Shown: one piece after another, positions 1-64,000 of the stretch
How positions within the stretch are numbered: position 1 is the stretch's first letter
Layout: each line of letters starts with the position of its first letter
Source of the DNA: Escherichia coli
GTDB lineage: Bacteria > Pseudomonadota > Gammaproteobacteria > Enterobacterales > Enterobacteriaceae
NCBI RefSeq assembly: GCF_003334815.1
Contig: NZ_QOWO01000013.1
Reading direction: 5' to 3' (one strand)
DNA length: 64,000 bases
Translations under genes and position numbers: made by a program
The notes under the pieces: generated by a model
The model's database searches: none
Seen by the model: the letters and a program-made list of their open reading frames with translations, nothing else
What the model was told of the DNA's origin: nothing

Positions 1-91
1 CATTTGATCATATGACAAGATGTGTATCCACCTTAACTTAATGATTTTTACCAAAATCATTAGGGGATTCATCAGCACTCTGTAGTATTAA

Positions 92-1507
92 TTAAACTTC
101 TTTAAGTTTTGCGGTGAAGTGACGCAATACTTTCGGTTCGTACGTAAAGGTTAATCCTTTAATATTCGCCGCGTTCTCTTTCACATGTTTAAAGGCTTCA
201 ATAATGAAGTCCATATGTGTTTGAGTATATGTTGCGCGCGGAATGGTTAAACGCAGCAGTTCAGCCGGGCATGGCAGTTGTTTACCGGTTTTCGGATCGC
301 GGCCTAACAGGAAAGAGCCAATTTCTACCGCACGGATACCGGCGACTTTATACAGCTCGCAGGCCAGCGCCTGTGCCGGGAACTGGTCTGCCGGGATATG
401 CGGCAACAGTTTACCGGCATCAACGAATGCCGCGTGACCGCCCGCCTGCTGGCAGACAACGCCAATCTCTTCCAGACCATCGACCAGATACTGTACCTGC
501 GCGATACGATAAGCCAGCCAGTCGAGATTCATGCCGTCATACAGACCTACCGCCAGACGCTCCATCGCGCCGCCTTCCAGGCCGCCATATGTCGGGAAGC
601 CTTCCTGCACCACGCAAAGGGTTCTGCACTCGGTGTACACATCAAAGAAGCTGTCGTCTTTCATGCACAGCAGGCCGCCCATCGGCACCATCGCATCTTT
701 CTTGGCGGACATCGCCAGCATATCGGCATATTTGTAGGTTTCGCGGGTGATCTGCTCGATGGTCCAGTCTTTGTATTCTGCTTCACGCTGCTTGATGAAA
801 TAGGCGTTTTCAGCAAAGCGCGCGGAGTCCATTACCACCGGAATATCGTATTTCTTCGCGATGCTGTACATCGCTTTTAAGTTTGCCAGTGAAACCGGCT
901 GACCACCTGCAGAGTTACTGGTGATGGTTGCAACGATATACGGCACGTTATTCGGACCAACTTCTTCAATACCGCGTTCTAATCCCTCAAGGTCAAAGTT
1001 GCCTTTAAAGTCGTAACGCACGCCCGTATCGAAGGCTTCTTTGATATAGACGTTACGCACGGTACAGCCGTTGATCTGGCTATGGCCCTGCGTGGTATCA
1101 AAGAAATAGTTAGAGAACGCCACCATTTTGCTGCGATCCAGGCCTTTTTCCTGCTCGCGTTTTTTAATCAGTACCGGAATATAGATTTGCTCTGCGCCAC
1201 GGCCCTGGTGAGTCGGAATGGTGTATTGATAACCAAAGATATTTTTCACTGACTCGGCTAACGCATAGTAGCTACGACTGCCGCTGTAGGCTTCGTCGCC
1301 GCGCATCATCGCAGCCTGCATGCTCTGCGTCACCGCCCCGGTGCCGCTGTCGGTCAGTAAATCGATAAACACATCTTCGCTATCCAGCAGGAACGGGTTC
1401 ATACCGGATTTAATAATTGCCTCTTCACGATAAGCGCGAGTGGTACGTTTTACTGGCTCAATAACACGAATGCGGAACGGTTCAGGGAGATGTTTAAAGT
1501 TTTCCAT
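92..1507 (-). CDS. tnaA: Tryptophanase (PLP-dependent tryptophan indole-lyase)
   Basis: ORF 92..1522 translates to [18 protein letters not shown]... with the [15 protein letters not shown]-lysine region; start set at the MENF methionine to give 471 aa. Confidence 0.95.
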
Positions 1508-1727
1508 TACATAATCCTTCATTTATTTTAATTACAGTGATCCCTGTGAATATTACATCTGCTATACCGATTAATTCGCCAGATATATATGCAAGCACCA
1601 TCATTTACTAAAACAAGTAAATAAACGAGAGATGACCTTTGCAAAAGGCAAAATTAAGATATAGCAAACAAATAGATCACATTGAATCTAATCGGTTTGG
1701 CTCTGGTGATGGCTACAGAAGGGCAAA

Positions 1728-1802
1728 TCAAGGGCGGTGATCGACAATTTTGTTGTCAATATTGAACCATTTTGAGGTCACACATATATGTAAGATATTC
1801 AT
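1728..1802 (-). CDS. tnaC: tna operon leader peptide (24 aa, Trp-sensing nascent peptide)
   Basis: Minus-strand reading gives ATGAATATCTTACATATATGTGTGACCTCAAAATGGTTCAATATTGACAACAAAATTGTCGATCACCGCCCTTGA = MNILHICVTSKWFNIDNKIVDHRP, about 220 bp upstream of tnaA. Confidence 0.9.
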   Translation of the reverse strand: MNILHICVTSKWFNIDNKIVDHRP

Positions 1803-1877
1803 AATGCACTTATCCTCGCAAGACACGAGGCTACATTATTACACTCAGAGTTTTTGTCTATTCTGAAATTGTTTAAA

Positions 1878-1893
1878 TGTGAATCGAATCACA
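1878..1893. promoter_or_regulatory. CRP (CAP) binding site of the tna promoter
   Basis: Palindrome TGTGAATCGAATCACA (TGTGA-N6-TCACA) about 80 bp upstream of the tnaC start codon on the minus strand. Confidence 0.6.
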
Positions 1894-2044
1894 ATCGTTC
1901 GGGGAGCAATATTAAATGCTTTTTTTAAAGATTATAAATTACGTAAGAATTTTAATGTTTAAAAAAAGGGTTGAGGAATAACAGGAGTGGTAACAATGAA
2001 GCGAAGCCGCATCTGACAGTCAGAATGCGGCTTCGTAAGCGCGG

Positions 2045-3409
2045 TTACTTACCAATACAGAAGCTGGAGAAAATCCGCCCCAGCAGGTCGTCTGAAGTAA
2101 ATTCCCCGGTGATTTCGCTTAAGTTCTGCTGTGCCAGACGCAACTCTTCCGCCAGCAGTTCACCTGCCCAGGCTCCCAACAGTTGCGCTTTGCCCTGTTG
2201 TAGATGTTCCGCTGCCTGTTCCAGCGCCTGTAGGTGGCGACGACGCGCCAGGAAGCCGCCTTCCATGTTGGTGTCAAAGCCCATGCTCTGTTTGAGATGG
2301 TTACGCAGCACGTCCACGCCTTCACCAGTCCTTGCCGAGAGACGAATTAACGCGTGACCGTTCACTTCACTCATTCCCAGCGTTTCGCCGGTGATATCGG
2401 CTTTATTGCGCACCACGGTGATCGGCAGTTTCGCTGGCAGACGGGCAATAAATTCCGGCCAGATCTCTGCCGGATCCACGGCGTCTGTTGTGGTGCCATC
2501 GACCATAAACAGCACGCGGTCGGCCTGTTCAATTTCCTGCCACGCGCGCTCGATACCAATACGTTCTACTTCGTCACTGGCTTCACGTAGCCCGGCGGTA
2601 TCGATGATATGCAGCGGCATTCCGTCAATGTGGATATGCTCACGCAGCACGTCACGCGTAGTTCCGGCGATATCGGTTACGATTGCCGCTTCACGCCCCG
2701 CCAGCGCGTTTAACAGGCTCGATTTACCGGCGTTAGGACGTCCGGCAATCACCACTTTCATCCCTTCGCGCAACAAACTACCCTGACGTGCTTCAGCACG
2801 CACTGCATCAAGATCGGCAATAACGTCATTGAGCTGGGCTTCAATTTTTCCGTCGGAGAGGAAATCGATCTCTTCATCGGGGAAATCAATTGCCGCTTCG
2901 ACGTAAATGCGCAAGTGGGTGAGGGCTTCTACCAGATGATTAACCCGTGCGGAGAATGCGCCTTGCAGCGAGTTAAGTGCCGAACGGGCCGCCTGTTCCG
3001 AACTGGCGTCGATAAGATCGGCAATCGCCTCGGCCTGGGCTAAGTCAAGTTTATCGTTAAGAAACGCGCGTTCGGAAAACTCACCAGGGCGAGCAATCCG
3101 CAGGCCGGGAATGGTCAGAATGCGTTTTAACAGCAGGTCGAGGATCACCGGACCGCCATGACCTTGCAGTTCCAGCACATCTTCGCCGGTGAACGAGTTC
3201 GGGCCAGGGAACCATAGCGCAATCCCCTGATCGAGCACGCTGCCGTCGGCGTCTTTAAACGGAAGATAATCGGCGTAGCGCGGCTTAGGCAGTTTACCCA
3301 GCACGGTTTCGGCAACTTCACGGGCTTTGAAGCCGGAGATGCGCAGGATGCCAACGCCGCCACGTCCCGGAGGCGTGGCCTGGGCTACGATAGTGTCATT
3401 ATCGCTCAT
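2045..3409 (-). CDS. mnmE: tRNA modification GTPase MnmE (TrmE)
   Basis: 454-aa [29 protein letters not shown]... with G-domain motif [12 protein letters not shown] and C-terminal CIGK. Confidence 0.95.
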
Positions 3410-3430
3410 GATGTTCCTGTTGCTTTGTGT

Positions 3431-3459
3431 GGCGGATGCGCGGTGCTTATCCGCCCTAC
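3431..3459. repeat. REP (repetitive extragenic palindromic) element
   Basis: GGCGGATGCGCGGTGCTTATCCGCCCTAC, a typical REP palindrome between mnmE and yidC. Confidence 0.5.
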
Positions 3460-3460
3460 G

Positions 3461-3489
3461 AAAAGAAAAAAGGCGGTCAACTGACCGCC
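3461..3489 (-). terminator. Rho-independent terminator downstream of yidC
   Basis: Inverted repeat GGCGGTCAACTGACCGCC with an adjacent A-run on the plus strand (a T-run on the minus strand), immediately 3' of yidC. Confidence 0.6.
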
Positions 3490-3514
3490 CTTATTTTAGC
3501 GAAAACTCACCGAA

Positions 3515-5161
3515 TCAGGATTTTTTCTTCTCGCGGCTATGCAGGCCACGTTTTTCCAGACCACGGTAAATCAGCTGCTGCTGAATAATGGTTACCAGGT
3601 TGCTGACGATATAGTACAGCACCAGACCTGACGGGAACCACAGGAAGAACACGGTGAAGATGACCGGCATAAAGGTCATGATCTTCTGCTGCATCGGGTC
3701 GGTCACTGTGGTCGGCGACATCTTCTGAATGAAGAACATCGTTACGCCCATCAGGATCGGCAGGATGTAGTACGGGTCCTGTGCCGACAGGTCGTGGATC
3801 CACAGTGCAAACGGTGCCTGACGCAGTTCAACGGAACCCATCAGCATGTAGTACAACGCCAGGAAGATTGGCATCTGGATCAGCAGCGGGAAGCAGCCGC
3901 CCAGCGGGTTAACCTTCTCAGCTTTGTACAGCGCCATCATTTCCTGGCTGATACGCTGTTTGTCATCGCCCAGACGCTCACGCATTGCCTGAATCTTCGG
4001 CTGCAACATACGCATCTTCGCCATGGAGGTGTACTGCGCTTTGGTCAGCGGGTACATGATGCCACGAACGATAAAGGTGATGATGATAATGGAGAAGCCC
4101 CAGTTACCCACAAAGCTATGGATCCATTTCAGCAGTTTGAACAGCGGCTGAGAGATGAACCACAACCAACCGTAATCAACGGTCAGATCCAGGTGCGGAG
4201 CAACAGCTGCCATTTTGTCCTGGATTTCCGGGCCAACCCACAGGGTGCTGTTCATCGCGCCAGTCTGACCAGGCTGAACCAGTACCGGCTGAGATTTATA
4301 GCCGATAGCGGCGATGCCGTTACCCAGATTAGCGGTATAGAAGTTGTTGGTACCGTCGTTATGCGGGATCCACGCCGTCGCGAAATACTGTTGCAGCATC
4401 GCCACCCAACCACCTTTCGAAGAGATGTTCAGGTTTTCGTTATCGGCAATGGTATCGAACTTGTATTTCTCATACTTCTCGTCAGGCGTGGAGTACGCCG
4501 CGCCACGGAAGGTGTGCAGTGCGAAGTTGCTGCTTCCGGTATCGAGATGCGGTGGCAGAGTGATGGATTGCTTCAACTGACCAAACGAGGAGATTTCCAG
4601 CGGTTTCTCGCCAGCGTTCTGCACGTTGTAGTTGACGTTGACAGCGTAATCACCACGTTTCAGGACAAACGTTTTGGTAAACGTGTTGCCTGCCGCGTCG
4701 GTATACGTCATCGGCACCTGCAGTTCGTTTTGACCTTCAGCCAGCACATAAGCGTCTTTTTCAACGTTATACAGCGGACGCGGGCCGTTAGCCGGGTTAT
4801 CCGGGCCATCACGACCGGTCAGACCGCTCTGTGCCTGATAAATAAACTGCGGTGAAGTTTCCAACAGCTGGAACGGCTGGGTAGAGTTCAGCTCTTTCGG
4901 GTAAGCAGGCAGCAGAGCTTGCTCAACATCACCACCACGGGTGTTGATGGTCAGATCAAGCACGTCGGTCTTAACCGAGATCAGTTTCCCCTGGCCACTG
5001 GCCGGTACGCCCTGGTCGGCGGCGCTACCCGCTGCGGTGGTCGTTGTCTGCGTGGTCTGTTGGGCCTGAGGTTGCGGGTTTTTATCCTGCTCCCAGGCTT
5101 GCCAGATCATGAAAGACACGAACAGCAAAGCGATGACTAAAAGATTGCGTTGCGAATCCAT
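3515..5161 (-). CDS. yidC: Membrane protein insertase YidC
   Basis: 548-aa [35 protein letters not shown]..., in the conserved rpmH-rnpA-yidD-yidC-mnmE context. Confidence 0.95.
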
Positions 5162-5163
5162 CG

Positions 5164-5421
5164 TTAGTGTTCTCTGGTATCAAATGGTCCGGGCGGGACG
5201 GGATCGTCACCACCAGGGTGTAAAGGGTGGCATTTTAATACGCGTTTCACCGTCAACCAACTGCCTTTTATCACTCCAAACCTGCGCAATGCCTCAATTC
5301 CGTAGCTTGAACAGGTTGGAGTGAAACGACAATGCGGCCCGAGTAGCGGACTAATCAGGCGTTGATAGACCCGAATGAGGGCTATCAGGACCCGCGAGCC
5401 AGGCGACAGTGGCGGCGCCAT
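5164..5421 (-). CDS. yidD: Membrane protein insertion efficiency factor YidD
   Basis: 85-aa ORF directly upstream of yidC; overlaps the 3' end of rnpA as in E. coli. Confidence 0.9.
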
Positions 5422-5744
5422 AATTTTTCCAACGCTTCCGAGAGAGCACGGTTATCGAGGTCGGCAACCCCTTTTTTCGCCACCACCACGAAATCCATAG
5501 CCGGGAGTTCATGTTGGCGCAGACGGAAGCTTTCACGCGTCAGACGTTTAATCCGATTGCGTTCATGGGCGCGTCGAACGTTTTTCTTGGCGACTGTAAG
5601 ACCGATACGGGGATGCCCCAGCGAATTCAGGCGGCCGAGAATGGTAATTTGCGGCGTGCCAGCCCGTTGTGGCTGCTGGAAGACGAATGTGAATTGACTG
5701 GGAGTTAACAAGCGTAACTCCCTGGGAAATGCGAGCTTAACCAC
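5385..5744 (-). CDS. rnpA: RNase P protein component
   Basis: 119-aa basic [57 protein letters not shown]... immediately downstream of rpmH. Confidence 0.95.
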
Positions 5745-5760
5745 TCAGGGGTTAGCTTTA

Positions 5761-5913
<153 letters not shown>

Positions 5914-6289
5914 CTAAACTTGAATAAATTCAATGGCTTTATTGGATATCCGCCGAAAAATGAAACGATGGACACCGAAGCCATGGGTGATTAAAGAGGC
6001 CGGATTGTAATAATTGTACACTCCGGAGTCAATTCTCTTTCCTTATTTACCGCGCTTTTCCGCACCTTTTCGCAGGGAAAATGTACGACCTCACACCAGT
6101 GGAAACCAGCATGGCGCGCCGGGTGGAGGATTATACGGGCTGATGGGTAAAGCGCAAGGATCGTCCTGGATCTTTATTAGATCGATTAAGCCAATTTTTG
6201 TCTATGGTCATTAAATTTTCCAATATGCGGCGTAAATCGTGCCCGCCTCGCGGCAGGATCGTTTACACTTAGCGAGTTCTGGAAAGTCC

Positions 6290-6298
6290 TGTGGATAA
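6290..6298. promoter_or_regulatory. DnaA box in the dnaA promoter region (autoregulation)
   Basis: TGTGGATAA (reverse complement TTATCCACA) about 210 bp upstream of the dnaA GTG start. Confidence 0.7.
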
Positions 6299-6324
6299 AT
6301 CGGGAAAATCTGTGAGAAACAGAA

Positions 6325-6384
6325 GATCTCTTGCGCAGTTTAGGCTATGATCCGCGGTCCCGATCGTTTTGCAGGATCTTGATC
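6325..6384. promoter_or_regulatory. GATC (Dam site) cluster in the dnaA promoter region
   Basis: Five GATC sites within 60 bp, at 6325, 6349, 6362, 6375 and 6381. Confidence 0.7.
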
Positions 6385-6507
6385 GGGCATATAACCGCAG
6401 ACAGCGGTTCGTGCGTCACCCTCAAGCAGGGTCTTTTCGACGTACGTCAACAATCATGAATGTTTCAGCCTTAGTCATTATCGACTTTTGTTCGAGTGGA
6501 GTCCGCC

Positions 6508-7911
6508 GTGTCACTTTCGCTTTGGCAGCAGTGTCTTGCCCGATTGCAGGATGAGTTACCAGCCACAGAATTCAGTATGTGGATACGCCCATTGCAGGCG
6601 GAACTGAGCGATAACACGCTGGCCCTGTACGCGCCAAACCGTTTTGTCCTCGATTGGGTACGGGACAAGTACCTTAATAATATCAATGGACTGCTAACCA
6701 GTTTCTGCGGAGCGGATGCCCCACAGCTGCGTTTTGAAGTCGGCACCAAACCGGTGACGCAAACGCCACAAGCGGCAGTGACGAGCAACGTCGCGGCCCC
6801 TGCACAGGTGGCGCAAACGCAGCCGCAACGTGCTGCGCCTTCTACGCGCTCAGGTTGGGATAACGTCCCGGCCCCGGCAGAACCGACCTATCGTTCTAAC
6901 GTAAACGTCAAACACACGTTTGATAACTTCGTTGAAGGTAAATCTAACCAACTGGCGCGCGCGGCGGCTCGCCAGGTGGCGGATAACCCTGGCGGTGCCT
7001 ATAACCCGTTGTTCCTTTATGGCGGCACGGGTCTGGGTAAAACTCACCTGCTGCATGCGGTGGGTAACGGCATTATGGCGCGCAAGCCGAATGCCAAAGT
7101 GGTTTATATGCACTCCGAGCGCTTTGTTCAGGACATGGTTAAAGCCCTGCAAAACAACGCGATCGAAGAGTTTAAACGCTACTACCGTTCCGTAGATGCA
7201 CTGCTGATCGACGATATTCAGTTTTTTGCTAATAAAGAACGATCTCAGGAAGAGTTTTTCCACACCTTCAACGCCCTGCTGGAAGGTAATCAACAGATCA
7301 TTCTCACCTCGGATCGCTATCCGAAAGAGATCAACGGCGTTGAGGATCGTTTGAAATCCCGCTTCGGTTGGGGACTGACTGTGGCGATCGAACCGCCAGA
7401 GCTGGAAACCCGTGTGGCGATCCTGATGAAAAAGGCCGACGAAAACGACATTCGTTTGCCGGGCGAAGTGGCGTTCTTTATCGCCAAGCGTCTACGATCT
7501 AACGTACGTGAGCTGGAAGGGGCGCTGAACCGCGTCATTGCCAATGCCAACTTTACCGGACGGGCGATCACCATCGACTTCGTGCGTGAGGCGCTGCGCG
7601 ACTTGCTGGCATTGCAGGAAAAACTGGTCACCATCGACAATATTCAGAAGACGGTGGCGGAGTACTACAAGATCAAAGTCGCGGATCTCCTTTCCAAGCG
7701 TCGATCCCGCTCGGTGGCGCGTCCGCGCCAGATGGCGATGGCGCTGGCGAAAGAGCTGACTAACCACAGTCTGCCGGAGATTGGCGATGCGTTTGGTGGC
7801 CGTGACCACACGACGGTGCTTCATGCCTGCCGTAAGATCGAGCAGTTGCGTGAAGAGAGCCACGATATCAAAGAAGATTTTTCAAATTTAATCAGAACAT
7901 TGTCATCGTAA
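6508..7911 (+). CDS. dnaA: Chromosomal replication initiator protein DnaA
   Basis: GTG start giving [33 protein letters not shown]..., Walker [18 protein letters not shown]-terminal DNA-binding domain; 467 aa. Confidence 0.95.
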
Positions 7912-7915
7912 ACCT

Positions 7916-9015
7916 ATGAAATTTACCGTAGAACGTGAGCATTTATTAAAACCGCTACAACAGGTGAGCGGTCCGTTAGGTGGTCGTCCTACGCTACCGA
8001 TTCTCGGTAATCTGCTGTTACAGGTTGCTGACGGTACGTTGTCGCTGACCGGTACTGATCTCGAGATGGAAATGGTGGCACGTGTTGCGCTGGTTCAGCC
8101 ACACGAGCCAGGAGCGACGACCGTTCCGGCGCGCAAATTCTTTGATATCTGCCGTGGTCTGCCTGAAGGCGCGGAAATTGCCGTGCAGCTGGAAGGTGAA
8201 CGGATGCTGGTACGCTCCGGGCGTAGCCGTTTTTCGCTGTCTACCCTGCCAGCGGCGGATTTCCCGAACCTCGATGACTGGCAGAGTGAAGTCGAATTTA
8301 CCCTGCCGCAGGCAACGATGAAGCGTCTGATTGAAGCGACCCAGTTTTCTATGGCGCATCAGGACGTTCGCTATTACTTAAATGGTATGCTGTTTGAAAC
8401 CGAAGGTGAAGAACTGCGCACCGTGGCAACCGACGGCCACCGTCTGGCGGTCTGTTCAATGCCAATTGGTCAATCTTTGCCAAGCCATTCGGTGATCGTA
8501 CCGCGTAAAGGCGTGATTGAACTGATGCGTATGCTCGACGGCGGCGACAATCCGCTGCGCGTACAGATTGGCAGCAACAACATTCGCGCCCACGTTGGCG
8601 ACTTTATCTTCACCTCCAAACTGGTGGATGGTCGCTTCCCGGATTATCGCCGCGTTCTGCCGAAGAACCCGGACAAACATCTGGAAGCTGGCTGCGATCT
8701 GCTCAAGCAGGCGTTTGCTCGCGCGGCGATTCTCTCTAACGAGAAATTCCGCGGCGTACGTCTTTATGTCAGCGAAAACCAGCTGAAAATCACCGCCAAC
8801 AACCCGGAACAGGAAGAAGCGGAAGAGATCCTCGACGTTACCTATAGCGGTGCGGAGATGGAAATCGGCTTCAACGTCAGTTATGTGCTGGATGTTCTGA
8901 ACGCGCTGAAATGCGAAAACGTCCGCATGATGCTGACCGATTCGGTTTCCAGCGTGCAGATTGAAGATGCGGCCAGCCAGAGCGCGGCTTATGTTGTCAT
9001 GCCAATGAGACTGTA

Positions 9016-9016
<1 letters not shown>
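7916..9016 (+). CDS. dnaN: DNA polymerase III beta sliding clamp
   Basis: 366-aa [60 protein letters not shown]... ending ...MPMRL, directly after dnaA. Confidence 0.95.
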
Positions 9017-12532
<3,516 letters not shown>

Positions 12533-12553
12533 TGGCGCTAACCATGCGAGCGT

Positions 12554-12654
12554 GCCTGATGCGCTACGCTTATCAGGCCTACGAAAATCTTGCAATGTAT
12601 TGAATTTTCATGATTTTGTAGGCCGGATAAGGCGTTCACGCCGCATCCGGCAAG
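12554..12654. repeat. BIME (two inverted REP elements) downstream of gyrB
   Basis: GCCTGATGCGCTACGCTTATCAGGCCTAC followed by GTAGGCCGGATAAGGCGTTCACGCCGCATCCGGCAAG, separated by a short linker. Confidence 0.75.
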
Positions 12655-12771
12655 AAGCTATAAGAAAAGGGCGGAGATCATCTCCGCCCTTTTTATTTCT
12701 GCAATCCGCAATTATCATCCCGCAAATCTATACTTTTTGGGTCAACACGTAACGCTTTACAGGTGATTATC

Positions 12772-13170
12772 ATGGGGCTTTTTGATGAAGTTGTCGGTGC
12801 CTTTCTGAAAGGCGATGCGGGGAAATATCAGGCTATTTTAAGTTGGGTTGAGGAGCAGGGCGGCATTCAGGTGCTGCTGGAAAAACTGCAAAGTGGCGGC
12901 TTAGGGGCCATTCTCTCAACCTGGCTGAGTAATCAACAGGGCAATCAATCGGTTAGTGGCGAGCAACTGGAATCGGCGCTCGGCACAAATGCGGTGTCCG
13001 ATCTCGGGCAAAAACTTGGCGTGGATACCAGTACAGCTTCCATTTTACTGGCAGAACAATTGCCGAAGATTATTGATGCGCTCTCACCGCAAGGTGAAGT
13101 GTCACCACAAGCCAATAACGATCTGCTTTCCGCAGGCATGGAACTGCTGAAAGGGAAACTCTTCCGCTAA
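12772..13170 (+). CDS. yidB: Uncharacterized protein YidB (DUF937)
   Basis: ORF MGLFDEVVGAFLKGDAG...; start set at the MGLF methionine (132 aa). Confidence 0.8.
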   Translation: MGLFDEVVGAFLKGDAGKYQAILSWVEEQGGIQVLLEKLQSGGLGAILSTWLSNQQGNQSVSGEQLESALGTNAVSDLGQKLGVDTSTASILLAEQLPKIIDALSPQGEVSPQANNDLLSAGMELLKGKLFR

Positions 13171-13284
13171 GCAAAAAGGGAGCACGCAACGCGCGTTGCA
13201 TCCCCCTTTTCCCTCGGGTGTTGTACTGATTTTTGAGCGGAATCGCGTTAGCATGGGTCAGGAACCAATCTACCTGGGGAACTC

Positions 13285-14097
13285 ATGGCTATTAAACTCA
13301 TTGCTATCGATATGGATGGTACCCTTCTGCTGCCCGATCACACCATTTCACCCGCCGTTAAAAATGCGATTGCCGCAGCTCGCGCCCGTGGCGTGAATGT
13401 CGTGCTAACGACGGGTCGCCCGTATGCAGGTGTGCACAACTACCTGAAAGAGCTGCATATGGAACAGCCGGGCGACTACTGCATTACTTATAACGGCGCG
13501 CTGGTACAGAAGGCCGCTGATGGTAGCACCGTGGCGCAAACTGCTCTCAGCTATGACGACTATCGTTTCCTGGAAAAACTCTCTCGCGAAGTCGGTTCTC
13601 ATTTCCACGCCCTGGACCGCACCACGCTGTACACCGCCAACCGTGATATCAGCTACTACACGGTGCATGAATCCTTCGTTGCCACCATTCCGCTGGTGTT
13701 CTGCGAAGCGGAGAAAATGGACCCCAATACCCAGTTCCTGAAAGTGATGATGATTGATGAACCCGCCATCCTCGACCAGGCTATCGCGCGTATTCCGCAG
13801 GAAGTGAAAGAGAAATATACCGTGCTGAAAAGTGCGCCGTACTTCCTCGAAATCCTCGATAAACGCGTTAACAAAGGTACGGGGGTGAAATCACTGGCCG
13901 ACGTGTTAGGTATTAAACCGGAAGAAATCATGGCGATTGGCGATCAGGAAAACGATATCGCAATGATTGAATATGCAGGCGTCGGTGTGGCGATGGATAA
14001 CGCTATTCCTTCAGTGAAAGAAGTGGCGAACTTTGTCACCAAATCTAACCTTGAAGATGGCGTGGCGTTTGCTATTGAGAAGTATGTGCTGAATTAA
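13285..14097 (+). CDS. yidA: HAD-superfamily sugar phosphatase YidA
   Basis: 270-aa ORF MAIKLIAIDMDGTLL... with the HAD motif I DxDGT and Cof-type architecture. Confidence 0.9.
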   Translation: MAIKLIAIDMDGTLLLPDHTISPAVKNAIAAARARGVNVVLTTGRPYAGVHNYLKELHMEQPGDYCITYNGALVQKAADGSTVAQTALSYDDYRFLEKLSREVGSHFHALDRTTLYTANRDISYYTVHESFVATIPLVFCEAEKMDPNTQFLKVMMIDEPAILDQAIARIPQEVKEKYTVLKSAPYFLEILDKRVNKGTGVKSLADVLGIKPEEIMAIGDQENDIAMIEYAGVGVAMDNAIPSVKEVANFVTKSNLEDGVAFAIEKYVLN

Positions 14098-14104
14098 TCT
14101 GTGG

Positions 14105-14135
14105 GCGGGCAAACAGCATAAACGCGTTTGCCCGC
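14105..14135. terminator. Inverted-repeat terminator between convergent yidA and yidX
   Basis: GCGGGCAAACAGCATAAACGCGTTTGCCCGC, a perfect 10-bp stem, between the two stop codons. Confidence 0.6.
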
Positions 14136-14142
14136 TTACTGA

Positions 14143-14799
14143 TTATTGGTTTACTGCATATACAACCAGAAATTGCAGCGGTGCAGTAATGATGTCCAGC
14201 GTAACAGTCACTGGCAGTAATGCTGCGGAAACACCATCCGGAATGCCTCTGGGTGAATAGTATTCATAAAATCGCACTTTAAATGGATGGTAGAACGCCA
14301 TCACCTTTGAGTAATCCATGTTTTTATTTTTCTCATGGATTGTGCCTTTTAGGTTTTCCAGTGACCTGGTACAGTGTTGAACACCACAGGCAAAACCATA
14401 ATGCGTTGCCAGTGCCTTTTCTTCTTCGTTATTCCAGTAGTAGTAAAGCGATATTGTGCCGGTAAATTTCTTTTTCCCCGCATTTAAAACAAATCTTGCG
14501 TCATCGGCAACCTGAATATTGTGCCGGTTAAGTGCTGGATCATTGAGCATCTTAACGATGTCATCGGCACCATCAGTGATAAGGTAATCCAGCGATTCCC
14601 CTACAAAAACATAGCCTTTTGTTCCATTACTATCTTTTGCCTGCGATAGCCCAGTGATGGTGTCTGACTGCGATTGATACTTTCCTGAACTACCCTTTGC
14701 GGTATGGGAAACCAGAGCATACGAGATACAGCCTGAAAGCATCAGCGCCAGTGGGAATAAACCGGCAGCCTTAAAAAATCCCTTAAAATTCAACTTCAT
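14143..14799 (-). CDS. yidX: Putative lipoprotein YidX
   Basis: [31 protein letters not shown]... with a lipobox (LSGC); start set at the MKLNF methionine to give 218 aa. Confidence 0.8.
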
Positions 14800-15076
14800 G
14801 ATTAATCCTTTAAACGAGTAGCTAAGCCGTTGAAAGCATACTCTTCTTTCCCTCCTGTTTAGCGCCTGATATCCCTTTTCAGATTTCTGCCCGACGCATG
14901 TCATTTTTTTATGCATTGTTCTTTTTGTGATCTAAATTGTAGTACAACAATATAAGTTTGTACTACATTACACGCACGGCAAACGCGAACGTCATCACGC
15001 TGGTACTACAAAGTTGCCGCGTTATGCATCGATCGGGGTAAAGTAGAGAAGAACATACAGAGCACAAGGACTCTCC

Positions 15077-15766
15077 ATGACTCTCAATAAAACCGATCGC
15101 ATTGTCATTACGCTGGGTAAACAGATCGTTCACGGCAAATACGTGCCAGGCTCGCCGCTTCCGGCTGAGGCGGAACTCTGTGAGGAGTTTGCAACCTCGC
15201 GCAACATCATCCGTGAGGTGTTCCGTTCGCTGATGGCGAAGCGGCTGATTGAAATGAAACGTTATCGCGGGGCGTTTGTGGCACCGCGTAACCAGTGGAA
15301 TTACCTCGACACTGACGTACTGCAATGGGTGCTGGAAAATGACTACGACCCACGGCTTATCAGTGCCATGAGCGAAGTGCGAAATCTGGTGGAACCGGCG
15401 ATTGCCCGTTGGGCAGCAGAGCGCGCGACTTCCAGCGATCTGGCGCAGATTGAATCGGCGCTGAACGAGATGATTGCCAACAATCAGGACCGCGAAGCGT
15501 TTAACGAAGCGGATATTCGCTACCACGAGGCGGTGCTGCAGTCGGTGCATAACCCGGTGTTACAGCAACTTAGCATTGCGATCAGTTCGCTGCAGCGGGC
15601 GGTTTTTGAACGAACCTGGATGGGCGATGAGGCCAACATGCCGCAAACGCTCCAGGAACATAAGGCGCTGTTCGATGCGATACGACATCAGGACGGCGAT
15701 GCGGCAGAGCAGGCGGCGCTTACCATGATCGCCAGCTCGACACGAAGGTTAAAGGAAATCACATGA
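15077..15766 (+). CDS. dgoR: Galactonate operon transcriptional repressor (GntR/FadR family)
   Basis: 229-aa ORF with an N-terminal winged-HTH; first gene of a dgo-type cluster. Confidence 0.9.
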   Translation: MTLNKTDRIVITLGKQIVHGKYVPGSPLPAEAELCEEFATSRNIIREVFRSLMAKRLIEMKRYRGAFVAPRNQWNYLDTDVLQWVLENDYDPRLISAMSEVRNLVEPAIARWAAERATSSDLAQIESALNEMIANNQDREAFNEADIRYHEAVLQSVHNPVLQQLSIAISSLQRAVFERTWMGDEANMPQTLQEHKALFDAIRHQDGDAAEQAALTMIASSTRRLKEIT

Positions 15767-16641
15767 CAGCTCGCTACATCGCAATTGACTGGGGATCGAC
15801 CAATCTGCGCGCCTGGCTTTATCAGGGCGACCACTGCCTGGAGAGCAGGCAATCAGAAGCAGGCGTCACGCGCCTGAACGGAAAATCTCCGGCTGCGGTG
15901 TTAGCAGAAGTCACGACCGACTGGCGTGAAGAGAAAACGCCAGTGGTAATGGCAGGAATGGTTGGCAGCAACGTCGGCTGGAAAGTTGCACCGTATTTAT
16001 CTGTTCCTGCCTGTTTTTCGTCTATTGGCGAACAATTAACGTCAGTTGGCGACAATATCTGGATTATTCCCGGATTATGTGTCTCTCATGACGATAACCA
16101 CAATGTGATGCGCGGCGAAGAAACACAATTGATCGGCGCGCGAGCTCTGGCTCCTTCCTCTCTTTATGTCATGCCCGGAACCCATTGCAAATGGGTGCAG
16201 GCCGATAGCCAGCAAATCAACGATTTTCGCACCGTGATGACCGGTGAATTACATCATTTACTGTTAAATCACTCATTGATTGGCGCAGGTTTGCCGCCGC
16301 AGGAAAACTCTGCCGATGCCTTCACAGCTGGCCTTGAGCGTGGTCTTAATACGCCCGCCATATTGCCGCAGCTTTTTGAAGTTCGCGCCTCGCATGTGCT
16401 GGGAACACTTCCCCGCGAACAGGTCAGCGAATTTCTCTCTGGTTTGTTGATTGGCGCAGAGGTCGCCAGTATGCGCGACTATGTGGCCCATCAACACGCC
16501 ATCACCCTTGTCGCCGGAACATCGCTGACCGCGCGCTACCAGCAAGCCTTTCAGGCGATGGGTTGCGACGTGACGGCGGTGGCGGGCGACACGGCATTTC
16601 AGGCTGGTATAAGGAGCATCGCTCATGCAGTGGCAAACTAA
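15763..16641 (+). CDS. dgoK: 2-dehydro-3-deoxygalactonokinase
   Basis: 292-aa ORF MTARYIAIDWGSTNLRAWLY...; overlaps the dgoR stop and the dgoA start. Confidence 0.9.
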   Translation: MTARYIAIDWGSTNLRAWLYQGDHCLESRQSEAGVTRLNGKSPAAVLAEVTTDWREEKTPVVMAGMVGSNVGWKVAPYLSVPACFSSIGEQLTSVGDNIWIIPGLCVSHDDNHNVMRGEETQLIGARALAPSSLYVMPGTHCKWVQADSQQINDFRTVMTGELHHLLLNHSLIGAGLPPQENSADAFTAGLERGLNTPAILPQLFEVRASHVLGTLPREQVSEFLSGLLIGAEVASMRDYVAHQHAITLVAGTSLTARYQQAFQAMGCDVTAVAGDTAFQAGIRSIAHAVAN

Positions 16642-17242
16642 ACTCCCGCTGATCGCCATTTTGCGCGGTATTACGCCCGACGAGGCGCTGGCGCATGTTG
16701 GCGCGGTGATTGACGCCGGGTTCGACGCGGTTGAAATCCCGCTGAATTCCCCACAATGGGAGCAAAGCATTCCCGCCATCGTTGATGCGTACGGCGACAA
16801 GGCGTTGATTGGCGCAGGTACGGTACTGAAACCTGAACAGGTCGATGCGCTCGCCAGGATGAGCTGTCAGCTCATCGTTACGCCCAATATCCATAGTGAA
16901 GTGATCCGCCGTGCGGTGGGCTACGGCATGACCGTCTGCCCCGGCTGCGCGACGGCGACCGAAGCCTTTACCGCGCTCGAAGCGGGCGCGCAGGCGCTGA
17001 AAATATTTCCGTCATCGGCTTTTGGTCCGCAATACATCAAAGCGTTAAAAGCGGTATTGCCATCGGACATCGCAGTCTTTGCCGTTGGCGGCGTGACGCC
17101 AGAAAACCTGGCGCAGTGGATAGACGCAGGTTGTGCAGGGGCGGGCTTAGGCAGCGATCTCTATCGCGCCGGGCAATCCGTAGAGCGCACCGCGCAGCAG
17201 GCAGCAGCATTTGTTAAGGCGTATCGAGAGGCAGTGCAATGA
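16625..17242 (+). CDS. dgoA: 2-dehydro-3-deoxy-6-phosphogalactonate aldolase
   Basis: 205-aa [25 protein letters not shown]..., KDPG-aldolase-like. Confidence 0.9.
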
Positions 17243-18387
17243 AAATCACCAAAATTACCACGTATCGTTTACCTCCCCGCTGGATGTTCCTGAAAATTGA
17301 AACCGATGAAGGCGTGGTCGGTTGGGGCGAGCCCGTGATCGAAGGCCGCGCCCGTACGGTGGAAGCGGCAGTTCACGAGCTGGGTGACTATTTGATTGGT
17401 CAGGATCCATCGCGCATCAATGACTTATGGCAAGTGATGTATCGCGCCGGATTCTATCGCGGCGGTCCGATCCTGATGAGCGCCATCGCCGGGATTGACC
17501 AGGCGTTATGGGATATCAAAGGTAAAGTGCTGAATGCGCCGGTCTGGCAACTGATGGGCGGCCTGGTTCGCGACAAAATTAAAGCCTACAGTTGGGTTGG
17601 CGGCGATCGTCCGGCGGATGTTATCGACGGCATTAAAACGCTACGCGAAATCGGCTTCGATACCTTCAAACTGAACGGTTGTGAAGAACTGGGGCTAATT
17701 GATAACTCCCGCGCGGTAGATGCGGCGGTTAACACCGTGGCACAAATTCGTGAAGCTTTTGGCAATCAGATTGAGTTTGGTCTTGATTTCCACGGTCGCG
17801 TCAGCGCGCCGATGGCGAAAGTGCTGATTAAAGAACTGGAGCCGTATCGCCCGCTGTTTATTGAGGAGCCGGTGCTGGCGGAACAAGCCGAATACTACCC
17901 GAAACTGGCGGCACAAACGCATATTCCACTGGCGGCGGGTGAACGCATGTTCTCACGCTTCGATTTTAAACGCGTGCTGGAGGCAGGTGGTATTTCGATT
18001 CTGCAACCGGATCTCTCCCACGCGGGCGGTATTACCGAATGCTACAAAATCGCCGGAATGGCAGAAGCCTATGACGTGACCCTTGCGCCGCACTGTCCGC
18101 TCGGACCGATTGCACTGGCGGCTTGCCTGCATATCGACTTTGTTTCCTATAACGCCGTACTTCAGGAACAAAGTATGGGAATTCATTACAACAAAGGCGC
18201 GGAGTTACTCGACTTTGTGAAAAACAAAGAAGACTTCAGCATGGTCGGCGGCTTCTTTAAACCGTTAACGAAACCGGGCTTAGGCGTGGAAATCGACGAA
18301 GCTAAAGTGATTGAGTTCAGTAAAAATGCCCCGGACTGGCGTAATCCGCTCTGGCGTCATGAAGATAACAGCGTAGCAGAGTGGTAA
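17239..18387 (+). CDS. dgoD: D-galactonate dehydratase (enolase superfamily)
   Basis: 382-aa [35 protein letters not shown]... Confidence 0.9.
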
Positions 18388-18506
18388 TTCCTGCCACGTA
18401 AGCCCCTCATCGGGCACTAAAACAGCAATACAAAAATATAACCCTCTGTAAATTACAGGGCATGGTGAGCGGCTTCGCTATGCCCAAAATCTGGAGAAAG
18501 CTCGCT

Positions 18507-19799
18507 ATGGATATTCCCGTTAATGCAGCAAAGCCGGGGCGTCGGCGTTATCTGACGCTGGTGATGATCTTTATTACGGTAGTCATTTGTTATGTCGACC
18601 GCGCCAACCTGGCCGTGGCTTCCGCCCATATTCAGGAAGAGTTCGGCATTACCAAAGCGGAAATGGGCTATGTATTTTCGGCCTTCGCCTGGCTTTATAC
18701 GCTATGTCAGATCCCCGGCGGTTGGTTTTTAGATCGCGTAGGTTCTCGCGTGACTTATTTTATTGCGATATTTGGCTGGTCAGTGGCGACTTTATTCCAG
18801 GGCTTTGCCACGGGCTTAATGTCATTAATTGGTCTGCGCGCGATAACCGGTATTTTCGAAGCGCCTGCTTTCCCGACCAATAACCGGATGGTGACCAGCT
18901 GGTTCCCGGAACATGAACGCGCTTCTGCCGTTGGTTTTTATACGTCTGGTCAGTTTGTCGGTCTGGCGTTTCTGACGCCGCTGCTGATCTGGATTCAGGA
19001 GATGTTGAGCTGGCACTGGGTGTTCATTGTCACTGGTGGTATCGGCATTATCTGGTCGCTGATTTGGTTTAAGGTTTATCAGCCGCCGCGCCTGACCAAA
19101 GGTATCAGCAAAGCTGAACTGGATTACATTCGTGATGGCGGCGGTCTGGTGGATGGTGATGCGCCGGTGAAGAAAGAGGCGCGTCAGCCGTTAACAGCCA
19201 AAGACTGGAAACTGGTGTTCCATCGTAAACTGATCGGCGTTTATCTTGGGCAATTTGCGGTGGCTTCTACACTGTGGTTTTTCTTAACCTGGTTCCCGAA
19301 CTATTTAACCCAGGAAAAAGGAATCACGGCGCTGAAAGCAGGCTTTATGACCACGGTGCCATTCCTCGCGGCGTTTGTCGGCGTCCTGCTCTCTGGCTGG
19401 GTAGCGGATCTGCTGGTACGTAAGGGCTTTTCACTGGGCTTTGCGCGTAAAACGCCGATTATCTGCGGCTTGCTGATCTCCACCTGCATTATGGGCGCTA
19501 ACTACACTAACGATCCGATGATGATTATGTGCCTGATGGCGCTGGCATTCTTCGGTAACGGTTTTGCTTCGATTACCTGGTCGCTGGTTTCTTCTCTGGC
19601 ACCGATGCGCCTGATTGGTTTAACCGGCGGCGTGTTTAACTTCGCCGGTGGTCTGGGCGGCATCACCGTTCCGCTGGTGGTGGGGTACCTGGCGCAGGGT
19701 TACGGTTTCGCACCTGCACTGGTTTATATCTCCGCCGTCGCGTTGATTGGCGCGCTCTCTTATATCCTGCTGGTGGGCGATGTGAAGCGCGTTGGCTAA
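18507..19799 (+). CDS. dgoT: D-galactonate transporter (MFS)
   Basis: MFS ORF; start set at [16 protein letters not shown]... to give 430 aa (the ORF track extends 15 codons upstream). Confidence 0.85.
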
Positions 19800-20860
19800 T
19801 CCTTCAACTGTGGAATATGTGCCACACCACTGCGCATAATCCACTTTCTTAAAGCCGGTGCGGTCAGGCATCGGCTTTTTACTATCTTGCCGAAGAGTTT
19901 TAAACGCAGTTTGCGGGTGGCGCGCCAGTAAGCGGTATTGAGCTTCTCTGGCTGCTTCAGTAACACCGAACGCAGAATGTCTGTGCTATCCAGCGCATAG
20001 CTAATCCCCTCCAGCGAGCTGGCGCTGATAAATCCCGCCGCTTCACCAATCAGAAAGGCGTTGTCCTTACCGCAGACAAAATCCTGCCAGCGCGAGGGAA
20101 ACAGCACCGTGCATTTTTCGCTTTTCACCGTCTTACCAAACTGGAACTGAAAGGCGCTCATTTTCTCTTTCAGCGTCGTGAAACGCGTCTGACCGTCTTT
20201 CATTGGGTAGGCACCGCCAAAGATAAAATAACCGTCTTTGCTGATACTCCATGAATAACAGTTAGTTATCGAATTATCAAAGATGCAGGAGTAGAACGGC
20301 ACCGGATGTTTCTCCGCGAACCACTGCTGGATAGCGACATATTTACGGATTTGATGATCCGGGTAGAGATGTCGCCGCACCATCGAGTTTGCGCCATCGG
20401 CACCGACCAGATAGCGGGCGGTAATATGTTGCTCCCAGCCGTCTGCACGAAAAATGACATGCCATTTATCATCCTCACGCCAGATTTTTCGGCACAGGCT
20501 GTCGTGATAAACCTCAACGCTGGCGGGGATCAGCGATTTCATCCACAAGTCGAAAGCATGGCGATTAATATTGATATAGCTTCGCTGGTAGTTACGCGTG
20601 AGCGATGCGGCGACGTCGACGGTTTTGACGCTGAAAATCTGCGGATTAGCGATCACATCGACAGGAAGCGTCAGCCCATCGCGAATAAAAGATCGCTGCG
20701 CGTCCGGTGCCAGCAGACCGCCGCAGGGTTTGCTGAAACCTTCAGTACCACACTGGTGCTTTTTATCCAGCGCGATCACCTGCATTTTGCCTGCTAACTT
20801 TCGTGCCAACGCCGATCCTGCCGGGCCGAGGCCAATAATCGCCACGTCGAAATGTTCCAT
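19796..20860 (-). CDS. cbrA: FAD-dependent oxidoreductase CbrA (YidS)
   Basis: [27 protein letters not shown]... with a Rossmann GxGxxG dinucleotide-binding motif; 354 aa from the MEHF start. Confidence 0.85.
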
Positions 20861-20927
20861 CTTTTCACTCACATTCATCACGATGGCAAAAGACTATTGT
20901 CTGAAAGTGAAGTCCTTGTGAAGTATG

Positions 20928-22175
20928 ATGGCGGGACCCGTTTTGTATCAGGACCGCGCCATGAAACAGATAACCTTTGCTCCCCGTAATCACCTGCTCA
21001 CCAATACCAATACCTGGACGCCCGACAGCCAGTGGCTGGTATTTGACGTGCGTCCTTCTGGCGCGTCGTTTACCGGCGAGACCATTGAGCGTGTGAATAT
21101 CCATACCGGCGAGGTCGAGGTTATCTATCGCGCGTCACAGGGCGCACACGTCGGCGTGGTGACCGTTCATCCGAAGTCAGAGAAATATGTTTTCATCCAC
21201 GGCCCGGAAAATCCTGATGAAACATGGCATTACGACTTCCATCATCGGCGCGGAGTGATTGTTGAAGGCGGCAAGATGAGTAACCTTGATGCGATGGATA
21301 TTACCGCGCCGTATACGCCAGGAGTGCTGCGCGGCGGCAGCCATGTGCATGTCTTTAGCCCGAACGGTGAAAGGGTGAGCTTTACCTATAACGACCATGT
21401 AATGCATGAACTCGATCCGGCGCTGGATTTGCGAAACGTCGGTGTTGCTGCGCCGTTTGGCCCGGTCAACGTACAAAAGCAGCATCCGCGTGAATACAGC
21501 GGTAGCCACTGGTGCGTGCTGGTGAGCAAAACCACGCCCACGCCACAGCCTGGCAGTGATGAAATCAATCGTGCTTATGAAGAAGGATGGGTAGGAAATC
21601 ACGCGCTGGCATTTATTGGCGACACACTTTCGCCAAAGGGCGAGAAAGTGCCGGAGCTGTTTATCGTTGAGTTACCGCAAGATGAAGCTGGCTGGAAAGC
21701 GGCAGGTGATGCGCCGTTAAGCGGAACGGAAACAACCCTGCCCGCGCCACCGCGTGGCGTCGTGCAGCGACGTTTAACCTTTACCCACCATCGGGCTTAT
21801 CCGGGGTTAGTCAACGTCCCGCGCCACTGGGTGCGCTGTAATCCGCAGGGTACACAAATCGCGTTTTTAATGCGAGATGATAACGGCATTGTGCAACTGT
21901 GGCTTATCTCGCCACAGGGCGGCGAGCCGCGCCAGTTAACCCATAACAAAACGGATATTCAGTCTGCATTTAACTGGCATCCGTCAGGAGAATGGTTGGG
22001 CTTTGTGCTGGATAATCGAATTGCTTGTGCCCATGCGCAAAGCGGCGAGGTTGAGTATTTAACCGAACACCACGCCAATTCACCTTCTGCGGACGCCGTG
22101 GTCTTCTCGCCGGATGGTCAGTGGCTGGCGTGGATGGAAGGCGGCCAGCTGTGGATCACCGAAACTGATCGCTAA
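20928..22175 (+). CDS. yidR: Uncharacterized protein YidR
   Basis: About 415-aa ORF in the conserved position between cbrA and yidQ; start chosen at the second Met of the ORF. Confidence 0.75.
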   Translation: MAGPVLYQDRAMKQITFAPRNHLLTNTNTWTPDSQWLVFDVRPSGASFTGETIERVNIHTGEVEVIYRASQGAHVGVVTVHPKSEKYVFIHGPENPDETWHYDFHHRRGVIVEGGKMSNLDAMDITAPYTPGVLRGGSHVHVFSPNGERVSFTYNDHVMHELDPALDLRNVGVAAPFGPVNVQKQHPREYSGSHWCVLVSKTTPTPQPGSDEINRAYEEGWVGNHALAFIGDTLSPKGEKVPELFIVELPQDEAGWKAAGDAPLSGTETTLPAPPRGVVQRRLTFTHHRAYPGLVNVPRHWVRCNPQGTQIAFLMRDDNGIVQLWLISPQGGEPRQLTHNKTDIQSAFNWHPSGEWLGFVLDNRIACAHAQSGEVEYLTEHHANSPSADAVVFSPDGQWLAWMEGGQLWITETDR

Positions 22176-22176
22176 A

Positions 22177-22509
22177 TCAGTTATCAGGCATTCTGGCCGG
22201 TGGAATAACCGCATTGGTGGCTTGCGCGTTGGCTTCGCTTTTTTCAACGCGCGAGCGCACCGAGCTGTCTTTGCGGAACACATCCCACGGCAGTAAAAGC
22301 GTGTCCATCACAGCGGTAAACGGCATATCGAGAATCGCCAGCGACTTAGTGCCCCAGTTGGTTTCATCGTCGCCAATCATGGTTGCGCTGGCGCGGGTGC
22401 CGGGATACGTTCCTTCTTTCCCTCCGGTATGGGACATCACGCTGGAGCATCCTCCGAGTAATGTCATTCCGCTGCATATCATGAACGCTAACAACACATT
22501 TCTTATCAT
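22177..22509 (-). CDS. yidQ: Putative lipoprotein YidQ (DUF1375)
   Basis: ORF MIRNVLLAFMICSGMTLLGGCSS... with a lipobox; 110 aa from that start. Confidence 0.8.
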   Translation of the reverse strand: MIRNVLLAFMICSGMTLLGGCSSVMSHTGGKEGTYPGTRASATMIGDDETNWGTKSLAILDMPFTAVMDTLLLPWDVFRKDSSVRSRVEKSEANAQATNAVIPPARMPDN

Positions 22510-22683
22510 AATAAATTCATCTGTTGATCGTGGGTGTTGGCCTGATGAGTTATAGCGATCCCTTGCTGAAAATAACATCATCATTACGTCGCACTGTGGC
22601 GGCTATCGCACTTTAACGTTTCGTGCTGCCCCCTCAGTCTATGCAATAGACCATAAACTGCAAAAAAAAGTCCGCTGATAAGG

Positions 22684-22713
22684 CTTGAAAAGTTCATTTC
22701 CAGACCCATTTTT
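22684..22713 (+). promoter_or_regulatory. Sigma-32 heat-shock promoter of ibpA
   Basis: CTTGAAA (-35) followed 14 nt later by CCCATTTTT (-10), matching the sigma-32 consensus CTTGAAA-N13-15-CCCCATNT, about 100 bp upstream of ibpA. Confidence 0.7.
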
Positions 22714-22814
22714 ACATCGTAGCCGATGAGGACGCGCCTGATGGGTGTTCTGGCTACCTGACCTGTCCATTGTGGAAGGTCTTACATTCTCGCTGATTTC
22801 AGGAGCTATTGATT

Positions 22815-23228
22815 ATGCGTAACTTTGATTTATCCCCGCTTTACCGTTCTGCTATTGGATTTGACCGTTTGTTTAACCACTTAGAAAACAACCAGAGCCA
22901 GAGTAATGGCGGCTACCCTCCGTATAACGTTGAACTGGTAGACGAAAACCATTACCGCATTGCTATCGCTGTGGCTGGTTTTGCTGAGAGCGAACTGGAA
23001 ATTACCGCCCAGGATAATCTGCTGGTGGTGAAAGGTGCTCACGCCGACGAACAAAAAGAGCGCACCTATCTGTACCAGGGCATCGCTGAACGCAACTTTG
23101 AACGCAAATTCCAGTTAGCTGAGAACATTCATGTTCGTGGTGCTAACCTGGTAAATGGTTTGCTGTATATCGATCTCGAACGCGTGATTCCGGAAGCGAA
23201 AAAACCGCGCCGTATCGAAATCAACTAA
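22815..23228 (+). CDS. ibpA: Small heat shock protein IbpA
   Basis: [43 protein letters not shown]..., alpha-crystallin domain, 137 aa. Confidence 0.95.
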
Positions 23229-23339
23229 TTCCCTAAGGCCGCCTGGCGCGGCCTGACATCTCCATGCTCGCCGTCAGGGAGCATATGCGAATCTTCGGAT
23301 TTGCAGGTACTTACTCGCTTCTTAGAAGGAGAAATGACT

Positions 23340-23768
23340 ATGCGTAACTTCGATTTATCCCCACTGATGCGTCAATGGATCGGTTTTGACAAACTGGCCA
23401 ACGCACTGCAAAACGCCGGTGAAAGCCAGAGCTTCCCGCCGTACAACATTGAGAAAAGCGACGATAACCACTACCGCATTACCCTTGCGCTGGCAGGTTT
23501 CCGTCAGGAAGATTTAGAGATTCAACTGGAAGGTACGCGCCTGAGCGTAAAAGGCACGCCGGAGCAGCCAAAAGAAGAGAAAAAATGGCTGCATCAAGGG
23601 CTTATGAATCAGCCATTTAGCCTGAGCTTTACGCTGGCTGAAAATATGGAAGTCTCTGGCGCAACCTTCGTAAACGGTTTACTGCATATTGATTTAATTC
23701 GTAATGAGCCTGAACCCATCGCAGCGCAGCGTATCGCTATCAGCGAACGTCCCGCGTTAAATAGCTAA
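23340..23768 (+). CDS. ibpB: Small heat shock protein IbpB
   Basis: [41 protein letters not shown]..., paralog of ibpA, 142 aa. Confidence 0.95.
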
Positions 23769-23784
23769 CTAGCTATTCTCTTTG

Positions 23785-23811
23785 CCCCGCCATTCTGGTG
23801 GGGCTTTTTTT
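23785..23811 (+). terminator. Rho-independent terminator of ibpAB
   Basis: CCCCGCCATTCTGGTGGGGC followed by TTTTTTT. Confidence 0.8.
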
Positions 23812-23963
23812 GTCTTACTTACTCAACAATGCGTTAAATTTCGACTGTTTAAGATATTTCGGCACGTTCTTTCCCGTGATAATGTGCGCTATAAGGCAAA
23901 TCTGCTTCACCGATTCAGCCATAATCCGTAGCAATTAAAATGTTATCTCAAGAGAAATGGACG

Positions 23964-25625
23964 ATGAGTGATATAGCATTAACGGTCAGTATTCTGGCTT
24001 TGGTGGCAGTCGTCGGTTTGTTTATCGGCAACGTCAAATTTCGCGGCATAGGATTAGGTATTGGCGGCGTGCTGTTTGGTGGGATCATCGTCGGCCATTT
24101 TGTTTCTCAGGCGGGGATGACATTAAGTAGCGATATGCTGCATGTTATTCAGGAATTTGGCCTGATCCTGTTCGTTTATACTATCGGGATTCAGGTAGGG
24201 CCGGGCTTCTTTGCCTCATTGCGCGTCTCCGGATTACGCCTCAACCTGTTTGCTGTTCTGATCGTCATCATCGGTGGTCTGGTTACCGCCATCCTGCATA
24301 AACTGTTTGATATTCCACTGCCGGTAGTGCTGGGGATTTTCTCCGGTGCGGTTACCAATACGCCAGCGCTGGGGGCAGGGCAGCAGATTTTGCGCGACCT
24401 GGGTACACCAATGGAAATGGTCGATCAGATGGGGATGAGTTACGCGATGGCGTATCCATTCGGCATTTGCGGGATTTTGTTCACCATGTGGATGTTGCGG
24501 GTTATTTTCCGCGTCAATGTCGAGACAGAAGCTCAGCAGCACGAGTCTTCACGCACCAATGGCGGCGCGCTGATCAAGACTATCAATATTCGCGTTGAGA
24601 ACCCTAACCTGCATGATTTAGCCATTAAAGATGTACCGATTCTCAACGGCGACAAAATTATCTGCTCGCGTCTGAAACGCGAAGAAACCCTAAAAGTTCC
24701 TTCGCCAGATACCATTATCCAACTGGGCGATTTGCTGCATCTGGTGGGTCAGCCAGCGGATTTACATAATGCGCAACTGGTGATTGGTCAGGAGGTCGAT
24801 ACTTCGCTGTCCACGAAAGGCACTGATTTGCGCGTCGAGCGTGTGGTGGTCACCAATGAAAACGTGCTCGGAAAACGTATTCGCGACCTGCACTTTAAAG
24901 AACGCTATGACGTTGTTATCTCGCGCCTGAACCGTGCCGGGGTCGAACTGGTCGCCAGTGGCGATATCAGCCTGCAGTTCGGCGATATCCTCAATCTGGT
25001 GGGGCGTCCGTCCGCAATTGATGCCGTTGCCAATGTGCTGGGGAATGCGCAGCAAAAACTGCAACAGGTTCAGATGCTGCCAGTGTTTATTGGCATCGGG
25101 CTAGGCGTATTGTTAGGTTCTATTCCCGTCTTTGTGCCAGGATTCCCGGCCGCGTTGAAACTGGGGCTGGCGGGCGGACCGCTGATTATGGCGTTGATCC
25201 TCGGGCGTATCGGCAGTATCGGCAAGCTGTACTGGTTTATGCCGCCAAGCGCCAACCTCGCGCTGCGGGAGCTGGGGATCGTGCTGTTCCTCTCGGTCGT
25301 TGGTCTGAAATCTGGTGGGGATTTTGTGAATACCCTGGTCAATGGCGAAGGGCTAAGCTGGATTGGTTATGGTGCCCTGATCACCGCCGTTCCGCTGATT
25401 ACTGTTGGCATTCTGGCGCGGATGTTAGCCAAAATGAATTACCTGACCATGTGCGGGATGCTGGCAGGTTCCATGACCGATCCTCCGGCGCTGGCGTTTG
25501 CTAATAATCTTCATCCAACCAGCGGTGCGGCGGCGCTCTCTTACGCCACTGTCTATCCGTTGGTAATGTTCCTGCGCATTATCACCCCCCAATTACTGGC
25601 GGTGCTCTTCTGGAGTATCGGTTAA
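23964..25625 (+). CDS. yidE: Putative transport protein YidE (AAE family, two TrkA-C-like domains)
   Basis: [35 protein letters not shown]..., polytopic membrane protein; 553 aa from the MSDI start. Confidence 0.85.
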
Positions 25626-26338
25626 CTCTTTTCCGGGTGGAGTCGCCGTAAATGGTACTCCACCTGGTATTCGCTGGCATTTCTGAACATCACTGAATAA
25701 TTCAAAAACTCCCCGCTCTCGCTATATGACAACGAGGTGATCCGCAGCAGTGGCGTGTGTTCCGCTACCTTCATTTGCCGCGCCAGCAGTCTATCGGCGA
25801 GCACTGGCGTCAGGCTTTCATAATTACCGCCAATCAAAATCCCGCACTCTTGTTCAATATATTCAAACTTCGACCCTTCCAGATGTTGCAGCGAAAGATT
25901 ACGGAACAGTTTTACCGGCATATAGCTGTCTTCCAGCATCAGCGGTTTCCCTTCCACAAAACGAACGCGACGGGAGAAGTAGATCTGCTCGTTGATTTGA
26001 ATCCGTAACTGGCTGGCAATGGCCGGAGGCGCAGGCATGATTTCAAAAATCAGCACCTGGCTGGTGACCGTTTTTCCCTGCCGTTTTAACACCTCCACCA
26101 GCCCGGTCAGACTGGCGGTTTGATGCAGTACATCTTTGCGCACCAGGTAAGTGCCACTACCGTGGCGGCGGACCACCAGCCCCCACGCTACCAGCAGGTC
26201 AATGGCTTTACGGATGGTCATCCGCGATACCGCAAACTCTTCCGCCAGCTTTTTTTCACCGGGAAGAAGGCTGTTTAGCGTGAAATCTGCGGAGTTAAGT
26301 CGAATTCTTAACCGCTCCGCAATGCTTTTGTAGATCAT
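25622..26338 (-). CDS. yidP: GntR/HutC-family transcriptional regulator YidP
   Basis: [52 protein letters not shown]... with wHTH and UTRA-like domains; 238 aa. Confidence 0.85.
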
Positions 26339-26633
26339 CTCTAGATCTCTTTTTTGCCTGCAAGCCCGGGTAATGCGCACACAAGTTCTGCTTAATCGAT
26401 TGAAAAAACATCTTTTTTTTAAAGATGTGTTCGATGCTGTGTACCTGTGCTCACAGAGGTCTACTTTTTCGCGAAAACGTAGATCTCTACCGCCCAACGA
26501 AAAGCATGAAAGCGATCACGAATCCCATTGGGTCGTCATGTTCTGCCGATCGCATCTTCCTATCCTCGCTCCAGGCCTGCCGCATAACCAATCAGGCTTC
26601 CTACTTACAGAATTGAGAAAAGAGGATGTGGAA

Positions 26634-29954
<3,321 letters not shown>

Positions 29955-30120
29955 TTTAATATCCCTCCGGCGAATTATGCTCACAACCTGAACTTAACAG
30001 AAAACAATCCGTTCAGGGATACGACGTTTGTATTTTAAGAATCTGACTGCCTGACCCGACGCATTTTACCTCTCCCTATATTCATGCGTCCGGGACATAA
30101 ACATAAATAAGGGCTATGAG

Positions 30121-31836
30121 ATGAATTCGTTACAAATCTTGAGTTTTGTCGGTTTTACGCTGCTGGTGGCGGTGATCACCTGGTGGAAGGTCCGCAAAAC
30201 AGATACCGGATCGCAACAAGGCTATTTTCTTGCCGGACGTTCACTAAAAGCGCCGGTTATTGCCGCTTCGTTAATGCTAACCAACCTTTCCACGGAACAA
30301 CTGGTCGGCCTTTCCGGGCAGGCCTACAAAAGCGGCATGTCGGTGATGGGCTGGGAAGTGACTTCAGCGGTGACGCTGATCTTCCTCGCGCTAATCTTTT
30401 TACCGCGCTATCTGAAGCGCGGCATTGCCACCATCCCCGATTTTCTGGAGGAACGTTATGATAAAACGACGCGTATTATCATCGACTTCTGCTTCCTAAT
30501 TGCCACCGGCGTCTGCTTTCTGCCGATTGTTCTCTACTCCGGCGCGTTGGCGCTCAACAGCCTGTTTCACGTCGGGGAATCGCTACAGATTTCTCACGGT
30601 GCGGCTATCTGGCTACTGGTAATTTTGCTTGGTCTGGCGGGAATTTTGTATGCGGTGATCGGCGGACTGCGCGCAATGGCAGTGGCGGACTCCATCAACG
30701 GTATTGGGCTGGTTATCGGCGGGTTGATGGTGCCGGTATTTGGCCTGATCGCGATGGGCAAGGGCAGCTTTATGCAGGGCATTGAGCAACTCACCACCGT
30801 TCACGCCGAGAAATTAAACTCAATCGGTGGCCCGACCGATCCCTTGCCGATTGGCGCGGCATTTACCGGTTTGATTCTGGTGAACACCTTTTACTGGTGT
30901 ACAAATCAGGGCATCGTGCAACGCACGCTGGCGTCAAAAAGCCTGGCGGAAGGGCAAAAGGGGGCGCTGTTAACGGCGGTGCTGAAAATGCTCGACCCGC
31001 TGGTACTGGTGCTGCCAGGGTTGATTGCGTTTCATCTGTATCAGGATTTACCGAAAGCCGACATGGCCTACCCGACGCTGGTCAATAACGTTCTGCCAGT
31101 GCCAATGGTGGGTTTCTTCGGCGCGGTGTTATTTGGTGCGGTGATCAGTACCTTCAACGGCTTTCTGAATAGCGCCAGTACGTTATTCAGTATGGGTATT
31201 TACCGTCGCATCATTAACCAGAATGCCGAGCCGCAGCAGCTGGTCACCGTCGGGCGCAAATTTGGTTTCTTTATCGCTATCGTTTCGGTGCTGGTCGCGC
31301 CGTGGATCGCCAACGCGCCGCAGGGGCTGTATAGCTGGATGAAACAGCTCAACGGCATTTACAACGTGCCGCTGGTTACCATCATCATTATGGGCTTTTT
31401 CTTCCCGCGCATCCCGGCGCTGGCGGCAAAAGTAGCGATGGGGATTGGCATAATCAGCTACATCACCATCAACTATCTGGTGAAGTTCGACTTCCATTTC
31501 CTCTATGTGCTGGCCTGTACGTTCTGCATCAACGTGGTCGTGATGCTGGTGATCGGTTTTATCAAACCGCGCGCCACGCCGTTCACCTTCAAAGATGCGT
31601 TTGCGGTGGACATGAAACCGTGGAAAAACGTCAAGATCGCGTCAATTGGCATCCTGTTCGCGATGATTGGCGTCTATGCCGGGCTGGCTGAATTCGGCGG
31701 CTACGGTACGCGCTGGTTAGCGATGATCAGTTATTTCATTGCCGCCGTAGTGATTGTCTACCTGATTTTTGACAGCTGGCGGCATCGTCACGACCCAGCC
31801 GTAACCTTTACTCCCGACGGGAAGGATAGCCTATGA
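30121..31836 (+). CDS. yidK: Sodium:solute symporter family transporter YidK
   Basis: 571-aa polytopic ORF MNSLQILSFVGFTLLVAVITWWKV... Confidence 0.85.
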   Translation: MNSLQILSFVGFTLLVAVITWWKVRKTDTGSQQGYFLAGRSLKAPVIAASLMLTNLSTEQLVGLSGQAYKSGMSVMGWEVTSAVTLIFLALIFLPRYLKRGIATIPDFLEERYDKTTRIIIDFCFLIATGVCFLPIVLYSGALALNSLFHVGESLQISHGAAIWLLVILLGLAGILYAVIGGLRAMAVADSINGIGLVIGGLMVPVFGLIAMGKGSFMQGIEQLTTVHAEKLNSIGGPTDPLPIGAAFTGLILVNTFYWCTNQGIVQRTLASKSLAEGQKGALLTAVLKMLDPLVLVLPGLIAFHLYQDLPKADMAYPTLVNNVLPVPMVGFFGAVLFGAVISTFNGFLNSASTLFSMGIYRRIINQNAEPQQLVTVGRKFGFFIAIVSVLVAPWIANAPQGLYSWMKQLNGIYNVPLVTIIIMGFFFPRIPALAAKVAMGIGIISYITINYLVKFDFHFLYVLACTFCINVVVMLVIGFIKPRATPFTFKDAFAVDMKPWKNVKIASIGILFAMIGVYAGLAEFGGYGTRWLAMISYFIAAVVIVYLIFDSWRHRHDPAVTFTPDGKDSL

Positions 31837-33326
31837 AACGCCCCAATTTTCTGTTCGTCATGACCGATACCCAGGCCACCAATATGGTCGGTTGCTATAG
31901 CGGTAAACCGCTGAATACGCAAAATATTGATAGTCTGGCGGCGGAAGGTATTCGCTTTAATTCCGCCTACACCTGTTCACCGGTTTGTACGCCTGCACGG
32001 GCCGGACTATTTACCGGTATCTACGCTAACCAGTCCGGCCCGTGGACCAACAACGTCGCGCCAGGCAAAAACATCTCCACTATGGGGCGCTACTTTAAGG
32101 ATGCCGGCTATCACACCTGTTACATCGGCAAATGGCATCTCGACGGTCATGACTATTTCGGCACTGGCGAGTGTCCGCCGGAGTGGGACGCTGATTACTG
32201 GTTCGATGGGGCGAACTATCTTAGCGAACTGACGGAAAAAGAGATTAGCCTGTGGCGCAATGGCCTAAACAGCGTCGAAGATTTACAGGCGAACCATATC
32301 GACGAAACCTTCACCTGGGCGCATCGTATCAGCAATCGGGCGGTGGATTTTCTGCAACAGCCTGCGCGCGCAGACGAGCCTTTCCTGATGGTGGTTTCGT
32401 ATGATGAGCCGCATCACCCGTTCACCTGTCCGGTGGAGTATTTAGAGAAATACGCTGATTTTTACTACGAGCTGGGCGAGAAAGCACAGGATGACCTGGC
32501 TAACAAACCGGAACATCACCGCTTATGGGCGCAGGCGATGCCATCGCCAGTCGGTGATGACGGGCTTTATCACCATCCGCTCTATTTTGCCTGTAATGAC
32601 TTTGTTGATGACCAAATCGGACGGGTCATCAATGCCTTAACGCCAGAGCAACGTGAAAATACGTGGGTTATTTATACCTCCGATCACGGCGAAATGATGG
32701 GCGCACATAAGCTGATCAGTAAAGGGGCGGCGATGTATGACGACATCACCCGCATTCCGCTGATCATCCGTTCGCCGCAAGGGGAGCGGCGACAGGTCGA
32801 TACGCCAGTCAGTCATATCGATTTACTGCCGACAATGATGGCGCTGGCAGATATTGAAAAACCAGAGATTCTGCCGGGGGAAAATATCCTTGCCGTGAAA
32901 GAGCCACGCGGCGTGATGGTGGAATTTAACCGCTACGAGATTGAGCATGACAGCTTTGGCGGTTTTATTCCGGTGCGTTGCTGGGTGACGGATGACTTTA
33001 AACTGGTACTCAACCTCTTCACCAGTGATGAACTTTACGATCGCCGTAATGACCCAAATGAAATGCATAACCTGATCGATGATATCCGTTTTGCAGACGT
33101 TCGCAGCAAAATGCATGACGCCTTATTGGATTACATGGACAAAATTCGCGATCCGTTCCGCAGTTACCAATGGAGTCTGCGTCCGTGGCGTAAAGATGCA
33201 CGGCCGCGCTGGATGGGGGCGTTTCGTCCACGTCCACAAGATGGCTATTCGCCAGTTGTACGCGACTATGACACCGGCCTACCGACACAAGGGGTGAAGG
33301 TGGAGGAGAAAAAACAGAAGTTCTGA
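31833..33326 (+). CDS. yidJ: Putative sulfatase YidJ (Cys-type)
   Basis: 497-aa ORF with the sulfatase signature C-T-P-A-R-A-G-L-F-T-G near the N-terminus. Confidence 0.85.
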   Translation: MKRPNFLFVMTDTQATNMVGCYSGKPLNTQNIDSLAAEGIRFNSAYTCSPVCTPARAGLFTGIYANQSGPWTNNVAPGKNISTMGRYFKDAGYHTCYIGKWHLDGHDYFGTGECPPEWDADYWFDGANYLSELTEKEISLWRNGLNSVEDLQANHIDETFTWAHRISNRAVDFLQQPARADEPFLMVVSYDEPHHPFTCPVEYLEKYADFYYELGEKAQDDLANKPEHHRLWAQAMPSPVGDDGLYHHPLYFACNDFVDDQIGRVINALTPEQRENTWVIYTSDHGEMMGAHKLISKGAAMYDDITRIPLIIRSPQGERRQVDTPVSHIDLLPTMMALADIEKPEILPGENILAVKEPRGVMVEFNRYEIEHDSFGGFIPVRCWVTDDFKLVLNLFTSDELYDRRNDPNEMHNLIDDIRFADVRSKMHDALLDYMDKIRDPFRSYQWSLRPWRKDARPRWMGAFRPRPQDGYSPVVRDYDTGLPTQGVKVEEKKQKF

Positions 33327-33372
33327 CGATAATGCCCGCTGATGATCACCCGGCGGGCATTATTCAGGCTGC

Positions 33373-33822
33373 TTAAACCAGTGAACCGCCGGTCAGGAAG
33401 GAAAAGATAAGGAATATCAGCAAAATGCTGCACACGATGCCGATACCAAAAAGCAAGGTATGGAAAGCCAGCGTCCCGCCGCCAAAAACCAGCGCGCCGC
33501 GAATGCCCCAGCGATTTTCCTTACGCATACCGCCAATAAATGCGCAAAGTAGCGCAGCAATGGCCAGTGCGATACCGCTTTGATTGAGGATTTTATCGAC
33601 ATCTACGTCCTCTTTTTTCTCCACGGTGGTAATTTTTTCGCCTTTTATTCCGGCGAGAAGACCTCTTTTAATTTCAGCCGTTTTGTCCGCCACGATGCTT
33701 TCAAACGTTGGCGGTGGTGCGGAGAAAGGGCCGAATGAAAAGTGGATAATCCCCATCATTAAAGCGATGGCACCGAACAGCATGCCCAATGAACTGATTT
33801 TATTTTGAGCTATGATACCCAT
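33373..33822 (-). CDS. yidI: Inner membrane protein YidI
   Basis: Hydrophobic ORF MGIIAQNKISSLGMLFGAIALMMGIIHF...; 149 aa. Confidence 0.75.
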   Translation of the reverse strand: MGIIAQNKISSLGMLFGAIALMMGIIHFSFGPFSAPPPTFESIVADKTAEIKRGLLAGIKGEKITTVEKKEDVDVDKILNQSGIALAIAALLCAFIGGMRKENRWGIRGALVFGGGTLAFHTLLFGIGIVCSILLIFLIFSFLTGGSLV

Positions 33823-33929
33823 CTGACCTCCTTGTAGCGGATGGCAAAAGCATATCAGGAAACGGGCGGACGAAATTCTTAAAAAAACCGCTAAAGGTAG
33901 AGCGTTAGTGAAATTGCAAAGGAGCAACA

Positions 33930-34277
33930 ATGAAAATTTCCCGCCTCGGAGAAGCGCCTGATTACCGCTTCTCGCTGGCTAATGAGCGTACTTTTCTGGC
34001 GTGGATCCGTACTGCACTAGGATTTCTGGCGGCGGGGGTTGGGCTTGATCAACTTGCGCCAGATTTCGCCACGCCCGTCATTCGCGAACTGCTGGCGTTG
34101 TTGTTGTGTCTGTTTTCCGGCGGGTTAGCGATGTATGGCTACTTGCGCTGGTTACGCAATGAAAAAGCGATGCGTCTGAAAGAGGACCTGCCCTACACCA
34201 ACAGCTTATTAATCATTAGCTTAATATTGATGGTCGTGGCGGTGATCGTTATGGGACTGGTGTTGTATGCCGGATAG
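33930..34277 (+). CDS. yidH: Inner membrane protein YidH (DUF202)
   Basis: 115-aa membrane ORF MKISRLGEAPDYRFSLANERTFLAWIRT... Confidence 0.8.
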   Translation: MKISRLGEAPDYRFSLANERTFLAWIRTALGFLAAGVGLDQLAPDFATPVIRELLALLLCLFSGGLAMYGYLRWLRNEKAMRLKEDLPYTNSLLIISLILMVVAVIVMGLVLYAG

Positions 34278-34629
34278 CCGCAAAGCCAGACGCATTGCCG
34301 ACCCAGGACTGCAGCCGGAGCGCACATCACTGGCGTGGTTTCGTACCATGCTGGGCTACGGCGCGTTGATGGCGTTGGCTATCAAACACAACTGGCACCA
34401 GGCGGGCATGTTATTCTGGATTTCGATTGGCATTCTCGCCATCGTGGCGCTGATCCTCTGGCACTACACCCGTAATCGCAATTTAATGGATGTCACGAAT
34501 AGCGATTTTTCCCAATTTCACGTAGTCCGTGACAAATTTTTGATCTCCCTCGCGGTGTTATCTCTCGCAATACTGTTTGCTGTAACGCATATACATCAAC
34601 TTATCGTATTTATTGAGAGAGTCGCATGA
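34267..34629 (+). CDS. yidG: Inner membrane protein YidG (DUF202)
   Basis: 120-aa ORF with the ERTSLAWFRT motif, paralogous to yidH; overlaps the yidH 3' end. Confidence 0.8.
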   Translation: MPDSRKARRIADPGLQPERTSLAWFRTMLGYGALMALAIKHNWHQAGMLFWISIGILAIVALILWHYTRNRNLMDVTNSDFSQFHVVRDKFLISLAVLSLAILFAVTHIHQLIVFIERVA

Positions 34630-35123
34630 CAGGAAGTCAGGTCATTGATGCTGAAGAGGACAGGCATAAACTGGTTGTAGAGTACAAGGATGCTCTGCAA
34701 CCTGCCGATTTTTATCACAATTTCAAACAGCGGGGCATCCGCTCCGTACAGCTCATTCCCTATCTTGAATTTGATGACCGGGGCGATCTGACGGCCGCTT
34801 CGGTGACAGCAGAGCTGTGGGGGAAATTTTTAATTGCCCTGTTCGAGTGTTGGGTGCGGGCAGATATCAGTCGTATCTCGATTGAGCTTTTTGACGCCAC
34901 CTTACAAAAATGGTGTGGCAGCGAAAACCCGCAACCGCGCTGTGACTGCCAGGCGTGCGACTGGCATCGCCTGTGCCCGCACGCTCGGCAGGAGACGCCA
35001 GACAGCGTGCTTTGTGCGGGCTATCAGGCGTTTTATTCTTACTCCGCACCGCATATGCGGGTGATGCGTGATCTGATAAAGCAGCATCGTTCTCCCATGG
35101 AGCTGATGACGATGCTGCGGTGA
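34626..35123 (+). CDS. yidF: YidF, SPASM-like Cys-rich protein resembling the C-terminal part of an anaerobic sulfatase-maturating enzyme
   Basis: 165-aa ORF with a cysteine cluster WCGSENPQPRCDCQACDWHRLCPHA...LCAGY and no radical-SAM CxxxCxxC N-terminal core. Confidence 0.75.
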   Translation: MTGSQVIDAEEDRHKLVVEYKDALQPADFYHNFKQRGIRSVQLIPYLEFDDRGDLTAASVTAELWGKFLIALFECWVRADISRISIELFDATLQKWCGSENPQPRCDCQACDWHRLCPHARQETPDSVLCAGYQAFYSYSAPHMRVMRDLIKQHRSPMELMTMLR

Positions 35124-35130
35124 CGTGCGC

Positions 35131-36315
35131 TTAAACGGGCTGCCCCTGATGCGACATCCGCGTCGCCAGCGGCAGCCAGCACAGCACGATCAACAATCCC
35201 ATTAAGGTCATCAACAACCCCAGGCTGCCCTGACCGGTTTGCGGCAACATCGCAGAGAGCGACGCCAGCACGCCGGAACCAATGTTTTGCAGACCGCCGA
35301 CCAGCGCGCCAGCCGTGCCCGCCAGGAAGGGGAACGGCTCCATCGCGCCGCTGGTCGCCAGCGGAAACAGCATCCCGGCACCGAAAAAGAACAGCGCGGC
35401 GGGAACGAGCAGCGTCCAGACATTCATCACGCCAAACCAGTCGGGGATCCACATCAGCAAGCCAGCCAGCAGGCAGCAGATAACCGACTGCCACATTAAC
35501 GTGGAGAAGCGTTTATTGGGACGTCCGGCAAACCATGCGCCAAAAAACGCTGCCGGAATCGGCAGAATAAACAAAATACTGACCGTCATACTGCTCAGCC
35601 CTAACACCGCGCCCATCAGCACGCCGGAGCAGGCTTCAAAGGCGGCAATCCCGGCCAGACCGCCAATCAGCATCAGCAAATAACAGTTAAAACCGCTGTT
35701 ACCGAAAAGCGTTTTATAACTGGTAAGCAGGCGCGTGCGCGGTGCATCGACCGGACGCGTTTCCGGCATCCAGCGGGCCATACTGAAGGTCACACCAGCA
35801 CAAAGAACCAACAAAAAGAGATAACAGGCGCGCCAGTTCCACATCGTATCCAGCAGACCGCCGATTAGCGGTGCGAGCAACGGACTGACGAGAATCCCCA
35901 TGTTTAACAGGCTGTTAGCATGGCGCAACTGTGTCCGTTCATATAAATCTCGCGGTAAAGTACGCGCCATTACGCCGCCAACGCCGGTGCCCATCCCCTG
36001 CATCGCGCTGGCGGCAATCAACACCGTCAAACTGGAGGTCGTGACCGCGACCAGCGTTGCCAGCATAAAAATGGACATTCCGACGAGGATCACCGGTCGG
36101 CGGCCCACGCGGTCGGAAATCGGGCCATAAAACAGCTGTGAGACACCGTAAGTCAGCAGATAAGCGCCCATTACGCTCTGCACCGCCCCTTCACGGACGT
36201 TGAGATCGCGCGCCATATCGGCAATAGCTGGAATATAAATGGCTTGCGCCATCTGACCGACGGCCACGAGTAATACCAACATCAATAACAAATTGACGTT
36301 TCTTTGCCTTTTCAT
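35131..36315 (-). CDS. emrD: Multidrug efflux MFS transporter EmrD
   Basis: ORF MKRQRNVNLLLMLVLLVAVGQMAQAIYIPAIADMARDLNVREGAVQSVMGAYLLTYG...; 394 aa. Confidence 0.9.
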   Translation of the reverse strand: MKRQRNVNLLLMLVLLVAVGQMAQAIYIPAIADMARDLNVREGAVQSVMGAYLLTYGVSQLFYGPISDRVGRRPVILVGMSIFMLATLVAVTTSSLTVLIAASAMQGMGTGVGGVMARTLPRDLYERTQLRHANSLLNMGILVSPLLAPLIGGLLDTMWNWRACYLFLLVLCAGVTFSMARWMPETRPVDAPRTRLLTSYKTLFGNSGFNCYLLMLIGGLAGIAAFEACSGVLMGAVLGLSSMTVSILFILPIPAAFFGAWFAGRPNKRFSTLMWQSVICCLLAGLLMWIPDWFGVMNVWTLLVPAALFFFGAGMLFPLATSGAMEPFPFLAGTAGALVGGLQNIGSGVLASLSAMLPQTGQGSLGLLMTLMGLLIVLCWLPLATRMSHQGQPV

Positions 36316-36489
36316 TATCACGGATGCTTTTATAAAAATAATTAGAATAAGTCACTACGCATTCCCATAAATGCGGGAGAGGAATCTATCACATTGATGA
36401 ATGTTAGCCAGATATACGCCAGGAATGGGGAATTGTTTAGCGGCAGAATATGTAAACAAAAGCGGCAATAAATGTTGCCGGGAGAGATG

Positions 36490-36528
36490 GTAGGGCGGAT
36501 AAGATGCGTCAGCATCGCATCCGACACC
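36490..36528. repeat. REP element
   Basis: GTAGGGCGGATAAGATGCGTCAGCATCGCATCCGACACC. Confidence 0.6.
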
Positions 36529-36540
36529 AACCCGCACGCT

Positions 36541-36572
36541 AAATATAAAAGGGGAGCGGTTTCCCGCTCCCC
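36541..36572 (-). terminator. Rho-independent terminator of the tisAB transcript
   Basis: GGGGAGCGG/CCGCTCCCC hairpin with a flanking A-rich run on the plus strand (a T/A-rich run on the minus strand), just 3' of tisB. Confidence 0.65.
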
Positions 36573-36594
36573 TTTGGTGCGACTTGAATCTGAA

Positions 36595-36684
36595 TTACTT
36601 CAGGTATTTCAGAACAGCATCAAGCAGTTGCAGTGCTGCAACAATGAGTTTGAGGATAAGAATGGCGATATCCACCAGGTTCAT
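36595..36684 (-). CDS. tisB: SOS-induced toxic membrane peptide TisB (type I toxin)
   Basis: Minus-strand ATGAACCTGGTGGATATCGCCATTCTTATCCTCAAACTCATTGTTGCAGCACTGCAACTGCTTGATGCTGTTCTGAAATACCTGAAGTAA = MNLVDIAILILKLIVAALQLLDAVLKYLK (29 aa); absent from the ORF track because it is under 60 aa. Confidence 0.9.
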   Translation of the reverse strand: MNLVDIAILILKLIVAALQLLDAVLKYLK

Positions 36685-36786
36685 ACGCGTCTCCTGTGGT
36701 TCAGGAGCACTGCCAGCTGACGTACCTTTCCGCTGCCTGTTGCCAGCTGTTGTGCACGCGGTATCTCAAGGAGAAACGTTGTGCTT

Positions 36787-36807
36787 GTTGACATAACACA
36801 GTGTGCT
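36787..36807 (-). promoter_or_regulatory. IstR-1 antisense target site in the tisAB 5' leader
   Basis: GTTGACATAACACAGTGTGCT lies about 100 nt upstream of the tisB start and matches 37045..37065 at 20 of 21 positions. Confidence 0.6.
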
Positions 36808-36920
36808 CACGCGGGGTTAAGGCGCTGACGGCACCACCCGTTTCAGCCAGGACTTAGTGCGCCGGGTAACGATGCGGCCCCCGCATAACACATTGCGTAC
36901 AGTGATATTATAGAAGTTTA

Positions 36921-36936
36921 CTGTATAAATAAACAG
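36921..36936. promoter_or_regulatory. LexA (SOS) box between divergent tisAB and istR-2
   Basis: CTGTATAAATAAACAG matches the CTG-N10-CAG LexA consensus. Confidence 0.8.
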
Positions 36937-36974
36937 TAATATTTGGACAAAACGCAAACTGTGATCGATACTCA

Positions 36975-37119
36975 ACTATGCACTAAATACGTCAAAATTC
37001 GTGCCGAAATTGCGCGTTCTGCGCGGAACACGTATACTTTCAGTGTTGACATAATACAGTGTGCTTTGCGGTTACCAGCCGCAGGCGACTGACGAAACCT
37101 CGCTCCGGCGGGGTTTTTT
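36975..37119 (+). ncRNA. istR: istR locus (IstR-2 with nested IstR-1 antitoxin sRNA); boundaries approximate
   Basis: Divergent from tisAB; contains the 21-nt block complementary to the tisAB leader at 37045..37065 and ends at a GC-rich segment followed by TTTTTT (about 37101..37119). Confidence 0.5.
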
Positions 37120-37248
37120 GTTATCTGCAATTCAGTACAAAACGTGATCAACCCCTCAATTTTCCCTTGCTGAAAAATTTTCCATTGTCTCCCCTGTAAA
37201 GCTGTGCTTGTATAAATATTGTTAAACACAAAACCAACAAGGTCCCCA

Positions 37249-37347
37249 ATGACTACTTCCATGCTCAACGCAAAACTACTACCAACTGCGCCATCCGCCG
37301 CAGTGGTCGTCGTGCGTGTGGTGGTGGTCGTCGGCAATGCGCCGTAG
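37249..37347 (+). CDS. ivbL: ilvB operon leader peptide (Val/Leu attenuation)
   Basis: ATG...TAG encoding MTTSMLNAKLLPTAPSAAVVVVRVVVVVGNAP (32 aa) with a run of Val codons, upstream of ilvB. Confidence 0.9.
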   Translation: MTTSMLNAKLLPTAPSAAVVVVRVVVVVGNAP

Positions 37348-37374
37348 GGACTGGAACAACACACGATTCCAAAA

Positions 37375-37405
37375 CCCCGCCGGCGCAAACCGGGCGGGGT
37401 TTTTC
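37375..37405 (+). terminator. ilvBN attenuator terminator
   Basis: CCCCGCCGGCGCAAACCGGGCGGGG hairpin followed by TTTTT, between ivbL and ilvB. Confidence 0.8.
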
Positions 37406-37452
37406 GTTTAAGCACCTCCCGGAAAGTCGGCCCAGAAGAAAAGGACTGGAGC

Positions 37453-39141
37453 ATGGCAAGTTCGGGCACAACATCGACGCGTAAGCGCTTTACCGGCGCA
37501 GAATTTATCGTTCATTTCCTGGAACAGCAGGGCATTAAGATTGTGACAGGCATTCCGGGCGGTTCTATCCTGCCTGTTTACGATGCCTTAAGCCAAAGCA
37601 CGCAAATCCGCCATATTCTGGCCCGTCATGAACAGGGCGCGGGCTTTATCGCTCAGGGAATGGCGCGCACCGACGGTAAACCGGCGGTCTGTATGGCCTG
37701 TAGCGGACCGGGTGCGACTAACCTGGTGACCGCCATTGCCGATGCGCGGCTGGACTCCATCCCGCTGATTTGCATCACTGGTCAGGTTCCCGCCTCGATG
37801 ATCGGCACCGACGCCTTCCAGGAAGTGGACACCTACGGCATCTCTATCCCCATCACCAAACACAACTATCTGGTCAGACATATCGAAGAACTCCCGCAGG
37901 TCATGAGCGATGCCTTCCGCATTGCGCAATCAGGCCGCCCAGGCCCGGTGTGGATAGACATTCCTAAGGATGTGCAAACGGCAGTTTTTGAGATTGAAAC
38001 ACAGCCCGCTATGGCAGAAAAAGCCGCCGCCCCCGCCTTTAGCGAAGAAAGCATTCGTGACGCAGCGGCGATGATTAACGCTGCCAAACGCCCGGTGCTT
38101 TATCTGGGCGGCGGTGTGATCAATGCGCCCGCACGGGTGCGTGAACTGGCGGAGAAAGCGCAACTGCCTACCACCATGACTTTAATGGCGCTGGGCATGT
38201 TGCCAAAAGCGCATCCGTTGTCGCTGGGTATGCTGGGGATGCACGGCGTGCGCAGCACCAACTATATTTTGCAGGAGGCGGATTTGTTGATAGTGCTCGG
38301 TGCGCGTTTTGATGACCGGGCGATTGGCAAAACCGAGCAGTTCTGTCCGAATGCCAAAATCATTCATGTCGATATCGACCGTGCAGAGCTGGGTAAAATC
38401 AAGCAGCCGCACGTGGCGATTCAGGCGGATGTTGATGACGTGCTGGCGCAGTTGATCCCGCTGGTGGAAGCGCAACCGCGTGCAGAGTGGCACCAGTTGG
38501 TAGCGGATTTGCAGCGTGAGTTTCCGTGTCCAATCCCGAAAGCGTGCGATCCGTTAAGCCATTACGGCCTGATCAACGCCGTTGCCGCCTGTGTCGATGA
38601 CAATGCAATTATCACCACCGACGTTGGTCAGCATCAGATGTGGACCGCGCAAGCTTATCCGCTCAATCGCCCACGCCAGTGGCTGACCTCCGGTGGGCTG
38701 GGCACGATGGGTTTTGGCCTGCCTGCGGCGATTGGCGCTGCGCTGGCGAACCCGGATCGCAAAGTGTTGTGTTTCTCCGGCGACGGCAGCCTGATGATGA
38801 ATATTCAGGAGATGGCGACCGCCAGTGAAAATCAGCTGGATGTCAAAATCATTCTGATGAACAACGAAGCGCTGGGGCTGGTGCATCAGCAACAGAGTCT
38901 GTTCTACGAGCAAGGCGTTTTTGCCGCCACCTATCCGGGCAAAATCAACTTTATGCAGATTGCCGCCGGATTCGGCCTCGAAACCTGTGATTTGAATAAC
39001 GAAGCCGATCCGCAGGCTTCATTGCAGGAAATCATCAATCGCCCTGGCCCGGCGCTGATCCATGTGCGCATTGATGCCGAAGAAAAAGTTTACCCGATGG
39101 TGCCGCCAGGTGCGGCGAATACTGAAATGGTGGGGGAATAA
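37453..39141 (+). CDS. ilvB: Acetolactate synthase I large subunit
   Basis: 562-aa thiamine-diphosphate enzyme ORF MASSGTTSTRKRFTGAEFIVHFLEQQGIKIVTGIPGG... Confidence 0.95.
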   Translation: MASSGTTSTRKRFTGAEFIVHFLEQQGIKIVTGIPGGSILPVYDALSQSTQIRHILARHEQGAGFIAQGMARTDGKPAVCMACSGPGATNLVTAIADARLDSIPLICITGQVPASMIGTDAFQEVDTYGISIPITKHNYLVRHIEELPQVMSDAFRIAQSGRPGPVWIDIPKDVQTAVFEIETQPAMAEKAAAPAFSEESIRDAAAMINAAKRPVLYLGGGVINAPARVRELAEKAQLPTTMTLMALGMLPKAHPLSLGMLGMHGVRSTNYILQEADLLIVLGARFDDRAIGKTEQFCPNAKIIHVDIDRAELGKIKQPHVAIQADVDDVLAQLIPLVEAQPRAEWHQLVADLQREFPCPIPKACDPLSHYGLINAVAACVDDNAIITTDVGQHQMWTAQAYPLNRPRQWLTSGGLGTMGFGLPAAIGAALANPDRKVLCFSGDGSLMMNIQEMATASENQLDVKIILMNNEALGLVHQQQSLFYEQGVFAATYPGKINFMQIAAGFGLETCDLNNEADPQASLQEIINRPGPALIHVRIDAEEKVYPMVPPGAANTEMVGE

Positions 39142-39144
39142 GCC

Positions 39145-39435
39145 ATGCAAAACACAACTCATGACAACGTAATTCTGGAGCTCACCGTTCGCAACCATCC
39201 GGGCGTAATGACCCACGTTTGTGGCCTTTTTGCCCGCCGCGCTTTTAACGTTGAAGGCATTCTTTGTCTGCCGATTCAGGACAGCGACAAAAGCCATATC
39301 TGGCTACTGGTCAATGACGACCAGCGTCTGGAGCAGATGATAAGCCAAATCGATAAGCTGGAAGATGTCGTGAAAGTGCAGCGTAATCAGTCCGATCCGA
39401 CGATGTTTAACAAGATCGCGGTGTTTTTTCAGTAA
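39145..39435 (+). CDS. ilvN: Acetolactate synthase I small (regulatory) subunit
   Basis: 96-aa [43 protein letters not shown]... (ACT domain). Confidence 0.95.
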
Positions 39436-39510
39436 CCGCTCAAGGCTTGAACAACATCGCGCTTATCGTTAAGGTAAGCGCGTATTTTTTTTACCCGCCA
39501 GGACAAGACC

Positions 39511-40101
39511 ATGATCACCGTTGCCCTTATAGACGATCACCTCATCGTCCGCTCCGGCTTTGCGCAGCTGCTGGGGCTGGAACCTGATTTGCAGGTAGTT
39601 GCCGAGTTTGGTTCGGGGCGCGAGGCGCTGGCGGGGCTGCCGGGGCGCGGTGTGCAGGTGTGTATTTGCGATATCTCCATGCCCGATATCTCCGGTCTGG
39701 AGCTGCTAAGCCAGCTGCCGAAAGGTATGGCGACGATTATGCTCTCCGTTCACGACAGTCCTGCGCTGGTTGAGCAGGCGCTTAACGCGGGGGCACGCGG
39801 CTTTCTTTCCAAACGCTGTAGCCCGGATGAACTCATTGCTGCGGTGCATACGGTTGCCACGGGCGGCTGTTATCTGACGCCGGATATTGCCATTAAACTG
39901 GCATCCGGTCGTCAGGACCCGCTAACCAAACGTGAACGCCAGGTGGCGGAAAAACTGGCGCAAGGAATGGCGGTGAAAGAGATTGCCGCCGAACTGGGCT
40001 TGTCACCGAAAACGGTACACGTCCATCGCGCCAATCTGATGGAAAAACTGGGCGTCAGTAACGACGTAGAGCTGGCGCGCCGCATGTTTGATGGCTGGTG
40101 A
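39511..40101 (+). CDS. uhpA: Response regulator UhpA (NarL/LuxR family)
   Basis: 196-aa [24 protein letters not shown]... with receiver and LuxR-type HTH domains. Confidence 0.95.
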
Positions 40102-41603
40102 TGAAGACGTTGTTCTCCCGCTTAATTACCGTTATTGCCTGCTTTTTTATCTTCTCTGCCGCATGGTTTTGCCTGTGGAGTATCAGCCTGCATCTGGTTG
40201 AGCGCCCTGATATGGCGGTGCTGTTATTTCCGTTTGGTCTGCGTCTGGGGCTAATGCTGCAATGCCCGCGCGGATACTGGCCCGTATTGCTGGGCGCGGA
40301 GTGGCTGCTGATTTACTGGCTAACGCAGGCGGTCGGTTTAACCCATTTTCCGTTATTGATGATCGGTAGTTTACTGACGTTACTGCCCGTAGCGCTGATC
40401 TCGCGCTATCGCCATCAGCGTGACTGGCGCACCTTGCTGTTACAGGGGGCGGCGTTAACGGCGGCGGCGTTGTTGCAGTCGCTGCCCTGGCTTTGGCACG
40501 GCAAAGAGTCGTGGAATGCGCTGTTGCTGACTTTAACTGGCGGCCTGACGCTGGCCCCGATATGTCTGGTGTTCTGGCACTATCTCGCCAATAACACCTG
40601 GCTGCCGCTCGGTCCGTCACTGGTTTCTCAGCCAATCAACTGGCGCGGGCGACATCTGGTCTGGTACTTGCTGCTGTTTGTTATCAGTCTCTGGCTCCAG
40701 TTGGGATTGCCGGACGAACTGTCGCGCTTTACGCCATTCTGTCTGGCGCTGCCGATTATCGCGCTGGCCTGGCACTATGGTTGGCAAGGGGCGCTGATTG
40801 CGACGTTGATGAACGCCATCGCGCTGATCGCCAGTCAAACCTGGCGCGATCATCCGGTGGATTTATTGCTCTCGCTGCTGGTGCAAAGTCTGACAGGGTT
40901 GTTGCTTGGCGCTGGCATCCAGCGGTTGCGTGAACTTAACCAGTCGCTGCAAAAGGAACTGGCGCGCAATCAGCATCTGGCTGAACGGTTGCTGGAAACC
41001 GAAGAGAGCGTGCGCCGTGATGTGGCGCGTGAGCTGCATGATGATATCGGTCAGACCATCACTGCTATTCGTACTCAGGCGGGCATTGTTCAGCGGCTGG
41101 CGGCAGATAACGCCAGCGTGAAGCAGAGCGGGCAGCTCATCGAACAACTATCGCTGGGCGTTTACGACGCGGTGCGCCGTTTGTTGGGTCGGTTACGTCC
41201 GCGCCAGTTGGATGATCTCACCCTGGAGCAGGCCATCCGCTCACTGATGCGGGAAATGGAGCTGGAAGGGCGCGGTATTGTCAGCCATCTCGAATGGCGA
41301 ATCGATGAATCAGCGTTAAGCGAAAACCAGCGCGTGACGCTGTTTCGTGTCTGCCAGGAAGGGCTGAACAACATTGTGAAACATGCTGATGCCAGCGCGG
41401 TCACCCTGCAAGGCTGGCAGCAGGATGAACGGTTGATGCTGGTTATTGAAGACGATGGCAGCGGTTTGCCGCCGGGTTCCGGGCAACAAGGTTTTGGCCT
41501 CACCGGAATGCGCGAGCGCGTAACGGCGCTGGGTGGCACATTACACATTTCCTGTCTGCACGGCACGCGTGTCAGCGTTTCTCTACCTCAACGCTATGTC
41601 TAA
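40101..41603 (+). CDS. uhpB: Sensor histidine kinase UhpB
   Basis: About 500-aa ORF with an N-terminal multi-TM region and the H-box [13 protein letters not shown]; overlaps the uhpA stop. Confidence 0.9.
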
Positions 41604-41612
41604 GGTTTGATG

Positions 41613-42932
41613 ATGTTGCCGTTTCTGAAAGCGCCTGCCGATGCGCCATTAATGACTGATAAATATGAAATTGATGCCCGCTATCGCTACTGGCGTCGGC
41701 ATATTCTGCTGACCATCTGGCTGGGTTACGCGCTGTTTTACTTCACGCGGAAAAGTTTTAACGCCGCCGTACCAGAAATCCTTGCTAACGGCGTGCTCAG
41801 CCGTAGCGATATCGGCCTGTTAGCGACCCTGTTTTACATTACCTATGGCGTGTCGAAGTTTGTCTCCGGCATTGTCAGCGATCGCTCAAATGCCCGTTAT
41901 TTTATGGGGATAGGGCTTATCGCCACGGGCATTATCAACATTCTGTTTGGCTTCTCGACGTCGCTATGGGCGTTTGCCGTGCTCTGGGTGCTGAACGCCT
42001 TTTTCCAGGGCTGGGGTTCACCGGTGTGTGCGCGTCTGTTAACGGCCTGGTATTCACGTACCGAGCGCGGCGGTTGGTGGGCATTATGGAACACGGCGCA
42101 TAACGTCGGCGGCGCACTCATTCCCATTGTGATGGCAGCGGCTGCGCTGCATTACGGCTGGCGTGCCGGGATGATGATTGCTGGTTGTATGGCGATAGTC
42201 GTGGGGATTTTTCTCTGCTGGCGGCTACGCGATCGCCCGCAGGCGTTAGGTTTACCGGCGGTCGGTGAATGGCGACACGACGCGCTGGAAATTGCTCAAC
42301 AACAAGAAGGGGCAGGGTTGACGCGTAAAGAGATCCTCACCAAATATGTGTTGCTGAATCCGTATATCTGGCTGCTTTCGTTTTGCTATGTGCTGGTCTA
42401 TGTGGTCCGGGCGGCGATCAACGACTGGGGCAATTTGTATATGTCCGAGACACTGGGCGTCGATCTGGTCACGGCGAATACGGCAGTGACGATGTTTGAA
42501 CTGGGCGGATTTATCGGTGCGCTGGTAGCCGGTTGGGGCTCGGACAAATTGTTTAACGGCAACCGAGGGCCGATGAATTTGATTTTCGCCGCCGGAATTT
42601 TGCTTTCAGTCGGCTCCCTGTGGCTGATGCCATTTGCCAGCTACGTGATGCAGGCAACCTGCTTCTTCACCATTGGTTTTTTTGTCTTTGGCCCACAGAT
42701 GTTAATCGGTATGGCGGCGGCAGAGTGTTCCCACAAAGAGGCGGCAGGGGCGGCGACGGGGTTTGTCGGCTTGTTTGCTTATCTGGGGGCGTCGCTTGCT
42801 GGTTGGCCGCTGGCGAAAGTACTCGATACCTGGCACTGGAGCGGATTTTTTGTGGTTATCTCTATCGCCGCCGGGATTTCCGCACTGCTGTTACTGCCCT
42901 TTTTGAACGCCCAGACACCGCGCGAAGCGTGA
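41613..42932 (+). CDS. uhpC: Glucose-6-phosphate sensor protein UhpC (MFS)
   Basis: ORF MLPFLKAPADAPLMTDKYEIDARYRYWRRHIL...; 439 aa. Confidence 0.9.
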   Translation: MLPFLKAPADAPLMTDKYEIDARYRYWRRHILLTIWLGYALFYFTRKSFNAAVPEILANGVLSRSDIGLLATLFYITYGVSKFVSGIVSDRSNARYFMGIGLIATGIINILFGFSTSLWAFAVLWVLNAFFQGWGSPVCARLLTAWYSRTERGGWWALWNTAHNVGGALIPIVMAAAALHYGWRAGMMIAGCMAIVVGIFLCWRLRDRPQALGLPAVGEWRHDALEIAQQQEGAGLTRKEILTKYVLLNPYIWLLSFCYVLVYVVRAAINDWGNLYMSETLGVDLVTANTAVTMFELGGFIGALVAGWGSDKLFNGNRGPMNLIFAAGILLSVGSLWLMPFASYVMQATCFFTIGFFVFGPQMLIGMAAAECSHKEAAGAATGFVGLFAYLGASLAGWPLAKVLDTWHWSGFFVVISIAAGISALLLLPFLNAQTPREA

Positions 42933-42959
42933 TGCATCTCACCTTTTCACTTCATATCC

Positions 42960-43060
42960 GGCAAAACTAAGAAATTTTCCAGGTTTTGCCTGGACGCTAT
43001 CTCAGGCCTGATTTGCTGCTGATTTTTACAATGCATGCCTCACGCAGGTATTCATTTCAG
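42960..43060 (+). promoter_or_regulatory. uhpT promoter region (UhpA-activated, CRP-assisted); boundaries approximate
   Basis: Intergenic uhpC-uhpT segment containing GCCTGGACGCTATCTCAGGCCTG repeat-like motifs upstream of the uhpT start; assignment is from locus knowledge. Confidence 0.45.
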
Positions 43061-43069
43061 GAGTAACCC

Positions 43070-44461
43070 ATGCTGGCTTTCTTAAACCAGGTTCGCAAGC
43101 CGACCCTGGACCTTCCGCTCGAAGTGCGGCGCAAAATGTGGTTCAAACCGTTCATGCAATCCTACCTGGTGGTCTTTATCGGCTACCTGACGATGTACCT
43201 GATTCGCAAGAACTTTAACATCGCGCAGAACGATATGATTTCGACCTACGGGTTGAGCATGACGCAGCTGGGGATGATCGGCCTGGGTTTCTCCATCACT
43301 TATGGCGTGGGTAAAACGCTGGTTTCCTACTACGCCGACGGCAAAAACACCAAACAATTCCTGCCGTTCATGCTGATCCTCTCTGCTATTTGTATGCTGG
43401 GCTTCAGTGCCAGTATGGGCAGCGGCTCGGTTAGCCTGTTCCTGATGATTGCCTTCTACGCCTTAAGCGGCTTTTTCCAGAGTACCGGCGGTTCGTGCAG
43501 TTACTCCACCATCACCAAATGGACGCCGCGTCGTAAACGCGGGACATTCCTCGGTTTCTGGAATATTTCTCACAACCTTGGCGGTGCAGGCGCAGCAGGT
43601 GTGGCGCTGTTCGGGGCAAATTACCTGTTCGATGGCCATGTCATCGGCATGTTTATCTTCCCGTCGATTATCGCGCTGATTGTCGGTTTTATCGGCCTGC
43701 GTTACGGCAGCGACTCCCCGGAATCTTATGGCCTCGGCAAAGCTGAAGAACTGTTCGGCGAGGAGATCAGCGAAGAGGACAAAGAGACAGAATCTACCGA
43801 TATGACCAAGTGGCAGATCTTTGTTGAGTATGTGCTGAAAAACAAAGTGATCTGGCTGCTGTGCTTCGCCAACATTTTCCTCTATGTGGTACGTATTGGT
43901 ATCGACCAGTGGTCAACCGTATACGCGTTCCAGGAACTGAAACTCTCTAAAGCGGTGGCGATTCAGGGCTTTACGCTGTTTGAAGCTGGTGCGCTGGTCG
44001 GTACGCTGCTGTGGGGCTGGCTCTCTGACCTGGCGAACGGTCGCCGTGGCCTGGTGGCCTGCATCGCGCTGGCGCTGATTATCGCCACGCTCGGTGTGTA
44101 TCAACATGCCAGTAACGAATATATCTATCTGGCTTCTCTCTTTGCGTTGGGTTTCCTGGTCTTTGGCCCGCAATTGTTGATTGGTGTGGCTGCTGTTGGC
44201 TTTGTACCTAAAAAAGCGATTGGCGCTGCCGATGGTATTAAAGGCACCTTTGCTTACCTGATTGGTGACAGCTTTGCCAAGTTAGGTCTGGGAATGATTG
44301 CCGATGGGACGCCGGTATTCGGCCTTACCGGCTGGGCAGGCACCTTCGCCGCGCTGGATATCGCCGCGATTGGTTGTATCTGCCTGATGGCGATAGTGGC
44401 GGTAATGGAAGAACGCAAAATCCGCCGCGAGAAAAAAATTCAGCAGTTGACAGTGGCATAA
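43070..44461 (+). CDS. uhpT: Hexose-6-phosphate:phosphate antiporter UhpT (MFS)
   Basis: 463-aa [52 protein letters not shown]... Confidence 0.95.
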
Positions 44462-44479
44462 ACGTAACTGGTGACTTTT

Positions 44480-44506
44480 GCCCGGCATGACGCCGGGCTT
44501 TTTTTA
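44480..44506. terminator. Terminator hairpin between convergent uhpT and ade
   Basis: GCCCGGCATGACGCCGGGC followed by TTTTTTT; sits between the two stop codons. Confidence 0.8.
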
Positions 44507-46273
44507 TTATTCCGTGACTTCCAGCGTAGTGAAGGCAAACTTCTCGCCATCAAATAGCCCCTGACTGGTTAGTTTTAGCGCGGGGATCACTGGCAGAGAA
44601 AGAAACGCCATCTGAATAAACGGCTCATCGGGTAACGGACCGCATTCACGGGCGGCGGCTTTCAAGGCGTCAATTTGTTCCGCCAGCGACTGCGCCGTGT
44701 CGGTGCTCATCAGCCCGGCAATGGGTAACGGCAGATGACTTTGTACCTGGCCGTTACGTACCACGCACAGCCCGCCGCCATCCTGAATCACCTGATTGAC
44801 CGCCAGCGCCATCTCTTCGGCACTGCGACCGATCACCACAATATTATGGCTGTCATGGCTGACCGTCGCAGCCAGCGCACCTTCATTCAGTCCAAAGCCG
44901 CCAAGCAAACCACAAGCCGGAGCCAGCCGTTGCCCGTAACGCTCAAGTACGGCAATAAAGCTCACATCATCGCGATCAAAACCATTTTCGCTGTAGACGC
45001 TGGAGTGGGAGTGCGTAATCAATTCGTTATGGATGACGTCAATGACCCGATAGCGTTTTCCGGGCGTAAATTGCAGGGCAAAGTCGCTGGCGGAAACTGG
45101 CTGGCGGGCAATGGTGTTGCCATATGGCGGAGCGGATTGTGCCAGTCTCGCCGACTCTTCCGCCTGTAAGGTTTGCGCATCAATCGGCTCGCCTTTCACC
45201 AGTACCTGCTGCACCGTGACCTTACGCGCATCGCTCAACAGGACGATATCGGCCTGCTTGCCGGGTGCCAGTAAGCCGAGGTGATTCAGACCAAAGTGGC
45301 GCGCCGTCGACCAGCTGGCGACGCGATATGCCACATGCAGCGGCACATTGTGTTGTTCGATCAGGCGGCGAATTAAGGCATCGATGTGTCCTTCATGGGC
45401 GATCTCCCACGGGTTACGGTCATCGGTACAGAGCATGCATTGCGGGCTGTTAAATTCGTTGATCAACGGTGCCAGCGCGTTGAGATTGCGGGCAGCGGAC
45501 CCTTCGCGGATCATCAACGACATGCCGAGTTGTAATTTCCGGCGTCCTTCTTCCAGCTGATAACTTTCGTGGCAGTTTTCAATACCCGCAGTAATATAGG
45601 CGTTAAGTTCTTTACCACCCAAACCCGGGCAGTGACCGTCCAGCGTCAGGTGGCGAAATGCATCCAGTTTATCGAGCAGCGCATTCTGCCCGCTAATTAC
45701 GCCAGGGTAGTCCATCATTTCTGCAAGGCCGGTAACCTGCGGATGGTCCCGCCAGGCGAGCATCTGTTCAAGGGTAAAACTGGCACCGTTAACATCGCAG
45801 CCTTCCAGGGCGGGTACGCAAGAGCTGACCTGTAAGTACTGGTTTTGCCTTGCCTGTTCGGCACAGCGGGCAAACCAGGCGAATCCGGCTTCGCCCATCA
45901 CGTTGACGATTTCATGAGGGTCGCAAATAACGGTCGTCAGGCCGCGCGGCAGGGTAGCGGTTTCAAAAGTGACCGGCGTCATCATGCTGGATTCAATATG
46001 CAGGTGAGCATCAATAAACCCTGGCACCGCCGTTGCGCCGCGAGCATCAATCCGCTGCAAAGCCGGAGCATCAGTGTATTCTGCGCCAACACCGGCAATG
46101 TAACGTCCTTTAATCACAATTGGGCCGGAAATTTCTCCGCCATTGATCAGGTCGAGAATAGAGACATTATCAATAATATAATCGGCAACAGCGTCGCCAC
46201 GGGAAACGGCTAACAATTCCTGGTATTCAGCCCGGCTAATGTGATGAAATTTATGGTTAATAGAATTATTCAT
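44507..46273 (-). CDS. ade: Adenine deaminase
   Basis: 588-aa [66 protein letters not shown]..., amidohydrolase family with the metal-binding [11 protein letters not shown] motif. Confidence 0.9.
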
Positions 46274-46447
46274 ATTTTTCTCATTTTGATTTTATCAATT
46301 TGATTATTATTTATCATAAAGAAACGTCGCGAGATTATTAAAGAATATCCATTAATGTGCAATTGAAATGTGATAATTATCACTGAACCGTTGTTGTCAT
46401 TTGTTTTACAAAAGCAAGGGATTAAATCTCCTCCAATGGACAAAAAA

Positions 46448-47782
46448 ATGAATAATGACAATACCGATTACGTGAGTAATGAATCAGGGACGCTTTCGCG
46501 ATTATTTAAACTACCTCAGCATGGGACCACCGTCCGCACAGAATTGATTGCGGGGATGACCACTTTTTTAACCATGGTGTACATCGTTTTTGTGAACCCG
46601 CAAATCCTCGGCGCGGCACAAATGGACCCGAAAGTGGTGTTTGTTACCACCTGTTTGATTGCCGGTATCGGCAGTATTGCGATGGGGATATTTGCTAACT
46701 TACCCGTGGCGCTGGCTCCGGCAATGGGGCTGAACGCCTTCTTTGCCTTCGTGGTCGTGGGGGCGATGGGCATCTCCTGGCAGACCGGGATGGGCGCAAT
46801 ATTCTGGGGCGCAGTTGGACTATTTTTGCTCACGCTGTTTCGTATCCGGTACTGGATGATCTCCAACATTCCCTTAAGTTTACGTATTGGTATCACCAGC
46901 GGAATTGGATTATTTATCGCCTTAATGGGATTAAAAAATACTGGCGTTATTGTCGCCAATAAAGACACGCTGGTGATGATTGGCGATTTAAGTTCTCACG
47001 GCGTGTTGTTAGGTATTTTAGGGTTTTTTATTATAACCGTGTTGTCATCACGTCATTTTCATGCCGCGGTGCTGGTTTCTATTGTGGTGACGTCTTGCTG
47101 TGGATTATTTTTCGGTGATGTTCATTTTAGCGGCGTCTATTCCATTCCGCCTGATATTAGCGGCGTCATTGGTGAAGTAGATTTGAGCGGCGCGTTAACA
47201 CTTGAACTCGCCGGTATCATTTTCTCCTTTATGCTGATCAACCTATTTGATTCATCAGGAACATTAATTGGTGTAACTGATAAAGCGGGCTTAATAGATG
47301 GTAACGGTAAATTCCCCAATATGAATAAGGCGCTGTATGTTGATAGCGTCAGTTCGGTGGCGGGTGCGTTTATCGGCACCTCGTCTGTTACTGCCTATAT
47401 TGAAAGTACTTCTGGTGTGGCAGTCGGTGGCCGCACGGGGCTGACTGCGGTTGTGGTTGGCGTTATGTTCCTGTTGGTTATGTTCTTCTCACCGCTGGTG
47501 GCGATAGTTCCTCCTTACGCAACCGCCGGAGCGTTAATCTTTGTTGGCGTGCTGATGACTTCGAGCCTGGCGCGCGTTAACTGGGATGATTTTACCGAAT
47601 CGGTGCCTGCGTTTATTACCACGGTGATGATGCCCTTTACTTTCTCGATCACCGAAGGGATTGCACTCGGCTTTATGTCGTACTGCATCATGAAAGTATG
47701 CACCGGGCGCTGGCGCGATCTGAACCTGTGTGTGGTGGTGGTCGCAGCTCTGTTTGCACTGAAGATTATTCTGGTGGATTAG
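46448..47782 (+). CDS. adeQ: Adenine permease (AzgA/NCS2 family), YicO
   Basis: ORF MNNDNTDYVSNESGTLSRLFKLPQHGTTVRTELIAGMTTFLTMVYIVFVNPQILG...; 444 aa from that start, divergent from ade. Confidence 0.85.
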   Translation: MNNDNTDYVSNESGTLSRLFKLPQHGTTVRTELIAGMTTFLTMVYIVFVNPQILGAAQMDPKVVFVTTCLIAGIGSIAMGIFANLPVALAPAMGLNAFFAFVVVGAMGISWQTGMGAIFWGAVGLFLLTLFRIRYWMISNIPLSLRIGITSGIGLFIALMGLKNTGVIVANKDTLVMIGDLSSHGVLLGILGFFIITVLSSRHFHAAVLVSIVVTSCCGLFFGDVHFSGVYSIPPDISGVIGEVDLSGALTLELAGIIFSFMLINLFDSSGTLIGVTDKAGLIDGNGKFPNMNKALYVDSVSSVAGAFIGTSSVTAYIESTSGVAVGGRTGLTAVVVGVMFLLVMFFSPLVAIVPPYATAGALIFVGVLMTSSLARVNWDDFTESVPAFITTVMMPFTFSITEGIALGFMSYCIMKVCTGRWRDLNLCVVVVAALFALKIILVD

Positions 47783-47834
47783 TAACTGGCGAGGGTTTCC
47801 AGATATCATGAGTTCTGATTACGCAGGAGAACTC

Positions 47835-48287
47835 ATGATCTGGATAATGCTCGCCACGCTGGCGGTAGTGTTTGTGGTTGGTTTTCGGGTGCTGACATCC
47901 GGGGCCAGAAAAGCGATTCGCCGTCTCAGCGATCGGCTGAACATCGATGTCGTACCCGTGGAGTCGATGGTCGATCAAATGGGAAAGTCAGCTGGTGACG
48001 AATTTTTACGTTATTTGCATCGTCCGGATGAGTCGCACCTGCAAAACGCCGCGCAGGTGTTGCTCATCTGGCAAATTGTCATTGTCGATGGTAGCGAACA
48101 GAACCTGCTGCAATGGCATCGGATTTTACAAAAAGCTCGCCTCGCCGCGCCGATTACCGACGCTCAGGTCAGGCTGGCGCTAGGTTTTCTGCGCGAAACC
48201 GAACCTGAAATGCAGGATATTAATGCTTTTCAGATGCGCTATAACGCGTTCTTTCAGCCTGCCGAGGGCGTTCACTGGTTGCATTGA
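47835..48287 (+). CDS. yicN: Uncharacterized protein YicN (DUF1198)
   Basis: ORF MIWIMLATLAVVFVVGFRVLTSGARKAIRRLSDRLNID...; 150 aa. Confidence 0.8.
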   Translation: MIWIMLATLAVVFVVGFRVLTSGARKAIRRLSDRLNIDVVPVESMVDQMGKSAGDEFLRYLHRPDESHLQNAAQVLLIWQIVIVDGSEQNLLQWHRILQKARLAAPITDAQVRLALGFLRETEPEMQDINAFQMRYNAFFQPAEGVHWLH

Positions 48288-48325
48288 AACCGTTTCGTCT
48301 TATCAGCCTACAGACCGCGCCTGAC

Positions 48326-48363
48326 CTGTCGGGTGGATAAGACGTTCACGCCGCATCCGGTAA
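48326..48363. repeat. REP element downstream of yicN
   Basis: GTCGGGTGGATAAGACGTTCACGCCGCATCCGGTAA. Confidence 0.7.
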
Positions 48364-48497
48364 TCTTTGCCCTGTTCCGTTTCGATCTTAACTCCAGCTC
48401 AAGCAACACCGTAAAAGTTGCAAAAACGTTAAATGCGTCACACATTTCAATGTTAAAGTGGTCGGCTTTTCCCCTGAAACATGCCACGGGTAACACC

Positions 48498-49688
48498 ATG
48501 AGTGAATTTATTGCCGAAAACCGCGGCGCGGATGCCATCACCCGACCGAACTGGTCAGCCGTTTTCTCGGTGGCGTTTTGTGTCGCCTGTCTGATTATCG
48601 TTGAGTTTTTGCCCGTCAGTTTGTTGACGCCAATGGCCCAGGATTTAGGCATTTCGGAAGGGGTTGCCGGGCAATCGGTGACCGTGACCGCCTTTGTGGC
48701 AATGTTTGCCAGTTTGTTTATTACCCAGACAATTCAGGCTACTGACCGCCGCTACGTTGTTATTTTGTTTGCCGTTTTGCTGACGCTCTCCTGCTTGCTG
48801 GTTTCCTTTGCTAACTCATTCAGTTTGCTTTTAATCGGTCGTGCCTGTCTGGGGCTGGCGCTGGGCGGGTTCTGGGCGATGTCGGCGTCGCTGACCATGC
48901 GTCTGGTGCCGCCGCGTACGGTGCCGAAGGCGCTGTCGGTGATCTTCGGCGCGGTTTCTATTGCGCTGGTGATTGCCGCGCCGTTGGGCAGTTTTTTAGG
49001 CGAGCTTATCGGTTGGCGCAATGTCTTTAATGCGGCGGCGGTGATGGGCGTGCTGTGTATTTTCTGGATTATCAAATCATTGCCTTCACTGCCAGGCGAA
49101 CCCTCGCATCAGAAACAAAATACTTTCCGCTTATTACAACGTCCGGGTGTGATGGCAGGGATGATCGCCATCTTCATGTCTTTCGCCGGGCAGTTTGCTT
49201 TCTTCACGTATATTCGCCCGGTGTATATGAACCTGGCGGGATTCGGCGTGGATGGCTTAACGCTGGTGCTGTTGAGTTTTGGTATCGCCAGCTTTATTGG
49301 TACGTCGCTTTCGTCGTTCATTCTTAAACGTTCGGTAAAACTGGCCTTAGCAGGCGCGCCGTTAATACTGGCTGTGAGTGCGTTGGTACTGACGTTGTGG
49401 GGAAGCGATAAAATCGTTGCTACCGGCGTGGCGATTATCTGGGGGCTAACTTTTGCATTGGTTCCCGTCGGCTGGTCAACGTGGATCACCCGCTCGCTGG
49501 CCGATCAGGCAGAAAAAGCCGGGTCTATTCAGGTGGCGGTTATTCAGCTTGCTAATACCTGTGGCGCGGCAATCGGCGGTTATGCGCTGGATAATATTGG
49601 TCTGACTTCGCCGTTGATGTTGTCCGGCACATTGATGTTGCTGACTGCATTGTTGGTTACTGCAAAGGTGAAAATGAAGAAATCCTGA
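48498..49688 (+). CDS. nepI: Purine ribonucleoside efflux pump NepI (MFS), YicM
   Basis: [58 protein letters not shown]...; 396 aa. The ORF-track 5' extension runs through the REP element and is not coding. Confidence 0.85.
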
Positions 49689-49728
49689 TATCAGGTAAAG
49701 AAGCGTTGGTCAGTAGTTGTTGCTGTTC

Positions 49729-50022
49729 TTACATATCCGGGCATTCTACCTTACCCAACGCTTCCCAATAATTGCTCTGATTATTACGTTCCATCGCCAC
49801 GATGGCCTCGCGTATATGTTGTTTATTGTTTTCATCTGACAACATTAACTTTTCCCACGCTTCATCTGATAATGACGCCTGTGGCGTGCAAATTTTACGT
49901 AAATCTTGTAATACCGTGGTTTTCTCTTTTGCGGACTGCAGTGAGCTAAAAGGCGACTCGGCGTATACGATGCCTGGCATAGCGAAAAAAGTGAAAATAA
50001 GCAGTAGTGTCGTTGGTTTCAT
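49729..50022 (-). CDS. yicS: Small secreted protein YicS
   Basis: 97-aa ORF with an N-terminal signal peptide MKPTTLLLIFTFFAMPGIVYA. Confidence 0.8.
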   Translation of the reverse strand: MKPTTLLLIFTFFAMPGIVYAESPFSSLQSAKEKTTVLQDLRKICTPQASLSDEAWEKLMLSDENNKQHIREAIVAMERNNQSNYWEALGKVECPDM

Positions 50023-50243
50023 GGATTCAACCTTTTACAAATGTGTATCGAATGAAGCATAAGTGTAGTTTGCTTTCATCGCTCTCATCATGCTGTACGA
50101 AACGCGCTTGCGTGGTCAGTAAGAAGTGCCAGACTTTATATTCCACTTTTATTCCTTTTTATTCTTATCGATAGCGTTTCGTTTTTTAAACCGCAGCGAC
50201 CTTACCGCTATAGTCAGGTAATCATTAATAAAAGGATAAAAAA

Positions 50244-51062
50244 ATGAAACTGACAACACATCATCTACGGACAGGGGCCGCATTATTGCTGGCCGGAATT
50301 CTGCTGGCAGGTTGCGACCAGAGTAGCAGCGATGCAAAACACATTAAAGTTGGCGTTATAAATGGCGCAGAACAAGATGTCGCGGAAGTCGCTAAAAAGG
50401 TGGCAAAAGAGAAATATGGCCTCGATGTTGAACTGGTAGGATTTAGCGGTTCGTTGCTACCGAACGATGCGACAAATCATGGCGAACTTGATGCGAATGT
50501 CTTCCAGCATCGACCCTTTCTTGAACAAGATAATCAGGCGCATGGTTATAAACTGGTAGCGGTGGGAAATACGTTTGTCTTCCCTATGGCGGGTTATTCC
50601 AAAAAAATCAAAACCGTGGCGCAAATAAAAGAAGGCGCGACAGTGGCGATCCCCAACGACCCGACCAACCTTGGTCGCGCACTTTTACTGTTGCAAAAAG
50701 AGAAGCTAATTACTCTGAAAGAGGGAAAAGGGTTATTACCTACCGCGCTGGATATAACCGATAATCCTCGTCATTTGCAGATTATGGAACTCGAGGGGGC
50801 GCAGCTCCCGCGCGTACTGGATGATCCCAAAGTTGATGTAGCGATTATCAGCACCACTTACATTCAGCAGACCGGGCTTTCTCCGGTGCACGACAGCGTA
50901 TTTATTGAAGATAAGAATTCGCCGTATGTGAATATTTTGGTGGCACGGGAAGATAATAAGAATGCAGAAAACGTGAAGGAATTTCTGCAATCTTATCAAT
51001 CACCCGAAGTCGCTAAAGCGGCAGAAACCATTTTTAACGGTGGCGCGGTGCCTGGCTGGTAA
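50244..51062 (+). CDS. nlpA: Lipoprotein 28 (methionine-binding lipoprotein)
   Basis: 272-aa ORF MKLTTHHLRTGAALLLAGILLAGCDQSSSDAKHIKVGV... with a lipobox LAGC. Confidence 0.9.
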   Translation: MKLTTHHLRTGAALLLAGILLAGCDQSSSDAKHIKVGVINGAEQDVAEVAKKVAKEKYGLDVELVGFSGSLLPNDATNHGELDANVFQHRPFLEQDNQAHGYKLVAVGNTFVFPMAGYSKKIKTVAQIKEGATVAIPNDPTNLGRALLLLQKEKLITLKEGKGLLPTALDITDNPRHLQIMELEGAQLPRVLDDPKVDVAIISTTYIQQTGLSPVHDSVFIEDKNSPYVNILVAREDNKNAENVKEFLQSYQSPEVAKAAETIFNGGAVPGW

Positions 51063-51065
51063 TTC

Positions 51066-51989
51066 TCACTTATGCCGCGCCGGACGATTTATTTTTCTGG
51101 CGCGGCGACGGGAATCCATTGAAATCAAAATCACCGATGACAGAATCAGCAGCGTTCCCAGCCAGTCCGGTAATGTGAACGTGATCCCCAGCAACAGCAA
51201 AGAGAGTAGCGCGCTACTTAATGGTTCTGCACAGCTCAAAATGCTGGCTTTTGGACCGCCAATTAATTGTGCTCCTTTCAGGTACAGACTAAATGTCAGG
51301 GACGTACCAATGACCACCAAATAAAAAAACGCCAGAATCAAACTGCCGTTAACGACAAAGTTTGTTCCTTGTCTGGCATAAAAAGGCAACAGAATCAGAC
51401 CGCCAATCAGCATACTCCAGCCGACGACTGGTAACGTGCCATAGCGGGCAATTAGCGTTGAGGGATAGGTGGTATAGAATGCAGCAGCAAATGCCGAGGC
51501 AATGCCCCAGAACAACGCGGCAGGAGAGATCGATAATGACGTCGGATTACCGTGTGTCACCAATAAAAAAGTCCCGACCAGCGATGTCAAAATAGCGCAG
51601 AAAACCAGAATGCCCGGGCGCGATTTACGCACCAGTGAGAACCAGGCGACGATAATCGTCGGTGAGAGGAATTGCAGCACCGTTGCCGTGGCTGCGTTCG
51701 ATTTTTCGATGGTTAGCAAAAAAGTGAGCTGTACAGTTAGCGCGCCAACCACGGAAAAAATCAGCAGGCTAATGGCATCTTTATGATTGTTAATAATAGA
51801 AAAGATTTTATCGCCATGAACAAATGACAGCGTCAGTAGAATCAAACCGGCGAATATCAAACGCGTCATAGTCAAAAACTGCGACGACATCTGGCTTTGC
51901 TCCATGATGTATTGCGCGCAGACCCCTGAACTTCCCCACAACACGGCGGCAATCAGAACGTTCAGCATCCCCTTTCTGGTGGAACCCAT
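51066..51989 (-). CDS. yicL: EamA/DMT-family transporter YicL
   Basis: 307-aa polytopic [34 protein letters not shown]... Confidence 0.85.
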
Positions 51990-52099
51990 TTTTCCCTCTG
52001 CATACTGTTTTGTCGTTTATGTATGCAGGCATGATAGCAAAAATGGCGAGGATGGCTCTGTTTGCGCCACGCCGATTTTTCTTAGCCCAGACTGGTGAG

Positions 52100-53284
52100 C
52101 TAAATATCTTTAATAAACAGCAGGCAAATCATCGCAATACCCAACATCCCTATCGCCAGCCAGAACAACGCATGGTAGCTCCAGATTTCAACCATAATTC
52201 CGTCAACAGAGCCGGCGATAATCCAGCCGACGCGTGAAGTATTTGCATATAACGTTGTCGCAGAGCCTATTTTTTCAGGCATCAAGTCCTGAAAATAAAG
52301 CATGCCGATACCACAGAGAATACCAAGGAAGATGGCATTAAGAATTTGCAATTCCAGCTCAACCGCCGGAGTCGTCGCCATGAGTACGCTGGCGTAAAAA
52401 CACATTCCACTCACGATAGCAATGAGCATTAATAGTCGCTTGCCAATACGTTTCATGTAATAGCCTGCGATTAACATCATCGGAATTTCCAGACCGGCAG
52501 CGATACCAATCATTTCTCCAGCCAGTTTATCGGTTAGATGCAGTTCATCAATAATAAATAGCGGCATATTTATCATGTAGAGATTATTCGCCGCCCACAT
52601 CATTGAACAGACCACAAAAAGTAGCCGCGTATCCCGCTTCCTGTGGGTGGAGGGTAAAATTTCTACGGGTTGGGTAACGACAGGAATATTTCTTTGTATT
52701 GATGGCAAAAACAACCAGACTATCAGTCCGCAAACAACAAATGCGATGGCAGCGGTGAGATACATCACTTTAAAACTAAATCCCATTGCCAGTTCATAAG
52801 CGAGCGGTGGCCCGATAACCCAGGCAAGCGAGATCTGAGCACGTAAAAATGTACTGAACATGACCGTCTCACGGCCTGTTCTGTCGGCGTGTTCACGGGC
52901 GAGGGCGAACATTTGCGGGTTTGCGGTGGAAGCAAAACTACTCAGAAGTACGCCCGTTGAGAGGAGAATGAAGTAGTTGCGATTCCACGCAAAAAGCGTG
53001 CAGGCCAGCACTCCAAATAAGCAACATAGCAGAATCAGTAATTTACGGTCGCCTTGTTTATCGGAGTGCCTTGCCAGAAATTGACTGACCAGAATTCCCA
53101 TAATAGCGCTACCGGTGAAGAAAAAACCTACCATTATAGGACGGGCTTTCAGTTCATCTGCGAGGAATATACTTAGGGTAGGAGTCTGAAGAGCGCCCGC
53201 AATACCCGTCAGAAAGGCGACAAGTAAAAATGCCGCGGCAGTGAGATCAAGTATTTTTGATGGAGTGGTAGCCGTTTTTTGCAT
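52100..53284 (-). CDS. setC: Sugar efflux transporter SetC (MFS)
   Basis: 394-aa ORF MQKTATTPSKILDLTAAAFLLVAFLTGIAGALQTPTLSIFLADELKARP... Confidence 0.85.
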   Translation of the reverse strand: MQKTATTPSKILDLTAAAFLLVAFLTGIAGALQTPTLSIFLADELKARPIMVGFFFTGSAIMGILVSQFLARHSDKQGDRKLLILLCCLFGVLACTLFAWNRNYFILLSTGVLLSSFASTANPQMFALAREHADRTGRETVMFSTFLRAQISLAWVIGPPLAYELAMGFSFKVMYLTAAIAFVVCGLIVWLFLPSIQRNIPVVTQPVEILPSTHRKRDTRLLFVVCSMMWAANNLYMINMPLFIIDELHLTDKLAGEMIGIAAGLEIPMMLIAGYYMKRIGKRLLMLIAIVSGMCFYASVLMATTPAVELELQILNAIFLGILCGIGMLYFQDLMPEKIGSATTLYANTSRVGWIIAGSVDGIMVEIWSYHALFWLAIGMLGIAMICLLFIKDI

Positions 53285-53920
53285 TCTTCTGAATCACCGG
53301 GCGAAAAAATATAACTGAGTTACAAATAAGTACCAGTCGAATGAGTATTGTATTAAGAATTTTTGAGTATCGCTGATACAACCAGAAAGCAATGCTAGCG
53401 CAATATTATAGGGCCAGCAATTGAGATTATTAGTAAAAGCATGTTAAGAATTAATTACCGAATTTATATATTAATTATAGTAAGGCAATGAGCTATTTTT
53501 GATAGTAAAAATAAAACAAGTTGATTTGATATATTAAATGAACAAATTAATCTTGATGGCAGTCTGATTATTGGTGAAGTTTATAGTCAGTTTTTTTCGC
53601 CAGCGGTTAAAGAAATAGAATAGTCGTATAAAAAAGGGTGTTCTGGGGCGAGTAAAACAACATCTTCACCTTAATGGCGATACAGTTGGCTGAGAGTCAG
53701 CAGGGGGGCAAATCACCTGCAAATAAACACGGCGCATACTGGCGTGAATATCGCGGATGCGTTCGAGGACAGAAGAACCGACAGGCGGATTCTTCAGCCG
53801 CTCATCGTCCATCACAAAACCTTAGACCAGGTATTCCTGAAGCCGATTGAATATTGAGCAGTAGAAAATATCTGGATTGACAGTATTACAAGGGGTTGGA
53901 GAACGTCAGGAGAGGCATTT

Positions 53921-54015
53921 TGGCGGAAGATCACAGGAGTCGAACCTGCCCGGGACCGCTGGCGGCCCCAACTGGATTTGAAGTCCAGCCGCCTCACCGG
54001 AGACGACGATCTTCC
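53921..54015 (-). tRNA. selC: tRNA-Sec (selenocysteine tRNA, anticodon UCA)
   Basis: Reverse complement of 53921..54015 is GGAAGATCGTCGTCTCCGGTGAGGCGGCTGGACTTCAAATCCAGTTGGGGCCGCCAGCGGTCCCGGGCAGGTTCGACTCCTGTGATCTTCCGCCA, 95 nt with the long acceptor and extra arm typical of tRNA-Sec and a 3' CCA. Confidence 0.95.
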
Positions 54016-54307
54016 GCGCCTCGATTGCTACATGGAGGCGGGGCGCATTATAGCTACTTCCTTGAGTTTCTACATCCCCCAGATCAGTTTTTTCCGCCTA
54101 ATACACGCAGCGTATTATCACGAAAGCATTATAGTTCATATAAAACCCATATTTTACAATGATATATGAGCGGAATTAACGCTACCACGATCACATAAAA
54201 CAAGAATCATAAATTAATAACCAGATATCGGAATATTCGCTCTCACAGGGATGGTTTACAAAATGCGTTATCGGTCTCAGCACCCCTATAGCATCAAGGA
54301 AAAGCAG

Positions 54308-55695
54308 ATGAAGAGTGAAGTGTTGTCCGTTAAAGAGAAAATTGGTTATGGCATGGGAGACGCCGCCAGCCACATTATTTTCGATAACGTAATGTTATAT
54401 ATGATGTTCTTTTATACCGATATTTTTGGCATTCCTGCCGGTTTTGTCGGAACCATGTTTTTGGTCGCTCGTGCACTGGATGCGATTTCCGATCCTTGCA
54501 TGGGGTTGTTGGCCGATCGAACGCGCTCTCGCTGGGGTAAATTTCGTCCGTGGGTACTGTTTGGCGCACTGCCATTCGGGATCGTCTGTGTACTGGCCTA
54601 TAGCACGCCAGATCTCAGTATGAACGGCAAAATGATCTATGCAGCAATTACTTACACCCTACTTACCTTACCTTACTTTATACCGTCGTCAATATCCCTT
54701 ACTGCGCATTGGGTGGTGTAATCACCAATGACCCGACTCAGCGTATCTCGCTGCAATCCTGGCGTTTTGTGCTGGCGACCGCGGGAGGCATGCTTTCTAC
54801 TGTTCTGATGATGCCACTGGTTAATTTAATTGGCGGTGATAATAAACCACTCGGTTTCCAGGGCGGTATCGCGGTCCTTTCCGTGGTGGCATTCATGATG
54901 CTGGCATTTTGTTTCTTCACCACTAAAGAACGCGTTGAAGCACCACCTACAACAACGTCTATGCGGGAAGATTTACGTGATATCTGGCAAAACGACCAGT
55001 GGCGGATTGTCGGTTTACTAACCATTTTCAATATCCTGGCGGTGTGCGTACGCGGTGGGGCGATGATGTATTACGTCACATGGATTTTGGGCACGCCGGA
55101 AGTGTTTGTCGCTTTTCTCACCACTTATTGCGTGGGTAACCTGATTGGTTCCGCACTGGCAAAACCTCTGACCGACTGGAAATGTAAAGTCACTATCTTC
55201 TGGTGGACGAACGCCCTGCTGGCAGTGATTAGCCTCGCGATGTTCTTTGTTCCCATGCAGGCCAGCATCACTATGTTTGTCTTCATCTTCGTGATTGGTG
55301 TGTTGCATCAACTGGTGACACCTATCCAGTGGGTAATGATGTCCGATACCGTCGACTACGGCGAGTGGTGCAATGGTAAACGCCTGACCGGGATCAGTTT
55401 TGCTGGCACGCTGTTTGTGCTCAAACTGGGGTTGGCCTTCGGCGGCGCTCTTATCGGCTGGATGCTGGCTTATGGCGGATATGATGCGGCAGAAAAAGCG
55501 CAGAACAGCGCCACGATTAGCATCATTATTGCGCTATTCACGATTGTTCCGGCGATCTGTTATTTGCTGAGCGCGATTATCGCTAAACGCTACTACTCAC
55601 TCACGACGCACAATCTGAAAACCGTTATGGAACAGCTGGCTCAGGGTAAACGCCGTTGCCAGCAACAATTCACCTCTCAAGAAGTGCAGAACTAA
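54308..55695 (+). pseudogene. yicJ: GPH-family sugar:cation symporter gene yicJ, frameshifted by an extra CTTAC unit
   Basis: The homolog is split between ORF 54251..54721 (frame 2) and ORF 54709..55695 (frame 1). Start-to-stop length from MKSEVLSVKEK is 1388 nt, which is 5 nt more than a 460-aa coding length; the frame switch falls on three tandem CTTAC units at 54662..54676. Confidence 0.75.
54662..54676 (+). repeat. Pentanucleotide tandem repeat (CTTAC)x3 inside yicJ
   Basis: cttac cttac cttac read directly from the sequence; deleting one unit restores a continuous reading ...AAITYTLLTLLYTVVNIPYCALGGVITNDPTQ... Confidence 0.85.
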
Positions 55696-55704
55696 GGAAC
55701 GGCA

Positions 55705-58023
55705 ATGAAAATTAGCGATGGAAACTGGTTGATTCAACCTGGCCTCAATTTGATTCACCCGCTTCAGGTGTTCGAGGTTGAACAGCAGGATAATGAAATG
55801 GTGGTCTATGCTGCCCCCCGTGATGTGCGTGAACGTACCTGGCAGCTTGATACGCCTTTATTTACGTTGCGCTTTTTCTCCCCACAGGAAGGTATTGTCG
55901 GTGTGCGGATTGAGCATTTTCAGGGGGCGCTGAATAACGGTCCTCATTATCCGCTCAATATTTTGCAGGACGTGAAGGTCACAATCGAAAACACAGAACG
56001 TTATGCTGAGTTTAAAAGTGGCAACTTAAGCGCGCGTGTCAGCAAAGGTGAGTTCTGGTCACTGGATTTTCTGCGCAACGGCGAACGTATTACCGGTAGT
56101 CAGGTGAAAAATAATGGCTACGTGCAGGACACGAATAATCAACGCAATTATATGTTTGAGCGGCTTGATCTTGGCGTTGGCGAAACAGTTTACGGTCTGG
56201 GAGAGCGCTTTACTGCCCTGGTGCGCAATGGCCAGACGGTAGAGACCTGGAACCGGGACGGCGGCACAAGTACTGAACAGGCGTATAAAAATATCCCGTT
56301 CTACATGACTAACCGTGGTTATGGGGTACTGGTCAATCATCCCCAGTGTGTCTCTTTTGAAGTGGGATCGGAGAAAGTCTCCAAAGTGCAGTTCAGCGTT
56401 GAGAGTGAATATCTCGAATACTTTGTTATCGACGGCCCGACGCCGAAAGCGGTACTTGATCGTTATACCCGCTTTACTGGTCGTCCGGCGCTGCCGCCCG
56501 CGTGGTCCTTCGGCCTGTGGCTAACCACTTCATTTACCACCAACTACGACGAAGCGACGGTAAACAGCTTTATCGATGGTATGGCGGAACGCAATCTGCC
56601 GCTGCATGTTTTCCACTTTGACTGTTTCTGGATGAAAGCCTTCCAGTGGTGCGATTTTGAGTGGGACCCGCTGACTTTCCCTGACCCGGAAGGGATGATC
56701 CGCCGCCTGAAAGCGAAAGGACTGAAAATCTGCGTCTGGATTAACCCCTATATCGGTCAAAAATCCCCCGTCTTTAAAGAGTTACAAGAGAAAGGCTATT
56801 TACTCAAACGCCCGGACGGTTCGCTATGGCAGTGGGATAAATGGCAGCCAGGTCTGGCGATTTATGACTTTACCAATCCGGATGCCTGCAAATGGTACGC
56901 CGACAAACTGAAAGGTCTGGTCGCGATGGGCGTTGATTGCTTTAAGACCGACTTTGGCGAACGTATCCCAACTGATGTTCAGTGGTTTGACGGTTCCGAT
57001 CCGCAGAAAATGCATAACCATTATGCGTACATCTACAACGAACTGGTGTGGAACGTGCTCAAGGACACCGTTGGTGAGGAAGAAGCTGTCTTGTTTGCCC
57101 GCTCGGCCTCCGTCGGTGCGCAGAAATTCCCGGTACACTGGGGTGGCGATTGTTACGCTAACTACGAATCAATGGCGGAAAGCCTGCGCGGTGGTTTGTC
57201 TATTGGCCTTTCAGGTTTTGGCTTCTGGAGCCACGATATCGGCGGCTTTGAAAATACCGCTCCGGCGCACGTTTACAAACGCTGGTGCGCGTTTGGTTTG
57301 CTCTCCAGCCATAGCCGTTTACACGGTAGCAAATCTTATCGTGTGCCGTGGGCCTACGATGATGAGTCCTGTGATGTGGTGCGCTTCTTCACGCAACTGA
57401 AATGCCGCATGATGCCGTATCTGTATCGTGAAGCTGCGCGTGCGAACGCGCGGGGTACGCCGATGATGCGGGCCATGATGATGGAGTTCCCGGACGATCC
57501 GGCTTGTGATTACCTTGACCGTCAATACATGTTAGGCGACAACGTGATGGTTGCGCCGGTGTTCACTGAAGCGGGCGATGTGCAGTTCTACCTGCCGGAA
57601 GGTCGCTGGACACACCTGTGGCACAACGATGAACTCGACGGTAGTCGCTGGCATAAACAGCAGCACGGCTTCCTGAGTCTGCCCGTTTATGTGCGTGATA
57701 ACACTCTACTGGCGCTGGGCAACAACGATCAACGTCCCGATTACGTGTGGCACGAAGGCACGGCATTCCACCTCTTTAATCTGCAAGACGGGCATGAAGC
57801 CGTCTGTGAAGTGCCCGCTGCTGACGGATCGGTGATCTTTACTTTAAAAGCAGCACGTACTGGCAACACGATTACTGTGACTGGTGCGGGCGAGGCGAAG
57901 AACTGGACACTGTGCCTGCGCAATGTTGTGAAAGTAAATGGTCTGCAAGACGGTTCGCAGGCTGAAAGTGAGCAGGGGCTGGTGGTGAAGCCTCAAGGGA
58001 ATGCGCTGACAATTACGTTGTAA
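55705..58023 (+). CDS. yicI: Alpha-xylosidase (glycoside hydrolase family 31)
   Basis: 772-aa [41 protein letters not shown]... with GH31 catalytic region (WINPY, KTDFGE). Confidence 0.9.
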
Positions 58024-58037
58024 TCTATTGATGGAAT

Positions 58038-58064
58038 GCCGGGTACGTCTGAGTCGTACCCGGC
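58038..58064. terminator. Inverted repeat between convergent yicI and yicH (putative terminator, no clear T-run)
   Basis: GCCGGGTACGTCTGAGTCGTACCCGGC, a 10-bp perfect stem. Confidence 0.4.
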
Positions 58065-58075
58065 GAGATTGATGT

Positions 58076-59785
58076 TTACCGCACCGGCTCCGTCGATGTA
58101 ACTTCACCGCTGGAAACGATGCCAGCATTCATGGTTTGAGTCACTTGCTGCTTTGCGGCGTTCACGGCATGCAATTGCCCGCTAACCGTAGGTTTCAACG
58201 GGACATTGGCCTGAATATCGCCACTGGCGGTAAGCTGAATATTGCCGTCGCCAGTCAACGGTAATTCAGGCCATCCCCACTGTTGCAAAATATTCACCGG
58301 CACACCGCGTCCATTCAGGCTGATATGTGTCTGACGTTGTGGCGTTTGTGAAACACTGGCGGTGGCTTCCAGAATGCCTTTTTCAGTAAATGCACTCAGT
58401 TCGCTGATATTCACCGTGCTGCTGTTGGCGGTCAGCGCCAGCGACGGGCGACGAACATCAACACGATTGAATGTCGCGGCGGCGGCATTCAGATTCGCCG
58501 AGCCACTCCAGACGCCCCATTTATGATCGGTAACCAGCGTCAGGTTGGCACCGTAACCATCGAGCGCGGTGAGCTGCCACGGGAAGTCAGGGTCGATATC
58601 AATGATCAGATTGCGGCTGGCGCTAAATCTCTTCAGTTGCAGGCTGTTTAACCAACCGGGTGTCGTTTCCATCCACAACTGTTGCCAGTTTTTCGGCAAG
58701 GTATATTCCAGCCCGGCAATTGCCGCATCATCAAGGATCAACGTTTTCCCGTCACGCAGCCAGTTCCCTGACGTTCTGACCATACCCCCTTCCCAGCGGC
58801 TGGTGAACTGGCGCAGCGCTACGCCCTGCGGGGAAAATTCCGTGTTTATAATCGGGTCAAATAAATGCAGCGAACCATAAATGAACTCGCTAGCGTTCAT
58901 CGACAGTTTGCCTTCCTGTGTCTGCCAGTCATCTTTACTGAAGGTCATGTTGCGCAAGCTGAGATCGAGGTCGGTCACCGCCCAGTCCGGACCTTGCAAA
59001 CGAGCATCGATCACTTCCAGGCGACCAATCTGCAACGACGGGACAGAGCGTAATGGCGCAAAGAAGTCGGTTAGCGATTTTTCGCTTTGTAGACGTATAT
59101 CCGCCATGCGCAGGTTTTCCACTTGCCAGCTGCCGTCGGCGTTACGCTGCGCGTTTCCGGTTAATGTCCCGCGGGCGATGTCGGCACCCAGGTTAGTCAG
59201 CGTAACGCGATCGTTATCAATACTGCCTTCAATCAGTACATTGGTGGCAGGAACATCATTGAGCGAAAGCGATCCGGCACTAAACTGAATCTGCGCCTTC
59301 GTACCCAGCACTTTACCGGCTTTTGGTGACCACGGAACTACGCCGCCATTTACCCGCTGCGCGCTCAGTTTCCATTCGCTATTCGGGCTATTAAACGCCA
59401 TATCACGCAGTTGCAGACGATCGGCTTTGAACGGTAGCGGCGCGGTCTGGTCGGTGAGATTCAGCGTCCCGTTTTCCAGCAGGATGGTATCGACATGGCG
59501 TGGTTCGGTCAGTTGCCGACTGCTTAGCGCAATGTCGACACTTTTGGCCACCAGGGTCGCGGGCTGGCCATCACGACCAAACGTGACGTTCTCCAGCACG
59601 ATATGAGATGGCGCGGAAAAACGGTGATCCATCGCCCCGAAGGCCAGATGATAGTCGCTATTCTCGGAAACCCATGCGCTGATATGTTCTGCTCCCCAGC
59701 GGGTTTGCAGAAGAAAATAGAGGCCAGCGATCGCCACTAACAGAGCGATGAGAATGTAGAGAAGCAGCTTCCCAATAAATTTCAT
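58076..59785 (-). CDS. yicH: AsmA-family protein YicH
   Basis: ORF MKFIGKLLLYILIALLVAIAGLYFLLQTRWGAEHISAWVSENSDYHL...; 569 aa from the MKFI start. Confidence 0.85.
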   Translation of the reverse strand: MKFIGKLLLYILIALLVAIAGLYFLLQTRWGAEHISAWVSENSDYHLAFGAMDHRFSAPSHIVLENVTFGRDGQPATLVAKSVDIALSSRQLTEPRHVDTILLENGTLNLTDQTAPLPFKADRLQLRDMAFNSPNSEWKLSAQRVNGGVVPWSPKAGKVLGTKAQIQFSAGSLSLNDVPATNVLIEGSIDNDRVTLTNLGADIARGTLTGNAQRNADGSWQVENLRMADIRLQSEKSLTDFFAPLRSVPSLQIGRLEVIDARLQGPDWAVTDLDLSLRNMTFSKDDWQTQEGKLSMNASEFIYGSLHLFDPIINTEFSPQGVALRQFTSRWEGGMVRTSGNWLRDGKTLILDDAAIAGLEYTLPKNWQQLWMETTPGWLNSLQLKRFSASRNLIIDIDPDFPWQLTALDGYGANLTLVTDHKWGVWSGSANLNAAAATFNRVDVRRPSLALTANSSTVNISELSAFTEKGILEATASVSQTPQRQTHISLNGRGVPVNILQQWGWPELPLTGDGNIQLTASGDIQANVPLKPTVSGQLHAVNAAKQQVTQTMNAGIVSSGEVTSTEPVR

Positions 59786-59873
59786 GGTCTTCCATCCCGT
59801 GAAATGCACATAAGGGAGTTATGCACGATTTACGCGCAATCCTCAAGGCGGGAATGGTTAAAGAGGTGAGACT

Positions 59874-59898
59874 GCGGCGGTAATTATCTTACCGCCGC
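59874..59898 (-). terminator. Putative terminator hairpin downstream of xanP
   Basis: GCGGCGGTAATTATCTTACCGCCGC, just 3' of the xanP stop. Confidence 0.4.
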
Positions 59899-59905
59899 CA
59901 GTGAA

Positions 59906-61297
59906 TTACTGTTTTTCTGGTGGGAAAATCAGATTCAGCACGATGGCAGTAATACCGCCCGCGGCGATCCCGGAGGAGAGCAGGTTTTTCAGCCATTCAG
60001 GGGCAAACTGCAAAATCAGCGGCTGCTGAGACACGCCCAGACCAACCGCCAGCGACAGCGCGATAATCAGAATCGCCCGACGGTTCAGCGGCTCACGAGA
60101 AACGATACGCACACCGGAGGCGGCGATGGTGCCAAACATTACAAGCGTTGCGCCGCCCAGAACCGGTTCTGGAATGTGTTGTACAAAACCGCTCACTGCC
60201 GGGAACAGACCCAGCACGATCAACATCAGCGCGACGACAAAACCGACATAGCGGCTGGCAACACCAGTCAACTGGATCACTCCGTTGTTTTGCCCGAAGC
60301 AGGAGTTCGGGAAGGTGTTAAACACCGCCGAAACAAACGAGTTCAGGCCGTTTGCCAGCACGCCGCCTTTCAGGCGTTTCATGTACAGCGGACCGGACAC
60401 TGGCTGTTCGGAAACGTCAGAGGTCGCCGTGATATCGCCAATGGTTTCCAGCGAAGTGATCATAAAGACCAGCATCAGCGGCAGCAGCAGACTCCATTCA
60501 ATGCCAAGACCGTAATAGAGCGGCGTTGGCACCATAATCAGTTCTTGCGTCATAGGTTCGTTGCTTTCTGGCAACATGCCCATAAACCACGCCAGCGCAT
60601 ATCCGGCCGCCATCGCAATTACCAGTGAGGCCACGCGTAAGTAAGGGTTACGTTGACGGTTAAGCAGGATAATTAAGGCTAAGACCACGCCTGCCAGCAG
60701 CAGATTTTTCGGTGCGCCGAAGGTGTTATCGCTCATGGCTGCGTAACCGCCGCCAATGGACGTTAACCCAACCTGAATTAGCGACAGGCCGATAATCATC
60801 ACCACAACGCCAGAAACCAGCGGCGTAATAATGCGGCGCGCCAGATGCAGAACGCGGGAGATCACCATCTCGGTGCAACTTGCCAGCATCAACGTGCCGA
60901 ACAAAGCCGCCATCATGGTAGGAACATCAGCACCACCGGTTTTCAGCGCGGTACCGCCCATAATCAGCGGGGCAACAAAGTTGAAGCTGGTGCCCTGAAT
61001 AGACAACAGCCCGGAGCCAACCGGACCCCAGGCCTTAATTTGAATAATCGATGCCACACCGGAGGCAAACAGCGACATACTAATAATGTGTTGCGTGTCT
61101 TGTGCCGGTAAACCCAGCGCCTGGCAGATTAATAGCGCTGGCGTGATCACCGCAACGAACATCGCCAGCAGATGCTGACAGGCGGCAAACAGGGTTTGAG
61201 GAAGCGGCGGACGATCTTCAAGACGGTAAATCAGTTCGCTGTTTTGAGTCTGCGCAACCGGTTGCGCATTTTCTGACTCGAGGGTGGAAACAGACAT
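59906..61297 (-). CDS. xanP: Xanthine permease (NCS2/NAT family), YicE
   Basis: [59 protein letters not shown]...; 463 aa. Confidence 0.9.
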
Positions 61298-61576
61298 CGA
61301 AAACAATCCCGTGGTAGCAAAGCGGGCATTTTAGCTGACCGAAAGAGAAAAGCAAACGTTTGCCACATCCTCATCTAAATATTTAAATGAGATAAATGCA
61401 CTTTTTTATATAACTTTTGGTATTTTTCTGCTTAAAATCCATGCCATTTGTTCATTAACAGCTGAGAATTTGACCCAGGAAAGCATAACTCGATACCCGT
61501 CATAGTTCATGAAGTTGCCACTGCGCGATGAAGTATGACGAGTATGAAAGAGTGATGCGGATACAAAGGAGTAACT

Positions 61577-62782
61577 ATGTTTCATCTCGATACTTTAGCA
61601 ACGCTTGTTGCCGCAACGCTGACGTTGCTGCTCGGGCGTAAGTTGGTCCATTCCGTCTCCTTTTTGAAGAAATACACCATACCGGAACCTGTTGCGGGTG
61701 GTTTGTTGGTGGCGCTGGCGCTACTAGTACTGAAAAAAAGCATGGGCTGGGAAGTCAACTTTGATATGTCCCTGCGCGATCCGTTAATGCTGGCTTTCTT
61801 CGCCACCATTGGCCTGAACGCCAACATTGCCAGTTTGCGTGCCGGTGGGCGTGTGGTTGGCATCTTCTTGATTGTGGTTGTTGGTCTGTTGGTGATGCAA
61901 AATGCCATTGGCATTGGTATGGCTAGCTTGTTAGGGCTTGATCCGCTGATGGGGCTGTTGGCCGGTTCTATTACGCTTTCCGGCGGTCACGGTACGGGCG
62001 CTGCGTGGAGTAAATTGTTCATTGAACGTTATGGCTTCACCAATGCGACGGAAGTGGCGATGGCCTGTGCAACGTTCGGTCTGGTGCTGGGCGGCTTGAT
62101 TGGCGGTCCGGTGGCGCGCTATCTGGTGAAACACTCCACCACGCCGAACGGTATTCCGGATGACCAGGAAGTCCCGACGGCGTTTGAAAAGCCGGATGTG
62201 GGACGCATGATCACCTCGTTGGTGCTGATTGAAACTATCGCGCTGATTGCTATCTGCCTGACGGTGGGGAAAATTGTTGCGCAACTTTTGGCTGGCACTG
62301 CTTTTGAACTGCCGACCTTCGTCTGTGTACTGTTTGTTGGCGTGATTCTGAGCAACGGTCTGTCAATAATGGGCTTTTACCGCGTCTTTGAGCGTGCGGT
62401 ATCCGTGCTGGGTAACGTAAGCTTGTCGTTGTTCCTGGCGATGGCGTTGATGGGGCTGAAACTGTGGGAGCTGGCTTCGCTGGCGCTGCCGATGCTGGCG
62501 ATTCTGGTGGTACAGACCATCTTCATGGCGTTGTATGCCATCTTCGTTACCTGGCGCATGATGGGCAAAAACTACGATGCGGCAGTGCTGGCTGCGGGTC
62601 ACTGTGGTTTTGGCCTCGGTGCAACGCCAACGGCAATCGCCAACATGCAGGCGATCACTGAACGCTTTGGCCCGTCGCACATGGCGTTTTTGGTGGTGCC
62701 GATGGTCGGTGCGTTCTTTATCGATATCGTCAATGCGCTGGTAATTAAGTTGTATTTGATGTTGCCGATTTTTGCCGGTTAA
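61577..62782 (+). CDS. gltS: Sodium/glutamate symporter
   Basis: 401-aa ORF MFHLDTLATLVAATLTLLLGRKLVHSVSFLKKYTIPEPVAGGLLVALALLVLKK... Confidence 0.9.
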   Translation: MFHLDTLATLVAATLTLLLGRKLVHSVSFLKKYTIPEPVAGGLLVALALLVLKKSMGWEVNFDMSLRDPLMLAFFATIGLNANIASLRAGGRVVGIFLIVVVGLLVMQNAIGIGMASLLGLDPLMGLLAGSITLSGGHGTGAAWSKLFIERYGFTNATEVAMACATFGLVLGGLIGGPVARYLVKHSTTPNGIPDDQEVPTAFEKPDVGRMITSLVLIETIALIAICLTVGKIVAQLLAGTAFELPTFVCVLFVGVILSNGLSIMGFYRVFERAVSVLGNVSLSLFLAMALMGLKLWELASLALPMLAILVVQTIFMALYAIFVTWRMMGKNYDAAVLAAGHCGFGLGATPTAIANMQAITERFGPSHMAFLVVPMVGAFFIDIVNALVIKLYLMLPIFAG

Positions 62783-62825
62783 CCGATGAAGCGGCGGTAG
62801 AAGTGCCGCCGCAACAAAGACAAAT

Positions 62826-62907
62826 GCCTGATACGCTTCGCTTATCAAGCCTGCGTATTGATTCATAATTTATTGAATTTGTAGGGTGATGAATCGCATC
62901 CGGCAGG
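62826..62907. repeat. BIME/REP elements between gltS and recG
   Basis: GCCTGATACGCTTCGCTTATCAAGCCTGC and GTAGGGTGATGAATCGCATCCGGCAGG, joined by a linker (TTGATTCATAATTTATTGAATTTGTAGG) similar to the linker in the gyrB-proximal BIME. Confidence 0.6.
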
Positions 62908-62950
62908 AAGGTAGGGTAACCTGAAATGGCGGTCTTCTCACTGCCGCCTT

Positions 62951-64000
62951 TTACGCATTCGAGTAACGTTCCGTCTCCGGCATCCAGCGTTCTATCAGGG
63001 CTTTTGCCTGTTGTGGGTAACGTTCGTGAATATGGCGTGCCAGGCGCTGAACTTCCGGGATCATCGCCTGATCGCGCAGTAAATCCGCCACTTTAAATTC
63101 AGCATTACCCGTCTGACGCGTGCCTAACAATTCGCCAGGGCCGCGAATCTCCAGATCTTTTTGCGCAATCACAAAACCGTCGTTACTGTCGCGCAGCACT
63201 TGCAGGCGAATTTGCGCCGTTTTAGAAAGCGGCGTTTTGTAGAGCAGCACGCAGTGAGAAGCCACCGCGCCACGACCTACGCGCCCGCGCAGCTGGTGTA
63301 ACTGCGCCAGACCCAGACGCTCCGGGTTTTCGATAATCATCAGACTGGCGTTAGGCACATCAACGCCGACTTCAATAACGGTTGTGGCAACCAGCAGGTG
63401 TAGCTCACCTTGTTTAAACGACGCCATCACCGCCTGTTTCTCGGCAGGTTTCATCCGCCCGTGTACCAGGCCAACGTTCAACTCTGGTAGCGCCAGTTTC
63501 AACTCTTCCCAGGTAGCTTCCGCCGCCTGCGCTTCCAGCAATTCCGACTCTTCAATCAACGTACAAACCCAGTATGCCTGACGACCTTCAGTTATGCAGG
63601 CGTGGTGCACGCGGTCAATGATGTCGGTACGGCGGGTATCAGGAATAGCGACCGTAGTCACTGGCGTGCGGCCTGGCGGCAGCTCATCTATCACCGAGGT
63701 ATCGAGATCGGCATACGCAGTCATTGCCAGCGTGCGGGGGATCGGCGTGGCGGTCATGATCAACTGATGCGGATGGAAGCCCTGCTGCTGGCCTTTCTCC
63801 CACAATGCCAGACGCTGATGCACGCCAAAACGATGCTGTTCGTCGATAATCACCAGCGCCAGGCCGTTAAACTGCACCTGTTCCTGGAAGATGGCGTGTG
63901 TACCGACAATCATCTGCACCTGACCGCTGGCGATGGCTTCCTGCTGTGCCAGCCGTGCTTTACCTTTCTGCTTACCGGCGAGCCAGCCCACTTCGATACC
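62951..64000 (-). CDS. recG: ATP-dependent DNA helicase RecG (3' portion; 5' end lies beyond the window)
   Basis: ORF continues to the window edge; has the DEQHRFGV (DExH) and TATPIPRT helicase motifs and the C-terminus ...IERWMPETERYSNA. Confidence 0.9.
   Translation of the reverse strand, partial: GIEVGWLAGKQKGKARLAQQEAIASGQVQMIVGTHAIFQEQVQFNGLALVIIDEQHRFGVHQRLALWEKGQQQGFHPHQLIMTATPIPRTLAMTAYADLDTSVIDELPPGRTPVTTVAIPDTRRTDIIDRVHHACITEGRQAYWVCTLIEESELLEAQAAEATWEELKLALPELNVGLVHGRMKPAEKQAVMASFKQGELHLLVATTVIEVGVDVPNASLMIIENPERLGLAQLHQLRGRVGRGAVASHCVLLYKTPLSKTAQIRLQVLRDSNDGFVIAQKDLEIRGPGELLGTRQTGNAEFKVADLLRDQAMIPEVQRLARHIHERYPQQAKALIERWMPETERYSNA

Follow-up and report, generated by a model that had tools for sequence, protein, structure and literature searches.

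Promoter, ROSE-type leader, and Shine-Dalgarno hairpins of the Escherichia coli ibpAB small heat-shock operon

Genes and promoter of the ibpAB locus

Positions 22400 to 24000 of the window (i.e., the whole 64-kb stretch of E. coli DNA analyzed here) contain, in order, yidQ on the minus strand, a 305-bp spacer, ibpA, a 111-nt spacer, ibpB, a terminator, and yidE (Table 1). The gene identities proposed in an earlier note on this DNA, ibpA and ibpB, agree with the RefSeq annotation and with matches to NCBIfam equivalogs. A 1.4-kb query taken from the ibpAB stretch matched many E. coli chromosomes with 100% identity and was recovered at a coverage of at least 80% in 5418 of the 5426 complete E. 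coli genomes, always as a single copy and always on the chromosome. On the matching chromosomes, RefSeq already annotates ibpA and ibpB together with a ROSE feature (22749-22821). The region forms the 5' regulatory portion of the ibpAB small heat-shock operon of E. coli, which is already known and annotated in both RefSeq and Rfam. For comparative purposes, we used 82 sequences, consisting of the ibpA locus of 80 other Enterobacteriaceae species, the window, and RefSeq locus L001.

TABLE 1 Coordinates of features in the ibpAB region of the window
Feature	Position(s)	Strand	Basis and details
A8 tract, UP-element-like by position	22662-22669	+	14 nt upstream of the -35 element; approximately -60 to -53 if +1 is 22722
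Sigma-32 -35 element CTTGAAA	22684-22690	+	Sequence, conservation, and consensus match (7/7)
Sigma-32 -10 element ACCCATTT	22704-22711	+	7/8 matches to CCCCATTT; 13-nt spacer
Hairpin I	22719-22757	+	MFE fold; inner helix 22729-22751; -18.5 kcal/mol at 37°C
Probable +1	22722	+	Placed by the 'G71' numbering; 11 nt after the -10 octamer
Hairpin II, bulged G22765, core CCUGUCC/GGAAGG	22760-22781	+	MFE fold; part of the ROSE_2 match
Hairpin III (sensor): CUC, bulged G22792, CUG, loop AUUU, CAGGAG	22789-22805	+	Rfam structure line and RNAalifold (53 species)
ibpA CDS, small heat-shock protein, 137 aa	22815-23228	+	RefSeq; NCBIfam NF008013 IbpA, 295.5 bits (cut-off, 212)
Three G+C-rich hairpins	23236-23254, 23264-23284, 23286-23305	+	MFE fold; none followed by a U-run
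ibpB ROSE-like hairpin: CUC, bulged G23317, CUUC, loop UUA, GAAG-GAG	23314-23331	+	MFE and centroid folds
ibpB CDS, 142 aa	23340-23768	+	RefSeq; NCBIfam NF008618 IbpB, 288.4 bits (cut-off, 207)
ibpAB intrinsic terminator, 9-bp stem (7 G-C pairs) followed by T7	23784-23811	+	Terminator scan

Several other calls in the region were rejected. Open reading frames on the minus strand across the leader (22584-22709 and 22639-22770) are mechanical calls and are unsupported, as is a reading frame from TTG at 22809, which is in frame with ibpA and begins merely 3 nt past the Shine-Dalgarno (SD) sequence. Downstream of ibpB, the interval 23740-23812 gave sub-threshold Rfam matches to anti-hemB, Hrs1, PrrF, GcvB, and ncS54, with scores of 17 to 25 bits that are far under the gathering scores. 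A small RNA at this position was rejected, the weak matches reflecting a generic terminator stem and U-run.

The sigma-32 consensus has been described as CTTGAAA and the -10 element CCCCATNT (CCCCAT core) separated by 13 to 15 bp (PMC3168786). The sequence CTTGAAA-N13-ACCCATTT upstream of ibpA conforms to this definition at all seven positions of the -35 element, at seven of the eight positions of the -10 element, and in its spacing. The spacer may equally be counted as 14 nt (22691-22704) before CCCATTTTT (22705-22713), which corresponds to 13 nt before the octamer ACCCATTT. The near-consensus sigma-32 promoter that the earlier note placed about 100 bp upstream of ibpA is thereby located exactly and is unique in the window, with 103 nt between the end of the -10 octamer and the ibpA ATG (22815-22817). 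The position at which that note ended the region, 22814, is the last base of the leader, since the ATG begins at 22815.

Among the 82 orthologous upstream regions, the -35 element is CTTGAAA in 79 and CTTGATA in 3, the -10 form xCCxATTT is kept throughout, and the spacer is 13 nt long in 81, the spacer sequence itself being freely variable. Given that the two elements and the distance between them are kept amid variable flanking sequence, the motif is best regarded as a functional promoter and not as a chance match. The contrary reading, in which CTTGAAA is fortuitous and ibpA is transcribed from elsewhere, draws on the fact that the transcription start was deduced from published residue numbering. 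However, CTTGAAA-N13-15-CCCATNT occurs a single time in the 64 kb (both strands) and gave no match in 100 dinucleotide-preserving shuffles, the elements and spacing persist in some 80 species amid varying flanks, a scan of 22400-24000 found no sigma-70-like promoter, and genomic SELEX with the RpoH holoenzyme gave a peak in the ibpA/yidQ spacer (PMC5493296). We regard the probability of a chance promoter as negligible. In addition, a parallel rise of ibpA mRNA and RpoH at 45°C has been reported (PMC9032294).

Upstream of this promoter, an A-tract of 6 to 9 nt is located 13 to 15 nt before CTTGAAA in 77 of the 82 sequences, within a conserved alignment block (AAAsTGCAAAAAAAAGT). To judge from its position, the A8 tract of the window would fit an UP element of the sigma-32 promoter; it could alternatively belong to a divergent yidQ promoter.

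Leader hairpins and membership in the ROSE family

Transcription probably starts at G22722, which gives a leader of 93 nt (22722-22814). This assignment was made because the residue published as 'G71', deletion of which abolishes ibpA thermosensing (PMC2896394), coincides with the bulged G22792 only under that numbering. The leader comprises three hairpins, of which hairpins I and II were obtained by minimum free energy (MFE) folding of 22720-22830. Across 53 species, 94.4% of the inner helix of hairpin I is paired, and seven of its nine pairs show compensatory changes. Hairpin II, which has a folding energy of -9.0 kcal/mol at 37°C and a two-state Tm of approximately 79°C, is 93.9% paired in the 53 species and shows double changes at three pairs (e.g., GC in 28, AU in 18, and GU in 7). 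In the 53-species alignment, the structure of the whole leader outperformed 500 of 500 shuffles in both paired cells and covariation score, and it was 85.9% paired, which exceeded all slid registers (35 to 52%). The folding energy of the whole leader is ordinary relative to shuffles (z = -1.18).

Hairpin II has two further peculiarities. Its core, CCUGUCC/GGAAGG, is invariant in the 53 species, more so than pairing demands, whereas hairpin I covaries freely. With its bulged G and SD-like 3' arm, it also resembles both of the SD-masking hairpins of the operon, yet it masks no start site. We also considered a long-range pairing of 10 bp between 22751-22761 (UGGCUACCUGA) and the SD region, which appears only in RNA truncated at 22749. 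This pairing was rejected, as its 5' partner is taken up by hairpin I when the leader is complete and falls within a variable linker.

The defining feature of ROSE elements is that the hairpin nearest the 3' end contains a U(U/C)GCU motif paired with the SD (PMC3669281). In hairpin III, the UCGCU motif (22790-22794) is paired against the SD sequence AGGAG (22801-22805). The Rfam model ROSE_2 (RF01832) matches 22749-22821 along its entire length (model positions 1-73 of 73) with a score of 100.4 bits (gathering score, 65; E = 3.3e-23). The match ends at +7 of the ibpA reading frame and is thus situated in the 5' untranslated region of a small heat-shock gene, overlapping the translation start. 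Above-threshold matches to ROSE_2 at the equivalent position with respect to ibpA were obtained for 12 of the 20 other genera tested. The structural hallmarks of ROSE are all present, namely, U(U/C)GCU opposite the SD, a destabilizing bulged G, and, within a total of two to four hairpins, stable 5' hairpins preceding a labile sensor. The claim of the earlier note that a long ROSE-like leader occludes the ibpA ribosome binding site (RBS) is supported by this match and by the G-bulged SD hairpin found in both the Rfam and RNAalifold consensus structures, which contain the very G-bulge pairing against the SD that the note had suggested looking for.

Hairpin III is 99.7% paired in the 53 species with a column identity of 0.997, and its loop and the SD-AUG spacer are variable. 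As the hairpin is essentially invariant, covariation provides no evidence for it within the Enterobacteriaceae. Its folding energy at 37°C (-4.1 kcal/mol) is weak compared with those of hairpins I and II. When G22792 was deleted in silico, hairpin III was stabilized by 3.8 kcal/mol, to -7.9 kcal/mol, and the predicted SD exposure fell below 1e-4 at all temperatures. According to these energy calculations, it is the bulged G22792 that keeps hairpin III marginal, in agreement with the published loss of thermosensing upon deletion of G71 (PMC2896394). The only change of the SD in hairpin III among the 53 species is found in Cedecea neteri (L049:1401-1515), which has CATGAG in place of CAGGAG. This substitution breaks one pair of hairpin III and weakens the SD, and it may be either a real variant or an assembly error.

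Compared with described thermometers, the element shows no sequence difference from the E. coli ibpA thermometer represented by ROSE_2, as recorded in Rfam and in a paper citing the original report (Waldminghaus et al. 2009, cited in PMC3669281), and is the same element. The agreement extends to hairpin II, to the UCGCU/SD hairpin with its bulged G, and to the end at +7 of ibpA; the model covers hairpins II and III only, and the native leader adds hairpin I. The founding member of the family, ROSE1 of Bradyrhizobium japonicum hspA (RF00435), for which an NMR study (Chowdhury et al. 2006) is cited in PMC3669281, likewise lies in the 5' untranslated region of a small heat-shock gene and, as summarized in that citing paper, has an imperfect U(U/C)GCU/SD hairpin with a bulged G and supporting stable 5' hairpins. 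ROSE1 differs in having four hairpins, versus three in E. coli ibpA, and transcription of the latter is probably sigma-32 dependent. The Rfam search of the region gave no match to the alpha-proteobacterial ROSE model, and ROSE_3 scored just 20.8 bits (cut-off, 43). The Pseudomonas ibpA thermometers belong to the same gene family and share the UCGCU/SD sensor and a similar induction (4- to 6-fold from 25 to 42°C); they have two hairpins, whereas the E. coli leader is longer and has two stable 5' hairpins (PMC3669281).

The ibpA-ibpB spacer and the ibpB hairpin

Among relatives, the spacer between ibpA and ibpB is 54 to 237 nt long. In 77 of 81 relatives, a strong hairpin of differing sequence lies no farther than 45 nt from the ibpA stop codon. 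The hairpins of the spacer may serve as mRNA processing or stability elements. An internal sigma-54 promoter has also been described for ibpB; our scan for TGGCAC-N5-TTGC with up to three mismatches returned 600 matches versus 625 expected by chance and is uninformative at that looseness.

The SD of ibpB (AAGGAG, 23326-23331) is located 8 nt before the ATG at 23340 and is sequestered by a second G-bulged hairpin (23314-23331; -4.5 kcal/mol at 37°C). The earlier note had described ibpB as following a hairpin-containing spacer and as preceded by its own GGAG RBS. Both are present, and the hairpin over that RBS had been missed. In 80 of 81 relatives, ibpA is followed by the pattern CT[CT]-G-CTTC-N3-GAAG-GA[GA], whose loop varies and in which an occasional C is replaced by U, leaving a G-U pair. 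The SD hairpins of the two genes share CUC-G...GAG and differ in the upper stem (CUUC/GAAG in ibpB versus CUG/CAG in ibpA), which amounts to an indirect compensatory comparison. No Rfam model detects 23314-23331. An RNA thermometer of ibpB has been described in the literature (PMC10410725, bioRxiv 10.1101/2020.04.20.050740), and the hairpin found here is that thermometer. As portrayed in papers citing its original description (Gaubig et al. 2011), it resembles the ibpA element in belonging to the same operon, in its CUC-G-...-GAG SD hairpin, and in being repressed by IbpA. Unlike hairpin III of ibpA, it has a 4-bp upper stem, a 3-nt loop, and different preceding hairpins, and it escapes detection by Rfam.

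Temperature response, IbpA autorepression, and layered control

The earlier note had proposed folding the leader with RNAfold at 30 and 42°C and had taken the lack of a predicted temperature-sensitive, SD-sequestering hairpin as evidence against a thermometer. We ran RNAfold from 20 to 50°C on five constructs and also derived, from the ensemble, the probability of all of AGGAG being unpaired. This probability was 0.06 at 25 to 37°C and 0.03 to 0.05 at 50°C; i.e., predicted exposure of the SD was roughly 5% throughout the range of 25 to 50°C, with no temperature-dependent opening. Read literally, this outcome would count against the thermometer. We judge the comparison to be unsound for that purpose and incapable of deciding the question, because a published study based on the Vienna software was equally insensitive, the melting of ibpA being not significantly different from that of 100 random mRNAs (PMC2896394), and because nearest-neighbor models ignore non-canonical pairs. 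ROSE hairpins are described as dependent on such pairs (PMC3669281), and the nearest-neighbor model used here omits both them and competition by the ribosome. Since the computation shows no melting, the evidence for thermosensing consists of reporter and probing experiments from the literature (PMC3669281), in which the E. coli ibpA thermometer conferred a 4-fold induction from 25 to 42°C on a bgaB translational fusion. A plain comparison of RNAfold structures at 30 and 42°C thus neither detects nor refutes an experimentally validated thermometer and is unfit as grounds for refutation elsewhere. The informative tests were covariance-model homology, the UCGCU/bulged-G motif, and comparative conservation.

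In the RNAfold series, the ROSE hairpin was the optimum only at 42°C and above, and a different local fold covered the SD and AUG at lower temperatures. In this fold, C22791-G-C22793 pairs with G22817-C-G22819 and U22799-C-A-G22802 pairs with U22809-U-G-A22812. That the SD and start codon are masked in this manner, instead of by the ROSE hairpin, would accord with the fact that the fold is the MFE structure at 20 to 37°C in every construct containing the start codon and that its CGC/GCG helix can form in 100% of the 53 species. However, these two triplets are fixed for other reasons, CGC belonging to the ROSE motif and GCG to the AUG and an Arg codon. The inner helix is pairable in just 57% of cases, with its C-G pair present in 11 of the 53 species, and its 3' partner belongs to the SD-AUG spacer, which is variable (62% column identity). 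Compensatory changes are absent, the score is no better than that of shuffles, and both RNAalifold and Rfam pick the ROSE hairpin. We therefore rejected the low-temperature MFE fold over the SD and AUG, which is not conserved and is disfavored by the comparative data, and consider it very improbable as the masking structure. The bulged G22792 may nevertheless pair transiently with the start region, the CGC and GCG triplets being invariant.

IbpA represses translation of both ibpA and ibpB via stem-loops of their leaders, and protein aggregates titrate IbpA oligomers away from the leader (bioRxiv 10.1101/2020.04.20.050740, PMC10410725, PMC10474464). This autorepression through the leader and the ibpB SD hairpin are two known layers of control that were absent from the earlier note. 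An alternative is that the leader is mainly a protein operator, with IbpA oligomers setting translation according to aggregate load and RNA melting being of minor physiological importance. The flat SD exposure predicted from 25 to 50°C, the resemblance of ibpA to non-thermometers in Vienna-based melting (PMC2896394), and the invariance of the hairpin II core beyond the needs of pairing are all consistent with this alternative. However, a heterologous translational fusion was induced 4-fold from 25 to 42°C (PMC3669281), and the leader has the defining ROSE motif with a bulged G whose deletion is reported to abolish thermosensing (PMC2896394). Moreover, the two mechanisms have been described as cooperating and not as alternatives, with IbpA acting as a 'safety catch' on a leaky thermometer (bioRxiv 10.1101/2020.04.20.050740). 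We consider a predominantly protein-operated leader unlikely; of the rival explanations, only the relative weight of RNA melting and IbpA binding in vivo is a live issue.

We hold with high confidence that control of ibpAB combines a sigma-32 promoter, a three-hairpin ROSE leader, and autorepression by IbpA. In this account, RNA polymerase with sigma-32 would initiate at about G22722 from CTTGAAA-N13-ACCCATTT, and the leader of about 93 nt would fold into the stable hairpins I and II and the weak hairpin III. At low temperatures, hairpin III, with its bulged-G UCGCU motif on the SD, would leave the RBS mostly occluded. Heat, together with competition by the 30S subunit, would open this marginal hairpin and permit translation. 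According to the literature, oligomeric IbpA on the structured leader would repress its own translation until titrated by aggregates, and ibpB would be controlled through a separate, similarly built SD hairpin with a bulged G. The promoter motif with its uniqueness and conservation, the hairpins, the SD/UCGCU pairing, the destabilization by the bulged G, and the ROSE_2 membership were computed here; heat-dependent translation, the transcription start, and IbpA binding are taken from the literature.

Hairpin II (CCU-G-UCC/GGA-AGG), hairpin III (CUC-G-CUG/CAG-GAG), and the ibpB hairpin (CUC-G-CUUC/GAAG-GAG) have a common design, in which a purine-rich, SD-like 3' arm faces a pyrimidine-rich 5' arm whose bulged G is separated from a small loop by three pairs. 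We offer as a speculative and rather improbable idea that IbpA oligomers recognize this recurring 'G-bulged pseudo-SD hairpin' as the RNA determinant of translational autorepression, in which case hairpin II would be a module for protein binding or tertiary contacts and not a passive scaffold.

The locus exemplifies textbook layered control of the heat-shock response, composed of sigma-32 transcription, a ROSE RNA thermometer, and chaperone autorepression, to which the present analysis adds nothing new. The invariance of hairpin II and its likeness to the SD hairpins could bear on what IbpA recognizes in RNA.

Follow-up and report, generated by a model that had tools for sequence, protein, structure and literature searches.

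An internally deleted relative of the anaerobic sulfatase-maturating enzymes, apparently under selection next to yidH and yidG in Escherichia coli

The yidF gene of Escherichia coli (34626..35123, plus strand; positions are those of the window, the whole stretch of 64,000 nucleotides of E. coli K-12 DNA that was analysed) encodes a protein of 165 residues. Alignments with its orthologues show that this protein goes back to a genuine anaerobic sulfatase-maturating enzyme (anSME), from which two internal deletions, both in frame, have left a shrunken and catalytically dead form, and patterns of substitution show that this short form is kept by purifying selection. We infer from these comparisons that YidF is a pseudoenzyme, which may carry one Fe-S cluster and whose role would lie with the membrane proteins YidH and YidG. 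The account taken as a whole, that is, a maturase shrunken in frame, a selected pseudoenzyme tied to YidH/YidG and a sulfatase, YidJ, matured in trans, seems to us fairly probable.

The genes yidJ, yidI, yidH, yidG and yidF lie where a first, sequence-only reading of this DNA had placed them, and its identifications were right as well. Upstream of them, yidK (30121..31836, plus strand), annotated as a sodium:solute symporter and matching NCBIfam NF007790 with 857 bits, overlaps yidJ (31833..33326, plus strand), the yidK stop and the yidJ start sharing the sequence ATGA at the junction. yidI (33373..33822), annotated as a small membrane protein, lies on the minus strand between yidJ and yidH. 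Two DUF202 membrane proteins are encoded on the plus strand by yidH (33930..34277) and yidG (34267..34629), and yidG overlaps yidH by 11 nucleotides and yidF by 4. The corresponding family, PF02656, is precomputed on YidH and YidG orthologues and on all of the 120 best-listed YidH homologues, every one of which is a close enterobacterial orthologue. Escherichia, S. arizonae and three Citrobacter loci have full-length copies of yidI (about 116-151 residues aligned); S. diarizonae has a fragment of 28 residues and the remaining loci compared have no copy. The gene is also missing from E. coli T309.Ta3, where the gap between yidJ and yidH is 60 nucleotides. yidI is a later, lineage-restricted insertion on the opposite strand, and yidH and yidG are the ancestral operon members among the three genes that separate yidJ from yidF.

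In 25 species, including members of Atlantibacter, Kluyvera, Kosakonia and several Citrobacter, the place after yidG is occupied, with the same ATGA overlap, by a full-length yidF. The proteins have 367-374 residues, begin with MTGCHVMAKPASSRCNLRCRYCFY and carry the motif CNLxCRYC; the three that were scored reach 469-484 bits on the anSME model TIGR03942, for which the cutoff is 349. The ancestral operon, yidK-yidJ-yidH-yidG-yidF, was closed by an anSME. E. coli YidF aligns with these orthologues across two large gaps (BLASTP E 7e-42 against the full-length protein of C. werkmanii). It had been called truncated. Its start codon, inside the overlap with yidG, and its first six codons are retained, however, and specify MTGSQV (34626..34643, plus strand), a relic of the maturase N-terminus (ancestral MTGC[HQ]V); the losses are two internal deletions, both in frame. 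The first, which follows this relic, removed about 150 codons, CNLxCRYC among them. Residues 16-95 (34671..34910, plus strand) correspond to the second half of the radical SAM partial barrel and align with residues 175-246 of Clostridium anSMEcpe and with positions about 160-245 of TIGR03942. The second deletion, at residues 96-104, removed about 60 codons, the auxiliary-cluster-I/beta-hairpin part of SPASM: the counterpart of anSMEcpe 247-313 is deleted, and the equivalent of C330 is gone too. In several short lineages this auxiliary-cluster-I ligand and the PKHR motif are missing. Beyond it stands the motif CxxCx5C...C (residues 108-130; 34947..35015, plus strand), whose cysteines align with the auxiliary-cluster-II cysteines C317, C320, C326 and C348 of anSMEcpe. 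In 64 sequences, C108, C111 and C130 do not vary and C117 is conserved to 90% or more, a fourth cysteine being always present in the loop besides the three invariant ones. The C-terminal helices (AGYQAF..SAPHMRVMRDLIKQHRSPMELM..L; residues 131-165; 35016..35120, plus strand) are the best-conserved part of the protein, near-invariant across genera.

The lack of a CxxxCxxC motif in YidF, remarked upon earlier, was borne out, since neither the 165 residues nor any frame of the window contains the motif. A Pfam scan of YidF returned no match, neither to Radical_SAM nor to SPASM (PF13186), and the NCBIfam SPASM model TIGR04085 did not match it either. The protein is thus not "SPASM-only", as had been proposed; it retains the barrel's second half, the distal CxxCx5C...C and the C-terminal helix. 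Although no SPASM model matches, homology to the C-terminal half of anSMEs is supported in two ways. TIGR03942 matches YidF in two stretches with 75.1 bits (E 5.4e-21), a score below the cutoff of 349.45, and a Foldseek search with an AF2 model of YidF gave anSMEcpe as the sole significant match in the PDB (4K36-4K39, E 7e-6; TM 0.63 for 4K37). The model has a pLDDT of 82 and a pTM of 0.80, with pLDDT values of 87-97 over residues 16-95 and of 83-93 over residues 131-165; the cysteine loop is the least confidently modelled part, and the fastest-evolving one. The proposal of an anSME-type maturase as the ancestor of yidF, and of a protein unable to perform radical SAM chemistry, is therefore upheld. 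An N-terminal maturase remnant, or a radical SAM domain in an alternative frame, is absent from 33300-34700 and from the rest of the window: tblastn searches of the whole window and, at word size 2, of 33300-34700 alone, for which AslB and two full-length YidF proteins served as queries, found nothing with E <0.1 outside yidF.

On these observations, two deletions inside an anSME gene took away the core that binds the radical SAM [4Fe-4S] cluster and SAM (the first deletion) and the half of SPASM that belongs to auxiliary cluster I (the second). What is left is half a barrel, a loop whose four cysteines match the site of auxiliary cluster II, and a strongly conserved C-terminal helix. These would form a pseudoenzyme, probably a small cytoplasmic protein, with one predicted Fe-S cluster still bound.

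Deletion patterns differ among at least six enterobacterial lineages and are nearly always in frame, and a graded series leads from motif-dead proteins of full size (P0240, L023) to the 165-residue forms. The frame is intact in 60 of 63 loci, a count that is biased in favour of in-frame forms since the genomes were scanned with the conserved tail peptide of YidF, which misses old out-of-frame relics; dN/dS within Escherichia is unaffected by this bias. The neighbour-joining trees are weakly resolved, and the short forms of Escherichia, Salmonella and C. freundii could reflect either one deletion event or long-branch attraction. Sporadic pseudogenes are found in E. albertii NBRC 107761 (an 11-bp deletion), L. 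adecarboxylata NCTC13032 and E. coli T309.Ta3, and Salmonella enterica and Enterobacter kobei have lost yidF entirely while retaining yidH-yidG, which means that YidH and YidG do not need YidF.

Such losses and frameshifted alleles, together with the disappearance of every catalytic feature and a protein that evolves 4-8 times faster than its neighbours, are what would be expected if yidF were a neutral, decaying pseudogene, conserved merely because of its recent origin. The rates of substitution largely refute this reading, which we hold to be very unlikely. Two thirds of neutral deletions would be expected to break the frame, yet 60 of the 63 species loci have kept it. The 165-codon architecture is common to all sampled Escherichia species, at dS values of up to 0.8. 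Within the genus, dN/dS is about 0.17 (pairwise bootstrap confidence intervals of 0.07-0.38), and three independent pairs give values of 0.12-0.24, significantly below 1 (Fisher p 1e-9 to 6e-18). It amounts to 0.16 over residues 16-95 and falls to about 0.06 in the tail, residues 131-165, despite plentiful synonymous change there (dS 0.46). Across five clades, dN/dS of short yidF ranges from 0.13 to 0.31, against 0.08-0.13 for the full-length forms, and the retained columns have similar values in short and full-length clades, the constraint on them matching that in intact enzymes. Among E. coli strains pN/pS is 0.21, and 5421 of 5426 complete E. coli genomes carry the gene. The word "remnant", if it is to mean a gene in decay, is not supported, given these genome counts, the dN/dS and a frame that stays open across genera.

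Selection could also hold the frame in cis, for translational coupling with yidG, mRNA stability or signals of emrD, the protein itself being irrelevant. Indeed, the ATGA overlap with yidG is kept in nearly all loci, and in E. coli the stop codon of the convergent downstream gene emrD lies 8 nucleotides past that of yidF. Constraints of this kind would preserve the frame or local nucleotides, whereas dN/dS stays well under 1 throughout the ORF, and the synonymous sites of yidF are freer than those of its neighbours (dS 0.56 versus about 0.41). Moreover, the tail peptide is conserved across genera that have different genes downstream (dsdA, emrD, others), and no Rfam RNA overlaps yidF. A role in cis only is, in our opinion, extremely improbable.

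As for the function of a YidF protein maintained by selection, its genomic company points to YidH and YidG. The sequence-only reading had paired yidF with yidJ, but yidF is coupled in translation to yidH and yidG and accompanies them with or without yidJ: the three genes occur together in all 63 loci recovered by probing with the YidF tail, and yidJ/yidK are at the locus in 24 of 62 (15 of the 25 full-length loci and 9 of the 37 short ones). yidH has a dN/dS of 0.02-0.07. The role of YidF would be tied to this DUF202 pair rather than to sulfatase maturation, and its job is probably other than the activation of YidJ. An AF2 model of a YidH-YidG-YidF complex, made with Gly-Ser linkers and a genome-paired alignment of only 26 rows, without PAE, has a pLDDT of 61 and a pTM of 0.40 and, as a weak test, lends no support to such a complex; the confidence of the YidF tail fell in this linked model. 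The association of yidF with DUF202 genes is locus-specific. DUF202 proteins as general partners of anSMEs were considered and rejected, as the nearest anSMEs outside the locus (about 51% identity) adjoin sulfatases and no DUF202 genes. The domain is also listed for eukaryotic Vtc subunits (PMC7283521). A literature search found no paper treating yidF; one table reports that its overexpression raises D-serine resistance, and one match to YidF was a typo for YdiF.

YidJ matches Pfam Sulfatase (PF00884) over the full length of the model (residues 4-341, E 1.3e-72), as well as SGSH_C, and it is a type I sulfatase. The CTPAR signature, already pointed out, is present at residues 52-56 (31986..32000, plus strand), and 24 of 26 orthologues have it unchanged. 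YidJ has no signal peptide, its N-terminus, MKRPNFLFVMTDTQ, being already the first strand of the sulfatase fold. The other K-12 sulfatases, AslA (SSPTR) and YdeN (SGPSR), are Ser-type and have signal peptides; in E. coli K-12, YidJ alone is a cytoplasmic sulfatase of the Cys type. The suggestion that the cluster is cryptic is not supported, in view of the conservation of CTPAR and of a dN/dS of 0.046 for yidJ in Escherichia.

Since the radical SAM core is deleted, conversion of Cys52 of YidJ to formylglycine by the short YidF appears implausible. With YidF catalytically dead and YidJ strongly constrained, the formylglycine of YidJ would come from maturation in trans. Other maturases able to do this are available, as had been anticipated: K-12 has two anSMEs with intact motifs, AslB and YdeM, which score 518 and 505 bits on TIGR03942. 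Either of them might mature YidJ under anaerobiosis, or else a third formylglycine-forming activity, since a third, unidentified E. coli system has been reported (PMC8379841). [quoted passage not shown]

The short YidF could still assist the maturation of YidJ without catalysis, as an adaptor or chaperone offering CTPAR to AslB or YdeM, or as part of that third system. It derives from a dedicated YidJ maturase of the same locus and still has some of the barrel that faces the substrate, as well as a cluster site of the electron-transfer type; the third system is unidentified, and the literature found names only aslB and ydeM as deletion-tested. This is unlikely, however, given that yidJ/yidK are missing from the locus in 28 of the 37 species whose yidF is short or intermediate and that the catalytic base and auxiliary-cluster-I regions are deleted; furthermore, we know of no precedent for an adaptor role of a non-catalytic anSME fragment. 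A bolder idea, to which we would give hardly any credence, is that YidF, alone or with YidH/YidG, constitutes a new functional module, a radical SAM maturase having been exapted into a stand-alone auxiliary-cluster Fe-S protein, and at the extreme a part of the E. coli formylglycine-forming activity. In this extreme form, YidF would belong to the activity that matures Cys-type sulfatases without aslB and ydeM, unidentified since 2007.

The RefSeq product name of YidF is "radical SAM protein", which the E. coli protein cannot be, and the annotation should be corrected. The loss of the dedicated maturase of YidJ under continuing strong selection on the sulfatase sharpens the question of how E. 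coli makes formylglycine. yidF also provides a clean natural series from a radical SAM enzyme to a small conserved pseudoenzyme, and a model for an isolated auxiliary-cluster module.

Among known systems, FGE is unrelated to YidF, and nothing FGE-like is found in the locus. YidF is homologous to the anSMEs (AslB, YdeM, Klebsiella AtsB and Clostridium anSMEcpe; TIGR03942) and, by synteny, orthologous to full-length members. It shares with them the second half of the barrel, CxxCx5C...C and a C-terminal helix, LCAGYQ..F...P.....M.DL, also found in AslB, but has neither their CxxxCxxC cluster nor the half of the barrel that binds SAM, and the SPASM portion for auxiliary cluster I is gone as well. 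A natural reduction of the two-cluster SPASM to a single auxiliary cluster is known from the twitch-domain radical SAM enzymes, such as BtrN, which retain the radical SAM core together with the counterpart of auxiliary cluster I; YidF, in contrast, has lost the core and kept the auxiliary-cluster-II side. With its catalytic motifs gone and a fragment of the fold under purifying selection, it resembles pseudoenzymes. Most pseudoenzymes described retain the whole fold, however, whereas yidF shrank repeatedly, in at least six lineages, by in-frame internal deletions.

In E. coli, yidF (window 34626-35123, plus strand; 165 aa) is accurately described as the orthologue of a dedicated maturase whose radical SAM core and half of whose SPASM domain were lost by in-frame internal deletions. 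The sequence-only reading had presented it as a truncated, SPASM-only maturase-like gene. The raw facts behind that reading, among them the absence of a CxxxCxxC motif from the 165 residues, are correct and its direction was sensible, but "SPASM-only" is not, since half of the remainder is barrel and just the distal half of SPASM is left. A Pfam check of YidF gave no match of any kind, Radical_SAM and SPASM included. Against TIGR03942, the NCBIfam model for anaerobic sulfatase-maturating enzymes (anSMEs), it scores 75 bits (E 5.4e-21; cutoff 349) in two stretches, the better of which covers model positions 160-245 of 363; on the crystal-structure sequence of the Clostridium enzyme, anSMEcpe, YidF residues 27-95 align to 175-246 and 105-152 to 314-370. 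Alignment with full-length orthologues shows that E. coli YidF has kept the six initial codons together with the ATGA overlap, that a first gap of about 150 residues, radical SAM motif included, ends at the equivalent of residue ~158, and that a second, of about 60 residues with the first SPASM cysteines and a beta-hairpin, ends at CxxCx5C. A tblastn search with AslB and two full-length YidF proteins found no N-terminal maturase remnant in 33330-34630 or in the rest of the window, which means that the missing parts were deleted, not displaced. In every genome inspected the RefSeq/PGAP product name is "radical SAM protein", despite the lack of motif or domain; this name is an annotation transferred by homology.

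The window derives from E. coli K-12, and its 5-kb stretch around yidJ-yidF is 100% identical to MG1655. On the plus strand, yidK (30121-31836) and the sulfatase gene yidJ (31833-33326) share an ATGA overlap, as do yidG (34267-34629) and yidF, and yidH (33930-34277) overlaps yidG by 11 nt. K-12 therefore has two translationally coupled units, yidKJ and yidHGF, with yidI (33373-33822) on the opposite strand between them; emrD (35131-36321, minus strand) converges on yidF. The stretch is found in 5421 of 5426 complete E. coli genomes. In about 300 of the 5421, less than 80% of the 5-kb query is covered, which shows that E. coli strains differ in the structure of this locus. In E. coli T309.Ta3 (locus L078, 1-2002) yidI is missing and the yidJ-yidH gap is 60 nt, as in Atlantibacter. 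Upstream of yidL, RefSeq records K-12 pseudogenes (window ~26634-29064), a PTS gene with an internal stop and a frameshifted next gene; relatives without yidLKJ carry intact PTS EIICB and glycoside hydrolase family 4 genes directly upstream of yidH. An Rfam scan of the window gave five RNAs above gathering thresholds, none overlapping yid genes: istR, adjoining tisB (36990-37119), the dnaA antisense RNA AsdA (7018-7098), a ROSE_2 thermoregulator (22749-22821), tRNA-Sec (53925-54015) and the ES036 sRNA (12575-12617).

Throughout Escherichia, Citrobacter, Klebsiella, Leclercia, Silvania and Superficieibacter there are homologues about 165-178 aa long. Identity to E. coli YidF is just 42-53%, yet their C-terminus, SAPHMRVMRDLIKQHRSPMELMAMLR, hardly varies and their N-terminus is usually MTGCQ. 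In a metagenome-assembled relative (99% match to Atlantibacter), the order yidL-yidK-yidJ-yidH-yidG is followed by a full-size gene starting MTGCHVMAKPASSRCNLRCRYCFY, whose only interruption is a pair of N bases in the assembly. A locus scan of one genome per species, probed with the YidF tail peptide, returned 63 loci; because of this probe, old out-of-frame relics would escape it. The gene after yidG encodes 367-374 aa with CNLxCRYC in 25 of these loci, from Atlantibacter, Kluyvera, Trabulsiella, Pseudocitrobacter, Yokenella, Kosakonia, one Leclercia strain, further Enterobacteriaceae isolates, a soil MAG and, within Citrobacter, C. werkmanii, braakii, sedlakii, amalonaticus and one C. youngae strain. 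All three of the 25 that were scored pass TIGR03942 (469-484 bits).

The locus scan and a protein-representative search, combined, yield a series of sizes. It starts with intact enzymes and continues with near-full-size forms (310-363 aa) with a broken motif (RIT691 and the homologous proteins P0240, P0351 and P0245), a Kosakonia enzyme that lost the hairpin by a 23-residue in-frame deletion and is otherwise intact, a 192-aa C. amalonaticus form that has CxxxCxxC and lacks the middle, intermediates of 213, 220 and 249 aa, and a shortest class of 162-178 aa. At its end point, S. enterica and E. kobei retain yidH-yidG without any yidF. In trees of YidH plus YidG and of the shared YidF columns, the full-length Leclercia gene is a neighbour of short Leclercia and Silvania forms, full-length Pseudocitrobacter of the Superficieibacter forms, the 220-aa form of Kluyvera and the 192-aa form of C. 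sedlakii, and the Klebsiella/Raoultella forms are again separate. At least six independent reductions can be counted; the Escherichia, Salmonella and C. freundii-complex forms may share one event. The frame is uninterrupted between the original start and stop codons in 60/63 loci, the exceptions being E. albertii NBRC 107761 (11-bp deletion), L. adecarboxylata NCTC13032 (several 1-bp indels) and one error-rich Enterobacter assembly. The NCTC13032 gene (locus L068, 7977-8486), which also has an internal stop, and P0088 (NCBI E. coli, 164 aa) leave the frame mid-gene and are back in it by the start of the conserved tail; these changes could be sequencing errors or compensated frameshifts.

The short yidF is not a dead remnant: its dN/dS is well below 1, its tail is constrained, and 5421/5426 complete E. 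coli genomes carry the gene at ≥95% identity. All six sampled Escherichia lineages have exactly 165 codons, hence their divergence is later than the deletions. Among them dN/dS averages 0.167 and dS averages 0.56, and three independent pairs give 0.12, 0.24 and 0.16 (bootstrap intervals inside 0.07-0.38; Fisher p 1e-9 to 6e-18). Other short clades range from 0.13 to 0.31, versus 0.08-0.13 for full-length genes; over the retained half-barrel, cysteine loop and tail columns the values are about equal (0.06-0.31 in short clades, 0.08-0.20 in intact ones). The tail has a dN/dS of ~0.06 with plentiful synonymous change, which places the constraint on the protein rather than on DNA signals that serve the neighbouring emrD. 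YidF evolves much faster than its neighbours: across Escherichia its amino-acid identity is 82-83%, versus 91-99% for YidK, YidJ, YidH, YidG and EmrD, and pN/pS among five E. coli alleles is 0.21 for yidF, 0.03 for yidH and 0 for yidG. Four divergent E. coli alleles that were sampled are intact and the most divergent match is a frameshifted pseudogene; in T309.Ta3 yidF is a frameshifted pseudogene with a 4-nt insertion near codon 23. YidF is best described as a constrained pseudoenzyme, retained and coupled to yidHG.

Residues C108, C111 and C130 are invariant in 64 sequences, AslB included, and C117 is kept in at least 90%. Together they align to anSMEcpe C317, C320, C348 and, for C117, C326, which in the 2013 structure paper are reportedly the four ligands of auxiliary cluster II; those of auxiliary cluster I are reportedly C255, C261, C276 and C330. 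Several short lineages lack the C330 equivalent and the PKHR motif, which is strictly conserved in intact enzymes. In the C. freundii group the C326 equivalent is Tyr and the next Cys is retained, so that four cysteines are always left in short forms. K-12 YidF has Cys106 (window 34941-34943) and Tyr46 (34761-34763). Each of the four further E. coli alleles compared has Arg106 and His46, and the extra cysteine of "RCDC", which gives K-12 YidF its more cysteine-rich look, is therefore strain-specific; His46 is also shared by the other sampled Escherichia lineages, and residue 106 is Arg or Gln in all of these but one. From the 64-sequence alignment AlphaFold2 predicts a compact fold (pLDDT 82, pTM 0.80), confident in the half-barrel and terminal helices and uncertain in the cysteine loop. 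Among PDB entries, significant matches to the model are confined to anSMEcpe (E 7e-6, TM 0.63). Our best guess is that short YidF is a single-cluster Fe-S protein working with YidH/YidG.

YidJ matches the full Pfam Sulfatase model (1.3e-72) as well as SGSH_C, and the CTPAR signature read from the sequence was located at residues 52-56. The first strand of the sulfatase fold is formed by the very N-terminus, MKRPNFLFVMTDTQ, so YidJ lacks a signal peptide and is cytoplasmic. The suggestion that the cluster might be cryptic does not agree with a yidJ dN/dS of 0.046 in Escherichia and the retention of CTPAR in 24/26 orthologues; judged at least by its coding constraint, then, the sulfatase is in use. 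Two intact anSMEs are encoded in K-12, each adjoining a gene for a Ser-type periplasmic sulfatase: AslB (518 bits against TIGR03942; CNLNCDYC) beside AslA (SSPTR), and YdeM (505 bits; CNLKCDYC) beside YdeN (SGPSR). Enzymes of this class accept both Cys and Ser substrates. A 2021 paper (PMC8379841), with reference to Benjdia et al. 2007, names aslB and ydeM as the two putative anSMEs of E. coli and mentions a suspected third system for making formylglycine, as yet unidentified. Maturation in trans would therefore be the only route available to YidJ.

The genes yidH-yidG-yidF are contiguous in 63/63 loci. In contrast, yidJ/yidK accompany 15/25 full-length versus 9/37 short or intermediate genes (Fisher p 0.008, the species not being independent). 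The sulfatase is missing beside yidHGF in Citrobacter freundii-complex species, K. pneumoniae, Raoultella, Silvania and S. diarizonae, and Kosakonia has an intact maturase and no yidJ. DUF202, the family of YidH and YidG, is listed as a membrane domain of eukaryotic Vtc subunits (PMC7283521); the literature searched gave no bacterial function for it. An AF2 model of linker-fused YidH-YidG-YidF, a weak test, had a pTM of 0.40 and lent no support to a complex. Genes with the Pfam families expected of D-serine genes (assigned from Pfam only), namely dsdA (PALP), dsdX (GntP permease) and dsdC (LysR), directly follow yidF, or yidG in loci that have lost yidF, in Citrobacter (L004 8544-12389), E. 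kobei (L070 4708-6027), C. koseri (L071 5823-8426) and another Enterobacteriaceae contig (L073 6094-7410); all three occur only in the Citrobacter locus, and of the rest each has the PALP gene, joined by GntP in C. koseri. According to a table in PMC12363166, overexpressed YidF boosts the D-serine resistance of E. coli. The two observations could be a coincidence or a functional lead.

The gene yidF and its family were already known. Our verdict is that yidJ persists, presumably on maturation in trans, while yidF survives as a pseudoenzyme coupled to yidHG. The closest non-yid relatives of full-length YidF, anSMEs with ~51% identity, form simple pairs with sulfatases (L074 3435-6143, where mog and dnaK regions flank the pair in an Enterobacteriaceae genome, and L076 3915-6654) and have no DUF202 genes beside them.

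Follow-up and report, generated by a model that had tools for sequence, protein, structure and literature searches.

The tisB/istR-1 type I toxin–antitoxin locus in an Escherichia coli chromosomal region, and the conservation of its antisense pairing across enterobacterial genera

Organisation of the tisB/istR locus

The region described here lies in a 64,000-nt stretch of E. coli DNA, referred to below as the window, and corresponds almost certainly to tisB/istR-1, the type I toxin–antitoxin module known from the E. coli K-12 chromosome. In a comparison of 1401 bp with E. coli K-12 MG1655, a single base differs, and it falls within emrD; the tisB/istR locus itself is base-for-base that of MG1655 (b4618/b4616), with no difference across its whole length. 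Window positions are obtained as 3890237 minus the K-12 coordinate, and on this conversion the K-12 RefSeq annotation places tisB, istR-1 and istR-2 at exactly matching positions. The neighbouring genes are emrD, the small ORF ysdE, ivbL and ilvB. The toxin gene occupies the minus strand and istR the plus strand; the two are divergent and non-overlapping, and the intergenic region between them contains the LexA operator. The features are given below, with the evidence for each.

36548..36575, minus strand: intrinsic terminator of tisAB, with a 12-bp stem and a U-rich tail (inverted repeat; terminator scan)
36595..36684, minus strand: tisB coding sequence, a 29-aa membrane toxin (ORF list, NCBIfam, RefSeq)
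36681..36794, minus strand: tisA, a leader ORF of 37 codons whose AUG (+107) lies inside the IstR target (ORF list)
36690..36695, minus strand: tisB Shine–Dalgarno (SD) sequence AGGAGA, 5 nt 5' of the AUG (sequence; PMC11264685)
36787..36808, minus strand: IstR-1 target in the tisAB mRNA, about +93..+114 (repeat, co-folding, 22 conserved pairs)
36813..36853, minus strand: near-invariant core of the 5' UTR, +48..+88, mRNA GUCCUGGCUGAAACGGGUGGUGCCGUCAGCGCCUUAACCCC (alignment of leaders)
near 36900 (±3), minus strand: predicted transcription start of tisAB (promoter geometry, 359-nt length, PMC2577331)
36907-36912, minus strand: tisAB promoter −10 element TATAAT (sequence; hexamer in PMC11264685)
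36919..36938, no strand assigned: LexA operator TACTGTATAAATAAACAGTA, 20-nt form (consensus match)
36944..36972, plus strand: IstR-2 promoter, TGGACA (36944-36949), 17-nt spacer, GATACT (36967-36972) (promoter scan; PMC11264685)
36980..37119, plus strand: IstR-2, 140 nt, the SOS-induced longer form sharing its 3' end with IstR-1 (RefSeq K-12 mapping; Rfam)
37010..37038, plus strand: IstR-1 promoter, TTGCGC (37010-37015), 17-nt spacer, TATACT (37033-37038) (sequence; PMC11264685)
37045..37119, plus strand: IstR-1 antitoxin RNA, 75 nt if it starts at 37045 (RefSeq, predicted fold, pairing boundary)
37045..37066, plus strand: antisense tail of IstR-1, nt 1-22, partner of 36787-36808 (repeat, covariation)
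37094..37117, plus strand: intrinsic terminator of istR (terminator scan; Rfam structure line)

The 29-aa TisB reading frame that the earlier note had placed at 36595..36684 on the minus strand is present, and its translation, MNLVDIAILILKLIVAALQLLDAVLKYLK, passes both NCBIfam models for TisB, NF011340 (69.6 bits, cut-off 53) and TIGR04459 (59.9 bits, cut-off 38), in each case over residues 1-29 of 29; both are curated equivalog models, in which membership is assigned to a whole protein scoring over the cut-off. At this length the ORF falls under the 60-aa default cut-off of the ORF lister. The window encodes the K-12 variant with N at position 2, and across E. coli the S2 variant of TisB is the commoner of the two (PMC11264685); AGGAGA has been given as the tisB ribosome-binding site (RBS) in the same study (PMC11264685).

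The tisAB terminator sets the 3' end of the RNA near 36542, and the published length of the tisAB RNA is 359 nt (PMC2577331). An RNA of 359 nt starting at 36900 would finish at 36542, just beyond the terminator, and the plasmid-insert geometry of PMC2577331 fits a start near 36900 within 3 nt. With +1 set at 36900, the target occupies +94..+114, the tisA AUG lies at +107 and the tisB AUG at +217. Upstream of the target, the 41-nt leader core was near-invariant in 30 divergent leaders, with one variable base (CAG[C/T]GCC) and a few single-sequence differences, and the same region, 36813..36853, has been published as the 5' structure or pseudoknot element of the standby site (PMC7708055, PMC6690012). 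The published masking helix, which joins the 5' end to the target, was not recovered by RNAalifold from these 30 leaders, whose first 25 nt vary too much to be aligned.

On the opposite strand, the Rfam istR family (RF01400) matched positions 36990-37119 at 150.1 bits against a gathering threshold of 45, covering model positions 1-130 of 130. With the NCBIfam TisB and Rfam istR scores far over their thresholds, and with the identity to K-12, the earlier assignment of the region to a tisB/istR type I locus proved right, and so did its description as known biology: the genes, promoters, LexA box, terminators and 21-nt complementarity agree throughout with the published descriptions. The hexamers listed above are those published for IstR-1 (TTGCGC/TATACT), IstR-2 (TGGACA/GATACT) and the tisAB −10 element (TATAAT; PMC11264685); the promoter scan independently recovered the IstR-2 promoter, and the terminator scan both the tisAB and the istR terminators. 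Furthermore, the LexA box CTGTATAAATAAACAG that had been claimed at 36921..36936 is present, and its 20-nt form, with two mismatches to TACTG(TA)5CAGTA, is unique in the 64-kb window; the number of LexA-type sites in shuffled sequence was 0. The operator lies just upstream of the tisAB −10 element and 5 nt upstream of the IstR-2 −35 element.

Several further elements flank the module. Between emrD and a REP element lies ysdE, a 24-aa ORF at 36397-36471 on the plus strand in RefSeq (36394-36471 in the ORF list, MMNVSQIYARNGELFSGRICKQKRQ). The REP-type palindromic element itself, noted in PMC2577331, occupies 36484-36540 between ysdE and the tisB terminator; in E. coli STEC367 (L084, 290-460) and similar strains, 36489-36520 is replaced by ~170 nt of a different, larger palindromic repeat. 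On the other side, the ivbL leader peptide of the ilvBN operon is encoded at 37250-37348 on the plus strand (NCBIfam NF007579, 78.7 bits) and is followed just 3' by a terminator-like hairpin at 37371-37390, presumably the ivbL attenuator. Over 16 nt the stem of this hairpin (37371-37386) shows 94% complementarity to the arm of the IstR terminator at 37102-37117, an inverted repeat that was set aside as probably a chance similarity of G+C-rich terminators. An Rfam match to Pseudomonas P6 at 37373-37558 scored 22 bits against a threshold of 50 and consists mainly of the hairpin 3' of ivbL (37373-37390); it was likewise attributed to chance.

The direct repeat and the predicted IstR-1–tisAB duplex

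Two plus-strand blocks, 36787..36807 (GTTGACATAACACAGTGTGCT) and 37045..37065 (GTTGACATAATACAGTGTGCT), constitute the direct repeat described in the earlier note, with identity at 20 of 21 positions. A repeat search of the 64 kb allowing up to three mismatches returned these two blocks as the only matches, and 100 shuffles returned 0, leaving no chance match. At the DNA level the repeat extends to 22 nt when the T common to 36786 and 37044 is counted. The placement of the blocks was also correctly given: the first lies in the leader of the minus-strand tisAB transcript, 102 nt from the tisB AUG (described before as about 100 nt upstream), and the second at the 5' end of IstR-1. Since transcription of tisAB and istR uses opposite strands, minus for the former and plus for the latter, two directly repeated DNA blocks give complementary RNAs. 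The sole difference between the blocks, C at 36797 against T at 37055, sets a U of IstR opposite a G of the mRNA as a G·U wobble; with G·U pairs at IstR nt 11 and nt 22, the RNA duplex contains one wobble when counted as 21 bp and two when counted as 22 bp.

In the literature, a complementarity of 21 nt, blocking of the standby site and an RNase III cut to +106 have been reported (PMC4147584, PMC6690012), and the target is the portion of the reported ribosome standby site that is single-stranded (PMC6690012). The proposed complementarity between IstR and the tisAB mRNA, and its agreement with the published standby pairing, are thus borne out, with 22 conserved pairs against the 21 nt reported. 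If +1 lies at about 36900, the published +106 RNase III cut would fall inside the duplex, opposite IstR nt 9/10.

Prediction of the RNA duplex, which had been suggested as a check, gave a stable interaction: the net energy (co-folding minus monomers) was −26.1 kcal/mol for IstR-1 with the +42 mRNA, −22.8 kcal/mol with the +1 mRNA and −10.9 kcal/mol with the +106 mRNA, in which 9 bp are left. The raw duplex energy had a z of −5.8 relative to shuffled IstR-1. In the predicted fold of IstR-1, nt 1-12 are free and are followed by two hairpins, nt 13-21 forming the base of the first; this fold agrees with the Rfam consensus structure. The mRNA target was mostly unpaired in the consensus fold, and its mean unpaired probability rose modestly from 0.385 in the +1 form to 0.48 in the +42 form, the 5' half opening most, while the predicted accessibility of the tisB SD and AUG was equal in +1, +42 and +106 (0.28-0.30). 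Given this modest opening of the target and the unchanged accessibility of the SD and AUG, thermodynamics alone does not prove standby; the prediction by itself did not reproduce the published activity differences among the isoforms, and the standby step rests on the experiments that established it (PMC6690012, PMC7708055).

Other repeats near the target were also considered. A 14-nt repeat links GCTCACGCGGGGTT (36805-36818) with the arm of the IstR terminator at 37102-37115; we take this to be a chance similarity between G+C-rich sequences, because the mRNA side conserves only AACCCC in other genera. The repeat core also has a third, incomplete copy, CATAACACATTG, at 36884-36895 (tisAB +6..+17), within the 41 nt lost on processing. 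It was not retained as a general feature: the core TGTGTTATG was found in 16 of 57 loci and a one-base variant, TGCGTTATG, in one more, the sampled leaders with this copy being from Escherichia, Salmonella and Citrobacter.

Conservation of the pairing across enterobacterial genera

Conservation was examined in 80 loci from about 20 enterobacterial genera, which were anchored on the neighbouring gene emrD, TisB (29 aa) being too short to serve as a query. A full-length tisB ORF was present in 56 of the 80 loci and istR in 55, the two occurring together with one exception, and 18 of the 20 loci tested passed the Rfam istR threshold. In the 56 listed loci that carry istR, TTGCGC and TATACT (TATAGT in Kosakonia/Phytobacter) keep a constant distance, and a CTG-N10-CAG box stood at a fixed distance in all 57 loci (57/57). 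In many Enterobacter, Klebsiella and Leclercia loci and in some of Citrobacter, a second CTG-N10-CAG box lies 28-29 nt downstream of the first (for example CTGAGTATGTTCGCAG, in loci such as L064, L044 and L076) and overlaps the predicted tisAB start; judging by its sequence it may be an additional LexA operator. No second box of this kind was found near the tisAB start in E. coli.

For covariation, constructs joining the IstR tail to the target were aligned with both blocks in register, giving 47 distinct sequences. Across the 21 pairs, 98.1% of cells were standard pairs, as against 20-46% when the partner columns were slid. Double changes were observed at three pairs, a number reached by 2 of 500 shuffles, these counts covering related sequences and not independent events: IstR nt 7 is G-C in 28 and A-U in 15 of the 47 sequences, nt 12 is G-C in five, and nt 16 is C-G in one. 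Four more pairs vary on one side alone, between G-C and G·U. A few lineages tolerate an A·C mismatch, which falls at nt 5 of IstR in Kosakonia/Phytobacter and at nt 7 in three Citrobacter and Intestinirhabdus loci.

The limits of the pairing are sharply drawn in this alignment. In all 47 sequences IstR nt 22 forms a 22nd pair, G·U or G-C, with the mRNA G at 36808, and since nt 22 pairs in 47/47 while the flanking positions pair in 10-18/47, the duplex, as judged by its conservation, comprises 22 bp, IstR nt 1-22 (37045-37066) with 36787-36808. The longer pairing suggested by co-folding, of 32-33 intermolecular pairs reaching IstR nt 50, was rejected as not conserved, with 10-18 of 47 sequences paired beyond the 22nd pair. 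On the other side, the position just upstream of 37045 is paired in 16 of 47 sequences, and the T at 36786/37044 was therefore dismissed as an extra pair, being conserved in these 16 only and lying upstream of the IstR-1 start.

This boundary bears on the 5' end of IstR-1. RefSeq annotates the RNA at 37047-37119 (73 nt), an end that would drop the first two pairs; a length of 75 nt, the one commonly given for IstR-1, would set the end at 37045. The conserved duplex begins exactly seven bases past the TATACT hexamer, and because it starts exactly at 37045, the pairing boundary favours this position over 37047. It also bears on whether SOS-induced IstR-2, rather than IstR-1, acts on tisAB through the block, for which we see only a slim chance. 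IstR-2 (36980-37119) includes the same 22 nt and its promoter adjoins the LexA box, but the conserved pairing stops at 37045, the IstR-1 5' end, and goes no further upstream; moreover, in the consensus structure of Rfam the 5' domain specific to IstR-2 partly hides the tail, its positions 36991-36995 and 37000-37001 pairing with 37044-37050. This pairing of the first bases of the tail fits the reported absence of repression of tisB translation by IstR-2 (PMC11264685), and IstR-1 remains the favoured partner.

The target block also contains the start of tisA, and a reading in which it is kept as the beginning of a TisA peptide, the similarity to istR being a leftover of duplication without a pairing role, deserves consideration. 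The tisA ORF (36681-36794) begins within the block, and its conservation within E. coli exceeds 99%, with "biological implications unknown" (PMC11264685). Across genera, however, its start codon is ATG in 17 of 57 loci and ACG in 40, the length of the ORF varies between 8 and 72 codons and its end point differs, no NCBIfam model matched tisA, and the literature offers no evidence of its translation (PMC11264685). The ACG start in 40 of 57 loci therefore points to selection on RNA pairing and not on tisA coding. Furthermore, the U→C change that destroys the AUG is the one matched by A→G in IstR, at the nt 7 pair described above, which argues that the block is conserved for pairing rather than for coding. 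Across the genera compared, tisA is thus not a conserved coding sequence, and a TisA-based explanation of the block is highly improbable.

There remains the proposal that the repeated block is a DNA-level signal, such as a −35 element or a protein-binding site, and not an RNA pairing site, whose probability is next to nil: both copies contain a perfect TTGACA on the plus strand, but the promoter scan found no matching −10 element downstream of either and reported only the IstR-2 promoter-like site, the matched changes keep Watson–Crick or G·U geometry, with G·U tolerated and transversions rare, a pattern for which a DNA-binding site would not account, and the conserved block starts exactly at the predicted RNA 5' end.

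For the pairing of IstR-1 with tisAB, the distance between target and tisB AUG fell into three clade-specific classes, 66-70, 100-105 and 117-135 nt, and the "~100 nt" spacing therefore holds for a subset of lineages including Escherichia and Salmonella. The most divergent pair was that of Enterobacter sp. ENT03 (L070), in which istR fell under the Rfam threshold (nhmmer 25.8 bits), the duplex contains three mismatches and the TisB C-terminus differs too; this tisB/istR system may be drifting or retuned. As a combined proposal, selection on a 22-bp duplex from IstR-1 nt 1, with the tisA start sacrificed in most genera and the standby site set at three distances, is possible but distinctly tentative, and the original papers may already contain some or all of the cross-genus points.

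Variation of the module, related systems and control of TisB synthesis

The tisB/istR module together with the adjacent REP element (window 36484-37130) shows presence/absence polymorphism. Of 5426 complete E. coli genomes, 4151 carry the full tisB/istR locus, in every case on the chromosome. The place of the module is taken in E. coli FDAARGOS_1262 (L083) by about 114 nt of unrelated DNA, with the same junctions in E. albertii (L005). In Escherichia sp. MOD1-EC7003 (L003, 2695-2733) a 471-bp deletion fuses window position 36636 to 37108 and leaves a truncated tisB remnant; it takes the 5' half of tisB, the leader, the LexA box, all promoters and most of istR, and since it spans both genes, toxin and antitoxin were lost together.

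A different arrangement occurs in Klebsiella michiganensis DSM 25444 (L042, NZ_PRDB01000001.1, 776-1040), in which tisB, the leader and the LexA box are intact and istR was not found within the 3-kb flank. Homology to K. oxytoca ends at position 1035, and a group II intron (Rfam RF02005, 180.6 bits) was identified at 776-1001 on the istR strand. The bases next to the LexA box read GTGCG on the istR strand, and GTGCG is the usual 5' end of a group II intron. The intron thus appears to abut the LexA operator, pushing istR past the 3-kb flank.

The control of TisB synthesis would proceed as follows. LexA bound at 36919-36938 would repress the minus-strand tisAB promoter, and DNA damage would relieve this repression; the derepressed promoter would give an mRNA of ~359 nt from about 36900, the primary +1 form of which would be inert, and the plus-strand TTGCGC/TATACT promoter would supply IstR-1 constitutively. 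In the published mechanism, processing of the +1 to the +42 mRNA exposes the standby site (PMC6690012, PMC7708055, PMC4147584, PMC5668327). According to published experiments, IstR-1 pairs with this single-stranded segment of the processed +42 mRNA, ~100 nt 5' of the structured tisB RBS, and so excludes 30S subunits and protein S1 from the standby site; the duplex is in turn a substrate of RNase III, cleavage yielding the inert +106 mRNA, and TisB is made only when the induced mRNA exceeds IstR-1. The same body of work shows TisB to depolarise the inner membrane and to favour the formation of persisters. The present analysis covers what the parts are, their complementarity, the predicted stability of the duplex and its maintenance in evolution; for the ends of the transcripts, the mechanism of standby, cleavage by RNase III and toxicity it relies on the literature.

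Several type I systems share parts of this organisation. The dinQ/agrB pair of E. coli is likewise SOS-induced, with divergent, non-overlapping genes and a LexA-controlled toxin, and it also combines an inert primary mRNA with activation by 5' processing and an antitoxin that pairs far upstream of the RBS (PMC5668327); unlike tisB/istR, it does not use ribosome standby, AgrB inducing instead a refold that sequesters the SD (PMC5668327), and its toxin and RNAs are unrelated in sequence. In zorO/orzO of E. coli O157:H7 and in shoB/ohsC, as in tisB/istR, the genes form divergent pairs in which a short DNA repeat is the antisense match, and zorO further resembles tisB in that 5' processing exposes a standby site for which OrzO competes, RNase III cleaving the duplex (PMC5668327). 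These two systems differ from tisB/istR in belonging to other toxin families with other RNAs and in not being described as LexA-controlled (PMC5668327), and both are absent from the tisB/istR locus. The hok/sok system of plasmid R1 is also of type I, with an mRNA that is inert until processed, an antisense RNA that acts upstream of the toxin RBS and a duplex cleaved by RNase III (PMC4147584); in contrast, Sok is cis-encoded, overlaps its target and blocks the coupled leader ORF mok, whereas the leader ORF tisA of tisB/istR is unneeded and unconserved.

Taken together, the earlier reading of the locus is correct, small refinements aside, no observation speaks against it, and the finding is already known. 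For the window itself there is no new biology, the refinements being the 22-bp boundary, a non-coding tisA across genera and a variable distance from standby site to start codon. The tisB/istR-1 module is the model case both for control by ribosome standby and for a persister toxin induced in the SOS response, and it serves as a positive control in which an RNA–RNA interaction is readable from DNA as a direct repeat in divergently transcribed genes, a reading that can be validated by cross-genus covariation of the two copies. A constraint at the RNA level would explain the >99% conservation of tisA within E. coli and, if the cross-genus proposal is true, relocation of the standby site would tolerate a two-fold range of distances.

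Follow-up and report, generated by a model that had tools for sequence, protein, structure and literature searches.

The adeD-adeQ control region of Escherichia coli: cross-genus conservation of a divergent adenine utilisation locus and its natural IS events

Introduction

The adenine deaminase gene adeD and the adenine permease gene adeQ of Escherichia coli are transcribed away from each other out of one short spacer, which raises the question of whether the two genes are controlled together and which bases of the spacer would carry that control. We addressed this question in a 64,000-nt stretch of E. coli DNA (hereafter the window). The locus is the K-12 gene pair for adenine utilisation, which is already known, and its divergent control region has been published; it is a textbook-style case of a gene that is silenced by H-NS, depends on CRP and can be activated by IS elements, and confirming this adds no new biology. 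What we add is a cross-genus footprint of the control region and a survey of natural IS events. The present analysis supplied the gene identities, the layout of the locus, the CRP site with its conservation, the evidence of purifying selection and the clustering of IS events; for H-NS silencing, activation by IS elements, binding of CRP and Crp-dependent expression we rely on the literature.

Results and Discussion

Gene identities and boundaries of the spacer

The original prediction placed ade on the minus strand and adeQ on the plus strand, diverging from an AT-rich intergenic region of 174 bp, and its coordinates proved exact to the base against both the open reading frame list and the RefSeq annotation (Table 1). 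The two genes occupy exactly these positions in the RefSeq annotation of identical DNA from strains 300709, ER1709 and MG1655, and the DNA of the locus was 100% identical to that of K-12 derivatives (ER1709, an MG1655 record and C600). MG1655 coordinates are obtained as 3890237 minus the window coordinate. We found no difference from the K-12 ade (yicP/adeD)-yicO (adeQ) locus: sequence, genes and spacer are the same, as are the H-NS silencing and the activation by IS elements reported for it, and this is the same locus. It was found in 5,418 of 5,426 complete E. coli genomes.

AdeD (RefSeq WP_001065718.1, b3665) matched the equivalog model NF007457 over its full length (residues 1-588; 1266 bits, cutoff 768) and the amidohydrolase superfamily model TIGR01178 over residues 31-584 (840.8 bits, cutoff 472.5). 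The conversion of adenine to hypoxanthine by adenine deaminase is credited by citing papers to Matsui 2001 and Kamat 2011. AdeQ was identical to the K-12 protein b3664, carries the RefSeq name "adenine permease AdeQ" (WP_001403836.1) and matched Pfam PF00860 (Xan_ur_permease) over residues 32-405 (E = 1.1e-44). Since no NCBIfam model matched AdeQ at E <= 0.001, the RefSeq name must come from another naming rule.

An older annotation starts AdeQ at a GTG at 46370, giving a protein of 470 aa. We rejected this start because it lies inside the CRP site described below and because the DNA from there to 46448 has diverged as far as neutral sites and contains frame-breaking indels in the cross-genus alignment. 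The ATGAATAATGA start of adeQ was kept across genera, and together with the upstream indels this favours 46448 as the start of the gene.

Table 1. Positions of genes, control elements and the IS hot spot in the window
Feature	Position	Strand	Basis or remark
adeD (ade, yicP), adenine deaminase, 588 aa	44507..46273	-	ORF list, NCBIfam, RefSeq annotation of identical DNA
adeQ (yicO), NCS2-family adenine permease, 444 aa	46448..47782	+	RefSeq annotation, PF00860
Divergent spacer, 174 bp, 27% GC	46274..46447	.	Composition; orthologous spacers
Low-GC tract, presumed H-NS-bound	46196..46480	.	174-bp windows with GC <= 30%, composition profile; H-NS binding presumed from literature
Low-GC tract, MG1655 coordinates	3,843,757-3,844,041		
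CRP site TGTGATAATTATCACT, centre 46376.5	46369..46384	.	One mismatch to TGTGA-N6-TCACA
Candidate adeQ -10 TACAAA	46407..46412	+	Tentative, read from sequence; predicted start near 46418-46419; class II CRP geometry
adeD-proximal conserved block, 45 bp	46274..46318	-	Cross-genus identity; putative promoter role
-35-like ATGATA	46317..46312	-	Within conserved block
TG extension	46297..46296	-	Upstream of -10 TAAAAT, conserved block
-10 TAAAAT	46294..46289	-	Within conserved block
Palindrome TTGATTTTATCAA	46286..46298		Within conserved block
SD-like GAG	46282..46280	-	Within conserved block
Alternative adeD promoter candidate TTAATA-17-TATGAT	46313..46341	-	Escherichia only; predicted start near 46306
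Hot spot of IS1/IS5/IS903B insertions and IS1-bounded deletion endpoints	46200..46263	.	adeD codons 4-25; mapped breakpoints

An AT-rich spacer between two genes under purifying selection

The AT-richness that had been noted was borne out: GC content in the spacer was 27% against 51.9% for the whole window, and equally AT-rich 174-bp windows made up the lowest 0.27% of all such windows in the 64 kb, the spacer being one of four such patches. The low-GC tract around it (about 280 bp, GC 24-30%, minimum 23.6%) reaches into the 5' ends of both adeD and adeQ. An Rfam scan of 43000..49500 (E <= 1) returned two sub-threshold chance matches, neither inside the spacer, and no riboswitch or known sRNA was detected there.

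The divergent adeD/adeQ pair was kept in 14 Enterobacterales loci from Enterobacteriaceae and Morganella. Orthologous spacers in Escherichia, Citrobacter, Kluyvera and Cedecea measured 172-176 bp with 26-30% GC, so that length and AT-richness have been retained also where sequence similarity has fallen to that of neutral sites. Morganella has the pair with a spacer of 221 bp and 43% GC that lacks a CRP site, so the control architecture is younger than the gene pairing. Identity across genera was 84-97% at codon positions 1 and 2 and 49-55% at third positions, indicating purifying selection on both genes and identifying adeD as a maintained gene rather than a decaying one.

The description of ade as cryptic and H-NS-silenced in K-12 agrees with passages in two papers (PMC2753651, PMC13274399) that credit Petersen 2002 (Petersen, Moller and Valentin-Hansen, J Biol Chem 277:31373) with the finding that H-NS silences ade and that IS elements activate it. 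In adenine cross-feeding cocultures, a passage of one of them reports, IS insertions were enriched upstream of adeD in the adeQ/adeD spacer (PMC13274399). Our literature search found no report of H-NS silencing adeQ. Over-expression of TosR, an H-NS antagonist, in uropathogenic strain CFT073 raised yicP by a log2 value of 4.4, along with fimbrial and other genes; the main table of upregulated genes in that paper has yicP only, and yicO does not appear in its main text (PMC5956150). The 10-bp high-affinity H-NS motif TCGWTWAATT was uninformative, as the window holds 177 matches to it where 181 would be expected, which is no enrichment; within the tract it occurred at two mismatches only, for example as TTGATAAAAT at 46289..46298.

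A single CRP site conserved across genera

Near the middle of the spacer we identified one near-consensus CRP site, at a distance of 64 bp to the start codon of adeQ and 96 bp to that of adeD. Matches of this quality are expected by chance about 1.6 times per 64 kb, or about 0.004 times per 174 bp. A one-mismatch site was kept in 12 of the 13 orthologous Enterobacteriaceae spacers scanned, the site of E. albertii having two mismatches. Both half-sites were 100% conserved in Citrobacter, Kluyvera and Cedecea, and the inner 6 bp varied in the genera other than Escherichia.

Published data bear on this site directly. Genomic SELEX showed that CRP binds the yicO<>ade spacer (Shimada et al. 2011, PMC3105977), and a 2021 study (PMC8085971) found both adeD and adeQ to be Crp-activated by comparison with a crp deletion strain and included both among its gel-shift-validated promoters. 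The single site is probably the positive element that the two genes share, through which cAMP-CRP would increase the expression of both when carbon sources are poor. Other divergent E. coli pairs with a CRP site in their common spacer (PMC3105977) resemble adeD/adeQ in having a single CRP site and a short spacer, with both adeD and adeQ Crp-activated.

Could the two genes instead be mere neighbours with independent promoters and regulation, so that the AT-rich spacer and the shared CRP site serve no joint function? Only adeD has been reported as H-NS-silenced and TosR-responsive, Serratia sp. DD3 has an adeD without an adjoining adeQ, and the pairing is absent in distant phyla. We nevertheless consider this reading improbable, given the reported Crp activation of both genes, the binding of CRP to the spacer at a single conserved site, and the retention of pairing, spacer length and spacer GC in four genera despite the neutral-level drift of much of the spacer sequence. 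The proposal in the original prediction of a co-regulated adenine module is supported by joint Crp activation (PMC8085971), CRP binding to the spacer (PMC3105977), the conserved site and the conserved divergent pairing.

Promoter positions and the geometry of CRP activation are predicted here from sequence. Relative to the candidate starts, the CRP centre would lie at about -41.5 to -42.5 for adeQ and at -70.5 or -94.5 for adeD. The TTT(T)A(C/A)AAA stretch at the candidate adeQ -10 was moderately conserved in the alignment. If the extended -10 element is the adeD promoter, the CRP centre would fall near -94.5, about 2 bp off the usual class I position.

A constrained block next to adeD

The 45 bp adjoining adeD formed the second conserved part of the spacer. 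Within this block E. coli and the other genera shared on average 91% of their bases, whereas identity was 54-59% in the remaining spacer and 52-58% at synonymous third positions. The putative promoter of the block ranked first among promoter-like sites in every sequence from Escherichia and Citrobacter, and Kluyvera and Cedecea have it too. Together with the CRP half-sites, the block provides a base-level map of the spacer positions under selection. A 15-codon upstream open reading frame (ATG at 46317..46315) was considered as a leader peptide and rejected, as its start codon is not kept in Kluyvera and Cedecea.

The strength of this conservation raises another explanation, namely that adeD is controlled mainly by a specific regulator (for example an adenine-, purine- or nitrogen-responsive one) acting on the palindromic block (TTGATTTTATCAA, TGAT-N8-ATCA), with H-NS silencing a secondary effect of laboratory conditions. 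In Citrobacter and Kluyvera the block was 89-98% identical, including the promoter spacer, which promoters alone normally leave unconstrained, and purifying selection on adeD implies that inducing conditions must exist. Against this, the block has the same edges as the stretch between the -35 element of the predicted promoter and the ATG, so part of its conservation is already accounted for, and none of the three known motifs checked (PlaR, AdnB and PurR) fits. A search allowing up to three mismatches found no PlaR box (ATnTGAAACnnnGTTCAnTT) in the spacer, which leaves the published PlaR SELEX peak at adeQ/adeD without motif support. By eye, the block palindromes do not match the AdnB (YdhB) motif TCAA-N5-TTGA, and adeD is not among the targets claimed in the AdnB preprint; no PurR box was seen by eye either. 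We regard control mainly by such a regulator as unlikely, though with some chance of being right, and it is compatible with H-NS silencing and a shared CRP site as the main explanation.

Natural IS events at the 5' end of adeD

Among E. coli genomes carrying the locus, at least 80% of it lay in one place in 5,385 of 5,418. The hot spot within the first adeD codons was disrupted in 27 of 5,409 genomes (about 0.5%), and control segments were disrupted in 0 of 5,408 and 3 of 5,394. At least 15 genomes had, through IS insertions or IS1-bounded deletions, lost the promoter together with the first 3-25 codons or been hit in codons 54-107; the events at the hot spot truncate the first codons of adeD. 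Strains EC-07, EC291, SEV1, ET776, TL-14 and R18 are among those with natural IS alleles.

Such losses would be expected if adeD were a decaying cryptic gene and the insertions its ongoing inactivation. This view is very hard to reconcile with the other data and has only a slight chance of being correct: nearly all genomes carry the gene intact, disruptions are confined to about one genome in two hundred, purifying selection acts across genera, and the promoter block and the CRP site are conserved.

The recurrent wild events could help to show whether alleles of this kind turn the enzyme on in the wild. On a more speculative reading, which we hold to be doubtful, the conserved block would be the operator for a regulator that induces adeD naturally, and the recurrent IS1, IS5 and IS903B events at codons 4-25 would be selected, de-silenced alleles in which signals on the IS element drive an active deaminase shortened at its N-terminus; adeD would then not really be cryptic.

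Proposed mechanism and comparison with known systems

Taken as a whole, the evidence makes it very probable that the K-12 pair diverges from one 174-bp AT-rich spacer with an H-NS-silenced adeD, a shared CRP site and a constrained adeD core. AdeQ would import adenine, which AdeD would deaminate to hypoxanthine and ammonia. H-NS, according to the literature, would coat the low-GC tract and leave adeD nearly silent in laboratory K-12, a silencing that would be lifted by mutation of hns or by an IS element inserting close to the promoter. Binding of cAMP-CRP at the mid-spacer site would raise both genes on poor carbon sources. The 45-bp block, with its TG-extended -10, palindrome and ribosome-binding region, is probably the adeD core promoter and the site of silencing or of another regulator.

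The bgl operon has a CRP site in its promoter region, as at ade; unlike at bgl, we know of no antiterminator layer at ade. This classic H-NS-silenced cryptic locus, whose CRP-dependent promoter is activated by insertion of IS1 or IS5, also resembles ade in its AT-rich promoter region and in the reported H-NS silencing and relief by IS elements (PMC2753651). The two differ in that the ade region lies between two diverging genes and serves a transporter as well, and in that natural IS events at adeD fall mostly inside the first codons rather than upstream of the promoter.

AdeP (PurP), the paralogous E. coli adenine permease, shares its NCS2 (AzgA-like) family and its substrate with AdeQ. Its gene presumably does not adjoin adeD on the K-12 map. 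A passage on the cross-feeding evolution experiments reports that adeP was amplified, whereas the adeQ/adeD spacer gained IS insertions instead (PMC13274399).

The translation-initiation regions of adeD and adeQ were mirrored, with 20 of 25 nt identical. Equally speculatively, this likeness could mark a common post-transcriptional control of the two genes.

Gene identities and composition of the spacer

The adenine deaminase gene adeD (ade, yicP) and the adenine permease gene adeQ (yicO) are divergently arranged on the minus and plus strands. The ORF list, together with the RefSeq annotation of the identical sequence in MG1655 (m = 3890237 - w, with w the window coordinate), in ER1709 (a K-12 derivative), and in strain 300709, exactly matched the arrangement and spacer coordinates of the original prediction. 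The adenine deaminase equivalog NF007457 spans the whole of AdeD, scoring 1266 bits where the cutoff is 768, and AdeQ contains the PF00860 permease domain. The locus was found in 5,418 of 5,426 complete E. coli genomes and was chromosomal in every case. The predicted AT-richness was also borne out, as the GC content of the spacer is 27% compared with 51.9% for the window, and in a window-wide scan only 0.27% of 174-bp windows were equally AT-rich. The low-GC tract extends from approximately 46196 to 46480, reaching into the initial codons of adeD and of adeQ. The remaining low-GC patches of the window lie at 1488..2008 and 53301..53668, the former holding a perfect CRP consensus, TGTGAATCGAATCACA, at 1878..1893.

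A mechanical ORF call starts adeQ at GTG 46370 (470 aa), which we take to be the older yicO gene model. This start was rejected because the GTG falls within the CRP site and 46370..46447 shows neutral-level divergence and frame-breaking indels, indicating that this segment is not coding.

Features of the adeD/adeQ locus and natural IS events. Identities are those of E. coli against other genera.
Feature	Position	Strand or placement	Identity	Source or genome
adeD, adenine deaminase, 588 aa	44507..46273	-		ORF list and RefSeq annotation of identical DNA
adeQ, adenine permease	46448..47782	+		ORF end from ORF list; start from RefSeq annotation
Spacer, 174 bp	46274..46447	between adeD and adeQ starts		RefSeq annotation
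CRP site TGTGATAATTATCACT, near-consensus	46369..46384
CRP half-sites			100%; inner 6 bp vary
adeD-proximal block	46274..46318		91% on average
Rest of spacer			54-59%
Synonymous third codon positions, adeD and adeQ			52-58%
IS903B insertion	46200-46209			SEV1, SEV4
IS5 insertion	46210-46213			EC-07
IS1 insertion	46212-46219			EC291
IS1A insertion	46232-46243			ET776
IS1-bounded deletion	46262-50256 removed			VG888-46E9
IS1-bounded deletion	46264-50398 removed			TL-14
IS1-bounded deletion	46217-50398 removed			R18
IS1-bounded rearrangement	46225 joined to inverted 53323			I3

Conservation of the CRP site and the adeD-proximal block

CRP matches of this quality are expected by chance about 1.6 times per whole 64 kb, or roughly 0.004 times per 174 bp. 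When orthologous loci were collected by a genome scan with AdeD, the divergent pair was found in Escherichia species, Citrobacter, Kluyvera, Cedecea, and Morganella; the scan found no pair in Serratia sp. DD3, nor at any distant-phylum locus with a 35-40% identical adeD homologue. The Enterobacteriaceae spacers are 172-176 bp long with 26-30% GC. Of 13 orthologous spacers scanned, 12 carry the CRP site with one and the same mismatch, while in E. albertii the site has two mismatches. In an alignment of 12 Enterobacteriaceae spacers, the CRP half-sites and the conserved 45-bp block upstream of the adeD start codon were far more conserved than either the rest of the spacer or synonymous positions (see table), which indicates that these two elements are under selection. 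The remaining sequence drifts, yet it stays AT-rich and its length is constant. In Morganella the spacer measures 221 bp at a GC content of 43%, and no CRP site was found in it; the genes were therefore paired before this control architecture arose.

In the same alignment, TTGCAA or TTGCAT abuts the 5′ side of the TGTGA half-site in Citrobacter and Kluyvera (approximately 46357..46368), and in E. coli TGCAATTG lies a few bases more distant. This motif resembles a half-site for CytR, which controls nucleoside catabolism genes; a single CRP site accompanies the putative half-site.

Conservation also bears on whether adeD is a decaying gene. Between genera, its identity is 84-97% at codon positions 1 and 2 compared with 49-55% at position 3. 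Together with the conserved promoter block and CRP site, these values ruled out decay, so "cryptic" refers to laboratory conditions and not to lost function.

Candidate promoters and translation starts

The adeD-strand sequence of the adeD-proximal block is ATGATAAATAATAATCAAATTGATAAAATCAAAATGAGAAAAAT, and the ATG comes next. Scanning with a simple weight matrix identified a TG-extended -10 element, TGaTAAAAT (46297..46289), with a -35-like ATGATA (46317..46312) that forms the upstream edge of the block. This was the top promoter-like site in all Escherichia and Citrobacter sequences and was found in Kluyvera and Cedecea. A promoter here would leave an adeD leader of only about 9 nt and place the CRP centre near -94.5. 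The alternative candidate, TTAATA-17-TATGAT, was found in Escherichia only; its start is predicted near 46306, and relative to this start CRP would lie near -70.5, as is standard for class I sites. Conservation of the promoter spacer suggests a further constraint on the block, for instance through H-NS nucleation or through a specific factor. The block also contains a palindrome, TTGATTTTATCAA, at 46286..46298. The sole plausible candidate for adeQ is TACAAA (46407..46412, plus strand), a weak -10 relative to which the CRP site would sit at a class II distance. For both genes, the promoters are candidates predicted from sequence.

The translation-initiation regions of adeD (46265..46289) and adeQ (46432..46456) are near mirror images: their sense-strand reads, TCAAAATGAGAAAAATATGAATAAT and TCCAATGGACAAAAAAATGAATAAT, are identical at 20 of 25 positions, and both proteins begin M-N-N. 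The inverted repeat scored 15 (300 dinucleotide shuffles averaged 10.3 and reached no more than 14), and its conservation in other genera is only partial. A five-codon mini-ORF, ATGAGAAAAATATGA (M-R-K-I-stop; 46270..46284, minus strand), overlaps the adeD start codon as ATGA. Apart from minor changes, all 12 Enterobacteriaceae spacers retain it; this may merely reflect the SD-like GAG.

Natural IS events at the adeD 5′ end

Among complete E. coli genomes, IS elements were clustered at the adeD 5′ end within codons 4-25 (46200..46263). By short-query counts, 27 of 5,409 genomes carried breaks in approximately 46146..46284, compared with 0 of 5,408 and 3 of 5,394 in two control segments of equal size; the spacer proper (approximately 46264..46456) was broken in 7 of 5,397. 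IS elements of these kinds prefer AT-rich, H-NS-bound DNA, and the clustering fits this preference. In a junction search, the match spans of ES9 and strain 800 equalled those of ET776 (123 nt) and TL-14, respectively; judged from these spans, each pair probably carries the same event. Other events lay at 46104-46112, 45953-45961, 46457-46466, 46918-46920, and 47563-47573, and the distal endpoint in I3 falls in the low-GC patch 53301..53668. The IS1 transposase pointed toward adeD in 12 cases and away in 2 (a raw count that ignores clonality), a bias that adjacent-deletion geometry may explain.

In these events adeD loses its native promoter together with its first 3-25 codons, and several of the events also delete adeQ-yicN-nepI-yicS. 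The conserved family core of AdeD begins at residue 31, and the annotation pipeline still calls adeD ORFs of 572-585 aa in the disrupted alleles, starting in the IS end.

Published regulation and proposed mechanism

That ade is cryptic, silenced by H-NS, and activated by IS elements had already been published (Petersen, Moller, Valentin-Hansen 2002, as cited in passages of PMC2753651 and PMC13274399). The suggested co-regulation of the pair finds direct support through CRP: genomic SELEX placed "yicO<>ade" among divergent pairs with a CRP site (Shimada et al. 2011, PMC3105977), and a 2021 transcriptome study counted adeD and adeQ among newly recognised targets of Crp activation, with Crp binding validated by gel shift at promoters on the list in which both appear (PMC8085971). 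The original observation is real, and its interpretation is correct and already known biology. In uropathogenic CFT073, TosR over-expression raised yicP (log2 4.4) along with fimbrial and other genes; yicO is not named in the text of that paper (PMC5956150). Activation of yicP by a kan cassette reading out of yicO has also been suggested in the literature.

In the most likely mechanism, H-NS would coat the AT-rich tract and silence adeD. At high cAMP, the single central CRP site would activate both divergent promoters, and the silencing of adeD would be lifted when H-NS is lost or an IS element inserts. Silencing by H-NS, binding of CRP, and dependence of expression on Crp are taken from these papers; the identities of the genes, the anatomy of the locus, its conservation, and the clustering of IS elements are established here, and the promoter geometry is inferred. 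No known system is closer than the E. coli adeD/adeQ locus itself; among analogues, the bgl operon comes closest.

Neighbouring genes

Downstream of adeQ, yicN (DUF1198; 47835..48287) follows after 52 bp, and a terminator scan detected no terminator-like site in this gap; yicN may be co-transcribed with adeQ. All Escherichia, Citrobacter, and Kluyvera loci have yicN at this position; those of Cedecea and Morganella do not. The gene after yicN is nepI, a purine ribonucleoside exporter, so that the neighbourhood looks like a purine-handling cluster. On the other side, the MG1655 annotation places the small RNA UhpU (3′ end of uhpT) at 44242..44507 (plus strand), with a strong terminator hairpin at 44480..44498. 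Since the final base of the adeD stop codon is also where UhpU ends, uhpT/uhpU and adeD converge with essentially no gap.

Follow-up and report, generated by a model that had tools for sequence, protein, structure and literature searches.

Integration at selC

The selC gene for tRNA-Sec is the target of LEE, PAI-I (strain 536), SHI-2, SPI-3, LPA, the Tia island, GIselC17584/1 and phiR73, and a 24-bp direct repeat has been reported for selC islands (PMC6174562). SPI-3 of Salmonella, located at selC, contains rhuM (PMC3680342), and RhuM-like domains have been proposed to act as toxins in defence neighbourhoods (PMC3710099).

As judged from the known behaviour of P4-family tyrosine integrases, such an enzyme would exchange strands within a 24-nt stretch that is identical in attP and at the 3′ terminus of selC, and integration would thereby regenerate an intact tRNA gene at attL and leave a partial copy at attR. 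In an occupied site the integrase gene would then be expected ∼160–300 nt 3′ of the intact selC, and the opposite end of the element would be marked by a partial, 24-nt copy of selC.

Comparison of empty with occupied genomes reveals both the target and the integration products. In OkiPb01677 (L003), a K-12-type flank that is 99.9% identical to the window analysed here (the whole 64-kb stretch of Escherichia coli DNA, to which coordinates refer unless otherwise stated) continues through an exact copy of the 24-nt selC end, TGGCGGAAGATCACAGGAGTCGAA, and then into a CP4-like island. In WS4437A-1 (L128), in which 24 kb of backbone matches the window at ∼100% identity, an 11,946-bp P4-like satellite (L128 14246..25705) is positioned exactly between selC and a flank bearing the RhuM relic described below. 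The satellite encodes an integrase, a HEPN protein, psu, delta/ogr, icd, a primase-helicase and a TIR-domain reverse transcriptase, and its far end carries a copy of the selC att core that matches at 23 of 24 positions. The satellite is possibly a relative of retronphage phiR73, for which integration at selC is known. The HEPN protein and the reverse transcriptase, an anti-phage type, are encoded beside the integrase and make the satellite an instance of the hotspot holding defence cargo. Integrases adjacent to selC were also detected in genomes L004, L005 and L006.

The description of selC in an earlier note on this DNA as a classic island target, with LEE and PAI-I as examples, agrees with the published list of selC elements (PMC6174562) and with the sequences of L003 and L128, which are split exactly at 53921..53944. 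Since genomes with near-identical flanks have integrase-borne islands exactly at 53921, the site can be regarded, on such comparison of sequences, as a live hotspot.

Organization of the selC locus

A single tRNA gene was detected by ARAGORN in the 64-kb window, a tRNA-SeC with anticodon tca and a length of 95 nt on the minus strand at 53921..54015, where the earlier note had placed it. The gene scores 83.8 bits against the Rfam model RF01852, the gathering score of which is 47 (E = 1.9e-17; full match to model positions 1–91). A covariance model score above the curated threshold, the UCA anticodon and the 95-nt length, which includes an encoded CCA, together identify it as tRNA-Sec and as the equivalent of selC (b3658) in K-12.

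On its 3′ side, exactly 636 bp (53285..53920) separate selC from setC, and on its 5′ side a divergent intergenic region of 292 bp (54016..54307) leads to yicJ, the ATG of which is at 54308; the distances of about 636 and 290 bp given previously were thus accurate. The G+C content of the selC-setC spacer is 38.1%, vs 51.9% for the window, and the longest stop-free stretch in it spans 64 codons. When the spacers were searched against Rfam at E ≤ 1, tRNA-Sec was the only RNA family recovered.

Upstream of selC, a perfect TATAAT followed by a GC-rich discriminator is found on the minus strand at 54052..54037, 31 nt from the mature 5′ end of the tRNA, and is a unique match. It represents a putative −10 element of the selC promoter, an assignment made from motif and position; the consensus promoter scanner made no call at this TATAAT, and the −35 is poor. 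Promoter and terminator predictions across 53200..54400 were at or below the number expected from shuffled sequence. Folding of the 126 nt 3′ of selC was no more stable than that of shuffled sequence (z = +0.87), and an intrinsic terminator is not evident there.

The setC gene (52100..53284, minus strand), known from the open reading frame list and the K-12 annotation, encodes a 394-aa sugar efflux transporter paralogue and has a G+C content of 46.2%. A T to C substitution (plus strand) at 52522 relative to MG1655 results in SetC T255A; the SetC proteins of other strains also differ from that of K-12 (WP_001172876.1 vs WP_001172878.1).

The gene on the other side of selC was correctly named yicJ in the earlier note, in which its frameshift was overlooked. 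This gene (54308..55695, plus strand) is disrupted by an additional 5 bp at ∼54662..54666, where the sequence CTTAC is present in three copies instead of two. The encoded product is identical to K-12 YicJ over 121 aa and terminates at 54719..54721, giving a protein of 137 aa instead of 460, and a second open reading frame (54709..55695) holds the remainder of yicJ. Among 5,421 complete genomes of E. coli, the length at the position of the duplication is matched only in that of an O111:H8 strain, and the duplication is either an assembly error or the result of a rare slippage event.

The 1,023-bp stretch from setC to yicJ (53285..54307) is an exact substring of the MG1655 chromosome NC_000913.3 (1,023 of 1,023 nt). 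In that genome selC ends at 3,836,316 and setC starts at 3,836,953, so that the intervening spacer (3,836,317..3,836,952) is likewise exactly 636 bp long and 100% identical to that of the window, and a much shorter K-12 spacer, which would have spoken against an empty site, is not seen. Over the larger interval of ∼7 kb from yicL to yicI, also bounded as nlpA to yicI, the window and MG1655 measure 7,028 and 7,023 bp, respectively, and are distinguished by one 5-bp indel and one SNP. This collinearity bears out the earlier statement that no large insert is present. The window backbone is nearest to other phylogroup-A-like strains such as KE58, and the source therefore need not be K-12 itself. 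The yicL region, which corresponds to window positions 50244..51989, contains in NC_000913.3 (L127 6643..6702) an antisense gene for the 19-aa small protein YicU (b4797).

An unoccupied attachment site

The 24-nt att core formed by the 3′ end of selC (53921..53944, minus strand; TGGCGGAAGATCACAGGAGTCGAA as read on the plus strand) occurs only once in the window. Probes comprising the terminal 17 or 25 nt of selC each had a single occurrence in the 64 kb, even when three mismatches were allowed, and local alignment of a 65-nt probe (20 nt of flank and 45 nt of tRNA) across the whole window for degenerate attR-like copies gave scores equal to those of shuffled sequence. The absence of a direct repeat of the tRNA 3′ end claimed in the earlier note therefore holds for exact, mismatched and degenerate copies alike.

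Integrase sequences were sought by tblastn across the whole window using as queries the selC-adjacent integrases of L004 (O157-like) and L005 (EC958), both of which represent occupied selC sites, and the best match (E = 1.6) was at the level of chance. The ten longest stop-free pieces of the spacer (32–64 aa) returned nothing integrase-like from NCBIfam and PHROGs. The statement in the earlier note that no integrase ORF is present thus extends, in these searches, to integrase remnants.

With no second core, no integrase remnant and no extra DNA, the locus reads as an unoccupied attB: the core is single, the flanks are collinear, and the same position is split by elements in other genomes. The features of an integrase-borne island, namely an integrase adjoining the tRNA gene and tRNA-derived direct repeats, are both lacking. 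We therefore hold it very likely that this is an unoccupied selC attB in the K-12 order yicJ/selC/yicT′/setC/yicL, in which the spacer is old debris that most likely derives from an earlier selC-linked element or gene; nothing contradicts the reading of the site as unoccupied.

Neither product of integration is present, so that an element either never integrated at this copy of the site or was precisely excised from it, two histories that the sequence cannot distinguish. Recent excision of a former island by integrase and excisionase, for instance in the laboratory, would restore attB and regenerate exactly the sequence observed, and near-identical backbones bear a P4-like satellite at selC. 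Such an event is nevertheless unnecessary to account for an empty state common to 2,472 genomes from many sources, and no trace separates an excised from a never-occupied site; we regard it as most improbable.

No other single state of the locus is as common in E. coli as the K-12-type arrangement. Among 5,426 complete E. coli genomes, 53285..54307 is contiguous, and hence of the unoccupied K-12 type, in 2,472. The K-12-type flank is present somewhere in 3,628 genomes, and by difference is separated from selC in ∼1,156 of them, while in ∼843 genomes the sole form is an intact but divergent ‘virulence RhuM’ gene. Of 30 genomes sampled at even intervals, ∼47% were empty and of the K-12 type, ∼13% had an intact rhuM beside selC, as in LF82, and ∼40% had an element at selC.

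A RhuM relic in the spacer

The description of the locus in the earlier note as the empty K-12 configuration stands in that no integrase-borne island is present, but the site is not blank. The spacer contains a 168-nt fragment of a RhuM-family pseudogene (53675..53842, minus strand), recognized by tblastn, by Pfam and by annotation and located 78 nt from selC. It corresponds to residues 121–187 of the 345-aa RhuM of LF82 (tblastn, E = 2e-17), is interrupted by an in-frame TAG and has suffered an 8-codon deletion. A profile match to PF13310 (Virulence_RhuM) covers model positions 50–98 of 252 (i-E = 1.6e-10). With the stop and the deletion, an intact full-length frame is lacking, and the fragment is therefore a pseudogene and not a functional member of the family. 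It is annotated as a rhuM pseudogene by PGAP in the K-12 sequence CP097882 and as yicT (b4653) in NC_000913.3, where the annotated extent maps to 53681..53812 of the window. Both yicT and the arrangement of the locus are thus already known and represent the ordinary K-12 state, and a literature search for ‘yicT’ gave no matches.

The relic is ∼75% identical in nucleotide sequence and 61% identical in amino acid sequence to LF82 rhuM and is therefore not a recent derivative of the LF82 allele. It is present as a pseudogene, at 90–100% identity, in 3,628 of the 5,426 E. coli genomes, and an intact copy of this allele was found in none of them. A closer intact relative was also sought among 120 loci from other species and rejected, as the relic is approximately equidistant (60–65% amino acid identity) from every intact RhuM found. 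Given this equal distance, its source cannot be named.

Between the relic and setC, upstream of the latter, is an AT-rich tract of 29% G+C (53300..53640; 0.293 in the composition profile). It returned no Rfam family at E ≤ 1, its translated pieces gave no protein family, and promoter-like sites within it were below shuffle expectation. Immediately 3′ of selC, ∼23 nt (53898..53920, minus strand) resemble in alignment both the LF82 flank and the end of P4-type selC islands that lies nearest the integrase, with local alignment z scores of 5.7 against LF82 and ∼4 against the island ends of L004, L094 and L031. The idea that the K-12 flank beyond these ∼23 nt is a shortened island arm was not retained, because with the first 15 nt excluded the alignments are mostly not significant, and it amounts to a hint only.

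The relic bears directly on whether the site is pristine, that is, whether the 636-bp spacer is native backbone in which foreign DNA was never present. The lack of integrase, repeat and insert and the predominance of the K-12-type arrangement would fit such a history, but it leaves unexplained a RhuM fragment with an in-frame stop 78 nt from selC, followed by a tract of 29% G+C. It also sits poorly with the replacement of the yicL-selC interval by other DNA in LF82 and Escherichia sp. E1V33, and with the finding that setC adjoins selC in none of 120 loci from other species (0–12 kb of downstream DNA was available per locus). The RhuM fragment largely refutes a pristine site, to which we assign hardly any probability.

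The yicL-selC slot

The relic is part of a lineage-variable slot between yicL and selC (52019..53905) that is occupied in the window by setC, the AT-rich tract and the relic. Going towards selC, the window and LF82 cease to be homologous after 52018, shortly beyond the start of yicL, and are homologous again from 53906, at a distance of 15 nt from selC. In LF82 the slot contains a hypothetical gene and an intact rhuM (345 aa; WP_001280585.1), 52 nt from selC, and no setC. LF82 also has a second, degenerate rhuM-like fragment beyond the intact gene (L002 ∼2996..3137; +1344..+1485 from selC) that is 74–77% identical in nucleotide sequence to the rhuM of Escherichia albertii; it was considered as the counterpart of the K-12 relic and rejected, since the two do not match. 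In Escherichia sp. E1V33 the first 57 nt of the flank are of K-12 type (83% identity), a short 5′ piece of rhuM is also shared, and the slot otherwise contains other DNA and no setC.

The atypical composition of the slot and its presence or absence according to strain are properties shared with islands and are compatible with a decayed remnant, not with an active island. A more specific proposal is that the 1.9-kb segment 52019..53905 constitutes a cryptic, integrase-less islet, the surviving cargo of a single ancient selC island in which setC was acquired horizontally. The precise breaks in homology with LF82 and E1V33 at 52018 and ∼53906 would suit this proposal, as would the absence of setC beside selC in every other species sampled, the descending G+C content from window (51.9%) to setC (46.2%) to spacer (38.1%), and the rhuM relic with an island-like 23-nt flank at the selC end. 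On the other hand, the yicL side lacks an att-like repeat or other boundary signal, mobility genes are missing, the G+C deviation of setC is modest, and setC may have arrived independently of rhuM. Moreover, the segment is found at 90–100% identity in approximately two thirds of E. coli genomes, where it behaves as backbone. We consider an islet of this kind conceivable but doubtful, and membership of setC in the same old acquisition as the rhuM relic is a similarly tentative suggestion.

RhuM and selC in other species and the history of the site

A scan of species-representative genomes for the 3′ end of selC yielded the 120 loci referred to above, 99 of which comprised a complete selC followed by 700 nt or more of sequence. 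At 32 of these 99 loci the first recognisable feature 3′ of selC was a P4-type integrase (22 full, 10 fragments), and at 14 it was RhuM (5 full, 9 fragments), invariably in the orientation of the tRNA gene; neither was first at the remaining 53. Genera in which RhuM comes first are, among others, Morganella, Hafnia, Photorhabdus, Xenorhabdus, Providencia, Erwinia, Enterobacter, Kosakonia, Atlantibacter and Pseudescherichia. Short contigs (L010, L032, L050, L097 and L121) from genome bins labelled as Bacillota, Sphingobacterium, Clostridiales, Wohlfahrtiimonas and Collinsella MAGs also combine the 3′ end of an enterobacterial selC with either RhuM or a P4-type integrase; mis-binning of enterobacterial contigs is almost certainly the cause, and the integrase on L121 is 100% identical to that of EC958.

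Among the integrase-bearing selC islands in the sample, rhuM directly follows the integrase gene only in E. albertii, in which the order is selC, island arm, broken integrase and intact rhuM. The LF82 junction between selC and rhuM is equivalent to the E. albertii selC-int′-rhuM sequence with nt 44–1647, the integrase remnant, removed. An attR-like copy between int′ and rhuM was searched for in E. albertii and none was found.

The position of RhuM directly 3′ of selC in 14 of 99 loci from other species suggests that the K-12 spacer records the decay of an older element. On the simplest account, a RhuM-bearing element or gene was situated at selC in an ancestor of Escherichia, and its decay took different courses in different lineages. 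In K-12-type genomes, the integrase and most of rhuM would have been lost before E. coli diversified, leaving the 168-nt internal fragment. The relic in the spacer and the tract of 29% G+C are accordingly taken to be, most likely, what is left of a former element or gene linked to selC. We infer this history with less assurance than the unoccupied state of attB, because the yicL side has no att-like repeat, only ∼23 nt of the flank are significant in alignment, islands mostly have no rhuM after the integrase gene, and the source of the relic cannot be named.

A broader and more speculative reading, which we think rather unlikely, is that RhuM has been a long-standing partner of selC across the Enterobacterales, that the linkage is functional and not accidental, and that a RhuM element older than the diversification of Escherichia survives as a fossil in the ‘empty’ K-12 site, in yicT and perhaps also setC. 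If so, RhuM might serve, for example, as a stabilising or abortive-infection gene at the att-proximal end of the element. The toxin role proposed for RhuM-like domains (PMC3710099) makes the recurrent linkage mildly interesting and leaves the status of the finding unchanged.

Beyond correct annotation, the significance of the locus is small: it represents the reference empty state of a classic island hotspot and can be used as a baseline when strains are typed for occupancy of selC by LEE, PAI or satellite elements. It also illustrates that ‘empty’ reference sites can hold fossils of earlier elements, such as yicT, that should be mistaken neither for backbone nor for a current island.

Comparison with described selC systems

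The integrase-borne elements at selC, as seen in L003, L004, L005 and L128, share with the window both their chromosomal flanks and their target at the 3′-terminal 24 nt of selC. The window differs from them in having no integrase, partial selC repeat or cargo and constitutes the target site, not an element. With LF82 and other B2 genomes the window has in common a PF13310 gene immediately 3′ of selC in the orientation of the tRNA gene. That gene is intact in LF82, whereas the window, in contrast to LF82/B2 and to SPI-3, retains only the 168 nt for residues 121–187, interrupted by a stop codon and shortened by a deletion.

The closest counterpart is K-12 MG1655, in which the locus comprises yicJ (b3657), selC (b3658), the pseudogene yicT (b4653) and setC (b3659). 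The sequence of 53285..54307, the spacers of 636 and 292 bp, the pseudogene fragment and the gene order are all equal in the two, and the only differences, the 5-bp CTTAC duplication of the window in yicJ and SetC T255A, are located outside this stretch.

Follow-up and report, generated by a model that had tools for sequence, protein, structure and literature searches.

The 636-bp gap between selC and setC in this Escherichia coli sequence is very probably a composite, made up of a decayed rhuM fragment and the AT-rich, H-NS-bound region upstream of setC. On the selC side, the gap holds a neutrally decaying internal piece of rhuM, left behind by a small variable islet in the selC-yicL interval. 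On the setC side, the gene has its own AT-rich upstream region of about 330 bp, coated by H-NS. We find no support for a small RNA or a micro-ORF in the gap.

Genomic setting and layout of the gap

The selC-setC gap occupies positions 53285-53920 of the window, by which we mean the whole 64,000-nucleotide stretch of DNA that was analyzed. The sequence around the gap is that of a K-12-like E. coli in reversed orientation relative to MG1655, with 99.88% identity to NC_000913.3 over 51000-56000. Within the gap, which corresponds to MG1655 positions 3836317-3836952, identity is 100% both to MG1655 and to O104:H4 strain 2011C-3493. The H-NS binding and Rho dependence data cited below were published for K-12 and not for the strain of the window. 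The ORF list, ARAGORN, and Rfam bear out the gap coordinates and flanking genes given in an earlier preliminary description of this DNA. Because selC and setC are codirectional, the gap lies at once downstream of selC and upstream of setC. The features discussed in the following sections are:

51066-51989, minus strand: yicL, neighboring gene
52100-53284, minus strand: setC, MFS sugar-efflux transporter of 394 amino acids (ORF, and annotation in MG1655 and other genomes)
53285-53362, minus strand: putative setC 5' leader; GGTGAT at 53298-53293, 8 nt before the ATG, weakly resembles a Shine-Dalgarno sequence
53298-53628, unstranded: AT-rich block, promoter island 3834632_331 selC(+)/setC(+), coordinates converted from U00096.2
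53363-53438, minus strand: conserved block of 76 nt from the E. albertii alignment, putative setC core promoter
53586-53680, unstranded: transition stretch with no assignable function, where SNPs are denser than elsewhere in the gap
53681-53842, minus strand: internal rhuM fragment, pseudogene yicT (b4653), from tblastn, Pfam, PGAP, and the MG1655 annotation
53843-53920, minus strand: selC 3' trailer and junction DNA, with C-rich, G-poor sense RNA; it varies more between genomes than the rest of the gap
53921-54015, minus strand: selC, tRNA-Sec(UCA), from ARAGORN and Rfam (RF01852, 83.8 bits)
from about 54309, plus strand: yicJ, the neighbor beyond selC

The AT-rich region serves setC, whose deletion and overexpression have both been reported to give intracellular arabinose phenotypes (PMC3429515). 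The setC copy in the window carries a single C/T difference from MG1655 at 52522. In yicJ, a 5-bp tandem duplication of CTTAC at 54662-54666 gives 3 copies where MG1655 has 2, and the resulting frameshift divides the gene into 2 ORFs (54251-54721 and 54709-55695). A 101-bp stretch of yicJ found a match of at least 99% identity in 1 of 5,426 complete E. coli genomes and matches of 95% or less in the others, consistent with absence of the duplication there. Either the mutation is private to this strain or the sequence contains an error at this point.

The preliminary description had presented the entire 636-bp spacer as AT-rich, which is right for the setC-proximal half and overstates the extent of the bias toward selC. 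Between 53330 and 53640, where AT-richness had been specifically reported, G+C is indeed 0.296 (29.6%) as against 0.519 for the whole window, the lowest value among all 311-nt stretches in the 64 kb. Stretches this poor in G+C make up 0.1% of the 311-nt windows, and every one of them overlaps this same block. The local minimum of 0.18 falls at 53450-53549, and the AT run quoted in the preliminary description lies at 53471-53520. AT-richness ends near 53640, and the remaining 280 bp up to selC (53641-53920) have an ordinary G+C of 0.482, so the gap consists of 2 different halves. The second-lowest G+C spot in the window is at about 46100-46550, where promoter-like pairs are also dense, and covers the start of a 588-amino-acid ORF (44507-46273, minus strand) together with the divergent gap to a 470-amino-acid ORF (46370-47782, plus strand). 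From K-12 gene order we take this locus to be probably adeD/adeQ, presumably another locus silenced by H-NS.

Sequence variation also differs along the gap. In a sample of 11 diverse setC-type E. coli genomes, the number of variable sites per nucleotide was as follows:

53285-53329: 0.022 (1 site in 45 nt)
AT core, 53330-53585: 0.055
53586-53680: 0.137, with indels
rhuM fragment: 0.068, with frameshifts
53843-53920: 0.128, with a 15-bp indel
setC third codon positions: 0.081

The 2 most polymorphic stretches are the transition stretch, with 13 variable sites in 95 nt in addition to indels, and the selC-adjacent 53843-53920, with 10 variable sites and 20 indel columns, the 15-bp indel included. 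At the other end, 53285-53430 has just 4 variable sites in 146 nt among the same genomes. The value for the AT core is not clearly below that for setC third codon positions in these 11 genomes, so that most of the block gives no sign of sequence constraint. In this comparison of aligned sequences, signs of constraint are limited to about 150 nt at the setC end.

A fragment of rhuM in the selC-proximal half

The half of the gap next to selC contains a recognizable piece of a known gene family that had been missed in the earlier reading of the gap. A tblastn search with the intact RhuM of strain APEC O2-211 aligns residues 121-185 of its 345 to 53842-53681 on the minus strand, with 63% identity and an E-value of 4e-20. 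The tblastn and DNA alignments both place an in-frame stop and 2 in-frame deletions within the fragment. When translated and searched with hmmscan, the fragment matches Pfam family PF13310 (Virulence_RhuM) at model positions 52-98 of 252, with an i-E of 4.1e-10. The same assignment is made by PGAP, which annotates matching genomes with a partial "rhuM, RhuM family protein, pseudo", and in MG1655 the pseudogene yicT at 3836425-3836556 corresponds to window positions 53812-53681. A search of NCBIfam assigned neither the fragment, nor intact RhuM, nor the 165-amino-acid protein encoded beside intact rhuM to a family.

No intact full-length RhuM frame of about 345 amino acids is present at 53681-53842. 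With residues 121-185 only, a stop, and 2 deletions, this is a pseudogene fragment and not a functional member of the RhuM family. The statement that the gap has no convincing ORF was correct, but the 49-codon frame at 53815-53666 on the minus strand is what survives of this gene. The 61-codon ORF at 53812-53997 (minus strand) also exists as described and overlaps selC. Among the 11 setC-type genomes, the rhuM frame is broken differently by lineage, with stops in some and frameshifts in others, and this is the pattern of neutral decay. By tblastn, no other pieces of RhuM and no remnants of the 165-amino-acid neighbor protein are detectable in the gap. We also considered the AT-rich block as decayed rhuM and rejected this, because tblastn with RhuM and the 165-amino-acid protein found no remnants there.

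Alternative cassettes between selC and yicL

A different arrangement of the same interval is found in APEC O2-211, where an intact 345-amino-acid rhuM starts 52 bp after selC and setC is absent. In this strain, homology to the window stops at 52018, immediately before yicL, and picks up again at 53906, at a distance of 15 nt from selC; between the break points lie rhuM and a hypothetical gene. Within the gap, the intact-rhuM haplotype and the window share just 15 to 20 nt or so beside selC. Megablast of the gap against the 5,426 complete E. coli genomes recovered the setC-type gap in about 3,620-3,630 of them (67%), the intact-rhuM cassette (rhuM and the 165-amino-acid hypothetical protein, with no setC) occurs in 844 (16%), and neither form is present in about 17%. 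With this distribution, setC may be an accessory rather than a core gene. Judged from these alignments, the whole selC-yicL interval (52019-53905) acts in E. coli like a cassette that can be exchanged.

Larger islands that adjoin the spacer sit on its selC side in O104:H4, CUVET19-1396, and RIVM_C037794. In the island-bearing strains the junction alignment runs on into sequence that matches the 3' end of selC; in O104:H4, homology to the window continues to 53944, inside the selC 3' end. The same arrangement has been described for EAEC 042, where 21 bp of the selC 3' end are repeated.

Insertion sequences have also entered this gap. Homologues in NZ_CM129855.1 and NZ_CP159689.1 have an IS1 that is inserted in the selC-setC gap or deletes part of it, and in strain Z142-6 all that remains of the gap is the 55 bp directly upstream of setC. 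These insertions and deletions indicate that most of the gap is dispensable in those strains.

Promoter island and H-NS binding in the AT-rich block

The AT-rich block, with G+C between 0.18 and 0.38, coincides with a published promoter island. We converted the island coordinates from U00096.2 to MG1655 with an offset that we take to be +1977, which agrees with the selC and setC coordinates and puts the island at 53628-53298. Panyukov & Ozoline (PLoS One 2013) include 3834632_331 selC(+)/setC(+) among their 78 promoter islands, and give it the H-NS code "A", meaning that it was bound in the ChIP-chip data of Grainger, Kahramanoglou, and Oshima (PMC3661553). The suggestion that this region is bound by H-NS is thus borne out for the AT-rich half by all of the ChIP-chip studies compared there. 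H-NS would then be the factor that keeps setC low. The high-affinity H-NS motif TCGATAAATT was matched here only with 2 mismatches and is uninformative.

Promoter islands bind RNA polymerase and form open complexes, but yield 9-14-nt oligonucleotides and scant full-length RNA (Panyukov / Ozoline). The stretch 53628-53298 is a listed region of at least 300 bp with an extreme density of predicted start points. In our own liberal scan for -35/-10 elements, the gap contains 13 promoter-like pairs on both strands, compared with a median of 2 per 636-nt tile, and ranks first among 200 tiles. The 331-nt AT block alone has 11 pairs, close to the 8.7 +/- 3.0 found in shuffles of the same composition, so the promoter density that defines the "island" is a consequence of AT-richness. 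The block is single-copy and free of annotated features in 3630 of the 5,426 complete E. coli genomes.

Holoenzyme SELEX in vitro provides additional evidence of polymerase binding. Shimada et al. (2017) assign RpoS and RpoH peaks to setC: the RpoS peak at 3834856 (intensity 22.6) converts to about 53404, and the RpoH peak at 3834954 to about 53306. The corresponding RpoD paper never mentions setC and has selC only in its yicJ/selC row.

An imperfect 30-nt inverted repeat (53287-53316 and 53585-53614, 70% complementary, core GGCGAAAAAA / TTTTTTTCGCC) lies on either side of the AT-rich core. It looks like a chance occurrence. We rejected a MITE or other inverted-repeat element at these positions on account of the 70% complementarity, the common polymorphism that interrupts the repeat, and the lack of any genome with empty flanks.

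A candidate promoter for setC

For comparison outside E. coli, a SetC-specific degenerate pattern was run over 100,044 species-representative genomes and returned one locus, a 1-kb sequence from E. albertii whose SetC is 92% identical over 209 amino acids. The DNA upstream of this setC is also AT-rich, with 24-25% G+C, and can be aligned with E. coli only near the ATG, where the DNA beside the start codon is conserved, and at 53438-53363. The local alignment score of this second block is 38, against 22.6 +/- 3.0 and a maximum of 33 for 300 shuffles. Retention of AT-richness upstream of E. albertii setC despite sequence turnover suggests that composition, and hence silencing, has been maintained. 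We conclude that the AT-rich region arrived together with setC, is kept in composition rather than in sequence, and does not derive from rhuM.

The conserved block contains a pair of hexamers on the setC strand, TTGCTG (53420-53415) and TAGCAT (53397-53392), which are identical in E. coli and E. albertii and separated by 17 bp, within the 16-18-bp spacing of promoter elements. No site among the 11 E. coli genomes is variable between 53390 and 53433, and the RpoS SELEX peak at about 53404 falls on the same block. The match to consensus is weak, with 3 of 6 and 4 of 6 positions, and the pair fails a strict sigma-70 scan, which found no site on the setC strand of the gap. A perfect TATAAT found by our own scan at 53410-53405 in E. 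coli is not conserved in E. albertii. Among the entries listed in the transcription start site supplement of Kim (2012), there is none for setC or selC. The setC promoter most likely lies within the conserved block, at 53420-53392. We assign the core promoter specifically to TTGCTG-17 bp-TAGCAT with even confidence; transcription would then begin near 53385 and the leader would measure about 100 nt. The folding of the leader is unremarkable (z = -0.45). The idea in the preliminary description that the spacer includes the setC promoter and leader fits with the promoter-like block shared with E. albertii, which lies 79-154 nt ahead of the setC start codon, and with the in vitro holoenzyme peaks assigned to setC (Shimada et al. 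2017).

The same 76 nt also contain the motifs CAATTG and ATTGC-GCTAGC-ATTGC. A regulator binding site in 53363-53438 is possible on this basis. A more specific proposal, that the block is the operator of a dedicated regulator or counter-silencer that lifts H-NS and Rho silencing of setC under a specific sugar stress, or that the island gives rise to a condition-specific transcript only upon relief of H-NS or Rho, appears improbable to us.

A proposed role for Rho

Expression of setC is also sensitive to Rho. In the rho N340S mutant, setC RNA rose 31.85-fold by RT-qPCR, an effect described as "very strong", and Rho bound setC terminator RNA with a Kd of 11.5 nM (Chhakchhuak et al., JBC 2022, PMC9160355). 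The effect of the rho mutation on setC could be indirect. The gap has no intrinsic terminator after selC in our terminator scan. Sense RNA from just after selC (53925-53848) is 32% C and 10% G, and from about 53650 to 53400 G is between 5% and 12% and is exceeded by C; this untranslated RNA has the C-rich, G-poor composition (a C>G bubble) of a Rho-dependent termination zone. We infer that Rho acts within the gap on read-through from selC and on transcripts from spurious starts.

A mechanism that would combine these elements begins with H-NS coating the AT-rich region, where RNA polymerase may bind many promoter-like sites with little productive transcription. Any untranslated transcript entering from selC or initiated at spurious starts would be G-poor with an excess of C over G, and would be cut off by Rho. 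We propose that H-NS coating, unproductive polymerase binding, and termination by Rho together keep setC at a low level.

Small RNAs, micro-ORFs, and debris as alternatives

The preliminary description had pointed out that a small RNA or a micro-ORF could fit within the length of the spacer, and the results from Rfam, Term-seq, sense-strand folding, and ORF conservation all go against this. The length of the gap is indeed sufficient for an unannotated small RNA on either strand, whether trans-acting or antisense to the setC leader or selC trailer, and promoter-like pairs are dense on both strands, with TTAAGA-17-TATATT on the plus strand at 53444-53472 as an example. However, the promoter islands in which such pairs are found yield only abortive products of 9-14 nt (Panyukov / Ozoline). 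The plus strand folds somewhat better than shuffles (z = -2.88, from 20 shuffles only), but this folding stems from the imperfect inverted repeat, which the common A/C polymorphism at 53305 interrupts, and the sense strand of the whole gap folds at z = -1.16. An Rfam scan had been proposed as a check; with Rfam 15 it gave only tRNA-Sec and matches at chance level, with no family in the gap up to an E-value of 10 and a single spurious, weak match to a vertebrate lncRNA. The entries listed in the Term-seq supplement of Adams et al. (2021) include the end of mature selC, at 3836316, and no 3' end inside the gap. No canonical terminator was found, the nearest approach being a hairpin at 53680-53666 on the minus strand with 5 pairs and a poor T-run, of which 0.8 are expected by chance. 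Most of the gap is also unalignable with E. albertii. A small RNA here is, on this evidence, very unlikely, and we consider a translated micro-ORF, in the form of a setC leader peptide, a small membrane protein, or a type I toxin, slightly less likely still. Just 2 frames combine an ATG or GTG start with a Shine-Dalgarno-like motif: the 49-codon frame at 53815-53666 and a rather hydrophobic 18-codon frame at 53663-53607, MLFYSPQNTLFYTTILFL, both on the minus strand. The former is the surviving RhuM frame and is frameshifted or truncated in different ways in 6 of the 11 genomes, while the latter lies in the most polymorphic stretch of the gap, is frameshifted in 2 of the 11, and lacks its start in 1. 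A 32-codon ORF with a TTG start at 53392-53294 ends just before setC, but has no ribosome-binding site and starts upstream of the predicted transcription start. In the RefSeq annotation of MG1655, to which small proteins have recently been added (the nearby YicU is one), this interval has only yicT.

A third alternative, that the gap beyond a minimal promoter is functionless debris of insertions and deletions at selC, with an AT block that is foreign and bound by H-NS through its composition, seems unlikely, although less so than either new gene. Much of the variation data is compatible with it: the AT core has SNPs at a near-neutral density, 53586-53680 and 53843-53920 exceed the third-codon level, the gap tolerates both indels and IS1 insertions, and there is almost no alignment with E. 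albertii. Composition accounts for the density of promoter-like sites, and the AT block is absent from 33% of complete genomes. What speaks against debris is the retention of AT-richness upstream of E. albertii setC while the sequence turned over, and the scarcity of variable sites in 53285-53430. The debris reading and the composite that we prefer, a rhuM scar joined to a silenced setC upstream region, differ mainly in emphasis.

Significance and comparison with known systems

Everything substantial about this gap is already known, from annotation or from the literature, and its importance beyond good annotation is small. A long, seemingly empty spacer beside a tRNA gene is here best read as an island scar combined with a silencing architecture, not as a place for new genes. 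The analysis has 2 by-products, a concrete candidate for the setC promoter and the description of alternative selC-yicL cassettes, one with setC and the rhuM scar in about 67% of genomes and one with intact rhuM and no setC in about 16%.

The closest counterpart of the setC-proximal half is the published promoter island 3834632_331, which is the same DNA: AT-rich, full of overlapping promoter-like sites, bound by polymerase and H-NS, and next to a gene flagged as foreign. There is no material difference between the two, the density of sites being taken here from our own scan and in the publication from the authors' algorithm, PlatProm.

H-NS and Rho are known to act together in silencing horizontally acquired or cryptic genes, such as bgl, prophage genes, and SPI-1. 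The region upstream of setC resembles these systems in its AT-rich, H-NS-bound DNA, its G-poor RNA with more C than G, and the strong rise in setC RNA in the rho mutant. A point of difference is that silencing of setC is incomplete, since loss of the gene has phenotypic consequences.

In the selC-proximal half, 53681-53842 matches the middle of RhuM (PF13310) and adjoins selC just as intact rhuM does. Intact rhuM also adjoins selC in Salmonella SPI-3. In contrast to intact RhuM, about 54 of 345 codons are left here, with a stop codon and deletions, making this a scar and not a gene.

selC itself is a hotspot for islands, among them LEE, PAI-I, SPI-3, and SHI-2. The layout of the gap is that of a tRNA-gene islet, as it begins at the selC 3' end, the attB site, and islands elsewhere duplicate the 3' end of the tRNA gene. 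In comparison with strains that carry islands at selC, the site is unoccupied in the window, and only an old scar remains.

Follow-up and report, generated by a model that had tools for sequence, protein, structure and literature searches.

In the window, which is the whole 64-kb stretch of Escherichia coli DNA analysed here, the genes selC, yicJ, yicI and yicH follow one another in the order also found in K-12, and the yicJ-yicI order is kept in KE58 and O111. The selC gene for tRNA-Sec (53921..54015, minus strand) lies upstream of yicJ, a layout that is likewise annotated in K-12, KE58 and O111. The selC site, an island integration site, is empty in the window, as it is in K-12, and a short rhuM remnant is annotated in relatives at the place corresponding to 53812..54100. 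The yicJ pseudogene, a GPH-family symporter gene recognised by the NF008526 profile, occupies 54308..55695 on the plus strand, and its start at 54308 is the equivalent of the PGAP start in K-12, KE58 and O111. The alpha-xylosidase gene yicI (55705..58023, plus strand), identified from the list of open reading frames (ORFs) and the NF007940 equivalog profile (1433.3 bits, where the cutoff is 606), lies 9 nt 3' of the yicJ stop, encodes 772 aa and is intact.

The frame break in yicJ

In the ORF list, yicJ is represented by two entries whose frames differ, 54251..54721 and 54709..55695. The former measures 156 aa if read from an in-frame ATG further upstream and 137 aa if read from the MKSEVL start at 54308. 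Counted from 54308, the N-terminal fragment (54308..54721, plus strand) consists of 121 native residues followed by a 16-residue out-of-frame tail, PYFIPSSISLTAHWVV, which ends at a premature TAA (54719..54721). The C-terminal ORF (54709..55695, plus strand), a predicted ORF only, runs from a TTG for 328 aa in the native yicJ frame and corresponds to residues 133-460. Residues 122-132 (LYTVVNIPYCA) are native in neither fragment, and the rest of yicJ, beyond the premature stop, is undecayed.

The frame changes at a (CTTAC)3 tandem repeat on the plus strand (54662..54676), the extra unit of which constitutes the frameshift, K-12-type genes having (CTTAC)2. In the window the repeat stands in the context ACCCTA CTTAC CTTAC CTTAC TTTATACC, or, with longer flanks, ATTACTTACACCCTA CTTAC CTTAC CTTAC TTTATACCGTCG. 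Comparison with K-12 yicJ places the insertion at gene position 354 (ins@354:CTTAC), with the repeat at gene positions 355..369, and the distance from start to stop is 1388 nt (54308 to 55695), compared with 1383 nt in both K-12 and KE58. When one CTTAC unit is removed, the gene encodes a 460-aa protein with the reading TLLTLLYTVVNIPYCALGG, and its DNA becomes identical to yicJ of KE58, whose YicJ protein is the same as that of K-12 (WP_000834439.1).

On NF008526, the YicJ equivalog profile with a cutoff of 836, the repaired protein reaches 1055.9 bits with residues 1-460. As encoded, the N-terminal fragment scores 279.9 bits with residues 1-125 and the C-terminal one 735.1 bits at profile positions 133-460, both below the cutoff. 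The yicJ of the window is a disrupted member of the YicJ family (NF008526, TIGR00792), that is, a pseudogene. The original prediction had described a GPH-family yicJ homolog upstream of yicI, split between these two frames at the repeat, 5 nt longer than the 1383 nt expected for a 460-aa protein and made continuous by the removal of one unit; its positions match the sequence and the ORF list throughout, and its expected length matches the reference genes. Existing records call the window-type allele as two CDSs, P0016 (137 aa) and P0001 (328 aa). The annotation should instead read frameshifted yicJ pseudogene, not two separate 'transporter' CDSs.

Genomic background and local sequence

The whole window differs from KE58 by 7 SNPs, and within 40000..64000 a single 5-nt gap is the only difference, with 0 mismatches. 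Against K-12 MG1655 there are 11 SNPs, and the CTTAC insertion is the single indel over 63.9 kb. With so few SNPs and the single indel, the mutation is recent, and the background of the strain is K-12-like, of phylogroup-A type. The absence of a second indel in 63.9 kb also speaks against an assembly prone to errors in general. It agrees with the claim of the original prediction that yicJ is the only gene in the window to depart from an intact K-12-type gene, to which a footnote is added by a PTS transporter gene (about 26634..28250) that is interrupted in K-12 and intact here. At position 27738 the window has C, within Gln codon 369 of this gene, where K-12 MG1655 has T; the gene is intact in the window and in KE58 (WP_000952141.1) and is a pseudogene with an internal stop in K-12. 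In KE58 as in K-12, the adjoining CDS (about 28250..29064) carries the annotation 'hypothetical protein, frameshifted', and since the window does not differ from either of them there, it shares this older pseudogene.

At the left end, window positions 1..75 do not align to K-12 or KE58, and the alignment begins at 76, in the tnaA-tnaB intergenic region. The 75 nt match a multi-copy element present on chromosomes and plasmids in 1,876 of the 5,426 E. coli genomes, and their sequence is recognisable as an end of IS10, which suggests that an IS is inserted between tnaA and tnaB, with the contig break located there.

In the 64-kb window, (CTTAC)3 is the sole perfect pentanucleotide repeat of three units, about 0.06 being expected by chance. 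Two-unit pentanucleotide repeats number 73, with about 62 expected; they occur at the chance rate, so that the triple is explained by the duplication of an unremarkable pre-existing two-unit repeat. The surroundings are rich in TTAC, with copies at 54648, 54652, 54663, 54668 and 54673, i.e. five within 30 nt, an arrangement that would suit misalignment. The repeat itself encodes Leu-Thr-Leu-Leu within a transmembrane helix.

Distribution of the repeat alleles

When 5,426 complete RefSeq E. coli genomes are searched with the gene by megablast, yicJ is found in 5,421, with a 99.6% match over the 1383-nt span in K-12 and many other genomes. With a probe of 121 nt that has the repeat at its centre, (CTTAC)3 is found in none of these 5,421 genomes, and intact reference genes carry two units, as the original prediction had supposed when it proposed counting them. 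The probe matches over its full 121 nt in one genome, that of O111:H8 strain 7-58 72A, and over 116 nt in the other genomes listed. In the O111:H8 strain, yicJ (NZ_CP077499.1, KP538_RS00480) is marked by PGAP as a 'frameshifted' pseudogene. Like the gene of the window, it is lengthened by a tandem duplication of 5 nt within the TTAC-rich stretch and yields a 137-aa N-terminal fragment with the stop at the same place. Unlike it, the duplicated unit is TTACT, positioned 6 nt downstream (CTTAC CTTAC TTTAC), and the haplotype is B1-type, with 7 further differences. Judged by these differences, the TTACT duplication is a separate event from the CTTAC duplication of the window. The TTACT allele is also present in contig L019 (protein P0018).

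The truncated 137-aa product, with its allele-specific tail TLPYFIPSSISLTAHWVV, has an exact match, P0016, on 8 contigs from independent samples. The records comprise NCBI CAM9259390.1 and GDS71144.1 together with several Logan assemblies built from independent runs, and the identical allele is present in runs SRR18481740, ERR9716617, DRR223649 and SRR12495246. All carriers contain (CTTAC)3 in their DNA, and they are spread over at least three yicJ-yicI haplotypes. Over the 3.4 kb of yicJ-yicI, mismatches to the window number 0 in L004 (GCA_965212685.1), 2 in L005, 8 in each of L006 and L008, and 79 in L007, whose haplotype is given as differing at 77 sites; being identical to the window, L004 was not counted as independent confirmation. 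The left flanks of the carriers vary as well, with setC adjoining selC in some and an integrase in others. In L005 and L007 the left flank has a phage-type integrase beside selC, i.e. an island is inserted at the tRNA in some carriers, and the integrase of L005 is immediately followed by uhpA/uhpB-like genes.

In L007, the repeat (355..369) is bracketed by private SNPs at positions 330 and 378 of the gene, 25 nt upstream and 9 nt downstream of it, so closely that no ordinary recombination tract could have imported the allele, and this copy therefore arose independently. In the B1-type pair L006 and L008, 736 nt separate the nearest distinguishing SNPs; the sequences make an independent origin likely for this pair, and acquisition of the allele by recombination is possible. 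Taken over the haplotypes, at least three independent origins of (CTTAC)3 are suggested. A single clone or a single artefact behind all occurrences was considered and rejected, since the carriers show as many as 79 mismatches over 3.4 kb and L007 has its private SNPs. The same 5-nt expansion has thus had separate origins in E. coli lineages that are unrelated to each other. It is a minor case, taken from nature, of slippage recurring at a two-unit repeat, and caution is advised against the use of the allele as a clonal marker.

A contraction to (CTTAC)1 is present in two metagenome contigs (protein P0017), and no four-unit (CTTAC)4 allele is on record. In contig counts, the wild type reaches at least 1000, the 3-unit allele 8 and the 1-unit allele 2. 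The 328-aa C-terminal ORF (P0001) occurs on 358 contigs; the notion that these reflect a common (CTTAC)3 allele was discarded, as the DNA reveals other lesions in most of them. Among these is delC348 in yicJ (L009, L017 and L018). A further deletion, delT353, lies on a K-12-identical haplotype (L012, L013 and L015, the last from the complete genome CP138407.1), and delT381 lies on a 16-mismatch haplotype (L010, L011 and 7 similar places). A nonsense mutation affects codon 131 in L016. Together, the other inactivating alleles (L009-L018) span yicJ positions 348-393, just upstream of codon 133. IS1 insertions within yicJ are found in other genomes (H2, H3).

Within about 50 nt, the collected lesions thus include (CTTAC)3, the TTACT duplication, the CTTAC deletion, three 1-nt deletions and a nonsense codon. 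A lesion must lie shortly before codon 133 to be found in a search by the 328-aa ORF, so the clustering is mostly a matter of ascertainment, and clustering obtained from this look-up is no evidence for a hot spot. Little credence is therefore given to the idea that the 35-nt TTAC-rich stretch (codons ~116-128) is a true slippage hot spot and that loss of yicJ is repeatedly favoured in some gut niches. Were it correct, the loss might, for example, avoid harmful glycoside uptake, and the perfect-repeat alleles would act as low-frequency reversible off-switches. Inactivating alleles at the site are very rare.

Origin and consequences of the frameshift

The yicJ of the window is very likely a recent loss-of-function pseudogene, produced on a K-12-like background by a slipped-strand gain of one CTTAC in (CTTAC)2, with yicI left intact. 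The slippage step is read from its sequence outcome: one CTTAC would have been added to the (CTTAC)2 direct repeat in yicJ codons 118-122 through slipped-strand mispairing at replication. The resulting +5 nt shifts the frame after Leu121, so that 16 wrong residues are read before the TAA. Were one unit to be lost, the exact wild-type sequence would be regained, and the change may in this sense be reversible.

Of the two origins offered by the original prediction, a genuine mutation and an error of sequencing or assembly, the former is favoured, since the identical allele recurs in independent assemblies on different haplotypes; (CTTAC)3 is most likely a slipped-strand duplication that is real, rare and recurrent, rather than an artefact of assembly. 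An error confined to this assembly, with a normal yicJ in the organism, is considered improbable. Typical platform errors are homopolymer indels, and a clean 5-nt tandem duplication is atypical of them. The 15-nt repeat is, moreover, far shorter than usual reads or assembly k-mers, the window has no other indel relative to K-12, and the same allele is found in independent runs and in GDS71144.1, with varied haplotypes and flanks. The error reading does draw on the proneness of short tandem repeats to errors, on the presence of the allele in 0 complete RefSeq genomes and on L004, which is identical to the window and maybe not independent of it. Assembly errors are also known to create spurious pseudogenes, and many annotated pseudogenes are artefacts (PMC11017572).

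If the repeat were a phase-variation (contingency) switch, yicJ would be turned on and off by the gain and loss of units. Alleles of one, two and three units do all exist in nature, the expansion recurs on different backgrounds, and a change from three units to two would restore the gene exactly. The tract has, however, only 2-3 units; the +5 form occurs in 1 of 5,421 complete genomes and (CTTAC)3 in none of them, the wild type predominates on contigs (at least 1000, vs 8 with three units and 2 with one), and the repeat simply encodes Leu-Thr-Leu-Leu in a transmembrane helix. Known contingency loci have long, highly polymorphic tracts. With a tract this short and a population this nearly monomorphic, the switch was set aside as very improbable. 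The chance is smaller still, close to nil, that the frameshift is corrected in expression, by programmed +1 ribosomal frameshifting or transcriptional slippage, to give YicJ with two additional residues. Nothing specific speaks for such recoding beyond the low protein levels reported for some apparent pseudogenes (PMC9122581). The shifted allele is absent from essentially all relatives and the homologues are in a single frame; an unconserved allele implies no selection for a recoding signal. Inspection of 54640..54730 revealed no recognisable shift site or stimulator, with neither a homopolymer run for transcriptional slippage nor a stop or rare codon accompanied by an upstream Shine-Dalgarno-like stimulator. 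Two extra residues in helix IV, beside those aligned with the MelB sugar site, would also probably be harmful. Recoding was accordingly dropped, the form being absent in relatives and recoding features lacking at the site.

Under slipped-strand duplication, the product of the N-terminal fragment would comprise the first ~3.5 transmembrane helices and lack the helix-IV segment formed by residues 122-132, and no ribosome-binding site is evident for the remaining 328 codons. Repaired YicJ aligns with MelB (4m64) over residues 6-446 (E=1.2e-55), with homology across the 12-helix core, and YicJ residues 122-132 align with MelB residues 119-129, TYTIMDIPFWS. This MelB segment holds the sugar-binding residues Tyr120, Asp124 and Trp128. 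As the aligned helix-IV segment is removed, the transporter is very probably dead, and the strain is predicted to be without YicJ-mediated uptake of the substrate of the YicI alpha-xylosidase.

The expression of yicI may be lowered by polarity across ~985 nt of untranslated yicJ mRNA. Upstream of its ATG, yicI has its own AAGGA, a Shine-Dalgarno-like sequence, which makes transcriptional polarity likelier than a changed translational coupling, and Rho-dependent polarity on yicI would be plausible. A consensus promoter scan of the region returns 0 promoter-like sites, none even upstream of yicJ, and so has no bearing on the expression of yicI. Terminator-like hairpins in the region number 7, within the chance range (4.5 +/- 2.1 expected). 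A weak one is located on the plus strand at 54749..54764, 28 nt past the premature stop, and consists of 5 pairs followed by TTTTGTGC.

In the literature on yicJ, nothing is found about the (CTTAC)3 allele, and as regards yicJ the cefiderocol paper lists missense variants of the Klebsiella gene only. The allele is already known in kind, its products being deposited and its sister allele flagged by PGAP. Its importance beyond annotation is small, and the independent origin on divergent backgrounds is mildly notable. Relative to K-12 yicJ (b3657; WP_000834439.1, putative alpha-xyloside symporter), the DNA is identical save for the 5-nt insertion, the extra CTTAC breaking the frame after codon 121. 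The Neisseria opa genes, with pentanucleotide CTCTT repeats, are simple-sequence-repeat contingency loci. The yicJ site resembles them in having a pentanucleotide repeat in a coding region, the unit number of which sets the frame, but differs in its low number of units, its almost monomorphic state and the absence of any sign of selection for switching. The closer likeness is to Streisinger-type slippage at short direct repeats, in that the window gains exactly one unit beside identical units, and the complementary one-unit loss and recurrence at the same site are both seen at yicJ. In conclusion, with the mechanism read from sequence, the yicJ allele is a textbook slipped-strand duplication frameshift pseudogene, and nothing sets it apart from others of this kind.
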